Shown one piece after another: positions 1-64,000 of a DNA stretch of 64,000 nucleotides; position 1 is the stretch's first letter, and each line of letters begins with the position of its first letter. A program made the translations under genes and the position numbers. Under the pieces are notes generated by a model. The model was not told the DNA's origin and searched no databases. It saw nothing but the letters and a program-made list of their open reading frames with translations. This DNA is from Zancudomyces culisetae HAW-14-8 (lineage: Eukaryota > Fungi > Kickxellomycota): assembly GCA_052426225.1 (NCBI GenBank), contig JBNJNM010000006.1, positions 1,426,001 to 1,490,000 of the forward strand, in the 5' to 3' direction.

Positions 1-77
1 AAATATGATAAAATAAATATGATAATTAAACTGCCAATCAAAGCTAGAAGATATGAACTATCATTTTATATAAGACA
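1..77 (-). mobile_element. End of an LTR (truncated by window edge), same family as solo LTR 33039-33444
   Basis: AAATATGATAAAATAAATATGATAA..CTGCCAATCAAAGCTAGAAG..TGAACTATCATT..GACA matches ~33355-33444. Confidence 0.8.
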
Positions 78-480
78 AATAATGTCGCATCAATGAGCGA
101 CAGGATGTACATCACACGGGTGCTTTCGTGTGATGTGCTAAGACTTACACGGTGGTTTTCACCTATGAGGTTTTTCCCGTGTACATATCTATTAATTTTT
201 ATATTTATTTTATATTAATTTTATCAATGTTACTTATATAGTTATAATATAGTTAGTTTATTTAAAATATGAGAGATCAGATATAAGGCTAAGTATCTGA
301 CCTACTGAATTCAGTATCTTTTTTCTTTAGTTTATAATCGAAAATAAACACATTAAGCCATTGAATCTGGGTCCTACCGTCTTCAGGTAGTTATTAGGTA
401 ATAGTATAAACTTTCAAAATACTTGTTAAGGCGGTAAAGTCGGGTAAAAGGGACAACAAATAAATTTAATTCCGTCAATA

Positions 481-1216
481 TGTCGTAGTATTTGAAATTT
501 TATTTTATTTTCATTACTCCATCCATTGTTTCCAGCGGCTATTTCACATCTTTTCAGCCACTTTTTTGGTTCTAGTTCCTCTGCAGGGTTAAATATATCC
601 GGTTCCATAGTTATTCTATGTAAACTATTCAGATGTTGTAGTAAGATATTATCTACAGACTTCTTTTCTTCAATTTGTGCCGTTCTTGGCCTAGGCTTAT
701 TTTCTGGTACTGTCATTATTAATATTGCTTAATAAACTATATTGAATTGATTATTTTGTATTAGCTAAGTTTTTCTAGTGTCCTGGCTGGATCACCATAT
801 TCTGTCGTAGTATGTGAAATTTTATTTTATAATTTTGTATACCACAGTACGACGAGGCTGTGTATACTATAACTCTTTGGTTCAGAACACTAGTACTAAC
901 TTTCTTATAATATTTTATATGATATGTTTATTTTAATAGTAATAGATATACTTAAGTAAACGCTAAACTAAAGGATGAAGTTCGAACACTGTTTCCGTGT
1001 TCGAATGTTTCGAATTATATAGGGTGTTGTAAAATGGTAAAAGAAAAATTAAAGTAAAATAAAACAAACTACTTAAAGTATGAACGTTTTTGGGACACAT
1101 TGTAACAAAAACCACAATGGTGAAAAAGTTACGTCGAACAATGCCCAACGTTTTATAATAATTAAAACTATATAATATAAATAAAAGTAGGGTATGATGT
1201 AAAATTGCACACGACA
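481..1216 (-). mobile_element. Internally deleted Ty3/gypsy remnant: LTR ~803-1216, PBS 781-797, gag N-terminal fragment (ORF 426-716)
   Basis: TGTCGTAG...CACGACA termini; minus-strand TGGTGATCCAGCCAGGA just after the LTR; Gag-like EPDIFNP..PKKWLKRCEIAAGNNGW; LTR-end sequence TGTCGTAGTATtTGAAATTTTATTTTAT recurs at 481. Confidence 0.6.
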
Positions 1217-1225
1217 AATAACAGC

Positions 1226-1849
1226 TGTCGCAATATGGAATCTGGGGGTTACACAATCGCTCTGTAACCTTATCCCCATTTGCGCAGAATGGGGTGACAC
1301 ACACCCCTTTGGAGGTGTAGGGGAAAGTCTGATCCCCGACGGACTCCCTAGGCTGCTACGGATCTGTATCTGACGCACGCTAGTGGTCAGATCTTTCAAG
1401 GTCTGGGGGCTTAATACCCCAGCATCCTGATCCATGCTGCTGCCGGTACTCCTTCCGGAAGATGATGAAGTGGTACTTATTGCCATCTCCTCATCTTCAT
1501 ACCCATTTGAGTAGTACATTTTGTAGTTTTTTTGTATTTGTTATTATTATTAACTAGATTTTTATTAAATACGTCCGTATATTAAGACATGGATGACGCT
1601 TTCAAATTCATCTATGTCTTTTATTTATATAAACTAACTCTTTACATATAATCACTAAACTATCATCCATAAAAAAATAATATTGCTATATTAATGTTTG
1701 CGTTGAAACGTTGGTGTATGAATGTGTTGTTAACAATCATTCATACATATCTCAACGTTTCTTGAATGAACAATGTAATTGTTCAGCAACGTGTAATCTG
1801 ATCCAATACACGTTGCTATGCCCTGATACCCGGATCTAGTATCTCGACA
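1226..1849 (-). mobile_element. Solo LTR of the A/C family carrying the LTR-encoded ORF (1519 to 1073)
   Basis: TGTCG...CGACA termini; ORF has SSMDQDAGVLSPQTLKDLTTSVRQIQIRSS, homologous to the A and C N-termini; shares the TCATCCATGT..TACGGA motif. Confidence 0.85.
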
Positions 1850-2207
1850 TGTCGTATAATATTTTATACTTTATAAAAGTAGTGTATGGAAATTTAAGAA
1901 ATTCAATGGAAATACTTAATCAAAATTATTTTAGAAATTGGACTCTTTTTTCCTTGGCAATTTTTGTTAGGTTTTTTTGTGAGAAATTTCGATAGTAAGT
2001 TTTGGTTCTTATCTTTATACAAAATAAACACATAACTAAGATTTTACAGTATTTAGCCATTAGTAGATATTTTTAAGATCATTATAACGGATTAAGTGAG
2101 CCCATTAATCGAAGCCACAAGTAGATTCTACGCCACTTATATCCCTAAAAACCAACATAACTATTAAATAAACGGATTTTCTATATAAATATACAAATTC
2201 GTTAACA
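1850..2207 (+). mobile_element. Solo LTR related to B/D LTRs
   Basis: Starts TGTCGTATAAT like the B LTR; ATTGGACTCTTTTTTCCTTGGCAATTTTTG resembles B LTR ATTGGACCTTTTTCCCCTTGTGGTTTTTG; ends AACA. Confidence 0.65.
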
Positions 2208-2209
2208 GA

Positions 2210-2671
2210 TGTCGTATTTTTATTATTTGTATACTAGTGAATTTATATTTATTAAGTTTTAATATATATATATAGTAATAAGATATTTAAATAATAGTTA
2301 GATGCCTTCTTTCAAAAAGTGAAGAAAAGTTGGGGTTTATATAGTTTTTCTGTATGTCAACATTGTTTTGAAATCACTAACATGTTCTTCTGATGTTCAA
2401 ACATGTTTTATTAATTTATGCGTTGTTTATCTTTTCTACCCCTACATTTCTTATCATGTTAACAGTTCACTCAAAACAGCATCGTTACCCCGTGTTAACA
2501 CACGTGGTTTGGTGTAATTTATCCGCATGATAAATTACACTGATTTATTTTGAAACATATAAATGCGTTAATAAAATTAAATGATATTAATACTAAGAAT
2601 TAAACAAATGTATGGGGAAAAACCCAGTGGGAAAAAGTGCCCTTACATATACTATAAAAACTAATACGACA
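2210..2671. mobile_element. Solo LTR
   Basis: 9-bp terminal inverted repeat TGTCGTATT...AATACGACA; lies within an LTR stack. Confidence 0.65.
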
Positions 2672-2675
2672 ACAT

Positions 2676-2898
2676 TGTTATATAGTAGAAATATATACCT
2701 GTATTTCCTTGTATTTTATTGGTTAATTAAAATAGCATTATTTTATTCATTAAATAGTCTAGTTTTGAAATAACTAATAAATTGTCTTTTTCTCCCTAAT
2801 TAATTATAGTCCTAATATATAATATTAAAAGTCCCGTCCTGTATAATACTGGGAAATTATATTACTCAGTAAGACGTTAAACATGTAATTATACAACA
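2676..2898. mobile_element. Probable short solo LTR
   Basis: TGTTATATA...TATACAACA termini; abuts neighbouring LTRs; no clean TSD. Confidence 0.45.
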
Positions 2899-3403
2899 GT
2901 CGTAGTTGTCGCATGAGTGAGCAATTGTACACTTAAGTACAATTGTAGTACAAAATGAAGTACACTCATCGCAGAATGAAAATTAAATTTTTGTATCTGC
3001 ATGAAATTCAATTTGGAAAATGAGCGACACAGTATGAAATTAATTCTACATGCTGAGTCGACTCAATAATGATAGAATTTAGTATGAAAAATGTCTTCAT
3101 ACTAAATCCTAAATTAAATCATAATTATTAGGTGTTCCCAACACCTAATTCAACATTCACTACATAAGTAAAATATGTAGAGGAAGTCAGTATCAAGTCA
3201 TAATAGTTCTTATAGTATATAAGTAATAGTATTTTAAACGTTTTGAAGATAGTAGCAGTTTAATAGAAATTTATATTTAAGGAACAAGAAGAGGGAAATG
3301 GAAAAACTTCATCCATGTTCTACTCTACGGATTAAATAGTATATTTATTTAAACACAATAAAACAAACTTCAGAATATTATTTATAATAACCAATAACCA
3401 AAA

Positions 3404-6400
3404 ATGAACTATTTCTTTTATAGTAAAAGCGAATCCAAGAGGGATTCAGAAACTAGCTCCAGTCTGAGTACGGCTAGTAGCATGGACCAAGAGACCGGGG
3501 TTCTAAGCCCTCGGACTCTTGGGGAGTTGACAGAAAGTGTCCGTCAACTCCAAATCCGTAGGAGCCCAGAACCAATGTCCGTGAGCAGCATCTCACCGAC
3601 ATTGTACAGGGGAAATAGCTCACCCGAGCACCCCTATATGCACATCACACTACGGGGTAGTGGTGCATCCTCATCAAGTGGTCATACCCGAACTGGTATG
3701 ACACGTGATGAACATAATAATCATGATTTCCCATATTATGATTATTACGACATGGCGTCAGCGACAGGATCATTTTTCAACAATGATCACAGGGATGAAG
3801 ACCAGGCAAGGAGTAGCCCAGCGATATCAGATTCACCAAAGTTATACTTTTCTCCTCGAAGTAGTAACAGTACAGACTCCACACCAAAACCTTCTACAGC
3901 ACAAGTAGCTAAGAGATTATTTACAAATGGAGTAAATAAACTTAAAGAATTTGCTCCAAAAAGTATCGAAATTTTCAACTTCGATACCAGTTCCGGAAAA
4001 CAAAATGAAAACAAAGAAGCAGGTACTAGTAAGACAAAAATCAGAACACAAGTAATAGGAAGTAAGACTGCTAAAGAGGTACTAGAATCCAATGTTAAAG
4101 CAACTCAAGAACGAATGAAAATGGGACAGAAAGAATTGGCACCAGGATGGTTACCAGTACCACCATCAGTATTTAGCAATTCATGGGACCAGGATCCTGA
4201 AGAGTTTTTAAATTATTTCTGCAAGCATGTAAACGCGTTGGAACACGTTATGACTTTGGAGGAAACGTTCATATATTTGGAAAACTTTTTAGAAGGCAGT
4301 ATAAAGAAAACATTAGTCGACCTAATGGTAATACAGGATGACTGGGAAGAATACTGCGATCTATTTATATCAACTTGTAATAAATATAGGGACACTTCGG
4401 AAGCTCGGAAACAGTTCGAAAAATATAATCTTTATAATAACAATCCTATAACAACCTTTGCGGATCTAAAAAGGTTGTTCAAAAACATGAAAATCGAGGA
4501 TACTGAGAAGATGGCGGAGAAAGTTTTTAAAAAACTGAATCCAGCAGATAAACAACATATGCGAAATAATAAGGATGGAATTACTATGAAATCAATGCTA
4601 ACATATATGATACAAAGAGAAGAAGATATTATCGAAACAAAAAAATCTCAGGGCATTCGTATACAGCATGGCAATAAACAAAAAATATATAATAATATTA
4701 AAAATCAAAAAACATATAACAACAAAAACATTAACAATACAATTAAGTTTAATAATTCAAATAACAATAGTCCATATAAACCAAGTGAGAAGCCGCGTAC
4801 AGAGAACAGAAGCAAATACGAGACTCCAACAAAGAATAATAGGTATAATAAAATGGAGAGAAACAACATCCGATGCTACAAGTGCCGACAATATGGCCAT
4901 TACGCAAGTGACTGTACGGCATCAATTGAGGATGTCGAAATGAAAACCGCCAGCCCAATTAAAAGAACCCCAGATAATCCTCGTCACGAAGTAAACTTAG
5001 TGGAGATAAAGGAACAAGGCATTAAGCATCCAGTAGTTTCGCAAAGAGAGATGAGTAATAAGATAACCGCCATAATGGGTAGTGTCAAAGTAAATAACAT
5101 AAGTACAAGATTTCAATATGACAGTGGAGCAGCCACCAATCTGATGAGCAGCGAAATGGCTAGAAGACTGAATTTAGGCAAAGGGCAAGAAACAACTGTG
5201 ACTATTGTTGGAGTGGAAGGACACCATTCCAAACCACGGTACTATCCATCAGTACAAATAACATTCGATACATTTAGTGTTTGCATACCAATATACTCAA
5301 TCAAGCAGGGAAAACCGGATCTTCTACTATTGGGAGTAGACCTATTTGCATCTTTAAAAGCACATATAAATATGGAGAAGAATATAATGTACTGCAACAT
5401 AAAAGGGAGAGTACATGAAGTACCTTTAATCTTAAGACAGGATGGCAATACAGAACCGACAAAAACCATTTTGGCAGTAAACCTGATAGATAACCAAGGC
5501 ATGATCATTAACCAACAGTTAGAAGAGCATCAAAAGCAGCAACTTAAGGCGGTGATAAGGGATAATGAGGATGAGTTTGCTCATGATCTAGAAGAATTTC
5601 GTAGAGCCAAGGTTGAACCGGTAATAATTGAATTACTCGACCCAAAACCGATTCATTGCAAACCATACCGACTAGCGAAAAGATTACAGGAGGAAGTCAT
5701 GAACCAAATAGCAGAAATGGAGACACAGGGTGTTATCATAAAATCGAACAGTCCATACTGTTTCCCTATGGTAGTAGTTAATAAAAAGGACGGGAAAAAG
5801 AGAATATGTGTCGACTACCGAAAGTTGAATGATATTTCAAGAAAAGATGCGTACCCAATTCCGAATATTGACGAAATACTCAGTAATCTACAAGGTGCAA
5901 AGTACTTTTCTACACTTGATGCGCTTAGTGGGTATTGGCAAATACCACTCGATCGTGTTACCCAAGAAATGACTGCCTTCACACCTGGCCCTGGCCTAGG
6001 GTTATTCCAATTTACTGTACTCCCATTCGGTCTGACGAATGCTCCATCCATAATTCAAAGAGTGATGGAGGACGTACTGAAAAGCGAATTACACAGATGC
6101 GTCATGGTGTACATTGACGATATTATAATTTATTCTAAATCGTTTAATGAACATATACAAGATGTATGTAGAATAATAGAATTGCTAAAAGCTAATAACA
6201 TTAAATTACATGCAGAAAAGTGTAGGATAGGGTACACGGAAGTAAAATATTTAGGACACACGATTAGTGCACAAGGAATAAAACCGGACACTGAGAACAT
6301 TCAAAAAGTGAAAACCTTAGTACCACCTAAGGATGTAGATGGGATTCGAAGTTACTTAGGACTAGTCGGGTACTACAGAAAATTCATAAAAAATTTTTCA

Positions 6401-6913
6401 GCTATAGCGAAGCCGCTAACAACGTTAACAAAGAAAAACGTAAACTATACATGGGGCGCCGAGCAACAACAGGCATATGAATACCTCCAGAATCAGTTAA
6501 TAAATCGACCAATACTCAACCACCCGGACTGGAACAAGGACTTCACAGTAATAACGGATGCATCAACCGCGGGCCTAGGTGCCATATTGGCACAAGGAGC
6601 AGAAGGCAAGGAAGGTGTAATATGTTATGCTAGCAGGACACTTTCGCCAGCAGAATCAAATTACAGCATTACACACCTAGAAGGGTTAGCAGTCGTCTGG
6701 GCGCTAACACACTTCCACTACTATTTATATGGAAGAAAATTTACCGTTATTACTGACCATAGCGCGCTGGTAGAGCTGTTCAAAAAGGAACCAGTAAAAG
6801 GCCGAATCGGTAGATGGGTGTTAAAACTGAGGCATTACGACTTTGATGTTATACACCGGGAAGGGAAAACAAACCCGGCAGACTACTTAAGCAGATTTCC
6901 CTGGGAGGATATA
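3404..6913 (+). CDS. Element A Gag-Pol, 5' part (LTR-encoded extension, Gag, CCHC knuckle, protease, RT, RNase H); cut by insertion E
   Basis: CYKCRQYGHYASDC, YDSGA, YIDD, TDAS, NPADYLSR; colinear with the element C ORF. Confidence 0.95.
3753..3770 (+). promoter_or_regulatory. Primer-binding site (3' end of a G73 tRNA, probably tRNA-Ser); identical in C at 26892
   Basis: TGG immediately after LTR; complement is ATCCTGTCGCTGACG-CCA. Confidence 0.8.
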
Positions 6914-7219
6914 TGTTATAATCAATGAGCTGCTTATAACTATGCTGTGATTAATATTCAGTATTATTATTTATTAGGAAGAAGTAGTTATTTAGAAAAA
7001 TATATTATTAGATGAGTTAATGATATATTTTTCTCTGATGTATCCCAAGGGAATTTCGAAGGGTTTATATATTTTTTCATCAGAGAAATTTGCTATGAAA
7101 AAACTTAGTGATAATAATTTTTTAGTTTTAAAATTTTACTATGTAAAAATGAACTAATTTAAAGTAACTATCAAAATTGAGTTTATCAAACTTCTTGTTT
7201 GATTTATTCATGAGATTAC

Positions 7220-7500
7220 TTTATCGATTTTAACATGTATTTTGTTTATCGATTTTAACATGTATTTTGTTTATCGAATTTTATCATGGTTTTTGGTTAT
7301 CCAATTTTAACATGTATTATGTTTATCGAATTTTATCATGGTTTTTGGTTATCCAATTTTATCATGGTTTTTGGTTATCTATTTTGCCTACTATATTGTA
7401 TATCGATTTTGCCTATGATTTTGTATATCGATTTTGCCTACGATATTGTATATCGATTTTGCCTATGATTTTGTATATCGATTTTAACATGAATTTTATA
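7220..7500. repeat. Degenerate 20-30-bp tandem repeats in E LTR (also ~12616-12896)
   Basis: Repeated TATCGATTTTAACATG / TTTTATCATGGTTTTTGGTTATC / TATCGATTTTGCCTA units. Confidence 0.9.
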
Positions 7501-7815
7501 AATTTAATTATTGAAAATTTTCTTTAATTTTCTTTGTCAATTTTCCCAATAATAAATACTGTGATTTCATGGTGAATTTTGCATACATGATTCCAATGTC
7601 GGAATGGCTTATTTGAATGTCGTAAGTGTAATAATAAAATAGTTTAATTTTTTATAGAACAAAAATGTAAACTAAAATTTATGTTCCGGGAATTTGCCAT
7701 TCCTAACATTTTAGGATCGATTCCAACAAAGATCCATTTTTTGGAATATATTGCCATTCCTAACATCACCCCCATCTTTATGATCAAGCTCCGCGAGATC
7801 GATAGCTTATCATGT

Positions 7816-10800
7816 TTAGGGTTTCTTGGATTTCTGATTAAACTGTTTTATTAGTCTTTGACAGTTTTCAAGATTTTCTGTTGGTTCCCAAGTGTTTTCG
7901 CAGTCTGAGAATCCTTTCCATTTGACGAGATAGTAAGCTCTGTTATTTGCTTTCTTGGCATCTAGAATTTCTTCTACTTCCCATTCTTCAGTATTATCTA
8001 AGATGATGGGTTCAGGTCTTGGCTTTATTTGTCCATTGATTATTGGTGCATGATATGGCTCAAGGAGTGATACATGGAATACATCATGGATTCTCATGTC
8101 ATCTGATAGTTTTAATCTGTAAGCCACTTTGTTTATTTGTTCCGTGATTTGAAACGGACCTATTCTTTGATTATCCAATTTATTAGATGGTCTCATAGTC
8201 TTGATGTTTTTACGATCTAACCATACTAGATCGTTTACTTTATACTTGATATTTATCCTTTTACGATTTGATTGTTTTACTGAGTTGTCTTGAGATTGAT
8301 TAAGTGTTGACTTAATTTCTTCACATGATTCTTGAATGACTTTGAGATACGAGGTTACTGCAGGATTACTTGATATATTTTCTTTAGTATTTAGAAAATC
8401 AGCCTTGGGGTTGTATCCATAGTTTGCATAAAACGGTGACATCTTGGTACTTGAGCTTACTGCGTTGTTGTAAGCGAACTCTGCGAATGGTAGTAAGGTA
8501 CTCCAGTTATCTTGATTGTAGTTCGAGTAATTTCTGAGGTATTGTTCAAGAGTTTGGTTGACTCTTTCTGTTTGTCCATTTGACTGTGGGTGATAAGCCG
8601 AAGATAGATTAACTTTTACTTTTAATAAATTCATGATTTCTTTCCAAAATTTTGATCTAAACTGAGATCCTCTATCTGATGTTATATCAATTGGCAGGCC
8701 ATGTAACTTGAATATATTATTTATGAATAACTTTGCAGTTCCTGCTGCATCAATGGTTTCATTACAAGGTATAAAATGTGCTTGCTTTGTAAAGCGACAC
8801 ACTATGACAAGAATAGAATCATAGCCATTTGAGGATGGTAGTTTTACTATGAAGTCCATAGAGATTTTGGACCACGGCTTTTCTGGGATTTCAAGTGGGT
8901 TTAACAATCCATATGGCTTATGTCTGTGGATTTTATTTCTTTGACAAATATCACATCCTTTGATATAATTATTAATGTATTGTCTCATTCCTTTCCAATA
9001 GTAATCCTTGGCGATTAAAGCAAAAGTTTTCTGTTGACCTAAATGTCCGGCGGTTAGGGCATCGTGGCGTGACTGAATTATTTCAAGTTTTTCTTTATCA
9101 GATGTAATTAGTTTAACCTGAGGGGTTTGAGTTTTAGCAGCATTAATCCATTTGGAAGCTGGGAGGATTGTGGCTTCATACTTTTGTGGGTTGGTGTATT
9201 CACCCCCCGTTTCAGGTAATAAGTCGGTCCTTCGACTCAATGCATCTGCAACTGGATTAAGTGCACCTGGTTTGTAACACAACTTGAAGTCAAATTCTGA
9301 CAAGGTATTTGCCCATCTGGCGTGTCTTTGCTTCAATATTCTCTTTGTTCTAAAGAATGTTAAGTTTCTGTGGTCAGAGAATACATTGATTGGATGGATT
9401 GCTCCACATAGGTAGTGTCTCCAGTGTTTAAGCGCGTTTACTATAGTCAATAATTCTTTGTCATGAATGTCATAATTAATTTCGGCGTCTAGTAGTTTGC
9501 GAGAATAGAAAGCAACTGGATGGAGAGTGGAATCTGTCTTGGATACTGGTTGATTTAACACGGCACCTATGGCATAATCTGAAGCATCAGTTTCAAGGTG
9601 AAAGGGTAAACTGGGATCTGGATGTGCGAGAATTGGTGCTGAAGTAACGGTTTTCTTGAGGAATTCGAATGCATCCTGGCATTCCGGAGTCCAATCAAAT
9701 GGAATATCCTTCTTGGTGAGGTTTGTGAGTGGTCTGACTATCTTTGAATAGTCCTTGATAAATTTTCTGTAAAAGTTAGCAAATCCTAAGAAACTCATTA
9801 CACCCTTAACATGGGTTGGTGTTTGCCAGCTAAGAATAGTTTGAACTTTTTCTGGGCTCATAGAGATACCTGTATCTGAAATTATGTAGCCCAAGAATTC
9901 TACACTTGTTTGGTCAAACTGACATTTCTCTAATTTTGCGTAGAGACCGTGAGTTCTTAGTCTTTCTAAGACTTCTTTTACATGAATGTTGTGTGATTCC
10001 TGATTTTCTGAGAATATTAGTATATCATCAAGATATACTATTACAGAAATGTCTAACATGTCTCTGAAAATGTCATTCACCATTGCTTGAAACACAGCTG
10101 GAGCATTGGTTAATCCGAATGGCATTACTAGGTATTCAAAGTGTCCATATCGGGAACGAAAGGCGGTTTTCCACTCTTCACCTGGCTTCATACGAACTAA
10201 ATTATATGCACCTCTCAGATCTATTTTGGTAAATATTCTAGCATCATTGAGATGATCTAATAGTTCAGAAATCAGTGGTAGTGGATACCGATCTTTCACA
10301 GTTAGCTCGTTTAAGTCCCTGTAATCGATACAAGGTCTTAAACCTCCGTCCTTTTTCTTTATGAAAAATATCGGAGCACCTGCTGTGGAATGACTTCTCC
10401 TGATAAATCCTTTCTTGAGATTTTCTTTGATATACTCATCTAGAGTCTTGAGTTCTGGACCTGACAGGTTGTATAACGGCTTGAACGGAATCTTGGCTTC
10501 TGGGTCTTTGAGCGGGATTTCACAATCATAGGGTCTAAGTTCTGGCAATGTGTCTGCTTTCTTTTTTGAGAATACATCTGAGTAATCTTGATATTTCATG
10601 GGTAGTTTTTTGGAGTGGTTTTCAAATGAGTCCTCATCTTCTGAATCATCGTATGGATCAAATGATTTCTCAGACAAGGTAATTTGGCTAAGAGTTAAAT
10701 TATCTGTAGTAGATTCGGGCAGGTTGAAGTTCAACTTCAGTTTTACCCAATCAATGATTGGTTGTTGTTGTTTTAACCATGGCAATCCTAGTATAACGGG

Positions 10801-11352
10801 ATAACTGAGAGACGGTACGACATTGAATGTAGTCGTGCTAATGTGTTTATTGATCATGATTTCTAGAGGAACTGTGGCCTGAGTTATGAATCCATGGCTA
10901 GCAGGTTTATTGTTTGCTAGAATTATTTCTATGGGTTTATCCAATGTTTGGATCATGATTCTATGATTATTTATAAGTCTTTTGCTTATAAAATTTCCTG
11001 ATGCTCCGGTATCTACCAGAGCCTTGGTATGTATCTTTTTATTTTTATACTTGATCTTGATATTAATTAAAACATTATTAGAAAACTTGGTATTGTTAAG
11101 ATAGTGAGTTTGAAACTCCATGGATGGTGAGGGTTCATGAAAATCCTTCAGATACCCTCTGATTTCTGAGGAGTTCTCTGGTTTTTTGCTTGAATAATAG
11201 TTTGATTCTTGATCTTGGAAATAATGGATTTCCCTGAGTCTCTGCTTGGGGAACGGGTCTTCTTCAGATTTACGGAGTTCGGATTCATAAAAGATTCTTG
11301 GTGTTTTTTCTTCCTGTGGCAATTCTGGACAGTGTGGTTTGAACCACCACAA
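7816..11352 (-). CDS. Element E Pol (protease, RT, RNase H, integrase, chromodomain), expressed by -1 frameshift from gag
   Basis: LVDTGA, YLDD, ETDASD, HHCC zinc finger, SDRG, GPF, WEVEEILDAK..YYLVKWKGF..NTWEP chromodomain. Confidence 0.95.
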   Translation of the reverse strand: MWWFKPHCPELPQEEKTPRIFYESELRKSEEDPFPKQRLREIHYFQDQESNYYSSKKPENSSEIRGYLKDFHEPSPSMEFQTHYLNNTKFSNNVLINIKIKYKNKKIHTKALVDTGASGNFISKRLINNHRIMIQTLDKPIEIILANNKPASHGFITQATVPLEIMINKHISTTTFNVVPSLSYPVILGLPWLKQQQPIIDWVKLKLNFNLPESTTDNLTLSQITLSEKSFDPYDDSEDEDSFENHSKKLPMKYQDYSDVFSKKKADTLPELRPYDCEIPLKDPEAKIPFKPLYNLSGPELKTLDEYIKENLKKGFIRRSHSTAGAPIFFIKKKDGGLRPCIDYRDLNELTVKDRYPLPLISELLDHLNDARIFTKIDLRGAYNLVRMKPGEEWKTAFRSRYGHFEYLVMPFGLTNAPAVFQAMVNDIFRDMLDISVIVYLDDILIFSENQESHNIHVKEVLERLRTHGLYAKLEKCQFDQTSVEFLGYIISDTGISMSPEKVQTILSWQTPTHVKGVMSFLGFANFYRKFIKDYSKIVRPLTNLTKKDIPFDWTPECQDAFEFLKKTVTSAPILAHPDPSLPFHLETDASDYAIGAVLNQPVSKTDSTLHPVAFYSRKLLDAEINYDIHDKELLTIVNALKHWRHYLCGAIHPINVFSDHRNLTFFRTKRILKQRHARWANTLSEFDFKLCYKPGALNPVADALSRRTDLLPETGGEYTNPQKYEATILPASKWINAAKTQTPQVKLITSDKEKLEIIQSRHDALTAGHLGQQKTFALIAKDYYWKGMRQYINNYIKGCDICQRNKIHRHKPYGLLNPLEIPEKPWSKISMDFIVKLPSSNGYDSILVIVCRFTKQAHFIPCNETIDAAGTAKLFINNIFKLHGLPIDITSDRGSQFRSKFWKEIMNLLKVKVNLSSAYHPQSNGQTERVNQTLEQYLRNYSNYNQDNWSTLLPFAEFAYNNAVSSSTKMSPFYANYGYNPKADFLNTKENISSNPAVTSYLKVIQESCEEIKSTLNQSQDNSVKQSNRKRINIKYKVNDLVWLDRKNIKTMRPSNKLDNQRIGPFQITEQINKVAYRLKLSDDMRIHDVFHVSLLEPYHAPIINGQIKPRPEPIILDNTEEWEVEEILDAKKANNRAYYLVKWKGFSDCENTWEPTENLENCQRLIKQFNQKSKKP

Positions 11353-12140
11353 TAAAAACAGAGATTATTATGTTTTCTGTGATCTCTTTCTGGTTCGGTT
11401 AGTCTACGGGTGCCCATTACATCTACATCCATTCTGGTAATCTCCGAAGATGTATAATGCATGGGAGGAATCCAGGGTTTAACCTTGTTCCTTTCTGCTC
11501 TTCTCTGAAAGATTCTGTTATCAATTCTGATACAGAGAGAAGTGAACTCTTCAAACGTAGTGGGTACGTGATCCAGAGTTGAGAGAGCGTCTTTGATTTC
11601 GTCATTTAGTCCTTCGTAGAAGGCCTTGACGAGCGCGGGTTCGTTATACTCTGTCTCAAGCGCTACACTTTTGAAATGTGTAGTGTAAGCGAGACAGCGC
11701 GAACGACCCTGCTGCAGGTTTTTTAATTTATTTTGCGCAACCCATACAGAATTGGGTTCGCCATAAGTTCTTTCTAACAAATTGATAAAGTCTCTATACT
11801 GAAAGAGAATGGTATGACGTGCTTCCTGCAACGTTCTAAACCATGTTTGTGCCCCGTCGGTGAGGAGCGTCCCGATGTACAGGACCTTAACGTGATCCGT
11901 TGGGAAACGGCTTGGCTGTAACTTGAATACTGTTTTAACTGTGGAGAGAAAGTTTTTTATATTGTCCTTTCTTCCTCCACCAAACTTTTCTGGCGTCGGT
12001 ACCTTTGGCTCTGGAATGAAGGCCCTTTGGAAGCTTGCCGACTGGCGAAGCGTGTCTACTTCATCGGACAGTCTTGATATCTGACCCATTAAGGTTTGAA
12101 TAACCTCATTCGGGTTTGGCACTTGCTCTTGATCAGACAT
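11148..12140 (-). CDS. Element E Gag
   Basis: PEKFGG, LQQG..YTTHF, FYEGL, MDVD, CFYCGGSNHTVQNC knuckle. Confidence 0.95.
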   Translation of the reverse strand: MSDQEQVPNPNEVIQTLMGQISRLSDEVDTLRQSASFQRAFIPEPKVPTPEKFGGGRKDNIKNFLSTVKTVFKLQPSRFPTDHVKVLYIGTLLTDGAQTWFRTLQEARHTILFQYRDFINLLERTYGEPNSVWVAQNKLKNLQQGRSRCLAYTTHFKSVALETEYNEPALVKAFYEGLNDEIKDALSTLDHVPTTFEEFTSLCIRIDNRIFQRRAERNKVKPWIPPMHYTSSEITRMDVDVMGTRRLTEPERDHRKHNNLCFYCGGSNHTVQNCHRKKKHQESFMNPNSVNLKKTRSPSRDSGKSIISKIKNQTIIQAKNQRTPQKSEGI

Positions 12141-13166
12141 GGTGTACTAGATGGTGGCAATACTTAAGGGAGGCGGTGTACGCTGAAACAGGACTCTTTG
12201 ACGGATACTGGATTATACAGCGGAATACAGAAAGACAGCTATGTGAAAGCTTGATTTTACTGGTGAAGTCTGGCCTGGATCTTTGGAGACGGCAGAGAGA
12301 AAAATATTATGTTATAATCAATGAGCTGCTTATAACTATGCTGTGATTAATATTCAGTATTATTATTTATTAGGAAGAAGTAGTTATTTAGAAAAATATA
12401 TTATTAGATGAGTTAATGATATATTTTTCTCTGATGTATCCCAAGGGAATTTCGAAGGGTTTATATATTTTTTCATCAGAGAAATTTGCTATGAAAAAAC
12501 TTAGTGATAATAATTTTTTAGTTTTAAAATTTTACTATGTAAAAATGAACTAATTTAAAGTAACTATCAAAATTGAGTTTATCAAACTTCTTGTTTGATT
12601 TATTCATGAGATTACTTTATCGATTTTAACATGTATTTTGTTTATCGATTTTAACATGTATTTTGTTTATCGAATTTTATCATGGTTTTTGGTTATCCAA
12701 TTTTAACATGTATTATGTTTATCGAATTTTATCATGGTTTTTGGTTATCCAATTTTATCATGGTTTTTGGTTATCTATTTTGCCTACTATATTGTATATC
12801 GATTTTGCCTATGATTTTGTATATCGATTTTGCCTACGATATTGTATATCGATTTTGCCTATGATTTTGTATATCGATTTTAACATGAATTTTATAAATT
12901 TAATTATTGAAAATTTTCTTTAATTTTCTTTGTCAATTTTCCCAATAATAAATACTGTGATTTCATGGTGAATTTTGCATACATGATTCCAATGTCGGAA
13001 TGGCTTATTTGAATGTCGTAAGTGTAATAATAAAATAGTTTAATTTTTTATAGAACAAAAATGTAAACTAAAATTTATGTTCCGGGAATTTGCCATTCCT
13101 AACATTTTAGGATCGATTCCAACAAAGATCCATTTTTTGGAATATATTGCCATTCCTAACAATATA

Positions 13167-14521
13167 CCAGAGCAGATTGAAGAAGTGTTATACATTTCTG
13201 TTAAAGGATATGAGGAGTTGAAAAACAAGATAAAATATAATATAGCTATAAATGACACAACAAAAGGCGACAAACTGATATCAAAGTTAGCCTTACAAGG
13301 AGATACCATTATACATAACGACAAAGTAAAGAGGAAATACTTACACCCAAATGAGTTGCTCGAAACAATATATAGAATCCACTACGAACAACACCGAAAC
13401 GCAGTTGCAACGTACCGATACCTGAGCGAACACTATTACGCTCCTAATAGTTACCCAATGGTGAAACTAATCTGTGAACGCTGCGAAGTGTGCCAACGAA
13501 CTAATTATAGCCAACGAAAAGCTGAAAGACTACACCCAATTATTCCAAATGAACCGTTTAAGGTATGGGGGCTGGATGTAGCAGGTCCTATGAATCCCAT
13601 AACAAAACCTGAAGGAAATAAATACATAATTGTAGCAGTGGATTATTTCACAAAGTGGCCCGTAGCACTAGCAGTAAAAGCAATAAACGCCGAAGTAATA
13701 TGTACCTTCATAACGGAGATGATCATAGCGAACTTTGGAGTACCGAAAATATTAATCACAGATCGAGGAACACACTTAAGCAACGAGGCTTGTGCAAGAT
13801 TCAATGAGTTTTTGGGGATCGAACAAAAACCGGTGACGGCGTATAGGCCATCATCAAACGGACAAGTTGAACGGTCTATTCAAACTTTAAAACAATTACT
13901 AATCAAACAGACAATTAGCAGACCGGAGAACTGGGACGCATACATATGGCGCACACTGCTAACAATGAGGACAACAATTCACAAAAGTCTTGGAAGATCG
14001 CCAGCAGAGGTAGTATATGGTTTAAAACTGCTTACTCCGGAAATATGGAGTAGTGAAATACCAAAGTACCTTGAAAAGGAAGTTGCGCTTCGTACTAGAC
14101 TAGAGTTTCTGGAGAAGAAATACCAACATACAGACAGTTGTCGATTGAGTTAGCCAAAAAACAAAAAGCATATGAAGAGAATAGGTACAACAAAGGGGTA
14201 CGACCAAGGGTATTCGAAATAGGGGAACAAGTACTTAAAGCCACGGCAACCCGTAATCCTTTTACAATGCACAGGAACGTCGGACCATTCGAAGTAATTA
14301 AAAACCTAGGTAACGGGATATATGAAATAATAGACAGAGCGGGTAACGTTGATAAAGTACATGTGGACAGATTGAGAAAATATTACCCCGAATACGAAAT
14401 CATACCAGACCTATACACAGGCAGTGCTCGAACAACTGGCGCAATATCCATGAAACAGCCTACAGAAGATAAGATGATCGAGGACGATCAAGAATTAAGT
14501 GGGGAAATGTCGCATGAGTGA
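13167..14521 (+). pseudogene. Element A integrase (3' part of Gag-Pol) with a 1-nt frameshift near 14115-14120
   Basis: HHCC, WGLDVAGP, TDRG, NGQVER; C-terminus (GPF module) continues in the other frame (ORF 14138-14521); colinear with C. Confidence 0.9.
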
Positions 14522-15004
14522 GCAATTGTACACTTAAGTACAATTGTAGTACAAATTGAAGTACACTCATCGCAGAATGAAAATTAAATTTTTGTATCTG
14601 CATGAAATTCAATTTGGAAAATGAGCGACACAGTATGAAATTAATTCTACATGCTGAGTCGACTCAATAATGATAGAATTTAGTATGAAAAATGTCTTCA
14701 TACTAAATCCTAAATTAAATCATAATTATTAGGTGTTCCCAACACCTAATTCAACATTCACTACATAAGTAAAATATGTAGAGGAAGTCAGTATCAAGTC
14801 ATAATAGTTCTTATAGTATATAAGTAATAGTATTTTAAACGTTTTGAAGATAGTAGCAGTTTAATAGAAATTTATATTTAAGGAACAAGAAGAGGGAAAT
14901 GGAAAAACTTCATCCATGTTCTACTCTACGGATTAAATAGTATATTTATTTAAACACAATAAAACAAACTTCAGAATATTATTTATAATAACCAATAACC
15001 AAAA

Positions 15005-15370
15005 ATGAACTATTTCTTTTATAGTAAAAGCGAATCCAAGAGGGATTCAGAAACTAGCTCCAGTCTGAGTACGGCTAGTAGCATGGACCAAGAGACCGGG
15101 GTTCTAAGCCCTCGGACTCTTGGGGAGTTGACAGAAAGTGTCCGTCAACTCCAAATCCGTAGGAGCCCAGAACCAATGTCCGTGAGCAGCATCTCACCGA
15201 CATTGTACAGGGGAAATAGCTCACCCGAGCACCCCTATATGCACATCACACTACGGGGTAGTGGTGCATCCTCATCAAGTGGTCATACCCGAACTGGTAT
15301 GACACGTGATGAACATAATAATCATGATTTCCCATATTATGATTATTACGACAACAGAGATGTCGTATAA
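15005..15370 (+). CDS. 3'-LTR copy of the LTR-encoded Gag N-terminal ORF of A
   Basis: Identical to the first 116 aa of ORF 3404; expression unknown. Confidence 0.4.
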   Translation: MNYFFYSKSESKRDSETSSSLSTASSMDQETGVLSPRTLGELTESVRQLQIRRSPEPMSVSSISPTLYRGNSSPEHPYMHITLRGSGASSSSGHTRTGMTRDEHNNHDFPYYDYYDNRDVV

Positions 15371-18300
15371 TAATACGATGGGAACTAAAATTGATTGAGA
15401 TTTATCATCTCAATTTTTATCTATCTAGTTATTGATTTTTATAGGTTATCTTTATTTTTAGATTGGACCTTTTTCCCCTTGTGGTTTTTGTCCAACGATT
15501 ATTAGTTAGTTAGTTTAAGTTATAGTTTCATAGTTTTATATCAGAAATCGGGGGTAAAAGGAATCCCCCACTTAATTCAAAATAAATTTTATCTTTCAAC
15601 AAAATAATATTGTGTCTAGCTACATTATATACTATAAGTACAACATTATAAATAAATATACAATATAGTAGTATTTTTAAATACATTAATAATCATAATA
15701 AGAATAAACAATAGGGAAAGCTGTTTATTCGACAGTGGCGCTCCCAGCTAGGCCATAGCTAGAAAAACTAAATAAAAACTATATAAAGAACTTGAGTACA
15801 TTGTGAGAATGAACACCATACACTTATTTGAGTCAGCTTCTGGTGAGGATCCTGAGGAATGGATCGCAGACTTTTGTCTAGTAGCTAAATTAAATAAGTG
15901 GGATAAAGATGATTGGATAGACTTTATTCAATTGTATTTAGGCAAAATTGAGAAGTTATGGTATAAGAAGCATAAGACGGCATTTAAGGATTGGGCCGAC
16001 TTCAAAACGCAGTTCACTACACAGTACCAAGTTAAGGAACAGAGATTTCAGTATTATGAAAAGCTCAAAAATATTGACCAAAATTCCTTTGAAACAGTTG
16101 AGGAATTTGAGTACAACTTGGAAAATATATTGGATAAAGCGGGGATAAACGAGGACGTAGCCAAGATAGACTGGTTACTGAGCGCACTTAATACAGATTC
16201 AAGAAGTATAGTCAAAGAATTCAGACTTAAAACCTGGAAGAGTATTATAGAGAAGTTAAAGAAAGTTCAAGAAGAGGCTGTCCACAAGCAAGTACAAGTG
16301 GATAATACAAGTAAAGTTCAAAAACCCAGCATAACCACAAAAGGGAAATCCATAAAGCAGTTGACCAATGAAAATGTAGGGTATGAACAGATGGTCAAAA
16401 AGATGGATGAGTGGAGTCTGAACATTATTTCAAAAGTTGATGAGACTATTGAAAAAAGATTAAAAAATACAAATGTCTTTCCTTACAAACGGGAAAACCC
16501 CAGAGTTGTCAAATGTTATTATTGTCATCAGTTAGGTCACCGAAAGTATGAATGCAATAAACTCAAAGAACAGCAGGCTCAGGAACAAAGTAAAATAGAT
16601 AAGGACGTAAGTTTTTTAGAAGTTTGCAGCTCACAACAAAATGACAATGAAGTACTAGCAGTACAAAGAACACCCCGCACACAGGATACCAAAAAGCCGT
16701 ACAACAAGACTAAGCCGTTACAGCTGAGACAAAAAGGGTACACACCCATAACAGAATATGACAGGGCTATAGAGAGACAAGATATAGTTATGGAAACAGG
16801 TGAACCCGAAGTAGTTTCAAGAATAGGAAACACAACAGCTGGCCTTGACTCGCGTAGAAGAGAGACATCAAAAACTGGAGAAAAGTTAGAAGATAGTGTT
16901 AAGCAAGTAGAGAAACCTAGGGCAAAGGGTGTACTAGGAATGGCAGAAGGAATACCGCCCTTTTCGTTAAAAGAACAGTTATCAAGTTGGTGTCCCAACA
17001 TATCTTTTCCACAGTTGATGGATGTTTCACCTAGTTTAAATAACGAGATGATAAGTTTGTGTAGACGTAGTAAAAAAGCTGAATTAAATGAAATAAGATT
17101 TGACATACCTAGAGTTACAAATTGCAAGATTAGAATATCAATTTTTGAATCAAACTTTTGGGCAGTAGTAGATACAGGTGCAGCGTGCTCAGTAGCTGCA
17201 CCGGGATTATTAGAACAGTGGGGGCTCATAGCGGAAGATGAAGGTGATCGGATTATAATTACGGCCGATGGAAATAAGCACTATTCGTTAGGTAGAATAA
17301 TGGATGTCCCATTAATGATAGGCAGGTACAAGTTCACAGTCAATCTGACAGTAATGGATAGAAACGACAACACGCTCATTTTAGGTACAGACTGGTTGTT
17401 AGAACACAAGGCCCAATTAAATCTGAAGACATCGGAAATGAAACTGCCAGTTGAACAGTTTGAGTTGATAGTACCTTTACATACTTCAGCTCCCTCGTTG
17501 CCCTCTAGCAAAAATACATCCGAGCTTTATTATGTTCTTAAAGAAGAAGTAGCAGAAATAAATGGGCTGCAGCGCTACAATGATATGCGGTTTGACAAAA
17601 TTAAACAAGATAATAGTGATATCTTTGCCGATGACATTGAGCAATTGACACAGACTGAGGAAGCTGAACATAGAATATTGTTGAATGACGAAACCCCAGT
17701 AAAGCTTAAACCATACAGAATTCCGCACCATTTGTATAGCAAGGTACGCGACGAACTCAAGAAAATGGAAGAGAAAGGAATAATTTCCCAGTGTGTGTCT
17801 GAATGGTGTGCACCAGTTGTTACCATTTGGAAAAAAAATGGCAAACTGCGTGTGTGCACTGATTATAGGAGGCTGAATTTACAAACAAAGAAGGATTCCT
17901 ATCCGCTGCCGACGATGGAGGATATTTTCATGGCATTGTCTGGTTCATCAGTGTTTTCAACTCTAGACGCTCTTAGCGGATTTTGGCAAATCCGCATGGC
18001 CAAAGAGGATAGATTGAAAACAGCGTTCTCTATTCCGGGTACCGGGACGTACTGCTATAATGTCATGCCATTCGGTTTGACAAACAGTCCCGCGTCTTTT
18101 CAACGTATGATGGAGAAGGTTCTATCTCCTGTGCTTTGGAAGTTTGCTGTAGTCTTTGTGGATGATATTATCATCTACTCAGAAAATATTGAAAGTCATT
18201 TATTGCATCTCCAGGAAATATTTGATTTATTGCGAAAAAGTAAAGTACAATTACATACTGACAAGTGTTTCATTGGAATGAAGGAGTTGGAATACTTGGG

Positions 18301-20672
18301 ACATGTCGTGTCGCCACAAGGTCTAAGGACAAGTAAGGCTAAGGTGGAATCAATTGAAAAAGCAAAATTACCTACCACAGTAAAGGAGTTACAGTCCTTT
18401 TTAGGGCTAATTGGTTTTTATAGAAAATACGTAAATGGGTTTTCTAAAATTGTTGCGCCATTGTTAAAACTGTTAAAAAAAGGAACAGAATGGAAATGGA
18501 CACCTGAATGCGGACAAGCAGTTACAAAAATCAAACATGAATTAACGAATGCACCAACCTTGGCACATCCTGACTGGAGCCGAGAATTTATAGTAACTAC
18601 TGATGCATCAGTTACAGGCATTGGAGGTATATTGTCACAGAGTTACGATGAAGGAGAAAGACCAATTTGTTATGTGAGCCGAATCACAAACCAACATGAA
18701 AGAAATTATTCTATTTCTCATTTGGAAGGTCTTGCAGTTGTCTGGAGTATCAAGAAGTTAAAGTATTATTTATGGGGTAAGCACTTTACCGTGCGTACTG
18801 ACCATAAGTCATTAATTCAACTTTTCAATTCAACAGAAATTACAGGTAGAGTAGCCCGTTGGGCTATGATACTTCGTAACTACGATTATACTATTGTCCA
18901 TTGCGAAGGAAAAAGCAACCCCGCAGACGCCTTATCACGTTTAGGACCAGAGATTAGCAAATCAAATAGAGATAAGATTGATATATTTACTTTGGATTTT
19001 TTATACTATCAAGCTATTATTAACTATCTGAATGACTATAGTTACCCACGAAATGCAGATGAAGGGTTTAGAAACAAGTTAAGAAATAGAGCTAAAAAAT
19101 ACAGAGTGAAGGATGGAAAGCTAGTAAGGATTATCAAAGGGAATATAAAAGAGGTGCTACATGAAAAAAATATAAGGGAAACTATAGAAGCAATTCATGA
19201 AGAGAATCACGATGGCATACAGAACACTTGGAGGAGAACCAAGGAAAAATATACAAGTGAAGGTCTTTTTGACATGGCGAGAACAGTAGTAGGACAATGT
19301 CATACTTGTCAAGTCTATAAAGGAGGAAGGGAAAAAAGGAATCCCCTTCACCCTATTCAGGCAAATAGGCCATTCCAGATTTTTGGTCTAGACGCAGTTG
19401 GTCCCATAAGACCAATTTCAAAGAAGGGAAATAGATTTATTTTAACTGGCATAGATTATATGACAAAGTGGCCAGTAGCGCAGGCAGTAGAGAACATTCA
19501 GTCAACGACCATAATCAACTTTATCATAACACACATTGTGCAACATTTTGGAGTTCCAGATCAGATAATTACCGATCGAGGAGCAGGTTTTGTAAGTGAG
19601 TTTACTTCTAAAGTATATGAATATCTTAATATAAAGCATACACCTACGACCTCGTACCGTCCACAGAGCAATGGACAGGTCGAGCGTCTTAATCAAACAC
19701 TTAAAAACGTATTGGTAAAGCAATGTCATCGAGATAAAGGCAACTGGGATCTGCATCTCTGGAAAACGTTATTAGCTGTAAGAACAATGCGAAATCGGAC
19801 GACGTCATATTCACCAGCAGAATTATTGTATGGGGTCAGATTACTCACTCCTACGATTTGGAATCCTCCTGCTGAACCTAGTGATATTGAGTTAGCAATT
19901 AAAGAAAGAATTGAATTCATCAAAACGGACATACCAGAAATGAGATCAGCAGGTTATGCAAATAGTATTGCCTCAAAAGAAAAAGAGAAGAAGACATATG
20001 ATAAAGGAGTTAGAGAAATGTATTTCAAGGAGGGAGATATCGTGTTAAAGCTTACTGAGCAACCGCAACCAAAGTTAGAGCAGATATGGGAAGGCCCATA
20101 TCATGTACAAAGGAGACTAAGATTAGGTGCTTACGATATTGCGGACAGCGAAGGAAATCGTGATATCGTAAACGGAGATATGTTAAAGCTCTATAGTCAG
20201 AAACAATACATGCTTCCTGAAGTAAGTAACACTCTGAGATCCAAGTTACAACGCTTTAGAGACACTAGGCCTGCCAGTCCAATCTGGAGGAGGGGTTCTG
20301 TCGTATAATAATACGATGGGAACTAAAATTGATTGAGATTTATCATCTCAATTTTTATCTATCTAGTTATTGATTTTTATAGGTTATCTTTATTTTTAGA
20401 TTGGACCTTTTTCCCCTTGTGGTTTTTGTCCAACGATTATTAGTTAGTTAGTTTAAGTTATAGTTTCATAGTTTTATATCAGAAATCGGGGGTAAAAGGA
20501 ATCCCCCACTTCATTCAAAATAAATTTTATCTTTCAACAAAATAATATTGTGTCTAGCTACATTATATACTATAAGTACAACATTATAAATAAATATACA
20601 ATATAGTAGTAGTTTTAAATACATTAATAATCATAATAAGAATAAACAATAGAGAAAGCTGTTTATTCGACA
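15361..20672 (+). mobile_element. Ty3/gypsy element B, 374-bp LTRs 15361-15734 and 20299-20672, TSD GAGA, 6 bp upstream of tRNA-Ile
   Basis: LTR pair with 3 differences seen; PBS TGGCGCTCCCAGCTAGG at 15736; GAGA at 15357-60 and 20673-76. Confidence 0.97.
15809..20308 (+). CDS. Element B single-ORF Gag-Pol (no chromodomain), stop codon inside 3' LTR
   Basis: CYYCHQLGHRKYEC, VDTGA, FVDD, TDAS, TDRG, GPY. Confidence 0.95.
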   Translation: MNTIHLFESASGEDPEEWIADFCLVAKLNKWDKDDWIDFIQLYLGKIEKLWYKKHKTAFKDWADFKTQFTTQYQVKEQRFQYYEKLKNIDQNSFETVEEFEYNLENILDKAGINEDVAKIDWLLSALNTDSRSIVKEFRLKTWKSIIEKLKKVQEEAVHKQVQVDNTSKVQKPSITTKGKSIKQLTNENVGYEQMVKKMDEWSLNIISKVDETIEKRLKNTNVFPYKRENPRVVKCYYCHQLGHRKYECNKLKEQQAQEQSKIDKDVSFLEVCSSQQNDNEVLAVQRTPRTQDTKKPYNKTKPLQLRQKGYTPITEYDRAIERQDIVMETGEPEVVSRIGNTTAGLDSRRRETSKTGEKLEDSVKQVEKPRAKGVLGMAEGIPPFSLKEQLSSWCPNISFPQLMDVSPSLNNEMISLCRRSKKAELNEIRFDIPRVTNCKIRISIFESNFWAVVDTGAACSVAAPGLLEQWGLIAEDEGDRIIITADGNKHYSLGRIMDVPLMIGRYKFTVNLTVMDRNDNTLILGTDWLLEHKAQLNLKTSEMKLPVEQFELIVPLHTSAPSLPSSKNTSELYYVLKEEVAEINGLQRYNDMRFDKIKQDNSDIFADDIEQLTQTEEAEHRILLNDETPVKLKPYRIPHHLYSKVRDELKKMEEKGIISQCVSEWCAPVVTIWKKNGKLRVCTDYRRLNLQTKKDSYPLPTMEDIFMALSGSSVFSTLDALSGFWQIRMAKEDRLKTAFSIPGTGTYCYNVMPFGLTNSPASFQRMMEKVLSPVLWKFAVVFVDDIIIYSENIESHLLHLQEIFDLLRKSKVQLHTDKCFIGMKELEYLGHVVSPQGLRTSKAKVESIEKAKLPTTVKELQSFLGLIGFYRKYVNGFSKIVAPLLKLLKKGTEWKWTPECGQAVTKIKHELTNAPTLAHPDWSREFIVTTDASVTGIGGILSQSYDEGERPICYVSRITNQHERNYSISHLEGLAVVWSIKKLKYYLWGKHFTVRTDHKSLIQLFNSTEITGRVARWAMILRNYDYTIVHCEGKSNPADALSRLGPEISKSNRDKIDIFTLDFLYYQAIINYLNDYSYPRNADEGFRNKLRNRAKKYRVKDGKLVRIIKGNIKEVLHEKNIRETIEAIHEENHDGIQNTWRRTKEKYTSEGLFDMARTVVGQCHTCQVYKGGREKRNPLHPIQANRPFQIFGLDAVGPIRPISKKGNRFILTGIDYMTKWPVAQAVENIQSTTIINFIITHIVQHFGVPDQIITDRGAGFVSEFTSKVYEYLNIKHTPTTSYRPQSNGQVERLNQTLKNVLVKQCHRDKGNWDLHLWKTLLAVRTMRNRTTSYSPAELLYGVRLLTPTIWNPPAEPSDIELAIKERIEFIKTDIPEMRSAGYANSIASKEKEKKTYDKGVREMYFKEGDIVLKLTEQPQPKLEQIWEGPYHVQRRLRLGAYDIADSEGNRDIVNGDMLKLYSQKQYMLPEVSNTLRSKLQRFRDTRPASPIWRRGSVV

Positions 20673-20678
20673 GAGACA

Positions 20679-20752
20679 GCTCTGTTAGCTCAGCTGGTTA
20701 GAGCGTGGTGCTAATAACGCCAAGGTCACAGGTTCGATCCCTGTACAGAGCA
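20679..20752 (+). tRNA. tRNA-Ile(AAT)
   Basis: Acceptor GCTCTGT/ACAGAGC-A; anticodon loop CT-AAT-AA; GGTTCGATCC; T6 terminator 20784-89. Confidence 0.96.
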
Positions 20753-20818
20753 AGCTAAATATATAGCTAATATACTAATTTAATTTTTTGATAGAGTGAG
20801 TTTTAGATGTTTGTAGTA

Positions 20819-21240
20819 TAACGGCTACATACTTTTTGCTAGCGAATCAATTGCGATTCCTTAGCATAATATAACTACCAATTAACTCGTAGTTATTTTA
20901 TACCTAAATATTTATAATAGTAAAGCTGAATATCTGAACGATCAGTGAATAAAAGCGAAGTGGACAACGAAAATAGCATCTGAAGCCTTGCTTAACAGAA
21001 TATACTTTACATATACGTTTTTTACATACTTAGTAATTGAAATTAACACTACATTGAGATAGTTTACTTAGTGTTTTATTATTATTACAACAATAATAAA
21101 AGTTATTAAAAACATTCATATTACGGCAAACAGAACTAGTTAGGTGATCCGAGACCTGAGTATAACTGACACAATCAGTGCTATACCAAACTCAGCCATC
21201 ACATTAGCTGAAAAATATATCAGATAACTTAATACATCTA
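20819..21240 (+). repeat. Unclassified ~400-bp TAACGG repeat, copy 1
   Basis: Aligns by eye with 25476-25850 and 43883-44295 (ATCAATTGCGATTCCTTAG, TACTTTACATATACGT, GTGATCCGAGACCTGAGTA). Confidence 0.85.
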
Positions 21241-21284
21241 CTATATATTACTTGTTATATTCAATAAATGCGAACTTATCAAAC

Positions 21285-21511
21285 TGTCGTGTAGTGTTTA
21301 TGATTAAAGACTTTTCTTTATTTTCGATTCAAGTACAACACGGGACGTGTCAATTTCAATAATTTATATATTTAAATTAAAATTTTTTCAGTGTAAAGAG
21401 CAATTTATTAATTAATTCCATTCAAACATATCATTCAATTTCTGTAAAGTAATTAAATATAACTAACCAATAAAATTGAGCCAACACTTCAGTATAGTTT
21501 ACGATACGACA
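21285..21511. mobile_element. Short solo LTR
   Basis: TGTCGTGTAGTG...TACGACA; same start as 55362; flanks AAAC/AACT imperfect. Confidence 0.55.
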
Positions 21512-22486
21512 AACTAATAATATTTGTTATTTTTTAGATCATCAGATTACCTACATATTATTAAATTTAAAGTAGATATCAATAGTAATGATAAATTTTA
21601 AAGAGAATCGATGGATGGTAATGTCATGATCTATTCATGAAATTAATGATATATATATTATCAAATTTAAATAGCATAAAGTTTATTAATTTACATTTTC
21701 ACCACTTTAATTCTTAATCCATAAATTATTAATTTTGGATTAAAAATTAATATTTTCCACTTTGAGTGTTACCCTGTCAAGAAATAAATTATTTAGGTGG
21801 GAAACATAATGTTTCCAATTGGGGATTCAAAGGTAATTAAATATGATTTAAAATTTATATTAAAACTTAAGAGTAAATAATGCGATTCGGATATACCAAA
21901 ATAGCAATCTATAATTTCAACTGTGGAGTTGATAATATTTACAAATTTAGTATTAGTATAGTTATTTTTAACTATATTCTTTAATAAAGATATACAAGCT
22001 TATTCTGCTATTAAAGCTATATGAGTACAAGAATTTTATTGCTTTAGGAAACTTTAGCAATAAAATACTTTTCAACTCATAGTAATATATTAAATATATC
22101 GTAGTCATAGTTAATACATATAGTACTTAGTGTCAAGTTCTGACATTTTTTTATTGCTCTTACACTAACTACTAGATGTCTAAAATTACCGTAATTGTTA
22201 GCCGAATATCAAAAACTTAAAGATGAAAACGAGAGATTGAAATCTCAACAATCTGCTCCACCAGATCCGCCAGCAGAACAAGAAAATTCCGCCCAGACCG
22301 CACCAGTACCTTCACCAGTTCACCAGCCGCTGCCCGCATAGCCTTGCCAGAAAGTTATGACGAAGATCTGTTAAAACTAGATTTTTTATTTATTAGATTT
22401 TGAATTAAGAAAAATATAAACTTTATTATATTTAAAGAGAATTTTTTCATTGCCGATTATCACAACGAATTCGTTGGGTTTAATTA

Positions 22487-24041
22487 CATTGAGTTTCAAA
22501 ATTGTCTTAAAATAATAAATTTATTTTCAAAGTGTATTATCTCGCTCAATAATGTCCAGGAATTATATGTTTTTTATTAATATAATGGACAAATGTTATA
22601 GATTTATTAATAATACTGAAATTATATTGGTTAAAAATTCATTGAGTAATTAGTTAAATTAATATAATAAATCAGATATTTTGGGAATTTATCAATTTAT
22701 ATTTTTCAACTATCTTAACTTTATGAATGCTAATCTAAAATTTTAAAACTTTTACATATAATAGTATTAATATTATTTTACTAATTATATGAATAATTTA
22801 TTAAAAATGATATCTGAACAACGTAAACTGGATATTAAAAACGCGTTACTTGAAGGCAGAAGAATTGACCAAAACATTATAGAAAATGGAGTTAGTAAAG
22901 CAACAATATACAGAATTAAAGCAGCAATGAATATCAATTTACCGGCTAATAAACGCGGTCGTCCAGCGAAGCTTTTACCCCAAAGCAAGCGAATATGTAC
23001 TAGGATGATATTGTCTGGAGAGTATCGATCTGCTACTTCGATACAAAAGAAGTTAGAAATGGATAATGTTGTTAGTGCTAGTAAGTCTACAATATATAGG
23101 GCTTTTAATGATCTTAAAGCCGTTGCAAAAAAGAAGGCATCCAAACCGAAACCGAGCCTTAAAAATATTGCAAAAAGGTTGAGATTCGCAAAATCTCATC
23201 GCCACTGGACTACTGATGATTGGAGACGAGTAATTTGGTCCGACGAAACTAAAATCAACCGATTTGGATCTGATGGAAATGAATGGACTTGGGTTTGTGA
23301 TGGTGTGAGTCTACAGCCGCACAATATTAACCAGACCGTAAAACACGGTGGAGGATCATTAATGATTTGGGGATGCATCACAGCATCTGGAACTGGCTAC
23401 ATGTGCCAAATAGAAGGAATGTTAAACAAGAAAGATTATTTAAACATTTTAAAAGACGAGCTTAGCAATACAATAAAGTACTACAAGTTGGATCCCAAGT
23501 CAATAATATTTCAACATGACAATGATCCTAAACATACCGCAAAGTTAGTTACATGCTGGCTTGAAAACCAGGAATATAATACATTGGACTGGCCGCCACA
23601 ATCTCCAGACTTAAACCCAATCGAAACTATATGGGCAATCATCAAAAGACGCCTAAATAGATACAGTAAACCTCCGTCCGGGATGATCGAATTATGGGAG
23701 CGAATAGAAACGGAATGGAATTTAATTACAGTGGAAACAATACTTGGTCTTATAGATAGTATGCCCAAAAAAGTTGAGGCAGTTATCAAGTCTAAAGGAA
23801 GGTGGACAGAATTTTAAAGTTTTTTTTTGAAAAATTCCCAAAATTGTCTCATTTTTAAAATTTTTTCAGTTTATAATTTTATAATGATTTTTTAACCAAT
23901 AATAATACTAATTATATATAATAATATTATACCAATTGTGCATTAATAATATAAAAAATATCTAATTTCTGGATATTATTGAGCGAGATATTACACTTTG
24001 AAAATTATTATCATATTTAGAGACATTTTTGAAACTCACTA
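22487..24041 (+). mobile_element. Tc1-family DNA transposon with ~200-bp diverged TIRs and TA TSD
   Basis: TA-CAtTGAGTTTCAAAA...TTTTGAAACTCACTa-TA; internal TCTCGCTCAATAAT/ATTATTGAGCGAGA. Confidence 0.9.
22789..23817 (+). CDS. Tc1 DD34E transposase
   Basis: GRP, WSDETK, KHGGGSLMIWGC, FQHDNDPKH, WPPQSPDLNPIE. Confidence 0.95.
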   Translation: MNNLLKMISEQRKLDIKNALLEGRRIDQNIIENGVSKATIYRIKAAMNINLPANKRGRPAKLLPQSKRICTRMILSGEYRSATSIQKKLEMDNVVSASKSTIYRAFNDLKAVAKKKASKPKPSLKNIAKRLRFAKSHRHWTTDDWRRVIWSDETKINRFGSDGNEWTWVCDGVSLQPHNINQTVKHGGGSLMIWGCITASGTGYMCQIEGMLNKKDYLNILKDELSNTIKYYKLDPKSIIFQHDNDPKHTAKLVTCWLENQEYNTLDWPPQSPDLNPIETIWAIIKRRLNRYSKPPSGMIELWERIETEWNLITVETILGLIDSMPKKVEAVIKSKGRWTEF

Positions 24042-24339
24042 TATGTATTAGATCAAAACTTAATTTATTGATAATTTTTCTTACTAAAAATTGTACAGGT
24101 ATTATACTTTAAACGGTAAATAATAATCCATATTAATAAACCTATATATTAATAATCTCATAATCTTTTGTTAGTTCAAATCTAGAACAAACCCGTATAT
24201 AAAAAAATCTAAACTCGAACTTGTATATAAATAAATAAACTAATAATTAACCATGACAGATATATTTTTGGATATGCAAGAACATGTATAAAAATTCTAT
24301 AATTTAACTAAATAAAATTGTATGTTAATCCTATAGGAT

Positions 24340-25223
24340 CTAGGAGAGATCACTGCCACTATATAAATATAAATACATTTTGAAGAAATGATATCGGTAT
24401 TCTAACCAGAATATTTCAGGATTGTGTAAACTAAACCAAGGTGTTCCTAGTATAAAATTTGGATGAGTACTGTTTATTAGATCAAAATTTTTCACTTCGG
24501 TGTAGTAGTCGCAAGAGTTCATGGTCTGAGGTGATGTTATTTTTTGAAATTGTTCCTGAAATTAGGTTTTTACTAACTACCGATTCTGCAGGTATTGTCT
24601 GGGTTTTTTAAGTAGTGTGATGTTATGACTTGATTAAATTTATATATATATTATTTATTATATTATATTATTTATTATATTATATTATTTAGAAAAATAT
24701 GGTTTTCAATAGTGAATGAAATATTTTTCTCTGAAGTGCTCTTTCGATGGACTTCGAAAGGGTATTTATACTTTTTACTCCAGAGATTTTTCCAAATAAA
24801 ATTTTATTAAGTAAAGTTTCTATCAAACTATAAATTTGACTATTAAACTTATGAATAACTGACGTTATTAACTACCGTGAGTTTAGTGTGTCAATGATTG
24901 CGTCATTCATGTTATTTTGATGATATTTTGAATTATTAGTTTCGGAATCTTTTCTATGTTTCATATTTCCTAAAATGGTCTGTGAATATTATTATATATA
25001 ATTTCATCGAGAAATTCATTTTTACATGACTTGGTTAGATAAATTTAATAATTTGTACTTAGTTACATTATAGTAATTTGTACTTATTTACATTATAGTA
25101 ATTTGTACTTAGTTACATTTTAGAGATTTGTATTTGGTTACAATCTCATTTTGTAACCTTCTGATTTGGTCATGAGTAGTTTTGTAAACGTCAATTTAAT
25201 TTTAATATAATTATTTTTTGACA
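24340..25223 (-). mobile_element. Degenerate chromovirus remnant related to E (protease fragment plus LTR from 24621)
   Basis: FILGTPWFSLHNPEIFW resembles ILGLPWL..QPIIDW; LTR has ATATTTTTCTCTGA..TTCGAAAGGG as in E LTR; right end approximate. Confidence 0.6.
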
Positions 25224-25475
25224 CAATTCCTACAAAATATATTTATAGTCCCACTGTTATTGGAAAGCTCATAATTAAAAAATATGAAAATTTATTTATT
25301 TCCTGTCGCTCTCGTTAGTTTGGGTATTCTATTCGCTATACTATCATAAACCGTATTTAATTTAATTCTGCATGCTCTCATTAGTAGTAGAGTCCACTAT
25401 TGAATTGTTATTGATTTGCTATAATATATATGAAGTCTATATGCCACAATGAAAAAAAAATAATGACATTTAGTC

Positions 25476-25850
25476 TAACGGTTACATACTTTTAGCTAGC
25501 ATATCAATTGCGATTCCTTAGCAGTTAAAACTACTTTAAGCGCAAGGCGAATCAAATAATAATGACCCATGATAATAAAGATTGAATATTCAACGATCAT
25601 CGAATATATGGTGAGCTGACTAAAGAAAATAGCATATATAGCCTTTATTAACCGAATATACTTTACATATACGTAATTTATATAGATATAGTTATGCTTA
25701 GTGCTTTATATATTTACCACAATAAATTTGAAATATTACACACACCAACGGCGAACAATAATAGTTAAGTGATCCGAAACCAGAGTAATATTGACATAAT
25801 AAGAGATATACCAAACTCAGCCATAAGATTAGATGATAAATATATTACTA
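25476..25850 (+). repeat. Unclassified ~400-bp TAACGG repeat, copy 2
   Basis: Aligns with copies 1 and 3; lies 3' of tRNA-Leu. Confidence 0.85.
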
Positions 25851-25966
25851 TCTTTTTATATTTACAAATATTACAATATAAACACCAAATAATAAAAAAA
25901 TGATATTAAACTTTGTATTATACAACAAAAATAAATATAAAAAAAATTTTGACAAATCAAAAAGCA

Positions 25967-26048
25967 TGGTATCAGTGAGATTCGAACTCACGCCTCTTTC
26001 GAGACCGCAACTTGAGTGCGGCGCCTTAGACCGCTCGGCCATAATACC
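25967..26048 (-). tRNA. tRNA-Leu(CAA)
   Basis: GGTATTA/TGATACC-A; CCGCA-CT-CAA-GT-TGCGG; long variable arm; GTTCGAATC. Confidence 0.96.
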
Positions 26049-26053
26049 ATATG

Positions 26054-29000
26054 TGTCTTAATAAGCCGAATTTCATTATAAACTCGAATAGTGTACGAGA
26101 AATTTCGCTGTACACTCATCGCGGGATGTCAATTTTTATAATTTTTATTGTCGTTTAAATTTTTTGTTTAAATTAATTTCGACTCAGCATGAAATAAATT
26201 CTACATGCTGAGTCCATTCAATAATGATGATTCTAGTACGAAATATGTTTTCATACTGAACATCAAATAATTTTAATGATTATGTGTTCCCACACATAAT
26301 CGTAATTGCACGTATGCTGCAATTATGAAACAAAACTATTAGTATACTTAACAGAATGTTAATAGTGTATAATTACTTTATTTTATTGGAAAACTAGTTT
26401 AGCATATAAGTTTAATCATATATATATGTGATATAGCAGTTTAGTAGAAAACTCATCCATGTCCTACTATACGGATTAATTAATAAACTCAGTTTAAATA
26501 AAGATAATTCAAATCAACTTAAAGTAAAATAATCATAATGATTAACTATTTGTTTAACACAGGTGTGAGAGAGTCTAGGAGAGATTCGTCAACCACCTCC
26601 AACAGTACTAGGGGCAGTAGCATGGACCAGGATATCGGGACACTCAGTCCTCGAACCCTTGGGGAACTGACGGAAAGCGTCCGACAGATCCAGATCCGTA
26701 GAAGCCCGGAAAGCATGTCGGTAGATACACCATCTCCGACGGGATATAGGGATAGTGTCTCATCCGAGAACATCCTAATGAACATTCAGTTACACAAGAG
26801 GAGTGTAACCGAGGCCACAGAACAAGCTTCCCCAAGCTTGGCACGTGGTGAGAGCGCGAGTGGGATTACCGAAAGATCCCACTCTGCGACATGGCGTCAG
26901 CGACAGGATCATCATTACACTGATGATCCATTGGATATGAATATACCGGCATCAAGCCCAGACCTTTGCAGCTCACCCGAAATTTACTTCTCACCAAAAC
27001 ATTCACAATCTATGCCTATAACACCTAATTCATACAGACCTTCAACAGCACAAGTGGCTAAAAGACTATTCTTTAATGGTGTAAATAAAATTAAGGAATT
27101 AGCACCCAAAACAGTGGAAATTTTCAACTTTGACACTAAAACAGAACAAGGAACCCAGACAAATGAATCAGGCTCCAGTAAGAATCCTCGCAGACCACAG
27201 GTTATAGGAGCTAAGACCGCCAAAGAAGTACTTGAAACCAATGTGAAGGCAACACAAGATAGGATCATTCGCGGACAGGACAAAACAGCACCCGGTTGGT
27301 TGCCGATCCCACCTCCGATATTCAAAAACACTTGGGACCAAGACCCCGAAGAATTTCTAAACAAATTTTGCAAACACGTAAACTCGTTAGAACAGATACT
27401 TACATTAGACGAAACATACACTTACCTGGAAACATTTTTGGAGGGACCAATAAAGAAAACGGTTGTAGACCTTATGACCATTCAGGACAACTGGGAAGAT
27501 TTTTGCACCTTATTTCTTTCGACCTGTAACAAATACCGCGATACTTCAGAAGCTCGTAAACACTTTGAAAAATACAACCTATATAATAATAACCCAATTA
27601 CTACTTTTGCCGATTTAAAAAGGCTGTTTAAAAATATGAAGATTGTGGATGAGGATAGAATGGCAGAGGAAGTGTTTAAAAAATTAAACCCGACAGACAA
27701 ACAACACATAAGAAACAACAATAATGGTATAACTATGAAATCAATGTTAGCTTACATGATACAAAGGGAGGAAGACATTATCGAAACTAAGAAGTCACAA
27801 GGGATTAGAAACATTAAAAATGATAATTCAAAATACAATAACACCAACAAAAATTATAAAACATATAATAACAAAAATATTCACAATACAAATACTTATA
27901 ATAACCATAAAAAGATTTATAATACAGACAATACAAATACCTATAAACAAAATCAATTCAAGCTAAGAGAAAATAAGAGTAGCGGTATCAGAAGCCAATA
28001 TGAAACTCCATCACGACGTAATAAACAACAGAATAAAGACTACCCAAATGTTAGATGCTATAAATGTCGGCAAAACGGGCATTATGCTAATAACTGCCCA
28101 AATACAATTGAGGATGTCGAAATGAAGACCGCTACTCCAATAAAACGTTCAACATCAGACACAAATCATGAAGTAAATCTAGTGGAACTCCAGAGACAAG
28201 GCAAAAATCAGATTACATATTCACAACATGACATGAGTAGAAAAATAAATGCGATCATGGGAAGCGTTTACATCAATGGAATATGTACGCAGTTTCAATA
28301 TGATAGCGGAGCAGCGACAAACCTTATGAGCTACAACATGGCAAAGACATTAAACCTAGGCACCGGACAGGAAACAAACGTGGCAATCGTCGGGATCGAT
28401 GGAAACCCGTACAAACCAAGATACTACCCGCAAGTTGAACTGAAATTCGACACATTCAGTATATTAATACCTATTTACTCCATCGAAAAGGGTAAACGCG
28501 ATCTGTTATTATTAGGAGTAGACTTACTTGCTTGTCTAAATGCACAGATTGACTTGATGAATGGTAATATAGTTTGTGAATTAAATGGCGTTCGTCACAA
28601 CATACCTATATTTTTAAGAACAGATGGTACAGAACATGAAGATAACCAAAAAGCTATTAATAAAGTGGATATCAGTGAACAAATAGTCAACCAAAACTTA
28701 CCTAGTGACTTAAAGCAACGCATGGATATCCTAATCAACAAGAACAGGGATAGGTTCTCAGACAGATTAGAAGAGTTTCAGGGAGCAATGGTAAATCCAG
28801 TCAATGTGGAACTAGATGATAAGAGACCCATTCACTGTAAGCCATACCGCTTGGCTAAGAGATTACAATGGGAAGTGCTAGACCAAATAGCGGATATGGA
28901 ACAACAAGGAGTGATTGTCAGATCAAACAGTCCTTACTGCTTTCCTATGGTAGTTGTCAACAAAAAAGATGGGAAAAAAAGGATCTGTGTTGATTACAGA

Positions 29001-32000
29001 AAACTAAACGACATATCCAAGAAAGACTCTTACCCAATACCAAATATCGAAGAAATTCTAAGTAACTTACAAGGCTCCAAATATTTCACAACATTAGATG
29101 CACTAAGCGGGTATTGGCAGATACCCCTAGATAAGCCTACTCAGGAAATGACAGCTTTCACGCCTGGTCCAGGACTAGGTTTGTACCAATTCACGGTACT
29201 TCCCTTCGGGCTAACCAATGCCCCTGCTATTTTTCAAAGAGTAATGGAGGAAGTTCTTAGGAGTGAATTACACCGATGTGTACTAGTTTATATAGATGAT
29301 ATAATAATATTCTCGCGAACCTTCGAAGACCACTTACAAGATGTGCAACGTGTTATCGAATTACTAAGAAGTAAAAATATAAAATTACATTCGGAAAAGT
29401 GTAAAATAGGTTTTACAGAAGTAAAATACCTAGGCCATATAGTTAGTGCTGAAGGAATAAGACCGGATACTGAAAATATTAATAAAATAAGAAACATAAA
29501 GCAGCCAACCAATGTAGATGGAATAAGAAGTTACCTCGGTTTAGTAGGATACTATAGAAAGTTTATTAAAAACTTCTCAACAATCGCTAAACCCCTAACA
29601 ACTCTGACAAAACAAGGTGTACCATTTGTATGGGGCTCAACACAACAAGAAGCATACAACTACTTTCAAAAACAACTTACCAGTAAACCTATATTGAACC
29701 ATCCAAACTGGGAAGAAGACTTTACAGTAATAACCGACGCCTCCAAAGTAGGATTAGGGGCCATATTGGCACAAGGTGTAGAAGGAAGAGAAAAAATAAT
29801 TTCCTACGCCAACAGAACATTAAGTCCACCAGAAACAAACTACAGTATAACTCACCTGGAAGGACTAGGAGTAGTATGGGCAGTCACCCACTTTCACTAC
29901 TACCTCTATGGACGCAAGTTTACCGTTATAACCGACCACAGCGCATTGGTGGAACTTTTCAAGAAGGAACCAGCTAAAGGACGGATAGGAAGATGGATTC
30001 TTAAACTCAGACACTACGATTTTAATGTAGTACATAGAGAAGGTAAAAAGAATCCTGCAGATTACCTTAGTCGTTTTCCATGGGAAGAAATTCCGGAGCA
30101 AATTGAAGAGGTATTATACATTTCAGTTGAAGGATATGAATCGTTAAAAGCAAAAGTAAAAGATGGAGTTATCAATCACAATAGCGAGGGACCTATAAAA
30201 AATCTTGTTGTTGAAAACGACAAGCTAATTTACAATGATAAAACAAAAAGAATATATATACATCCAAATGAGTTATATGAAGTTATTTACAACATACACT
30301 ATGAACAACACAGAGATGTAAACTCTACATATAAATATCTATGTGACCATTACTATGCGCCAAGCAGTTATTCAGTTGTCAAGCTTATCGTAGAACGCTG
30401 TGAAGTTTGTCAACGTTCGAACTACACAATTAGAAAAGCCGAAAAGCTACATCCTATAATCATACATGTACCCTTCAAAGTATGGGGATTGGATGTAGCA
30501 GGACCAATAAATCCCACTACGCAACCACAAGGTAATAAGTATATTATAATGGCAGTAGACTACTTTACCAAATGGCCTGTTGCTTTAGCAGTTAAATCTG
30601 TTAACGCCGAAGTAATATGTACGTTTATTACTGAAATGATTATATCAAATTTTGGGGTACCAAAAATATTAATAACGGACAGAGGATCCCACTTAAGTAA
30701 TGAAGCATGTGCCAAGTTCAACGAATTCCTGGGTATCGAACAAAAACCAGTAACAGCATACCGGCCTAGCGCAAATGGCCAAATTGAAAGATCAATACAA
30801 ACTTTGAAACAGCTGCTGATAAAACAAACTATAAGTAGACCAGAAAATTGGGATGCTTATATATGGAGGGTGTTATTAACAATGCGAACTACCGTACACA
30901 GAGGATTGGGACGTTCCCCAGCCGAGATAGTGTATGGACTAAATTTATTGACACCAGAAGTTTGGACAAGTTATATACCGGAAGATATTGAAAAGGAACT
31001 AGCTTTAAAAAACCGGATAAAAATCTTGGAAAAAGATATACCCACCTACAGAAGGTTAACAATTGATCTGGCAAGAAAGCAAAAGATTTATGAAGAAGAT
31101 AGATACAACAAAGGAGTTAAGCCAAGAACACTACACATAGGTGAACAAGTGTTAAAAGCAACAACTACCAGAAATCCATTCACTATGCACAGAAACGTAG
31201 GTCCATTCGAAGTAATCAATGACCTAGGAAATGGAATATATGAGATAGAGGATCGGAACGGAAATGTTGATAAAGTACACGTAGACCGTTTAAGAAAATA
31301 CTATTCGGAATACGAAATCATACCGGACTTATACACTGGTAGTGCAAGAACAACAGGAGCTAAAATGATGAAGAAACCTTCAAATTACAATTCGATCGAG
31401 GACGATCAAGATTCAAGGGGGGGAATGTCGCAATAAGCCGAATTTCATTATAAACTCGAATAGTGTACGAGAAATTTCGCTGTACACTCATCGCGGGATG
31501 TCAATTTTTATAATTTTTATTGTCGTTTAAATTTTTTGTTTAAATTAATTTCGACTCAGCATGAAATAAATTCTACATGCTGAGTCCATTCAATAATGAT
31601 GATTCTAGTACGAAATATGTTTTCATACTGAACATCAAATAATTTTAATGATTATGTGTTCCCACACATAATCGTAATTGCACGTATGCTGCAATTATGA
31701 AACAAAACTATTAGTATACTTAACAGAATGTTAATAGTGTATAATTACTTTATTTTATTGGAAAACTAGTTAAGCATATAAGTTTAATCATATATATATG
31801 TGATATAGCAGTTTAGTAGAAAACTCATCCATGTCCTACTATACGGATTAATTAATAAACTCAGTTTAAATAAAGATAATTCAAATCAACTTAAAGTAAA
31901 ATAATCATAATGATTAACTATTTGTTTAACACAGGTGTGAGAGAGTCTAGGAGAGATTCGTCAACCACCTCCAACAGTACTAGGGGCAGTAGCATGGACC

Positions 32001-32263
32001 AGGATATCGGGACACTCAGTCCTCGAACCCTTGGGGAACTGACGGAAAGCGTCCGACAGATCCAGATCCGTAGAAGCCCGGAAAGCATGTCGGTAGATAC
32101 ACCATCTCCGACGGGATATAGGGATAGTGTCTCATCCGAGAACATCCTAATGAACATTCAGTTACACAAGAGGAGTGTAACCGAGGCCACAGAACAAGCT
32201 TCCCCAAGCTTGGCACGTGGTGAGAGCGCGAGTGGGATTACCGAAAGATCCCACTCTGCGACA
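26054..32263 (+). mobile_element. Ty3/gypsy element C (A family), 838-bp LTRs 26054-26891 and 31426-32263, TSD TATG
   Basis: LTR pair with 3 differences seen; PBS at 26892; PPT AAGGGGGGGAA; TATG at 26050-53 and 32264-67. Confidence 0.97.
26538..31436 (+). CDS. Element C intact single-ORF Gag-Pol, starting in the 5' LTR and ending in the 3' LTR
   Basis: 1632 aa; CCHC, YDSGA, YIDD, TDAS, HHCC, TDRG, GPF. Confidence 0.96.
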   Translation: MINYLFNTGVRESRRDSSTTSNSTRGSSMDQDIGTLSPRTLGELTESVRQIQIRRSPESMSVDTPSPTGYRDSVSSENILMNIQLHKRSVTEATEQASPSLARGESASGITERSHSATWRQRQDHHYTDDPLDMNIPASSPDLCSSPEIYFSPKHSQSMPITPNSYRPSTAQVAKRLFFNGVNKIKELAPKTVEIFNFDTKTEQGTQTNESGSSKNPRRPQVIGAKTAKEVLETNVKATQDRIIRGQDKTAPGWLPIPPPIFKNTWDQDPEEFLNKFCKHVNSLEQILTLDETYTYLETFLEGPIKKTVVDLMTIQDNWEDFCTLFLSTCNKYRDTSEARKHFEKYNLYNNNPITTFADLKRLFKNMKIVDEDRMAEEVFKKLNPTDKQHIRNNNNGITMKSMLAYMIQREEDIIETKKSQGIRNIKNDNSKYNNTNKNYKTYNNKNIHNTNTYNNHKKIYNTDNTNTYKQNQFKLRENKSSGIRSQYETPSRRNKQQNKDYPNVRCYKCRQNGHYANNCPNTIEDVEMKTATPIKRSTSDTNHEVNLVELQRQGKNQITYSQHDMSRKINAIMGSVYINGICTQFQYDSGAATNLMSYNMAKTLNLGTGQETNVAIVGIDGNPYKPRYYPQVELKFDTFSILIPIYSIEKGKRDLLLLGVDLLACLNAQIDLMNGNIVCELNGVRHNIPIFLRTDGTEHEDNQKAINKVDISEQIVNQNLPSDLKQRMDILINKNRDRFSDRLEEFQGAMVNPVNVELDDKRPIHCKPYRLAKRLQWEVLDQIADMEQQGVIVRSNSPYCFPMVVVNKKDGKKRICVDYRKLNDISKKDSYPIPNIEEILSNLQGSKYFTTLDALSGYWQIPLDKPTQEMTAFTPGPGLGLYQFTVLPFGLTNAPAIFQRVMEEVLRSELHRCVLVYIDDIIIFSRTFEDHLQDVQRVIELLRSKNIKLHSEKCKIGFTEVKYLGHIVSAEGIRPDTENINKIRNIKQPTNVDGIRSYLGLVGYYRKFIKNFSTIAKPLTTLTKQGVPFVWGSTQQEAYNYFQKQLTSKPILNHPNWEEDFTVITDASKVGLGAILAQGVEGREKIISYANRTLSPPETNYSITHLEGLGVVWAVTHFHYYLYGRKFTVITDHSALVELFKKEPAKGRIGRWILKLRHYDFNVVHREGKKNPADYLSRFPWEEIPEQIEEVLYISVEGYESLKAKVKDGVINHNSEGPIKNLVVENDKLIYNDKTKRIYIHPNELYEVIYNIHYEQHRDVNSTYKYLCDHYYAPSSYSVVKLIVERCEVCQRSNYTIRKAEKLHPIIIHVPFKVWGLDVAGPINPTTQPQGNKYIIMAVDYFTKWPVALAVKSVNAEVICTFITEMIISNFGVPKILITDRGSHLSNEACAKFNEFLGIEQKPVTAYRPSANGQIERSIQTLKQLLIKQTISRPENWDAYIWRVLLTMRTTVHRGLGRSPAEIVYGLNLLTPEVWTSYIPEDIEKELALKNRIKILEKDIPTYRRLTIDLARKQKIYEEDRYNKGVKPRTLHIGEQVLKATTTRNPFTMHRNVGPFEVINDLGNGIYEIEDRNGNVDKVHVDRLRKYYSEYEIIPDLYTGSARTTGAKMMKKPSNYNSIEDDQDSRGGMSQ

Positions 32264-32284
32264 TATGGGAGCTCCGAGGATTGA
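31910..32284 (+). CDS. 3'-LTR copy of the LTR-encoded Gag N-terminal ORF of C
   Basis: Identical to the first 118 aa of ORF 26538; expression unknown. Confidence 0.4.
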   Translation: MINYLFNTGVRESRRDSSTTSNSTRGSSMDQDIGTLSPRTLGELTESVRQIQIRRSPESMSVDTPSPTGYRDSVSSENILMNIQLHKRSVTEATEQASPSLARGESASGITERSHSATYGSSED

Positions 32285-32338
32285 ACTCGGGACCGTACGA
32301 TCTTCAGTCGCACGCTCTCCCAGCTGAGCTAAGCTCCC
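32266..32338 (-). tRNA. tRNA-Phe(GAA)
   Basis: GGGAGCT/AGCTCCC-A; anticodon loop CT-GAA-GA; GTTCAATCC. Confidence 0.96.
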
Positions 32339-32344
32339 ATTATG

Positions 32345-33034
32345 TGTTGTAATTTTAGTTTGCAGAAAATTTCTCAGGAAATTTCCGCAACTAAACCTAC
32401 AAAAAGTTCTGCTAATAGAGGGGGATTGTTACTGGAATAAGTTTTACTTTATTTAACCAGTCAACCCTACCTTTTTAGCTTATATTTAATTTAGTTTTAT
32501 GTATTTATTACTTCAATAAATGCGATAAAACTGGGTAAAATTACGCCCAACTCCTAAAATTTGGTGTGCAAAACGATTAATTTTGGTCCAAAAATTAGAC
32601 TCTGATACCTTTCTGATACCCTTTGAAAATTGTGTTACGCTTCACTATCTATGTAATTTTTTGGTTTTAGATAGGTTTTTGCTCAAATCACAAATTTCAA
32701 TTTTATATAGTAAAATCAAGTATTTTAGAGCTAATTTGTATTTTATTTAATTAATAACTTTTAAAAATAAAAAGATAAAACCACCAAACTTGTGGTGGGG
32801 TTACTAGTAATATACTAGTACCTGACTAGCTATTTTATTAGAACTTTATATAATAGAAACTTGAAATAAAACAATGAAAACTGAATATTTCACCAACATT
32901 TTGGGTGATAATTTCACCCTAGTAATCCCAGATTTCTTGCTCGAACACCCGAGATAACGGTGGTTATTCGGTGTTTGAGAAGCTGTATGCTGTTCATCCA
33001 ATAGTTTAGCTTGGGTAGAACTAAGCATACAACA
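32345..33034. mobile_element. Solo LTR, TSD TATG, 6 bp upstream of tRNA-Phe
   Basis: TGTTGTA...TACAACA flanked by TATG at 32341-44 and 33035-38. Confidence 0.85.
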
Positions 33035-33038
33035 TATG

Positions 33039-33444
33039 TGTATTATATTTTTAATATCTTTGGATTTTTAGGGGCCTTGTACTCAACTCCGAACTCTATC
33101 GCACTTGTATAGTTATTATCCTACACCCTTGCTAATAGTTCGTTTTATAAAGTTAGTACCGTTGTAATTTTTGTATCTCGTATTTTCTTTTTATTCCCCC
33201 TTTTCTTCTTCAAAACTGTGTATAAATTATATATATCTTTTGTTATCTCTAAAACTAAATATAAAACTTTTTCTGGTAACGACTATCCTGTTATCAAGGA
33301 TAGAAATTGGATAAAACCCTCCATAGGGAGAAAAGTCCAATCTCCAATGAAATAAATATGATAAAATAAATATGATAAACTAAATATGATAAATAAACTG
33401 CCAATCAAAGCTAGAAGGAATGAACTATCATTAATTATATGACA
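33039..33444 (-). mobile_element. Solo LTR (B/D-like), TSD TATG
   Basis: TGT...GACA flanked by TATG at 33035-38 and 33445-48; GGGAGAAAAGTCCAATCT shared with D LTR; matches 1-77. Confidence 0.8.
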
Positions 33445-33446
33445 TA

Positions 33447-33703
33447 TGTCGGTGTGTGTTGCCATGTTTAAGCTCCCATTTAGTGTTTTTTACACCAAAT
33501 AACATACGGGATGGGTCATTTTACTTACCAATTACTATATGCTGCGAATTATTATAGTGTTATTTTGATTTAGTTAAAGAGGACATTTATTTAGTTAAAC
33601 AAAAATTTTTATTTTATACAATAAAATCTACAAAAAATCTAACTAAAAATTACAAAACACAACTAACCAATGGATATGTTTCGCCTAGTGTAGGCACACA
33701 ACA
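33447..33703. mobile_element. Solo LTR, same family as 54563-54816
   Basis: High similarity to 54563-54816; TGT...CAACA termini. Confidence 0.8.
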
Positions 33704-35759
33704 GTCGTAAATTAGAGTTTATTAAGTATAATACATACAGAATTTAGGCAGCGGTTTGATAATTGATACGAGAATCATTGGACGAGTTCAGACAGCAGTT
33801 GTCATTTCAGTAACAATTTTTACATAGTTTATATTTACACCAGTTATTTATTTTCTTTATAAATACGACGACAAGGAATTCATTGAATCGTGTCGGGGAT
33901 AATATCTTTATTATATAGCCTTTATTTATAATTTTATGCTAAATTAAGGTTTAATAATACCAAAATTAATTCTTAGAAAAGTCCTGGACCAATTAATAAC
34001 CAGTATTAGTAACTAGTTTTAATGTATAAAGTCTTGTACTGTACTTCACTTAATTGAGTTAATATAATGTATTATTACTCAACTATTTTTTTTAGGAATT
34101 TCAATTTATATAAATATTTATAGTATTTTTCATTTATATGTTTATTGTAGAAATAACATTCTGTTCTTTACATTTCCATTATTATTAAAAATTGCAAGAT
34201 AGTAGATTATTTAATTTATCATTTTTTTACTATTTTTACTCAATAAAAATTAGGATATTAACTCCATTTTCCAAATTAAGAAGTTAAACACTAACTACTT
34301 ACTAACTTAAAATACATTATATTTCACAGATCCTATAATTATTAGATTTGAATTTATTGTATATTTCTTTTAATTTTAATTTTTCTCATAATTATGGATA
34401 TATCATAGGCCGTTTAATTTGAATATAATACAGATATTTTTTATTCATATAGATTTCTATTAATATAATGAGATAAAATTACATTAGAAATTATTTATGA
34501 ATTATCTTGTGTTTGTTTAGACAATACCAATAATAATGATCTAACTATTTGTAAAATAACATTTTGTATAAATTTTACAACTAATAAAATAATATCATCA
34601 TAAAAAATGTGATTACTAAACTCTACAGTTTTTAGGAAAGATTAATTTATATTTTGCTAATTTGTAACTTTTGAATTTTAACCAAATCTTACTGTATCTG
34701 CTGCCATTGTAAAATCACAAGAACAGGTTATACACCTGTTATTATGCTATTAAAGTTTAGCCAATTTATATTTGTGGAGCTTTGTACACATCTTATTACC
34801 ATAAACTACTTAAACGAAGATCAAAATAACAATATTTATACTGAAATTTGCTTACGGATAAACCAATTGTATACAGTAGCCATATCATGGCTACAACATT
34901 TTTTTTATAAAATTGTATTTATAAGTATATGTATTATCCATTAAGATTGTTTAGTATTATTTAGTCATTTTTTATCGTTAAATAATGGTATAAAAGCTAT
35001 AATCTGCTAAAAACTAAAGCGTCACAACAGAATAGATCACATGATTTTTTAATTTCATTCAGCTACTCTGTATTAGCATAAAAACTAACCAAATTAATAT
35101 GTTGGAGCGACTTGGGAAACATCCCTCAGCTGCAATATAAACTCAACCACCCCTTGAAATACATGCAAAACATCATTGCTTATAAAAATAAAAATGACCA
35201 GTCTTCTGCGGATTAGGGTTTGGCAATAAGAAGATATTTTCATTTGCCTATTATTTTGATTTAGATCTAAACTCAAAAGTTTTCCAGTTACTATTTCTAT
35301 ATTCATAAAAATGTATACTGTGTTATTACTGTTTGATTACGCTATCACATTTGTAATTGCAATCAATACCATTGGAGATTCGTTATACAACTGAATAGAT
35401 TAATAAGCAAATAATCGTAGTTTATCAATTTCTGATTATATTCTTGCCAGGTTTTGTGGTAGAAAAGAAAAAAATGCAAATGATTTAAGAGGAATGGGAT
35501 GTACCAAATCAAATAGATCTATTACCATTTTTTTTGCATTTAGTACTAAAAAAAAAACTATTTAAACCAATTTATTTCAAACAGAAAGTTGTAATTAGTA
35601 TAAATATTTTTTTTTAGGATTTTATACTCTGTTTTTAATTACTGGTACAATAAAATATCATATAATATAAAGCAAAGACACAATTCTAAACCCTAAATCG
35701 ACTATTGAAGATTGAAAAACAATATTCTGATATAAAAATACTAAGTTTAAACACAAATC

Positions 35760-36722
35760 ATGACTTCAAAATATTTATACAAGGGCGAAACCGGAATAAA
35801 CTTCCCAAATGTAAAGTTTATTGTAACAGGGCAATATAAAAATCTACAATTGAATAATGACAAATTTAGTTTAAATGATGAACATACATATAACATAACA
35901 CTATTTTACTTGGAAGAAACTGTGCCTGAATCATACCCTGATTCTAGTGCTTATTTCAAATATTATTGTAAATATCTATCAAATGTAAATAATAAATTAT
36001 CATTATCACATGATAAGAAAAATGCGATATATATCGAGGGGTCAACTTGTAATGATTTATTGCAAGACGATTCGAGTGATATGTTGGTGAGTAGAGAAGA
36101 AAAATATCATCAAATATTCAATATAAGACATGGTGACCTGTATATGGATATGAATTTAAACTTTACCCCCGACAAAGATAGCGCAGTTAGTTTACAGATA
36201 TATGCTGAATCAAACTTCACTCATCAAATGAAAGATAACCAATCAGTACCGGCAAAATTTGATGATAAGTATATCACGGCTAACGGCGTAAATATGTTAA
36301 ACGACAGCGTGTACTTTATTTTACCGAAATTGGACGCAGAAACCTCTCTTGATTCTTATTTTTTAGAATCCGAATATTCAGATATTACTGGCCATAGGGG
36401 ACGTAAAGATTTTTTAGTTAGCGAAAAATTATATGATGAAGGAGTTTACTTGAAATTTGAAATGATAAATGGTATATATTATTTATTAATTAATGGGTAT
36501 TATCTAGGCACTACAGCGGATAAGGAAATGCTTGTTTTATACTCAAATGTTAATAAAAATAACATAAAATTGATACCCACAGGTATTAAAAGTATGTATT
36601 ATATAATGGATTATGACGAAGAATATTTCTATGAATATTTTAATGGGAAATATTGCGCTTCTGAATTTTTCAATACAAAAAATAACAACAGTGCATCCAT
36701 ATTCCAGTTTATTTCCATTTGA
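35760..36722 (+). CDS. Hypothetical 320-aa protein
   Basis: 963-bp uninterrupted ATG ORF in very AT-rich DNA; no motif recognised. Confidence 0.7.
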   Translation: MTSKYLYKGETGINFPNVKFIVTGQYKNLQLNNDKFSLNDEHTYNITLFYLEETVPESYPDSSAYFKYYCKYLSNVNNKLSLSHDKKNAIYIEGSTCNDLLQDDSSDMLVSREEKYHQIFNIRHGDLYMDMNLNFTPDKDSAVSLQIYAESNFTHQMKDNQSVPAKFDDKYITANGVNMLNDSVYFILPKLDAETSLDSYFLESEYSDITGHRGRKDFLVSEKLYDEGVYLKFEMINGIYYLLINGYYLGTTADKEMLVLYSNVNKNNIKLIPTGIKSMYYIMDYDEEYFYEYFNGKYCASEFFNTKNNNSASIFQFISI

Positions 36723-38983
36723 AATAGCTTTAATAGTGCTTTTTTACATTTATTTTAATTTCTAATAACCTTCCTGCGTTTGGTGTGTTTAACTCTGTAA
36801 TACTTTCTTACTCAATATACAACTTTGTTCTGAAAAAGCGGTCATTTCTCACTTTGTCATTTACGAATACATTTTTCTTTCTCTACTTTTACTTTACTAT
36901 ATAATTTTCTATTAAATACGATTAGAATAAATCATCATTTCTATTTTATAGTCATTGATTCACTGTCTTTTTTTAATTTTACTTGTATTTACTTTAATAT
37001 CATTTTTAACATATAACTCTGTCGGATCGGAATTGTTAAACTTTTAAGCTAATCAAATCTGCGATTACACATCTCTTTGCATAAAATTCTAATAAAACCG
37101 ATACCTATAATGTTGATTATTTTGTATTCAATTGATATTCTTTATTATTAAAATAAAATACAAGATATATGAAAGTTTAGAATCACTATCATATAAATAA
37201 GTAGCTGATGTTACCGATAAACCATTATAATGGGAAGCCTATTGATGTTAGCTATAAGATTAGATCTGGTACTACTGCTAATAAAGACAAAGGATATCTT
37301 AAGTTTGTTTACTAATTTATTATAACTATCTTTTTTACTAACATAATTTTTTAGCTATCTTCTACTATCTGCTTACCTGGCTATCTAATGAATTACTACG
37401 ACTAATTATTAAAAAATTAAATGCCAATACAAATGGCAATGGTATGATTTTTATTTTTGAACTCAAAGCTTTATTCTTTCTAAATACATTATATAATTTC
37501 TATTATTAACATATTCACAATCTTTATAGCTATTAAAGATATTTCCTTACCTAATAACTATTATCACGACTTTAAATAAAGTTAGTTTGAGAAAAGTGAA
37601 AATTTGAAAATATACAAGTATTTCAGTTGACACCTTCGCTTAATTAACATCATTCATTCATTTTTATATACTTGTGATTTTGTTATACTTACAATAGCTT
37701 TTATATACGTACTAACTTCTCTTTTAGCCAACACTCACACTATTTATTTAACATACCAACTAAAGAATATATTGAAAAACTAACTATCTAGTAATGTCTC
37801 TAGCTGAAGTTTATTGTTTTTTTGAATTAGACGATAACATATTTTATTTAATGGTTAATTTAGATAATTATGATATTATCATACATAATAATAATCAAAG
37901 AATTTACCAACACTAATGTTTTTTGATTGATTAAAATGAGCGCAATTGAGTACATTAGATTGTTAAAATAGTAGTATAAAGTAGTAAGTCTATAATTTTA
38001 GGTTAAAAACCGTCTGCAATCACTTTAAATTGTTAAGGTATTAAATTAACAAATTCATGTAATTATACGTTAAAAAACTAATAGCTATTATTAGCGATGA
38101 GTATTTGAATAAGTTTCGATTACTATAACATATTTTCTGGGTGCTAATCGTATTTGAGCATGTATTAATTTTGTGAAGTTTCATTTCAATCAGATACAAA
38201 AGTTGTGTCTTGTATAAACATTTCCGTCATAAATCCGCAAAATATATCAAAGTTTAAATTATATTTTTAAAGTATTGAAGGTAAATAATGTATAATACCA
38301 GCTAAACATTGATACATACAATTGTATTGATTAAATCTTGGAAACTAATGGCTATAATGATTTTAATTAGCTAATCAATAATACAATGATTCATAAATAC
38401 AGTAAATAGAATTAGTTATAAAAGTATTATTTCCAAACTTTACATGCTGAATGATTAGCGAACCAATAAGTACGGTAAATAGATTATAATATTGCAAAGT
38501 ATTGTATACGAATATTAAACCAAATATATATTCTTTGCTATGATTACATTTGAACGTGATAAAGTACAGATTCAGTCAGTTTTACTCAGGCCATAGGTTA
38601 TAATTTAGTTCTATTTCCGTATATAACTTTTGATACTAAAAAACAGTTTTTATGCTATAAAGATTATAAATATTGATAATTGCAAACTACATAATTATCA
38701 CAAAGTATTAGTAAATTAATTATTATACGTAAATTAAGAAATAAAATACTAATTATCCACTGAGTGTTATCAATATAATTCACTATTGACTGCAGTTCAG
38801 AATTAACAAATTAGCATGCTAAGTATTACAGATTATTAAAGTCTCTCGTTGGTAGTCATAATCTGCTATGAATCGAGTTTATTTGTAGCAAACAGGGTGT
38901 AACCGTTAATTACACTATCAATTTAAAATTCGATGACAAATATATGATCTGTAAAAAAATTCAATAAAAAATACTCATGTTAT

Positions 38984-39386
38984 ATAATAATTTATACCCT
39001 TTTTGTTAGATAATCAATTATAATTCAGAATAGATTAACGCTACCAATCAAAGGAAACGGGAGCTATAATTAATATAATCTATGTTAGTATAATGAATGG
39101 CAGAGCGATAAGTACAAAAAAATAATTATTGATATTTTAACGATATACTTCACATTACGTATTTTAATGAATTGTGAGTAGTTACAATACTTATTAATTA
39201 TCGTATCCACTTTGCGTTTAGAACAAATAATAAAAATAATAAAAGTAGTTTTAATAATCAAGAAAAATATACAGAACTAGTATAGAAATGCAAGCCACGA
39301 AAAGATGACAAATCCAGTGCTAAGCTATGCTAAAAAAATTACCTCTGAACAAAATATCAATAATTATATGAACATCTTGTATTATA
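38984..39386 (+). repeat. Diverged copy 4 of the TAACGG repeat
   Basis: ATACTTCACATTACGT, ACAGAACTAG and CCAGTGCTAAGCTATGCTAAAAAAATTACC..GAACAAAATATCAA match copies 1/3; start approximate. Confidence 0.6.
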
Positions 39387-39840
39387 ATATGTTTAGTTGA
39401 ATATAATGAAAACTTATTATTATTATGCGAATGCCAGATACAATTATGTGTTACCAAATCTTTATTTAATTTCGAAATCTTTCCTAGATACTAAATACTT
39501 TAACCCCAAAAAATTTTTCAAATGTTCCAAAATGTTCGAAATTTCGTAATCTGAAATTGAAAACTCAAGAATATTCTAGAGAGTTCGAATTCAGTACTAA
39601 AATTTCTTTGAAAATGTAGGGGTTAAAAGTATGAAAAAATTTTCTTAAAACAAAAACAAAATGAAAATAAAAGTATATAAACCGTCTGTTTTTCCAGTTT
39701 TCTTGAATTCCTTACCATCGGTTGAGCTAGGTTAAAGCGGGACTGGGTGGGACATAATTGTATCTGGCATTCGCATAATAATAATAAGTTTTCATTATAT
39801 TCAACTAAACATATTATTATGCTTCATTGGCCAGATACAA

Positions 39841-42800
39841 TTATGTTGCTTCAGAGTTTAATACGTGTAGAGTCAAATTTTCTCTTGTTCTACGTGATAA
39901 CTGATAGTATGTATCAAATATTCCTCTGCTTGCCCAAAATCCTTGAGTAATAACATCATCATATGTTGCACCTGATGAAGTAGCACGAGTTGATCCAAGT
40001 GCTCTTGCTTTTGGTACTTTAGCGTTTGGCGGTAATGGTATAAGCGACATAAGTTTGTTAATGTGCTTGCTGATACGCTGTGCTCCAATGTTAGTGCTGT
40101 GGTCCTTGAGACTCCTGATGAGATAGAATATTGAGTTTCCGTCGAGCAAAGGATGTGGTTTTACGCAAGGTGTAACCGCAATCCGCTTTTTGTAAACCTG
40201 ATAAGTTTCAACCGGACATAATTTTTTGTCAGAGTGTGCATGGATTATAGAAACTTTTTCAATTGGAGTTCCATTGCGTTTCTCCTTTGGTCCAACAATA
40301 ATAAACTTGATGTATTCTCTTGTCACTGACGTCTTGCTGTCGTCAATCCTCTCAATGTCGCTTGGCCTGAGAAAGCCACAGATGGCTATGAGCCAGCATA
40401 GTTTTGCTGTCAAGTCATACTTTGACATTCTGGAGTTAGGCCCAAGTTTCCTGATGTGGTCAATTATTGGACCGATGTCGTAAAGCGGATTGTCAAAGGA
40501 TCTGACGTTTGATGAAGATAGTTGTTTGAGATACTCTTTCATTAGTGGATCGTCACTGAAAGAAGCCCAATCACTGGTTATGTCAAGAATGGCGGACTTG
40601 TAGTTCTTGACTGTTCCGAGTCTCCAGTTTAGCGCCTTCCGCTGCTGCTCCAGATAGTTGATAACGTCAACGACTGTTACGTTTTCTATGGAGATTGAAG
40701 ATGTAGAAAGCCACTGTAGGAACTTGGTCTTCGGGTTCAAGTATTTCTTCTGCCTCGTCTTAACTCGAGTGTTGTCGAGCATCAAATTGATGACCTGGTC
40801 ATCTAATCCTGCTTCCTGATACCTTGCGCGCTTAACCGCCAAGCCGTAAGTGACCATGTCTTGTTGCGCATTGTCGCTGCTTTTCCGCTTCTCGGGTCTG
40901 GGATAACTGCTGACGGATGAATCTTGATTGGCGGTGCAATTGACAGGCTCTTCAGGTCCGGATACCACGGGGCTGATCTCCAGAACGGCGTGATCAGAGT
41001 CGCCGTGATTCTCTCCTGACGGATCTTCTGGATGGTACGCTGGATCAGATTCCACGGTGGACACATGTATGGATTCTTCCACACTGTCCAACTGTGGTTG
41101 AAGGCGTTGATCCTGACTGCTTGGGGGCAGTATTTCCAACTCACAAATGTGTTCAGTTTGTGATTGGTGCTGCTCGCAAACATGTCGATATCGTGAGGAC
41201 CAAAGTATTTTTGAATCCTTTGAAACACTCTTTCCGATATCGACCATTCGGTCTGCAAAGTAAGCCGGGATGGGGCGTCTGCCGGATTCACAATGGATGG
41301 TACGTACTGGATCTGTACCCTGGTCCCGTTGCTGATGCAGTGTTTTCACATCAGTTCCGATATGTCTAGCAGGTTGGGTGATCTGGTCCCTCCCTGTTTC
41401 TTGACATAGCTGATGGAGGTGTTGTTGTCGCAGTATACAACCACACTCCTGCCCTTTACCTGGGGCATCTTGATAGCCTTGTATATGGCTAGTAGCTCCT
41501 TGGCGTTGATCGGGAGCTTGGACTGTGCTTTGGTCCATATTCCTGAGTACTGGCTCTGACCAATAACTATCCCCCAATGGAAGTCGCTCGCGTCTGTGTA
41601 GACTTCCACTTCCGGAATCTCTGGGAGGAAGCTCAGGCCGTTCCATTCCTTCAGATGATCTCTCCACCAGATCAGGTTGTCTAGAGCTGGCTGATCCAAA
41701 GATACTTCTGTGCTCCAATCCCGCGTGGTCCGCAGGGTGGCATTCTTGAGCTCCAAAAGCCTCCTGCTCATGAGTCTGCCTGGACGGAGAGCGATGTTCA
41801 CTGCCTGTGTCTTGCCAATGAAAGATGCTAAGCATCTCAGCGTCGTCTTCCCATTCCTGATCAGTTTGGATGCCTCTCGCGTGAGATCCCTGAGTTTCTG
41901 CTTGGGAATCCTGAAGCTCATTTGGCGGGTGTTGATGTCCATACCCAAATGGCTGATTGACTGCTTGGGGTTCATTGACGACTTCTCGTTGTTTATAATG
42001 AACCCTAGCTTGACTAGCTTGTTTGCAACCATCGCAGTGTACTTGGTACACTCGCTTTTGGTTGATCCCAAGACCAGCAAATCGTCCAAGTAGCTCGAGA
42101 TTCGGATCCCTCGAGCTCTGGCCCACTTGAGAACTGGCTTTAGTATTTTGGTGAATACTAGCGGGCTTAAGGACAGACCAAATGGCAGTACCCTGTACTG
42201 GTAGATGCGATGGCCCCACGTGAACCTGAGATATTTTCTTGACGCCTTGTTGATGAGCACGTGCAAGAAAGCATCGCTGAGATCGATGCTTGTCATCCAG
42301 TCGCCCTTTCGCAACATTCGTGAGATGGTGTTGAGTGATTCCATCTTGAAATGCTGCTCGGGGATGTACTGGTTTAAAGGTCTCAGGTTGAGGACCATCC
42401 GTGTTCCTCCATTCTTCTTTGGGACGGTGAATGTCCTTGAGAAGAATCCTGGCTGCGCTGCTGAAACTTCCTCTATAGCTTTTTTGGAGAGGAGACTTGT
42501 AATCTCCTGCTCGACGACCTTTTCCGGAAGTTTCTTTAAGTCCTTCACGCACGGCTTTGGCTGCTTGACCGTGGGAGGATGCGCATTGAAGGGGATACGA
42601 AACCCTTCCTTGATCACCTGGAGTACCCACTGGTGATCGGTAAGCTTCTTCTATGCCTCCTGGAAGAGCTTCAGTCTGCCCCTTACGCTTGGGGTCTGAT
42701 GCTGCTGCCACCCCGAAAATTATTCTTAGGAGCATTGAAACGGGGCTGCCTCTGCTCCTGGACCTGCTGTGGCTCTTGGATCTGTGGTTGCTGGCCTTGC

Positions 42801-43512
42801 TGCATTCCCATGAGGCTTGGAAATGCTCTCTGACCGGTGTATCTGGGCCTGCGTGGCTGGTAGCTCTTGAGTGCCCTCTGGGCCGCTTGCTGGCTGGCCT
42901 TTGCTTCGACAATCTGGCTTGTGTCGACAAGGGACTTCTTGGTTTCTGGATAGAGTTGCGGCGTGTCGGTTTCAACACCCGCATCTCTGTATGCCTGATT
43001 GATTCTGCACTGGCTGAGGTGCGTTGCCGCATCAGCCAAGAGAATCCTGATTGAGTTGGCAAACTCAATAACCTTGGAGACTGGCACTTGGCTGCCACCC
43101 TGAATGCACTCATGCACAAAGAAGTCAATCGGCCTGGTGATTGCCGATAACCTGTACTGCGCATCATACATGGCGGCGTCGGTGCGTTTGGCAGAGCTGG
43201 ACAACTTGACATTGACCGCGGGAGGGTCATAGTCCATGGCGGAGTTTCTGGGGACGGCGGCAAAAAACTTCTTCCGATTGATGTCGGACAGAGGGGACTT
43301 GAAGAAGTCTTCCGTAACGGTTGGAAGAGCTTCTTGGAGCTCTTTGTAAAGCTCCATGTCGGCGGGCTGTGGCCTTTCTGTGATATGAGAAACTGGCGGA
43401 TCCATATCCACTGACTCTGAGACTGATGCTGCCTGTTGCTGTGAACCTGATTCCTCCAGAACAGTAAGTCTGTTGAGGATTTCCTGAAGCATTTCTTGCG
43501 AAATGTTTGCAT
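39841..43512 (-). CDS. DIRS ORF3: tyrosine recombinase at the C-terminus of a long overlapping frame (true start uncertain)
   Basis: FLRPSD, PKEK, LCPV, ARALGST, GFWAS..FDTYY. Confidence 0.85.
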   Translation of the reverse strand: MQTFRKKCFRKSSTDLLFWRNQVHSNRQHQSQSQWIWIRQFLISQKGHSPPTWSFTKSSKKLFQPLRKTSSSPLCPTSIGRSFLPPSPETPPWTMTLPRSMSSCPALPNAPTPPCMMRSTGYRQSPGRLTSLCMSAFRVAAKCQSPRLLSLPTQSGFSWLMRQRTSASAESIRHTEMRVLKPTRRNSIQKPRSPLSTQARLSKQRPASKRPRGHSRATSHAGPDTPVREHFQASWECSKASNHRSKSHSRSRSRGSPVSMLLRIIFGVAAASDPKRKGQTEALPGGIEEAYRSPVGTPGDQGRVSYPLQCASSHGQAAKAVREGLKETSGKGRRAGDYKSPLQKSYRGSFSSAARILLKDIHRPKEEWRNTDGPQPETFKPVHPRAAFQDGITQHHLTNVAKGRLDDKHRSQRCFLARAHQQGVKKISQVHVGPSHLPVQGTAIWSVLKPASIHQNTKASSQVGQSSRDPNLELLGRFAGLGINQKRVYQVHCDGCKQASQARVHYKQREVVNEPQAVNQPFGYGHQHPPNELQDSQAETQGSHARGIQTDQEWEDDAEMLSIFHWQDTGSEHRSPSRQTHEQEAFGAQECHPADHAGLEHRSIFGSASSRQPDLVERSSEGMERPELPPRDSGSGSLHRRERLPLGDSYWSEPVLRNMDQSTVQAPDQRQGATSHIQGYQDAPGKGQECGCILRQQHLHQLCQETGRDQITQPARHIGTDVKTLHQQRDQGTDPVRTIHCESGRRPIPAYFADRMVDIGKSVSKDSKILWSSRYRHVCEQHQSQTEHICELEILPPSSQDQRLQPQLDSVEESIHVSTVESDPAYHPEDPSGENHGDSDHAVLEISPVVSGPEEPVNCTANQDSSVSSYPRPEKRKSSDNAQQDMVTYGLAVKRARYQEAGLDDQVINLMLDNTRVKTRQKKYLNPKTKFLQWLSTSSISIENVTVVDVINYLEQQRKALNWRLGTVKNYKSAILDITSDWASFSDDPLMKEYLKQLSSSNVRSFDNPLYDIGPIIDHIRKLGPNSRMSKYDLTAKLCWLIAICGFLRPSDIERIDDSKTSVTREYIKFIIVGPKEKRNGTPIEKVSIIHAHSDKKLCPVETYQVYKKRIAVTPCVKPHPLLDGNSIFYLIRSLKDHSTNIGAQRISKHINKLMSLIPLPPNAKVPKARALGSTRATSSGATYDDVITQGFWASRGIFDTYYQLSRRTRENLTLHVLNSEAT
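40803..42690 (-). pseudogene. DIRS ORF2: RT, RNase H and Dam-like methyltransferase domain, with two in-frame stops (42651-53, 41346-48)
   Basis: GRLKLFQEA*, IDLSDAF, LPFGLSLSP, YLDD, YTDASD, DN, NPADAPSR, DMFAS, CPPW. Confidence 0.9.
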
Positions 43513-43519
43513 TATTCAT
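42683..43519 (-). CDS. DIRS ORF1 (Gag-like)
   Basis: First ATG ORF after the 5' ITR; QYRLSAITRPID motif; Q/R-rich tail. Confidence 0.8.
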   Translation of the reverse strand: MNNANISQEMLQEILNRLTVLEESGSQQQAASVSESVDMDPPVSHITERPQPADMELYKELQEALPTVTEDFFKSPLSDINRKKFFAAVPRNSAMDYDPPAVNVKLSSSAKRTDAAMYDAQYRLSAITRPIDFFVHECIQGGSQVPVSKVIEFANSIRILLADAATHLSQCRINQAYRDAGVETDTPQLYPETKKSLVDTSQIVEAKASQQAAQRALKSYQPRRPRYTGQRAFPSLMGMQQGQQPQIQEPQQVQEQRQPRFNAPKNNFRGGSSIRPQA

Positions 43520-43882
43520 GATTGACTTTATTTATGTTTAAATATGTATATAAATGCTGGTTGTGTACCTAGCGAAAGAAAAGATGGTAAGGAATTCAAG
43601 AAAACTGGAAAAACAGACGGTTTATATACTTTTATTTTCATTTTGTTTTTGTTTTAAGAAAATTTTTACATACTTTTAACCCCTACATTTTTAAAGAAAT
43701 TTTAGTACTGAATTCGAACTCTCTAGAATATTCTTGAGTTTTCAATTTCAGATTACGAAATTTCGAACATTTTGGAACATTTGAAAAATTTTTTGGGGTT
43801 AAAGTATTTAGTATCTAAGAAAGATTTCGAAATTAAATAAAGATTTGGTAACACATAATTGTATCTGGCCAATGAAGCATAA

Positions 43883-44295
43883 TAACGGATACATTCTTTT
43901 TGTAGTGAATCAATTCGATTCCTTAGTAGAATATAACTACCAATGAGAGCAAGCGTGATAAATAGTAAAAACGATCTAAGATAGTACAGTTAATAACAAA
44001 GCGAATATAACGAGAGCGGACAACGAAAAAGTTTTTTTTTCTTTTCTTAACAGTTAACACTTTACATATACGTCTTTAATTCTTATTAATAGCAAATAGC
44101 ACTTGATATTGATATAGTTTACTTGTTGTTTTATTATTATTATAACAATAATAAAAGATAATAAAACATTCCTATTACAGCAATGAGAACCATTGAAGTG
44201 ATCCGAGACCTGAGTATAACCGACATTACCAGTGTTAAACTATACTAAAAAATTACCATTGAACAAAATATCAATTAACTTGTAAACATCTAAAA
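43883..44295 (+). repeat. Unclassified ~400-bp TAACGG repeat, copy 3
   Basis: Aligns with copies 1 and 2; its first TAA is shared with the DIRS terminus. Confidence 0.85.
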
Positions 44296-44317
44296 TAAAT
44301 CAAAAAAAGCAAAATAG

Positions 44318-44391
44318 AGATTTCTGCCGGACTCGAACCGGCGACCGTCTGTGTGTTAAACAGACGTGATAACCATCTACACCAAGAAATC
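44318..44391 (-). tRNA. tRNA-Val(AAC)
   Basis: GATTTCT/AGAAATC; TCTGT-TT-AAC-AC-ACAGA; GGTTCGAGTCC; T7 terminator ~44302-08. Confidence 0.92.
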
Positions 44392-44723
44392 ATATTTTGA
44401 TGTAGAACTTACTAGTTATAATATTATTTCTTAATATATTTCTCTATTCGTGTAGTATAATATTATGTATTATTTTTTATATGTTTATACTATATTTAAC
44501 TAATTTTAAATGTGGTTAAGAGTTATTTTATTCAAGTAAGTTGTGGGCGATTGTATTAACCCCCAAATATGTCCTATAATTTTGTGTTAACTATAATCTA
44601 AATTTAAACTATCCTAATTATGAATGTTGAACAAAAACCACGAGGGGAGAAAAAGTCCAATCTAAAAATACTGCTAATTATATAAAATATAAAATAGGTA
44701 GATAAATCGTTCCATCGTATTTC

Positions 44724-47700
44724 TCATACGACAGAACCCCGCCTCCAGATTGGACCCATTGGTCGAGTCTCTCTGAATCTTCCTAGCTTGGATTTCAGTG
44801 TGTTACTTACCTCGGGCAACATATATTTACTGTAATGGTATAGTTTTAACATATCCCCGTTCACCAAATCCCTGTTTCCTTCACTGTCCATTATTACATA
44901 TGCTCCCTTGTTTAGTCTCCGCGTTACCTTATAAGGACCTTCCCAAATGTTTTCGAGCTTTGCTTGAGGTTGTTCTGTTAATTTGAGTACTATATCACCT
45001 TCTTTGAACACACTCAGTTTTACTCCTCTGTTATAAACTGCTTGCTCTTTCTCTTTAGCTGCTCTGCTATTATTGAGTCCCACATTTCTTAATTCTGGTA
45101 TGTCAGTTTTTATAGCTTCAATCCGCTCTTGTATGGCTAGTTCTACGTCACCTATTTCAGGTGGTGGTGTCCACGTAGCCGGAGTAGCAAGTTTGATACC
45201 ATAAAGTAGCTCAGCTGGACTAAATTTTGTGTTTCTGTTTCGCATAGTCCGTATTGCCAAGAGAGTCTTCCATAAATACTTATCCCACTCAGTCTTGTTC
45301 TTTCGGCACTGTTTTACCAGAATATTTTTCATAGTTTGGTTTAATCTCTCCACCTGCCCATTACTCTGTGGTCTATAGGCAGTGGAGGGGGTATGTTTTA
45401 TTTGCAGAAAATCATAGACTTTTGAAGCATGTTCACTAATGAATCCCGCTCCCCTATCTGTTATTATTTGGTCTGGGACTCCGTAATATTGGACTATGTT
45501 AGTTACTATAAAGTTTAATATGGTTTCCGATTTAATGTTTTCCACTGCTTGTGCCACCGGCCATCTAGTAAAATAATCAACTCCGGTTAATATAAACCTA
45601 TTTCCGTCTTTTGATGTTGGACTTATTGGGCCTACTGCATCAAGGCCGAATATACTGAAAGGCTTGTATGTGTAGATTGGGTGTAAGTTATTCCTTTTTA
45701 CGCGACTTCCTTTGTATAGCTGACAGTCGTGACATTGCTTTACCACATTCTTAACTGTTTCAAATAGGCCTTCTCCAGTGTAAATATCTTTTATTCTTTC
45801 CCAAGTGTTGCTTATTCCGTTGTGACTCTCATTGTGTATATTTTCAACTACATTCCTCATTTCATCCTCATGCAAAACTTTCTTTATGTTTCCCTTGAGT
45901 ATTCGCACTAACCTGTCATTACTAACCTTGTATTTTGCTGCTCTACTTCGCAACTTTTTGCGCTCTTGTTCACTACTATTTTCAGGATATATTGTATTAG
46001 TAATAAAATTTTTAATTTTGTTATAATCTGAAAGTGATAAGGAATAAACGCTGATTTCACTATTTTCTTCCAGAGTTTTAGGTCCCAATCTTGAAAGCAT
46101 GTCTGCTGGATTGTTTTTTCCTTTACAATGCACAATCGTATAATCATAATTTCTCAGGATCATAGCCCAGCGGGCTACTCTACCTGTTATCTCCTTGGAA
46201 TCGAAAAGCTGCAAAAGGGACTTGTGGTCTGTCCGCACAGTAAAATGCTTTCCCCACAGATAGTACTTTAATTTCTGAATGCACCAAACAACTGCTAAAC
46301 CTTCAAGATGCGAAATAGAATAATTCTTCTCATGCTTATTCGTTATTCGACTAATAAAGCAAATGGGTTTTTCACCTTCGTTAAATTGTTGAGATAAAAT
46401 GCCACCAATCCCTTCAAGCGAGGCATCAGTTGTTACTATAAACTCTTTTTCCCAATCTGGGTGGGCTAGTGTTGGGGCTGATGACATCTTTTGTTTAATT
46501 TGAATAATTGCAGTTTCGCATTCTGAATTCCAAGTCCATGGGTGTCCCTTTTTCAATAGCTTTAGTAATGGGGCCACTGTAGTAGAAAAGTTTTCTACGT
46601 ACTTTCTGTAGAATCCAATGAGGCCTAAAAAAGATTGCAATTCTTTAACGTTAGTTGGGACTTTTGCCTTTGTTATTGACTCTACTTTTTTCAAACTAGT
46701 TTTTACACCAGTTGTTGTTATAACATGTCCTAAATACTCTAGCTCCTTCATTCCCAGATGACATTTGTCATTATGAAGCTGTACTCTTCCTTTTCTAAGT
46801 AGCTCAAAAACTTCACTTAAATGTTTAAGATGTTCATCTACAGATTTTGAGTAGACTATGATGTCGTCTACAAAGACGATGGCAGTTTTCCATAATACGG
46901 GTTCCAGAACTTTTTCCATTAGGCGTTGGAATGACGCCGGACTGTTTGTTAGCCCAAATGGCATAACGTTGTAGCAAAAGCTACCAGTACCTGGAATTGA
47001 AAACGCAGTCTTTTCTCGGTCGGCTTTGGCCATGCGGATCTGCCAAAATCCGCTCAAAGCATCTAACGAGGTAAATACTTTTGATCCAGCTACTGCCATG
47101 AAAATATCTTCAATCGTTGGGAGAGGATACGTATCTTTTTTGGTTTGTTGATTTATTCTTCTGTAATCGGTACAGATACGCAACTTCCCATTTTTCTTCC
47201 ACACGGTGACCACCGGTGAACACCATTCAGAGACACATTTTGATATTACACCATTTTCTTCCATAATTTGTAATTCGTTCCGTACTTTGTTATAGAGATG
47301 GTATGGTATCCTGTATGGCTTCAACTTTATTGGTGTTTCATCTTTCAGTATTATTCTATGCTCTGCCATGTCAGTTTGCGTTAACTGTTCTATATCATCA
47401 GCAAAAATATCCATATTTTCCTGTTTCAATTGCTCAATACGAGGATCAGTATATCTTTTGTCATTATTCACATCCAATGTATCTTCTTTAATAATCATAT
47501 ATAGTTCATCACCCTCATACTCAACGTGGTCAGGTGTTTCACGTGTATATAATTTTACTAGTAGTGCTACTTTTCCTAATGGTAGCTTAAGTTCAGATTT
47601 TCCTATGTTCAATTCAGCATGATGCTGAATGAGCCAATCCATTCCTAATATCAAACTGTCGTCTTTGCGTTGCATGATTGTTAGATTGGCGTGGAATCTA

Positions 47701-49193
47701 TGGTCTCCGATCTTCAAGGGAACGTCTTTAATTTTGCCCAGTGAGTAGTGCTTCTTCCCATCCGCAGTTATGATCACTTGATCATCTTCCTTGTCAGCAA
47801 CCAATCCCCATGCCTCTAGTAATCTTGGCGTAGCGACAGAACACGCCGCACCAGTGTCTACTACCGCCCATATATCCTCATTGTAAACGGTTACTATGAT
47901 CCTACAGTTTGTAGTTCGTGGTAGACCAAATCTTATTTCATTAATCTCTGATTTTTTTGCTTTTTTACAAAGATTCACCATTTCAGTATTCAGTCCAGGG
48001 GCGACACTCATTAGTTGTGGAAAAGTTATAGTTGGACACCAAGTTGACAGTTGATCCTTCAAAGAAAAGGGTTGTATCCCTTCTGCCATTCTTATTTCAC
48101 TCTTTGTCTTTGACTTTGTACATACCTTAGAGCTGTCACTATCCAGTCCTGTCTCTTTTACCTGGCTAAACGTAGTACTTATAACTGGGTTGCAGGTAGA
48201 TTCGGCTGAGTCTAATTTTGTTTCTTCTTCAACAATCATTGGTTCCTTGAAATTTCCTTTTAATTTTGTATTCTCCCTTACCTCACTTTGTACTTTTCTT
48301 GAATAAGGGGTACGTTTCTGAATGGTTTCTCTTCTTTGTACTGCCAATATTTCATCTTGATTATAACTATCCCTACTTACTTCCAAAAAGTTAACGCTGT
48401 TGCTTTTTCTTGCAATCTTTAATTCTTCGTTCTCCTTCAGCTTAGGGCACTCGAATTTTCTGTGTCCTTCCTTGTGACAATGGTAACAGGTAACTACACG
48501 TGGATAACTGTTATTGTATCTTTTTCTTCTGTTTTCACTTAGCCTTTTCTCAACGGCTTCATCTACTCTACTTAACAGATTTAGACTCCACTCCTCCATT
48601 TTCTCCAGCATTGCTGTGTATCCTTCACTTGGACTAGCTGTATTTAATGGAGTTTTTTCTGATTGCTGGCCGGCTACGTTGTCTTTGAAACGATTGACAT
48701 TTCTTATACTCTGGTTTTCCTCTCTTTTCATTTCTGATTCTGATACTAGGCTAATCACTACATCCCAACTTTTTAATTTTTCTTCTCGGACTTTAACTCT
48801 GAATTCTGGCTTTAACGAGCTAACCAACCAATTAAATCTTGCATTGTCATCTTCAATTCCTACTTTATCTAGAGCTTTTTCCATTTCATATTCCAACTCA
48901 TCAATTGAGTCGAAATCTTCTTGATATATCCTCTTGAGCTTATCATAACTCAAAAAACTTTGCTCCTCTGATACATACTTTTTCTTAAATTCAATACAGA
49001 ACTCTGTCCAGTTGCTAAAGTTTGCAACATTTTTCTTGTACCAGATTTGTTCTCTCTTGCCCAATTTTAGCTGAACTAAATCTGTCCAGTCTTCGTCATC
49101 CCATTTATTTAACTTTGCGATTAGTCGAAACTGCTTTAGCCATTCTTCAGGGTCAACTCCTGATGTAGCCTCGAAACTCAAAATGCTTTCCAT
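44724..49193 (-). CDS. Element D Gag-Pol, copy 1
   Basis: 1489 aa; CCHC, VDTGA, FVDD, TDAS, TDRG, GPY; homologous to B. Confidence 0.95.
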   Translation of the reverse strand: MESILSFEATSGVDPEEWLKQFRLIAKLNKWDDEDWTDLVQLKLGKREQIWYKKNVANFSNWTEFCIEFKKKYVSEEQSFLSYDKLKRIYQEDFDSIDELEYEMEKALDKVGIEDDNARFNWLVSSLKPEFRVKVREEKLKSWDVVISLVSESEMKREENQSIRNVNRFKDNVAGQQSEKTPLNTASPSEGYTAMLEKMEEWSLNLLSRVDEAVEKRLSENRRKRYNNSYPRVVTCYHCHKEGHRKFECPKLKENEELKIARKSNSVNFLEVSRDSYNQDEILAVQRRETIQKRTPYSRKVQSEVRENTKLKGNFKEPMIVEEETKLDSAESTCNPVISTTFSQVKETGLDSDSSKVCTKSKTKSEIRMAEGIQPFSLKDQLSTWCPTITFPQLMSVAPGLNTEMVNLCKKAKKSEINEIRFGLPRTTNCRIIVTVYNEDIWAVVDTGAACSVATPRLLEAWGLVADKEDDQVIITADGKKHYSLGKIKDVPLKIGDHRFHANLTIMQRKDDSLILGMDWLIQHHAELNIGKSELKLPLGKVALLVKLYTRETPDHVEYEGDELYMIIKEDTLDVNNDKRYTDPRIEQLKQENMDIFADDIEQLTQTDMAEHRIILKDETPIKLKPYRIPYHLYNKVRNELQIMEENGVISKCVSEWCSPVVTVWKKNGKLRICTDYRRINQQTKKDTYPLPTIEDIFMAVAGSKVFTSLDALSGFWQIRMAKADREKTAFSIPGTGSFCYNVMPFGLTNSPASFQRLMEKVLEPVLWKTAIVFVDDIIVYSKSVDEHLKHLSEVFELLRKGRVQLHNDKCHLGMKELEYLGHVITTTGVKTSLKKVESITKAKVPTNVKELQSFLGLIGFYRKYVENFSTTVAPLLKLLKKGHPWTWNSECETAIIQIKQKMSSAPTLAHPDWEKEFIVTTDASLEGIGGILSQQFNEGEKPICFISRITNKHEKNYSISHLEGLAVVWCIQKLKYYLWGKHFTVRTDHKSLLQLFDSKEITGRVARWAMILRNYDYTIVHCKGKNNPADMLSRLGPKTLEENSEISVYSLSLSDYNKIKNFITNTIYPENSSEQERKKLRSRAAKYKVSNDRLVRILKGNIKKVLHEDEMRNVVENIHNESHNGISNTWERIKDIYTGEGLFETVKNVVKQCHDCQLYKGSRVKRNNLHPIYTYKPFSIFGLDAVGPISPTSKDGNRFILTGVDYFTRWPVAQAVENIKSETILNFIVTNIVQYYGVPDQIITDRGAGFISEHASKVYDFLQIKHTPSTAYRPQSNGQVERLNQTMKNILVKQCRKNKTEWDKYLWKTLLAIRTMRNRNTKFSPAELLYGIKLATPATWTPPPEIGDVELAIQERIEAIKTDIPELRNVGLNNSRAAKEKEQAVYNRGVKLSVFKEGDIVLKLTEQPQAKLENIWEGPYKVTRRLNKGAYVIMDSEGNRDLVNGDMLKLYHYSKYMLPEVSNTLKSKLGRFRETRPMGPIWRRGSVV

Positions 49194-49635
49194 ATTCTGT
49201 AATCTTGTTATATTTTTTTGATTTTTATTTATTTTTTTCTTTTTAAACTTACTATAATAATTGAATATTTGAAAATTGTATAGTAATTGGGCCTAGCTGG
49301 GAGCGCCACTGATGTAGAACTTACTAGTTCTAATATTATTTCTTAATATATTTCTCTATTCGTGTAGTATAATATTATGTATTATTTTTTATATGTTTAT
49401 ACTATATTTAACTAATTTTAAATGTGGTTAAGAGTTATTTTATTCAAGTAAGTTGTGGGCGATTGTATTAACCCCCAAATATGTCCTATAATTTTGTGTT
49501 AACTATAATCTAAATTTAAACTATCCTAATTATGAATGTTGAACAAAAACCACGAGGGGAGAAAAAGTCCAATCTAAAAATACTGCTAATTATATAAAAT
49601 ATAAAATAGGTAGATAAATCGTTCCATCGTATTTC

Positions 49636-52600
49636 TCATACGACAGAACCCCGCCTCCAGATTGGACCCATTGGTCGAGTCTCTCTGAATCTTCCTAGCT
49701 TGGATTTCAGTGTGTTACTTACCTCGGGCAACATATATTTACTGTAATGGTATAGTTTTAACATATCCCCGTTCACCAAATCCCTGTTTCCTTCACTGTC
49801 CATTATTACATATGCTCCCTTGTTTAGTCTCCGCGTTACCTTATAAGGACCTTCCCAAATGTTTTCGAGCTTTGCTTGAGGTTGTTCTGTTAATTTGAGT
49901 ACTATATCACCTTCTTTGAACACACTCAGTTTTACTCCTCTGTTATAAACTGCTTGCTCTTTCTCTTTAGCTGCTCTGCTATTATTGAGTCCCACATTTC
50001 TTAATTCTGGTATGTCAGTTTTTATAGCTTCAATCCGCTCTTGTATGGCTAGTTCTACGTCACCTATTTCAGGTGGTGGTGTCCACGTAGCCGGAGTAGC
50101 AAGTTTGATACCATAAAGTAGCTCAGCTGGACTAAATTTTGTGTTTCTGTTTCGCATAGTCCGTATTGCCAAGAGAGTCTTCCATAAATACTTATCCCAC
50201 TCAGTCTTGTTCTTTCGGCACTGTTTTACCAGAATATTTTTCATAGTTTGGTTTAATCTCTCCACCTGCCCATTACTCTGTGGTCTATAGGCAGTGGAGG
50301 GGGTATGTTTTATTTGCAGAAAATCATAGACTTTTGAAGCATGTTCACTAATGAATCCCGCTCCCCTATCTGTTATTATTTGGTCTGGGACTCCGTAATA
50401 TTGGACTATGTTAGTTACTATAAAGTTTAATATGGTTTCCGATTTAATGTTTTCCACTGCTTGTGCCACCGGCCATCTAGTAAAATAATCAACTCCGGTT
50501 AATATAAACCTATTTCCGTCTTTTGATGTTGGACTTATTGGGCCTACTGCATCAAGGCCGAATATACTGAAAGGCTTGTATGTGTAGATTGGGTGTAAGT
50601 TATTCCTTTTTACGCGACTTCCTTTGTATAGCTGACAGTCGTGACATTGCTTTACCACATTCTTAACTGTTTCAAATAGGCCTTCTCCAGTGTAAATATC
50701 TTTTATTCTTTCCCAAGTGTTGCTTATTCCGTTGTGACTCTCATTGTGTATATTTTCAACTACATTCCTCATTTCATCCTCATGCAAAACTTTCTTTATG
50801 TTTCCCTTGAGTATTCGCACTAACCTGTCATTACTAACCTTGTATTTTGCTGCTCTACTTCGCAACTTTTTGCGCTCTTGTTCACTACTATTTTCAGGAT
50901 ATATTGTATTAGTAATAAAATTTTTAATTTTGTTATAATCTGAAAGTGATAAGGAATAAACGCTGATTTCACTATTTTCTTCCAGAGTTTTAGGTCCCAA
51001 TCTTGAAAGCATGTCTGCTGGATTGTTTTTTCCTTTACAATGCACAATCGTATAATCATAATTTCTCAGGATCATAGCCCAGCGGGCTACTCTACCTGTT
51101 ATCTCCTTGGAATCGAAAAGCTGCAAAAGGGACTTGTGGTCTGTCCGCACAGTAAAATGCTTTCCCCACAGATAGTACTTTAATTTCTGAATGCACCAAA
51201 CAACTGCTAAACCTTCAAGATGCGAAATAGAATAATTCTTCTCATGCTTATTCGTTATTCGACTAATAAAGCAAATGGGTTTTTCACCTTCGTTAAATTG
51301 TTGAGATAAAATGCCACCAATCCCTTCAAGCGAGGCATCAGTTGTTACTATAAACTCTTTTTCCCAATCTGGGTGGGCTAGTGTTGGGGCTGATGACATC
51401 TTTTGTTTAATTTGAATAATTGCAGTTTCGCATTCTGAATTCCAAGTCCATGGGTGTCCCTTTTTCAATAGCTTTAGTAATGGGGCCACTGTAGTAGAAA
51501 AGTTTTCTACGTACTTTCTGTAGAATCCAATGAGGCCTAAAAAAGATTGCAATTCTTTAACGTTAGTTGGGACTTTTGCCTTTGTTATTGACTCTACTTT
51601 TTTCAAACTAGTTTTTACACCAGTTGTTGTTATAACATGTCCTAAATACTCTAGCTCCTTCATTCCCAGATGACATTTGTCATTATGAAGCTGTACTCTT
51701 CCTTTTCTAAGTAGCTCAAAAACTTCACTTAAATGTTTAAGATGTTCATCTACAGATTTTGAGTAGACTATGATGTCGTCTACAAAGACGATGGCAGTTT
51801 TCCATAATACGGGTTCCAGAACTTTTTCCATTAGGCGTTGGAATGACGCCGGACTGTTTGTTAGCCCAAATGGCATAACGTTGTAGCAAAAGCTACCAGT
51901 ACCTGGAATTGAAAACGCAGTCTTTTCTCGGTCGGCTTTGGCCATGCGGATCTGCCAAAATCCGCTCAAAGCATCTAACGAGGTAAATACTTTTGATCCA
52001 GCTACTGCCATGAAAATATCTTCAATCGTTGGGAGAGGATACGTATCTTTTTTGGTTTGTTGATTTATTCTTCTGTAATCGGTACAGATACGCAACTTCC
52101 CATTTTTCTTCCACACGGTGACCACCGGTGAACACCATTCAGAGACACATTTTGATATTACACCATTTTCTTCCATAATTTGTAATTCGTTCCGTACTTT
52201 GTTATAGAGATGGTATGGTATCCTGTATGGCTTCAACTTTATTGGTGTTTCATCTTTCAGTATTATTCTATGCTCTGCCATGTCAGTTTGCGTTAACTGT
52301 TCTATATCATCAGCAAAAATATCCATATTTTCCTGTTTCAATTGCTCAATACGAGGATCAGTATATCTTTTGTCATTATTCACATCCAATGTATCTTCTT
52401 TAATAATCATATATAGTTCATCACCCTCATACTCAACGTGGTCAGGTGTTTCACGTGTATATAATTTTACTAGTAGTGCTACTTTTCCTAATGGTAGCTT
52501 AAGTTCAGATTTTCCTATGTTCAATTCAGCATGATGCTGAATGAGCCAATCCATTCCTAATATCAAACTGTCGTCTTTGCGTTGCATGATTGTTAGATTG

Positions 52601-54105
52601 GCGTGGAATCTATGGTCTCCGATCTTCAAGGGAACGTCTTTAATTTTGCCCAGTGAGTAGTGCTTCTTCCCATCCGCAGTTATGATCACTTGATCATCTT
52701 CCTTGTCAGCAACCAATCCCCATGCCTCTAGTAATCTTGGCGTAGCGACAGAACACGCCGCACCAGTGTCTACTACCGCCCATATATCCTCATTGTAAAC
52801 GGTTACTATGATCCTACAGTTTGTAGTTCGTGGTAGACCAAATCTTATTTCATTAATCTCTGATTTTTTTGCTTTTTTACAAAGATTCACCATTTCAGTA
52901 TTCAGTCCAGGGGCGACACTCATTAGTTGTGGAAAAGTTATAGTTGGACACCAAGTTGACAGTTGATCCTTCAAAGAAAAGGGTTGTATCCCTTCTGCCA
53001 TTCTTATTTCACTCTTTGTCTTTGACTTTGTACATACCTTAGAGCTGTCACTATCCAGTCCTGTCTCTTTTACCTGGCTAAACGTAGTACTTATAACTGG
53101 GTTGCAGGTAGATTCGGCTGAGTCTAATTTTGTTTCTTCTTCAACAATCATTGGTTCCTTGAAATTTCCTTTTAATTTTGTATTCTCCCTTACCTCACTT
53201 TGTACTTTTCTTGAATAAGGGGTACGTTTCTGAATGGTTTCTCTTCTTTGTACTGCCAATATTTCATCTTGATTATAACTATCCCTACTTACTTCCAAAA
53301 AGTTAACGCTGTTGCTTTTTCTTGCAATCTTTAATTCTTCGTTCTCCTTCAGCTTAGGGCACTCGAATTTTCTGTGTCCTTCCTTGTGACAATGGTAACA
53401 GGTAACTACACGTGGATAACTGTTATTGTATCTTTTTCTTCTGTTTTCACTTAGCCTTTTCTCAACGGCTTCATCTACTCTACTTAACAGATTTAGACTC
53501 CACTCCTCCATTTTCTCCAGCATTGCTGTGTATCCTTCACTTGGACTAGCTGTATTTAATGGAGTTTTTTCTGATTGCTGGCCGGCTACGTTGTCTTTGA
53601 AACGATTGACATTTCTTATACTCTGGTTTTCCTCTCTTTTCATTTCTGATTCTGATACTAGGCTAATCACTACATCCCAACTTTTTAATTTTTCTTCTCG
53701 GACTTTAACTCTGAATTCTGGCTTTAACGAGCTAACCAACCAATTAAATCTTGCATTGTCATCTTCAATTCCTACTTTATCTAGAGCTTTTTCCATTTCA
53801 TATTCCAACTCATCAATTGAGTCGAAATCTTCTTGATATATCCTCTTGAGCTTATCATAACTCAAAAAACTTTGCTCCTCTGATACATACTTTTTCTTAA
53901 ATTCAATACAGAACTCTGTCCAGTTGCTAAAGTTTGCAACATTTTTCTTGTACCAGATTTGTTCTCTCTTGCCCAATTTTAGCTGAACTAAATCTGTCCA
54001 GTCTTCGTCATCCCATTTATTTAACTTTGCGATTAGTCGAAACTGCTTTAGCCATTCTTCAGGGTCAACTCCTGATGTAGCCTCGAAACTCAAAATGCTT
54101 TCCAT
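49636..54105 (-). CDS. Element D Gag-Pol, copy 2
   Basis: Protein appears identical to copy 1. Confidence 0.95.
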   Translation of the reverse strand: MESILSFEATSGVDPEEWLKQFRLIAKLNKWDDEDWTDLVQLKLGKREQIWYKKNVANFSNWTEFCIEFKKKYVSEEQSFLSYDKLKRIYQEDFDSIDELEYEMEKALDKVGIEDDNARFNWLVSSLKPEFRVKVREEKLKSWDVVISLVSESEMKREENQSIRNVNRFKDNVAGQQSEKTPLNTASPSEGYTAMLEKMEEWSLNLLSRVDEAVEKRLSENRRKRYNNSYPRVVTCYHCHKEGHRKFECPKLKENEELKIARKSNSVNFLEVSRDSYNQDEILAVQRRETIQKRTPYSRKVQSEVRENTKLKGNFKEPMIVEEETKLDSAESTCNPVISTTFSQVKETGLDSDSSKVCTKSKTKSEIRMAEGIQPFSLKDQLSTWCPTITFPQLMSVAPGLNTEMVNLCKKAKKSEINEIRFGLPRTTNCRIIVTVYNEDIWAVVDTGAACSVATPRLLEAWGLVADKEDDQVIITADGKKHYSLGKIKDVPLKIGDHRFHANLTIMQRKDDSLILGMDWLIQHHAELNIGKSELKLPLGKVALLVKLYTRETPDHVEYEGDELYMIIKEDTLDVNNDKRYTDPRIEQLKQENMDIFADDIEQLTQTDMAEHRIILKDETPIKLKPYRIPYHLYNKVRNELQIMEENGVISKCVSEWCSPVVTVWKKNGKLRICTDYRRINQQTKKDTYPLPTIEDIFMAVAGSKVFTSLDALSGFWQIRMAKADREKTAFSIPGTGSFCYNVMPFGLTNSPASFQRLMEKVLEPVLWKTAIVFVDDIIVYSKSVDEHLKHLSEVFELLRKGRVQLHNDKCHLGMKELEYLGHVITTTGVKTSLKKVESITKAKVPTNVKELQSFLGLIGFYRKYVENFSTTVAPLLKLLKKGHPWTWNSECETAIIQIKQKMSSAPTLAHPDWEKEFIVTTDASLEGIGGILSQQFNEGEKPICFISRITNKHEKNYSISHLEGLAVVWCIQKLKYYLWGKHFTVRTDHKSLLQLFDSKEITGRVARWAMILRNYDYTIVHCKGKNNPADMLSRLGPKTLEENSEISVYSLSLSDYNKIKNFITNTIYPENSSEQERKKLRSRAAKYKVSNDRLVRILKGNIKKVLHEDEMRNVVENIHNESHNGISNTWERIKDIYTGEGLFETVKNVVKQCHDCQLYKGSRVKRNNLHPIYTYKPFSIFGLDAVGPISPTSKDGNRFILTGVDYFTRWPVAQAVENIKSETILNFIVTNIVQYYGVPDQIITDRGAGFISEHASKVYDFLQIKHTPSTAYRPQSNGQVERLNQTMKNILVKQCRKNKTEWDKYLWKTLLAIRTMRNRNTKFSPAELLYGIKLATPATWTPPPEIGDVELAIQERIEAIKTDIPELRNVGLNNSRAAKEKEQAVYNRGVKLSVFKEGDIVLKLTEQPQAKLENIWEGPYKVTRRLNKGAYVIMDSEGNRDLVNGDMLKLYHYSKYMLPEVSNTLKSKLGRFRETRPMGPIWRRGSVV

Positions 54106-54562
54106 ATTCTGTAATCTTGTTATATTTTTTTGATTTTTATTTATTTTTTTCTTTTTAAACTTACTATAATAATTGAATATTTGAAAATTGTATAGTAATT
54201 GGGCCTAGCTGGGAGCGCCACTGATGTAGAACTTACTAGTTCTAATATTATTTCTTAATATATTTCTCTATTCGTGTAGTATAATATTATGTATTATTTT
54301 TTATATGTTTATACTATATTTAACTAATTTTAAATGTGGTTAAGAGTTATTTTATTCAAGTAAGTTGTGGGCGATTGTATTAACCCCCAAATATGTCCTA
54401 TAATTTTGTGTTAACTATAATCTAAATTTAAACTATCCTAATTATGAATGTTGAACAAAAACCACGAGGGGAGAAAAAGTCCAATCTAAAAATACTGCTA
54501 ATTATATAAAATATAAAATAGGTAGATAAATCGTTCCATCGTATTTCTCATACGACAATTTT

Positions 54563-54816
54563 TGTTGGTGTTGCCATGTTTAACGTGCCATTTTAGTGTT
54601 TTTTACACCAAATAACACACGGGACGGGTCATTTTACTTACCTTTTACTATATGCTGCGAATTATTATATAGTACTTTGGAGTTGGCAAAAGAGGACATT
54701 TATTTAGTTAAACAAAAATTTCAATTTTATACAATAAAATCTACAAAAAATCTAACTAAAAATTACAAAACACAATTAACCAATGGAAATGTTTCACCTA
54801 TTGTAGGCATACAACA
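54563..54816. mobile_element. Solo LTR, TSD TTTT
   Basis: TGTTG...CAACA; TTTT on both sides; matches 33447-33703. Confidence 0.8.
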
Positions 54817-55014
54817 TTTTTTAATCGACTTTTATTATTATATATTATTAACCCTTTAGGTATTAGTTTTTCACCATTAGGTTTTCTAGTTTATAAAGAA
54901 TTGAATACAAAGTAAATAAAAAACTATCTTTATGACAAAAAACTAAACGGAGAATAAATTTTTAATCTGATATTGTACAACTGAGTAGAGCTATTAAGTA
55001 GAAATCAACTACAT

Positions 55015-55796
55015 TGTCGACGCATATATAATCCGCACAACAATTTTTTGTTTATTTATTTTACAACTTTAATATTTTACTATATTTTATACAATTTAGG
55101 GATTTACCATAACAATCGTCAAACAATCTACAGATTCGCTTCGTCTATTGTTTATTATATTGTTTAATTTAGTTTAATAAGCTAGTTTTTATTATTTTTT
55201 CTACTTTTTATAGCGAAAGGGAAAATGGTATATAAAAACACCAATTTCCAAAATAAGGAAAAGTTGGACTTTTCCGACCTAATCCACAAAAAATAAAATA
55301 TTTTATAATACTAAAAATAACTAAGAATTTATGTTGTTGATTTTTTAAGTATGACAAGCTTTGTCGTGTAGTGAAAATACTTGAGGTCCTATTTGGTAAC
55401 TTTCGCTCAAAGTACTATGCGGGATGGGCTATCTTCTATTAACTATAACATATTATAATATATTTTCTAACTTAAAAGTATCTTTATTTACAACAATTAT
55501 AGTTATCAACTTGATAAGATCTCTTTAAATATTTAACTTGTAGTTGATTTAGTATATTCACTTAGCTTAATTATAGAGCATCAGTATTTTATCACTTAAA
55601 CTTTACTCCTAATGAACATTAAATAATTCTCATATTTTTTGAATCAACCTGGCGTTTGATTCAATTTTTTTTATCGATAATATAACAAACAAAGTATATC
55701 GATATATTTACTTAATATGAATATGATATTTTGCCTTTAGTATGATCCAAAATTCACTACTATTGCTCACAATTTTTTCTTTAAATTTTTTCTTTT
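55015..55796. mobile_element. Further stacked solo-LTR remnants (55015-55356 and from 55362)
   Basis: TGTCG...TGACA termini; TGTCGTGTAGTG start shared with 21285; no clean TSDs. Confidence 0.5.
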
Positions 55797-55800
55797 ATTT

Positions 55801-56609
55801 TGTCGTGTGTTCTGGGTTGAATTCCAACTTAATCCGATTTCTTGGGAATATATAAATATTCAAAGGAAATTATTCAATTATCTAAAAATGAAATGAATTT
55901 TATTTAACCATTAACAATCAAAAATATGAAGATTATTTCTGATCATAAAATGAAGGAAATAGTCAGATCAAAAATCCAAGAGAAAAATTACAAAATGAAA
56001 TAAGGACATAAAAAGAATTTATTATTATTAGTATATTTAATTAAATTAAAGAGTATATAATCGACTATGGAAAATGAGTCAAACTATGAGGACGACCACA
56101 AAGCATAATATGAAGAGATAGCGGATATATTAAATATTAATAGGATAAGATTAGTAATAGTTTTAAAATTAGCAATTAACATATATAAAAGCCAAAGAGA
56201 TCTCATTAGGAGTCTCTTTAGCTCTTTTAGTAGTTTAAAACATATTCACAAAAGTAAGAAATAAAGACATTGAACAAGAAGGATTCTGTTTAATACAAGT
56301 TTATTGAAAATTAATATAATCATATAATAGTGCTACGGCTAAAAGTTTAAAATAGTAAAAGATAAAAGTTTAAAATTACTAAAATCTCATGTCAGGTCTT
56401 ATGGGTCATCTGCGCGCTGCCATCATCCAGAGATTCAAGAATGAGGGGCGGTACTCCTCGGATAGTGATCGTTCCGAAGCTACTTCTATGGAAATAGAAC
56501 CGGAAGCGTCACGTGATCCATTCTCTTTTCTTGAAGAAGTGGTTCAAAGAGAGATGGATTCCATGAGAAACCCGACTAAGGAGCGTGGCCAGTCCAGCCA
56601 CGTCCGACA
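55801..56609 (+). mobile_element. 809-bp solo LTR, TSD ATTT, with an ORF (56389-56622) running off its 3' end
   Basis: TGTCG...CGACA flanked by ATTT at 55797-800 and 56610-13. Confidence 0.85.
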
Positions 56610-59230
56610 ATTTCAATATTAACATTATATTTAAATACATATAATGACGATTTTGTTGTTATAATTTATAATATATAATTATCCTTTAAAATCTCTTTAA
56701 AAAATAATCAACGATTCTAGTAAATAAAAATCTAATTAAAATATTCATTTTGACACACATTTCTCACGTTTTGTTTGTTCATCGTTTCTATTGCATAAAT
56801 ACAAAACTATGAAAATTTGTCAAGCAAAAGCCTATCAATCATAATTTAAATCTAATGTTCATTGTACTTCTAATAACATATCCCCAAACTCCAGTTAGAT
56901 CATGTGTTCCGATATCCTCAGCTCTCCTTTGTCCCACTTTAGTATGCTGTCAATCTCGGGTAAAATATATATAATGTGATATTAGGGTTTCAGGTTATGT
57001 TATTGCCAGATTGTAGTGTTCTTATCGACTTTTCATAACATATACTTCTTTATTAATTCTAAAATACGTTGTAAACGTTTTTCCATTTGTAAACTAATAA
57101 TAATCTCGATTGTCATTTATTCTCTTGTTATATTTAGTACACATCAAACTTGCGTTATGAAAAACATAAATTTAATAATTGGGAATCAAATAAATACTGA
57201 CTAAATTGTTTACGAGATACATGGTTTAATTGGGAGAATTTCTACAATATATTATTAATATTTTAGATAGAATTATCTGATATTAGCTTGGTTATAGCTA
57301 ATCAAATCTACGTTATAATTAATATTTATTAAAAATACGTACCTAGTAGATATTTGGCAATGTCTATTCCTCTATACACTTGTAAATTAGATTAGAAATA
57401 GTATAAGAAAAGTCGTTTACATAAACTGAGTGCACTATTTAATAGTTGTGACTTTTCTAATATCTACCAAATACTAACCTAATAATATTATCGTCATATT
57501 CGTAATCTGGTATTATAACATATTCATGCTTGCAAAAAAGTAAAAGTTAGTGGTTATAGCAATTATATTGTACTGAGAACATTTTACTATATTTTAGAAT
57601 CTTTATAATTGAATAGTGCGTTATCTGCCCTATTGCTATAATTATAATTCTTGATGTTTTAATCCACAAATTAAATTACAACTCTATTTAAATAGCCACA
57701 AGAATATAATTTAGGACCTGTGCACATTTTAAACAGCACATTGCAATTTATTGAATTAAAAGGTTAAGGTTGAAGGTTAATAATTGAATTTATATCATAT
57801 CAACTGTAGATATGTAAAGTCTAGACTATCAGAAATTCTCAATTAATATCAGAACTCTATAACAATAATAATTATTTATAGAATATTTAGTTTAAGTTGC
57901 ATTTTATTAATTTTTCTATATACATAGTACTCATAGTTTGTATAATCTCCAATACTCCGATTGATACGGCAGTCTTGTGAGTAATATAGGTTTGAATTTA
58001 ATTAACTAGTAATTTTTGTCTATTTGATGATTTTCTATAAACACTTTATAACCAAGCATTGTGATTATAGGCAAATGCCAATTACCTAGTCACATTAACT
58101 AGAGTATGGTGTTATTAACTTTAAGGTATAAAAGTTTTACTGGAAACAATAGTTGCTATGTATTTTTTTGTATGTTCATTCATTGTTGATTAGCACCAGT
58201 AAAAAAATTGCTAATTAATACCTGAATTTTCAGATATAACCAAAAATGTAGTAAATCATACGTTTTTAGACACTATAGCGTCTAGAATGTATAGTTGTTA
58301 CATTTGTATTTTTCCATAGGGTTGATTCGAGCCAAACCAAATGGCAATGCTAAATACAGAAAATAGACTTTCAAGAGTCTAGTTGCGATTATCCCACCAA
58401 TTCCCTGAATATTTTAGCCGCAAGTTGCTAGTGATAATCTCGATTAGGTTGGGCGTGCTGTACTAGTAAATGTTTAAAGATTCTAAATCTGCAAACTCAG
58501 CCAATCTAGACTTAATCAAATAAAAAGCGTGGTTTTCTATTAGGCGCTTCCAGCATAGTAATGTATATTTGAGTAGTAATAACATTGTGGAAACTAACTG
58601 TAATTGTTGTAAGCTAGTATGATCGAAGATTTGAAACAATTTTAATCTTACAAATATAGAGGTTCATATGAACCTCTATACTAGTTCCTCATAAATAACT
58701 ATTTAACAATACAGTAAACATAGACCAAGGAAACAATCAAAAATAGTACTACATGCGAATGGCCCGACACACAAAATAGTGATTTGACCTAAACTCAACT
58801 CAGTTCAGCTTCAATAGACTAGTCTTATTATATTCTTTTATTTATGGTATACAGTTTGTGAAAATATTTCAAAAAAGTAAGGTGGAATACGATATGTACA
58901 CTTGTATTAAGCGAAATTACAGAAGCGGTCAAAGCTGGGATCACAAAAATAGTAGTAAGTTTTGGTAGATAGGGGGAATAAGAGTTGGAGGTGTCGAGTA
59001 ATAAAAAAACCAGATCCACAAAATTGGATAACTAGACTAGAATTAGAAATTATTTGTGGTTTAGATAAAATAAAAATCAAGTAAAAATATTGACTGGGTC
59101 AGTTCCAAAAGTATTACACTAAGCGTGATTAATACCTTTGGATTTAACTATATGAAAGACATGGTTTAGGTTGATGTATTTATCCGAAATCAAAATTTTC
59201 TTTCATTTGCTTTGACGACGTTTGAAATTC

Positions 59231-59809
59231 TTATGGGCCTCCTCCACTTCCGCCATCACCTCCTCCACTTCCACCATCACTTCCACCATCACCTCCTCCA
59301 TCACTTCCGCCATCACCTCCTCCACTTCCGCCATCGCCTCCTCCACTTCCACCATCGCCTCCTCCACTTCCACCATCACCTCCACCATCACCTCCTCCAT
59401 CACCTCCTCCATCACCTCCTCCATCACCTCCTCCACTTCCACCATCGCCTCCATCATCACCTCCTCCACCTGTAGTAGTGGTAGTAGTGCTAGTAGTAGT
59501 GGTAGTGGTAGTAGGTTGTGGATTCTCCGTTGTGGTATCTATAGATGTGTACATTTTATATCCAGCTCCACTGCCGTTTGAGTAATTTGCATTGTCATTG
59601 TATTGTGACTGCGAATGCACACCATATCCATTATTTCCGACATCGCGCATTTTGTAATGGTTGTATCCAGCACTACCACGTCTTTTGAGTTGCGCACCAA
59701 AGTTGTGAGCTCCATTTATTTCACCTGGGATGTGCATGCTATTTGCGCAAGCAATATAGAACAATGTGGTTATAACCAACTTTCCGATTGTCAATTTTAG
59801 TACTGCCAT
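59231..59809 (-). CDS. Secreted low-complexity protein with poly-Thr linker and (GGGD/GGS)n tail
   Basis: Hydrophobic N-terminus ending ACA; KRR dibasic site; T-rich run; Gly/Asp repeats; TATAAA about 100 bp upstream. Confidence 0.8.
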   Translation of the reverse strand: MAVLKLTIGKLVITTLFYIACANSMHIPGEINGAHNFGAQLKRRGSAGYNHYKMRDVGNNGYGVHSQSQYNDNANYSNGSGAGYKMYTSIDTTTENPQPTTTTTTTSTTTTTTGGGGDDGGDGGSGGGDGGGDGGGDGGGDGGGDGGSGGGDGGSGGGDGGSGGGDGGSDGGGDGGSDGGSGGGDGGSGGGP

Positions 59810-60982
59810 CTTTTGTTATTTCGTTTATTAAGTTTGTTATGCAGTTTACACTAGCTTATAAAACAGTTGAGAGTGAGTAAACATGTCAGTGAGAAGCTGA
59901 AAGTACGGGTATTTATACATATTTTTAGATATTGGCTGAAATACTATATCGGCACTAATAGAGTGATATAACACTATTAGCTTGTACCATTTGTAGCTCT
60001 ATCCATCTTTCTCATGGCTATGCTGCGGCTACTCATCATCCATCACAGTATGACACATATTTACAGATACTTGTTTCTCAAACTATCATGTTCAAGAATG
60101 TTGGCAGTGCAATGGGCTGAGGTCTTCAACTGGCGGTACATATGAACATTTATTCATTTTATGACGCTCTAAACAAACTTGTGATTGATGACCATCTGAT
60201 TCAAAACTACACAGAAGCAGATATAGTTGTGTGAATCACCGTTATTATGTAATGTGATTTAAAACTTGAAGGTAAATGGCGTTCGGATGTTTAAAATCAT
60301 GAGTGTCGAGGTGTGAAGAGCAGATATTACTACTCCATCTTCAGTGGCGTTTCTATGATTGTTTAAATGACTAATTCAGAAGACGTTCGATTCATTATTA
60401 TTATTCTTACTTCTGTTTTTTTAAAAGTTATTAGTTTCCGGTGTTAAATACATGTTGAGCTATATTCACGGTTATTGTAGAAATTAACAGAAAAGCGTCA
60501 GGTTGCAAAATTTGATAAGCCAAGTCTAGGCACGACAGAGCTCAGAATCAACTGTTTTACACAATGTATTCTTGAAACTAGCAAAAGTCAAGCTGCAAAT
60601 TCCAGTATTCAATGGTTGTATTATTGCGATAATCCTGGTGAATATTAAACAATGTATCGAGAGGGTTTTTTTCATTTCAATGTTTTTACTATATTCACTT
60701 GGGATGTTTGTTTGATTTTACTACAAGGAATGGAAACTAGTATTCACATTATTGATACCATGGTAATTATTATGCAAAATTGTCATTGACTCCAAAGTAT
60801 TGGATATCGGAATATAACGCGGATAAAGTTGTGTATTGTTTAAATGCCTATAAATTGTTTTCTTTTTCGGTAGCATTTATTGAGAAATGTGGTTTTTCCC
60901 ATCTCATAAACTCAAATTTTATATTTTAGCATTTTTATTATAGACTGAATATTGAGAAATTAAAACAAACAAAGCTAGGACT

Positions 60983-62222
60983 TTAAAGTTTGGGGGCAAA
61001 GGAAGCACCGCCATCAACAACAATCACAGCTCCACAGACATAGTTTGATGCCTTTGATGACAAGTATATGCATACTGCTGCCATGTCTGATGGAATTCCT
61101 ATTCTACCCACTGGAACATTCTTTACTAGTTGGTCACCAAACTTTTTAAGTGTTTCCGCCATCATTTTGGATTCAAATGAACCAGGTGCAACTGCATTTA
61201 CAAGAATGTTGCGAGGTGCTAGGAAGTTGGCCATCCCCCGTGTCATATGGTGGAGCCCAGCCTTGGATGCACCGTATGCGTATGTCTCATGTCTCGAGAC
61301 TCTGATTCCATCAATTGACCCAATATTTATTATTCTAGATGGATCATCCTTGGTCGCTTTTTTCTCCAGAAGTGGTGTCAGCCTATAATGTTACACGATT
61401 TACAAAATAAATTAGACAGTTTGTTTTAGTTATGGCGTCTCGTAGTTTTGGCCACATATTCTTGTAATTGTATGTAAAACCTAGACAGATTCTTACCCTT
61501 GTGAAAGATAAAAAATATGTGTTAGATTCAGGTTCAACACCTTTTCGAAACCTGACTCTGGGTACTGGCTAAATGGAGCTGCCCAGTTAGCACCTGCATT
61601 GTTAATCACCACATCAATTCCTTCTGGTTCTCTTTTTTCCATTTCTGAGACGAGGTGCTTGATTCCCTGCTTTTTAGACAAATCGGCTGGAACCGAAATA
61701 CATGTCCCTGGACCAACTTTTGTAAGCGACTCAGCTACTTTGTCACACACATCGGCACTTCGGCTGCTAATATATACTTTTGCACCATTTGAAACAAAGC
61801 CCTAAAAATGTAGGTGTTTATATTTATTCACCATTTTGTTGCAAAAACTTGTGTATACAAGCACACAATACTCAAAGAGCAGGTTAGATTCGACAGAATA
61901 TCCAGCAAAAAGTTCAAATACAGAAAAGTCAAATACTTTGTTATATTTTCAGCTGTAACTTACCTCGGCTATCATAAGTCCGATACTAAAAACGTAAAAG
62001 AGTTGTAAATTAGTTTAAATCGTAGCTACAGTGCTATATTCGCATATTTATTTGCCTGTTCTTGTATTGTTTAATGGGTAACCAATTTATAGCATATTGC
62101 AATTTCATAGTGAAAAAATGTTAAGTACCACAGAATACTTACCCACGCGAGCCACCAGTAACCAGCACAACTTTTCCTTTAACGCCAAAAAGATTGTTTA
62201 CGTTCATAGCAGAAGCAGCCAT
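60983..62222 (-). CDS. Classical short-chain dehydrogenase/reductase (RhlG/FabG-like); 4 exons: 62222-62143, 61985-61964, 61801-61497, 61382-60983
   Basis: Splicing at GT-AG joins TGGSRGIG; also NNAG, GSIDG, YGASK, VNAVAPG, VDGG. Confidence 0.92.
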
Positions 62223-62379
62223 TGTAACTAAGGTTGAGTTTGAATTGGAATAGTTTTTCGATCTAACACGCTATCTATTGCAAGTTATTGAACCTTAAAT
62301 AAGAACGAATACAAGATTCAAGAGTGAAGAGTCGGGCAGAGGTTAAGTTTAAATACTTTTATTTTCATGCGTAAACACA

Positions 62380-62428
62380 AAACATGAAATCGGCTCCAGA
62401 ACATGAAATTGGCTCCAGAACATGAAAT
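62380..62428. repeat. 19-bp tandem repeat (2.5 copies) upstream of the SDR gene
   Basis: ACATGAAATYGGCTCCAGA x2 plus ACATGAAAT. Confidence 0.85.
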
Positions 62429-62505
62429 AATTATTTTTTTCACGAGTATTTCCGAAACAAAAATTAACGAAAAAAAATGCCGATTTTGTATTGTGTGTAT
62501 CCATT

Positions 62506-64000
62506 TGTCGCATCCTAAGTTCCGCATGACTCAGAAAATAATCGAAAAGATAAACAAACCAAGGGTTTTCTCAATCAAAAAGAAAAAGACATAGTATATA
62601 TAAACCGACAAAGGTCAAAACGAAGGAGGGGGGCGGGGCGATTAATTATTACTTTTTATTTATCCAAGATATATTTTAGTATTAAGTTATTAACAGTTTT
62701 AAAAAACAAGAACAGTAGAAAATTCGGAAAAAGTACAAAAAAATCATAAAATAAAGAAAAGATTGAGAAAAGATAAGGATAACTGAACTTGGGAAATTTG
62801 ATGAGTCGATACGTAAATTATCTCAAGCATACGTACGCGACAAATTTGGTAGCACCACCTAGTTCAGAAGATCCCGACAGTTCAGATAACTCAGACAGAG
62901 TTGACAGATCAGATTATTCAGATAGCTCAGACAGAGTTGACAGATCAGATTATTCAGATAACACAAATAACCAAGATAGGTTCAAAGAAACAAGTTTAAC
63001 AGACAGTTTAAGTAGATTAGATTTAACAGATAAACCAGATAACTTAGAAGAAATAAAAAGATTAAAACCAGACACAAGACAACACACCAAAAGCAATATG
63101 TCCTTCCAAACAAACAGCCAAATAGTATTCACTGAAGAACAGTTTAAAAACCTGTTAGCGACTATTCAAGAATCAAGAGTGGAAAAGAGAACATCACAGG
63201 TAAACCTACCCTATTTCGAGGGTCGTCCTTCAGAGAACATTGAACAGTGGTTATTTCAGTTCAAAATATGGAGACGTAACAGCGGAGAATTGGATGATAA
63301 ACGACTGATAACCACAGCAGCAGGATGCTTAAGAAAAAACGCTCTAGCGTGGTTTCAATCTTGGATAAGTGAGGATAAAGAAGATACTAAATGGAGTAAT
63401 TGGAATAGCTTTGAGACGGCATTAACAATGAGGTTCAAAAACCCACAACGAACTCAAAAACTCAGAGATAGACTGCATTACCTAAGACAAACCGGATCGG
63501 TGATACAATATTCCGAGGAATTTCTCAACCTTAAAACATTGATAGGAGATGTATCAGAAACCGAAGCCTTAGACCGATATATCAGAAATTTAAGGACAAA
63601 AATTAGAGCAGACGTGAGAGCAAAGGAGCCCAAAACGCTAGACGAAGCAATGAGGTTAGCCGAGTTATACGACTCTAACGCACCAGTATGGAATTCCAGC
63701 CCTAGGGGAACATCGTTTACGCAACCCCGCGAAACGTATTTCAAACCAGACCCACCAAGTTGGAAACCGAGACAACAACCAGAGCCAATGGAAGTGGACA
63801 CGATTTCATACCACAGAAAAATACAAGAAAAGCAAGATTGTTTAAAAAAAGGATTATGTTTTCATTGTAAGAAACACGGACACCGAGCACACGAATTCCC
63901 AGAAAGAAAAGAGAATGGAAACCAAAAAAAAGTAACAGGGGACCACTAAGAGTCAACAGTGGTTCCCCGTCAAATTCATTAACCACCAATTATCAAACTA
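62506..64000 (+). mobile_element. Ty3/gypsy element F, 5' end (LTR 62506-62842; initiator-Met-type PBS TGGTAGCACCACC at 62847)
   Basis: TGTCGC...GCGACA termini; PBS; gag ORF. Confidence 0.88.
62800..63949 (+). CDS. Element F Gag (ATG inside LTR; 36-bp tandem repeat ~62882-62961; knuckle's last Cys replaced by Phe)
   Basis: LPYFEG, WLFQF, LRQTGSV..YSEEF, PMEVD, CFHCKKHGHRAHEF. Confidence 0.9.

Follow-up and report, generated by a model that had tools for sequence, protein, structure and literature searches.

In Ty1, the AUG of GAG is at nt 294 of the 334-nt LTR, such that ~14 codons are LTR-encoded. GAG3 of Ty3 starts downstream of both the LTR and the PBS, and Ty3 uses two reading frames. 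Other described cases are MLV glyco-Gag, an alternative isoform whose start lies downstream of the PBS and outside the LTR, as well as MMTV sag, located in U3, and HIV nef, overlapping U3, which are separate accessory genes expressed from 3´-end or spliced RNAs. The Ty1 p22 protein corresponds to the C-terminal half of Gag and is made from an internal transcript. Additionally, the Ty1 PBS is inside GAG, with PBS mutations having been designed to preserve the GAG amino-acid sequence, and nt 1-7 of the Ty1 RNA pair with nt 264-270 (PMC5454406).

In the stretch of DNA analysed here (64,000 nt, referred to as the window), from the mosquito-gut fungus Zancudomyces culisetae, two LTR retrotransposons, elements A and C, share features with several of these systems. 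As in Ty1 and Ty2, the start codon is upstream of the LTR/PBS border and the PBS is within the Gag ORF. Likewise, a cis-acting RNA structure (TIPIRT) overlaps GAG in Ty1/Ty2, and structured RNA, here with a presumed function, also overlaps the start of Gag in the A/C elements. However, Ty1 and Ty2 are copia-type elements (IN before RT) with ~14 LTR codons, whereas the elements described here are gypsy-type, have 98-118 LTR codons and carry a strongly selected motif of their own in the LTR-encoded part. The 5´ end of the A/C elements works like that of Ty1, yet the elements are not Ty1 members. The PR-RT-RH-IN order and the insertion a few bases upstream of the 5´ ends of tRNA genes are shared with Ty3, but the A/C group has one ORF running from U5 to U3. 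The LTR-encoded segment is reminiscent of MLV glyco-Gag, an additional N-terminal Gag segment encoded in a 5´ leader that also has cis-acting RNA signals, though the extension here appears to be constitutive and is LTR-borne. As for MMTV sag and HIV nef, coding sequence resides inside the LTR and is therefore duplicated, but in this case it is probably in U5 and is continuous with Gag. A sag/nef-type accessory gene was ruled out, given that the ORF is downstream of the probable transcription start site (TSS) and Gag-continuous in all families. The Ty1-type arrangement in a gypsy lineage, with 98-118 LTR codons and a selected orphan motif, is real and new; literature searches, incomplete in their coverage, returned no other element with Gag starting deep in the LTR. 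The start of Gag in U5, a peculiarity of Ty1, is here extended about eight-fold and found in a gypsy lineage.

The LTR-encoded start of the Gag-Pol ORF

The features of elements A and C and of a related solo LTR, assigned to family S, are listed in Table 1. The two LTRs of element A are 99.9% identical, with one mismatch, as determined by self-BLAST of the window, and the LTR ends are of the TG...CA type. The PPT ahead of the 3´ LTR is AAGTGGGGAAA in A and CAAGGGGGGGAA in C. A 4-bp target-site duplication (TATG) flanks element C, and element A is without a flush duplication. Element C has a single ORF that extends from inside the 5´ LTR across the PBS and the PPT to a stop codon 10 nt into the 3´ LTR, leaving zero non-coding internal nucleotides. 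The element A ORF (3404..6928) is shortened by a nested chromovirus, which interrupts the element at 6909-13161. The distance from the ATG to the LTR end is 349 nt in A (116 codons) and 354 nt in C (118 codons), and these LTR limits and ORF coordinates agree with the ~117 LTR-encoded Gag-Pol codons proposed in the first-pass annotation. The same annotation had the ORF reading through U5 and the PBS, as is the case for both elements, and had named three short ORFs in the 3´ LTRs and the solo LTR, all of which are present with the lengths given in Table 1.

Table 1. Positions of LTRs, ORFs and sequence elements in the window
Feature	Coordinates	Strand	Remarks
5´ LTR of element A	2907..3752	+	846 nt, TGTCG...CGACA; self-BLAST of the window, ends read directly
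3´ LTR of element A	14508..15353	+	with probable by-product ORF 15005..15370 (121 aa)
5´ LTR of element C	26054..26891	+	ATG 26538; PBS 26892-26910
3´ LTR of element C	31426..32263	+	with probable by-product ORF 31910..32284 (124 aa)
Solo LTR of family S	1226..1849	-	with ORF 1519..1073 (148 aa); LTR encodes the first 98 codons
LTR-encoded (probable U5) first 116 codons of Gag-Pol, element A	3404..3752	+	Ser/Thr/Pro-rich disordered extension
Intact Gag-PR-RT-RH-IN ORF of element C	26538..31436	+	1632 aa
PBS-like 19-mer TGGCGTCAGCGACAGGATC	3753..3771	+	directly after the LTR, inside the ORF
TATA-like element, element A	3270..3282	+	A/T-rich TATA-like strings at the matching place in other families; putative function
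Block TCATCCATG...TACGGA, conserved in six of six families	3305..3335	+	putative start of R / transcription start region
Putative 5´ leader, element A	3336..3403	+	no ATG, GC 15-19%
31-codon core motif S25-P55 (SSMDQ..GVLSPRTLGELTESVRQLQIRRSP; SSMDQ...RRSP)	3476..3568	+	dN/dS, invariant residues, AlphaFold2 short helix
Conserved hairpin array over the ORF	3440..3720	+	consensus-structure helices 1-5 and 7-11
ATCCGTAG 8-mer in the core	3554..3561	+	nucleotide-invariant, also at synonymous positions; complementary to CTACGGAT at 3325-3332 in the conserved block

A Pfam search of the 1632-aa ORF of element C detected zf-CCHC (506-522), PR (577-664), RVT_1 (807-969), RNase H (1032-1160) and IN (1244-1410). 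With a CCHC knuckle followed by PR-RT-RNase H-IN, elements A and C belong to Ty3/gypsy (Metaviridae). Ty1/copia (Pseudoviridae) membership was ruled out, as IN is C-terminal rather than before RT. The 5´ LTR of element C begins 4 nt from the 5´ end of a tRNA-Leu gene, and tRNA-Ile and tRNA-Val genes lie 5-6 nt from the ends of other LTRs in the window, such that the A/C elements show Ty3-like targeting of tRNA genes, with insertion a few bases upstream. Conventional gypsy families are also found in the window (15361-20673 and 44398-54557); these are tRNA-targeting as well, have LTRs of 336-375 nt and encode Gag after the LTR. Residue 261 of the element C Gag aligns with residue 8 of Gag in a neighbouring conventional family, which indicates that the A/C group has a ~250-residue N-terminal Gag extension, the first half of which is LTR-encoded. 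This extension sits ahead of the capsid-like domain.

The PBS-like 19-mer begins with TGG and is the same in all families; a pattern search for a matching tRNA gene returned only other copies of the PBS. The 19-mer is read as ASATGS in families A, D and F and as WRQRQD in C, E and S, with the frame restored just afterwards.

Using the LTR-encoded peptide in a six-frame search of the whole 27-Mb assembly, we detected at least 150 places, 100 of which were included in the copy analysis. Among these 100 places, at least six LTR families could be distinguished: A, D (A-like), C, F, E and S. In every family with a 5´ LTR copy, the LTR contributes 98-118 codons, from the ATG onward, to an ORF that continues without interruption into Gag. 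The core motif, which the first-pass annotation had described as common to A, C and the solo LTR, is present in these and in three further families elsewhere in the genome. For family F, a continuous 1637-aa ORF from the LTR-encoded ATG was found in an independent public assembly. Family E is a 3.7-kb non-autonomous element with Gag-PR only that nevertheless keeps the domain (dN/dS 0.02 versus A), which fits a function in Gag rather than in integrase-mediated targeting.

The database proteins that match the domain all come from Z. culisetae, which points to this species, or one very near it, as the source of the genome. A profile search of 1.84 billion representatives gave only three matches, all of them Z. 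culisetae solo-LTR ORFs deposited as 'hypothetical proteins' (OMH80460.1, OMH82249.1 and OMH83560.1). Word-index searches with the N-terminus and the Gag core had one Z. culisetae Pro-Pol polyprotein as the sole match, the ESM Atlas gave no usable match to the LTR-encoded domain, and Pfam detected nothing in Gag residues 1-499. With Pol as the query, the matches were all generic gypsy elements of animals, plants and algae (31-50% identity). On these searches, A and C belong to a set of six or more tRNA-gene-targeting Ty3/gypsy families that appears to be restricted to Z. culisetae.

Codon-level selection and overlapping RNA structure

Selection on the LTR-encoded segment was examined with Nei-Gojobori counts on codon alignments of family representatives. 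For the 31-codon core among A, C and E, pS was 0.6-0.7, with synonymous sites near saturation, and pN was 0.03-0.08, giving a dN/dS of 0.02-0.06. The differences in the core comprise 13-15 synonymous versus 2-6 non-synonymous changes, with non-synonymous sites ~3.3x more numerous. The pN in the capsid-like core of Gag was 0.14-0.17, and the LTR-encoded core motif is under the tighter purifying selection of the two. The dN/dS was about 0.45 for the remainder of the LTR-encoded part and 0.25-0.8 for the first 26 codons. Frame +1 has 0 stops in six of six families, whereas each of the five remaining frames contains 4-14. Given that frame +1 alone is stop-free and that the core dN/dS is this low, the open frame is beyond chance. 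Indels in the LTR-encoded part are multiples of three. Codon-level selection on the motif had been advanced in the first-pass annotation, and these values show it to be stronger than could be judged at that stage. The PBS is the opposite of the core in that it is fixed as nucleotides and translated in two frames.

The LTR-encoded part had also been described as a Ser/Thr-Pro-rich domain. This description stands, and AlphaFold2 predicted residues 1-210 to be mostly disordered (mean pLDDT 49), with two short helices, one in the core (residues 36-46) and one at 165-183. Within this disordered extension of Gag, the core motif may be a short element that mediates binding or is phospho-regulated.

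The same stretch of the LTR is highly structured as RNA. Folding was more stable than that of dinucleotide shuffles, with z-scores of -8.9 (A) and -5.7 (C), and than that of synonymous-codon shuffles, which kept the protein and codon usage, with z-scores of -6.9 (A), -3.9 (C), -8.5 (E) and -3.2 (S); equal-sized control windows in the Gag core gave +0.6, +0.3 and -1.1. A consensus structure for five families comprises 12 helices, in which 89.6% of cells are paired versus 33-44% with slid partners. Compensatory changes were found in 20 of 83 pairs; the corresponding counts were 4-8 for slid controls and 7.6 +/- 2.2 for shuffles. Along element C, it is the LTR rather than the internal region in which structure is concentrated. 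Collectively, these data document a structured RNA domain that overlaps the 5´ Gag coding sequence, beyond coding constraint. U5, at its presumed position, is thus a protein domain and a conserved RNA structure at once, and offers a clean natural system for studying overlapping constraints.

Could the conservation be purely at the nucleic-acid level, with a U5 hairpin array in which the frame is incidental and untranslated? The hairpins are strong and conserved, with compensatory changes, and ATCCGTAG is invariant at synonymous positions too, as such an account would predict. However, a requirement for RNA alone does not explain the excess of synonymous over non-synonymous differences in the core, a frame that is the only one open in six families, indels in threes or a Gag frame that is kept across a PBS read in two ways. 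The ATG-free leader and the A at -3 of the ATG are also at odds with an untranslated array, and we consider this explanation extremely unlikely. The first-pass annotation had raised the related concern that conservation might be at the nucleotide rather than the codon level. This is not so for the motif; nonetheless, some of the conservation does concern nucleotides or structure, since the same stretch is also a conserved RNA hairpin array, as exemplified by the invariant ATCCGTAG.

A long-range helix between ATCCGTAG and CTACGGAT was predicted with P of 0.97-0.98 in A, C and D and of about 0 in E and S. Because the prediction holds for three of these five families, we treat this helix only as a lead. 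A bacterial promoter/terminator scan, an irrelevant model here, also flagged hairpins.

Transcription start, translation start and a mosaic LTR

The conserved block is located ~25-35 nt after the TATA-like string. The leader between the block and the ATG is 58-79 nt long, has a GC content of 15-19% and is ATG-free in every family; it contains 1-4 AATAAA/ATTAAA hexamers, and the ORF ATG has A at -3. We infer a transcription start within this block, near 3320-3335 and upstream of the ATG. The positions of the poly(A) site and the R/U5 border are likewise predicted from the sequence. Codon-level selection together with in-frame continuity with Gag means that the ATG region must be in the translated genomic RNA.

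Family D bears on the position of R, as its LTR is a mosaic. In U3, 144 informative sites are C-like versus 16 A-like, while in R-U5 (3336 to the LTR end) 161 are A-like versus 16 C-like; the internal region has no clear lean (176 and 178 informative sites). The switch from C-like to A-like occurs between 3319 and 3336, and a second switch occurs at the PBS. The dS between A and D is about 0.16 in the R-U5 module, with saturation in the internal regions. The segment bounded by the two switches appears to be the span of minus-strand strong-stop DNA (R-U5), and the junctions at the conserved block and the PBS would place the start of R upstream of the ATG. The mosaic could have arisen by strand-transfer recombination or by DNA-level recombination in the conserved block. 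With either origin, U3 and R-U5 are separate heritable modules, and the ATG is in the R-U5 module.

Translation might instead begin at the invariant Met27 (MDQ...), not at 3404, with the first 26 codons being leader. This Met is flanked by A at -3 and G at +4, the dN/dS of codons 1-26 points to weak conservation, and the public gene models of the solo-LTR ORFs begin at MDQ. In six of six families, however, the frame is open from an ATG 26-28 codons further upstream, with 3-nt indels, and an RR[DE]S motif recurs in four of the families. Moreover, no other ATG intervenes between the conserved block and the upstream ATG, whose context is A-rich. We therefore regard initiation at Met27 as unlikely; even with that start, about 90 codons would be LTR-encoded.

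The account that we favor, and consider likely as a whole, is that Gag-Pol begins in the 5´ LTR, that R-U5 doubles as cis-acting RNA and that the ORFs in solo and 3´ LTRs are by-products. Transcription would start in the conserved block, followed by a short AT-rich, ATG-free leader, and translation would begin at the first AUG (3404). The long R-U5 may combine a coding role with that of a cis-acting RNA domain for packaging, dimerisation or priming, by analogy to the Ty1 TIPIRT. Given that minus-strand strong-stop DNA is a copy of R-U5, the Gag N-terminus would be inherited with the LTR and could be swapped between families, and family D is an example of such a swap. LTR swapping can in this way trade part of a structural protein between families. 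The copies of the ORF in 3´ and solo LTRs would be inevitable by-products.

ORFs in solo and 3´ LTRs

The first-pass annotation had proposed that each 3´ and solo LTR holds a promoter plus an ORF, and that solo LTRs thus carry a gene. The first proposal stands in part: the LTR copies have the ATG and a frame of 98-118 codons with a random tail, but the promoter is only presumed. The second is not supported by the distribution of changes among the copies. Near-full-length copies are 96-100% identical to their family representative, such that intact solo ORFs are expected without selection. Even so, a stop, an indel or loss of the start codon has disrupted the ORF in 14 of 75 non-5´ copies, versus 0 of 16 5´ copies. 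Of the 118 private substitutions in non-5´ copies, 41 are synonymous, 71 are missense and 6 are nonsense, the last class making up 5% versus the 3-4% expected under neutrality. The dN/dS for these private changes is 0.54 overall and 0.34 in the core, the latter compared to about 0.04 between families. The divergence of U3 relative to the ORF in solo LTRs was discarded as a selection test, as U3 modules are recombinant or misaligned in several families.

If the solo- and 3´-LTR ORFs were genes, one version being that a free N-terminal Gag peptide acts in copy-number control or as a dominant-negative, the presence in each LTR of a presumed promoter, a leader, an ATG and 98-118 codons would be accounted for. 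The 61 of 75 non-5´ copies that are still open and the private dN/dS below 1 could also be read in this way. However, the openness is expected from the identity of the copies alone, the broken copies are confined to non-5´ positions and nonsense changes are no rarer than under neutrality. Additionally, the core is about 8 times less constrained than in the comparison between families, the C-terminal tails derive from whatever sequence flanks the LTR, and new copies never inherit the U5 of a 3´ or solo LTR, such that the element itself cannot maintain these ORFs. We attribute the missense deficit in non-5´ copies to variation inherited from selected source elements, as would be expected in an incomplete sample, although weak selection may act on these copies. 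Taken together, these observations make it very unlikely that the ORFs are genes and favor by-products of a Gag start inside the LTR.

The resemblance to Ty1 p22 is solely in the idea of a partial Gag product that restricts its own element. The solo-LTR peptide differs in being N-terminal, and in the test for selection a p22-type copy-number-control factor is not supported, given the neutral rate of nonsense changes and the fraction of broken copies. In a further, highly improbable scenario, the Gag N-terminus would be a mobile protein module carried by minus-strand strong-stop DNA and exchanged between families, and peptides from the >100 solo and 3´ LTRs would titrate the host partner of the motif, constituting a built-in copy-number sensor. 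If this were true, LTR number would feed back on transposition.

The Gag start inside the LTR also has consequences for deposited annotations. The gene model deposited for family F begins 59 codons downstream of the LTR-encoded ATG. Annotation that takes LTRs into account would correct this late-starting full-length model as well as the solo-LTR 'hypothetical proteins'.

Upstream ATG and hairpins in the LTRs

An ATG is located within the block that is conserved among the families with an LTR-coded Gag N-terminus and is kept at the matching site in all of them. It starts a mini-ORF of two to seven codons, which the transcript would include or lack according to where exactly transcription begins. 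Long perfect hairpins were also seen in the U3 of the A and C LTRs, with a folding z of -5.2 for the element C U3.

Coordinates of the features (window positions unless a contig or fetched stretch is named; G000, the assembly under study)
Feature	Position	Strand
Conserved-block ATG, element A	3315-3317	
U3 with hairpins, element A	2907-3335	
18-bp stem	3073-3111	
10-bp stem	3127-3149	
U3 with hairpins, element C	26054-26303	
tRNA-Phe and tRNA-Leu genes	25966-26053, 32264-32339	minus
Nested chromovirus	6909-13161	
Gypsy tandem pair	44398-54557	
287-nt inverted repeats, 99% identical, with the GC-rich (46-48%) segment they flank	39433-43869	
1223-aa ORF within this segment	39841..43512	minus
Family D array	G000:C6:1001131-1012672	
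Family E	L074:1304-4557 (G000:C23); G000:C6:1371804-1377954	

Coding capacity of families E and F

Family E is a non-autonomous LTR element of ~3.7 kb that retains the LTR-coded N-terminus. Its ORF (735-840 aa) encodes only Gag with a CCHC knuckle and protease, RT and IN being absent. Several copies are identical, some in tandem (2900 nt LTR-to-LTR). For family F, the public polyprotein model (LSSK01001129.1 of GCA_001969505.1; 1155 aa, with predicted introns) shortens an uninterrupted ORF of 1637 aa. Three solo-LTR ORFs are among the hypothetical proteins in public deposits.

Insertion sites and neighbouring elements

Element C is bordered on its two sides by tRNA-Phe and tRNA-Leu genes, which were only a few bases apart prior to the insertion; the target duplication is TATG. 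Element A is interrupted by a young chromovirus that bears a chromodomain on its integrase and has 857-nt LTRs, 99.9% identical to each other, containing 25-26-nt tandem repeats. The inverted-repeat segment may be a DNA transposon or some other, unrecognised element, and its 1223-aa ORF matched nothing in Pfam. A conventional gypsy element is present as a tandem pair with a common middle LTR (three 336-nt LTRs spaced 4912 nt apart, 99.98% identity), and its start lies 6 nt upstream of a tRNA-Val. An array of the same shared-LTR kind was seen for family D, which has a mosaic LTR.
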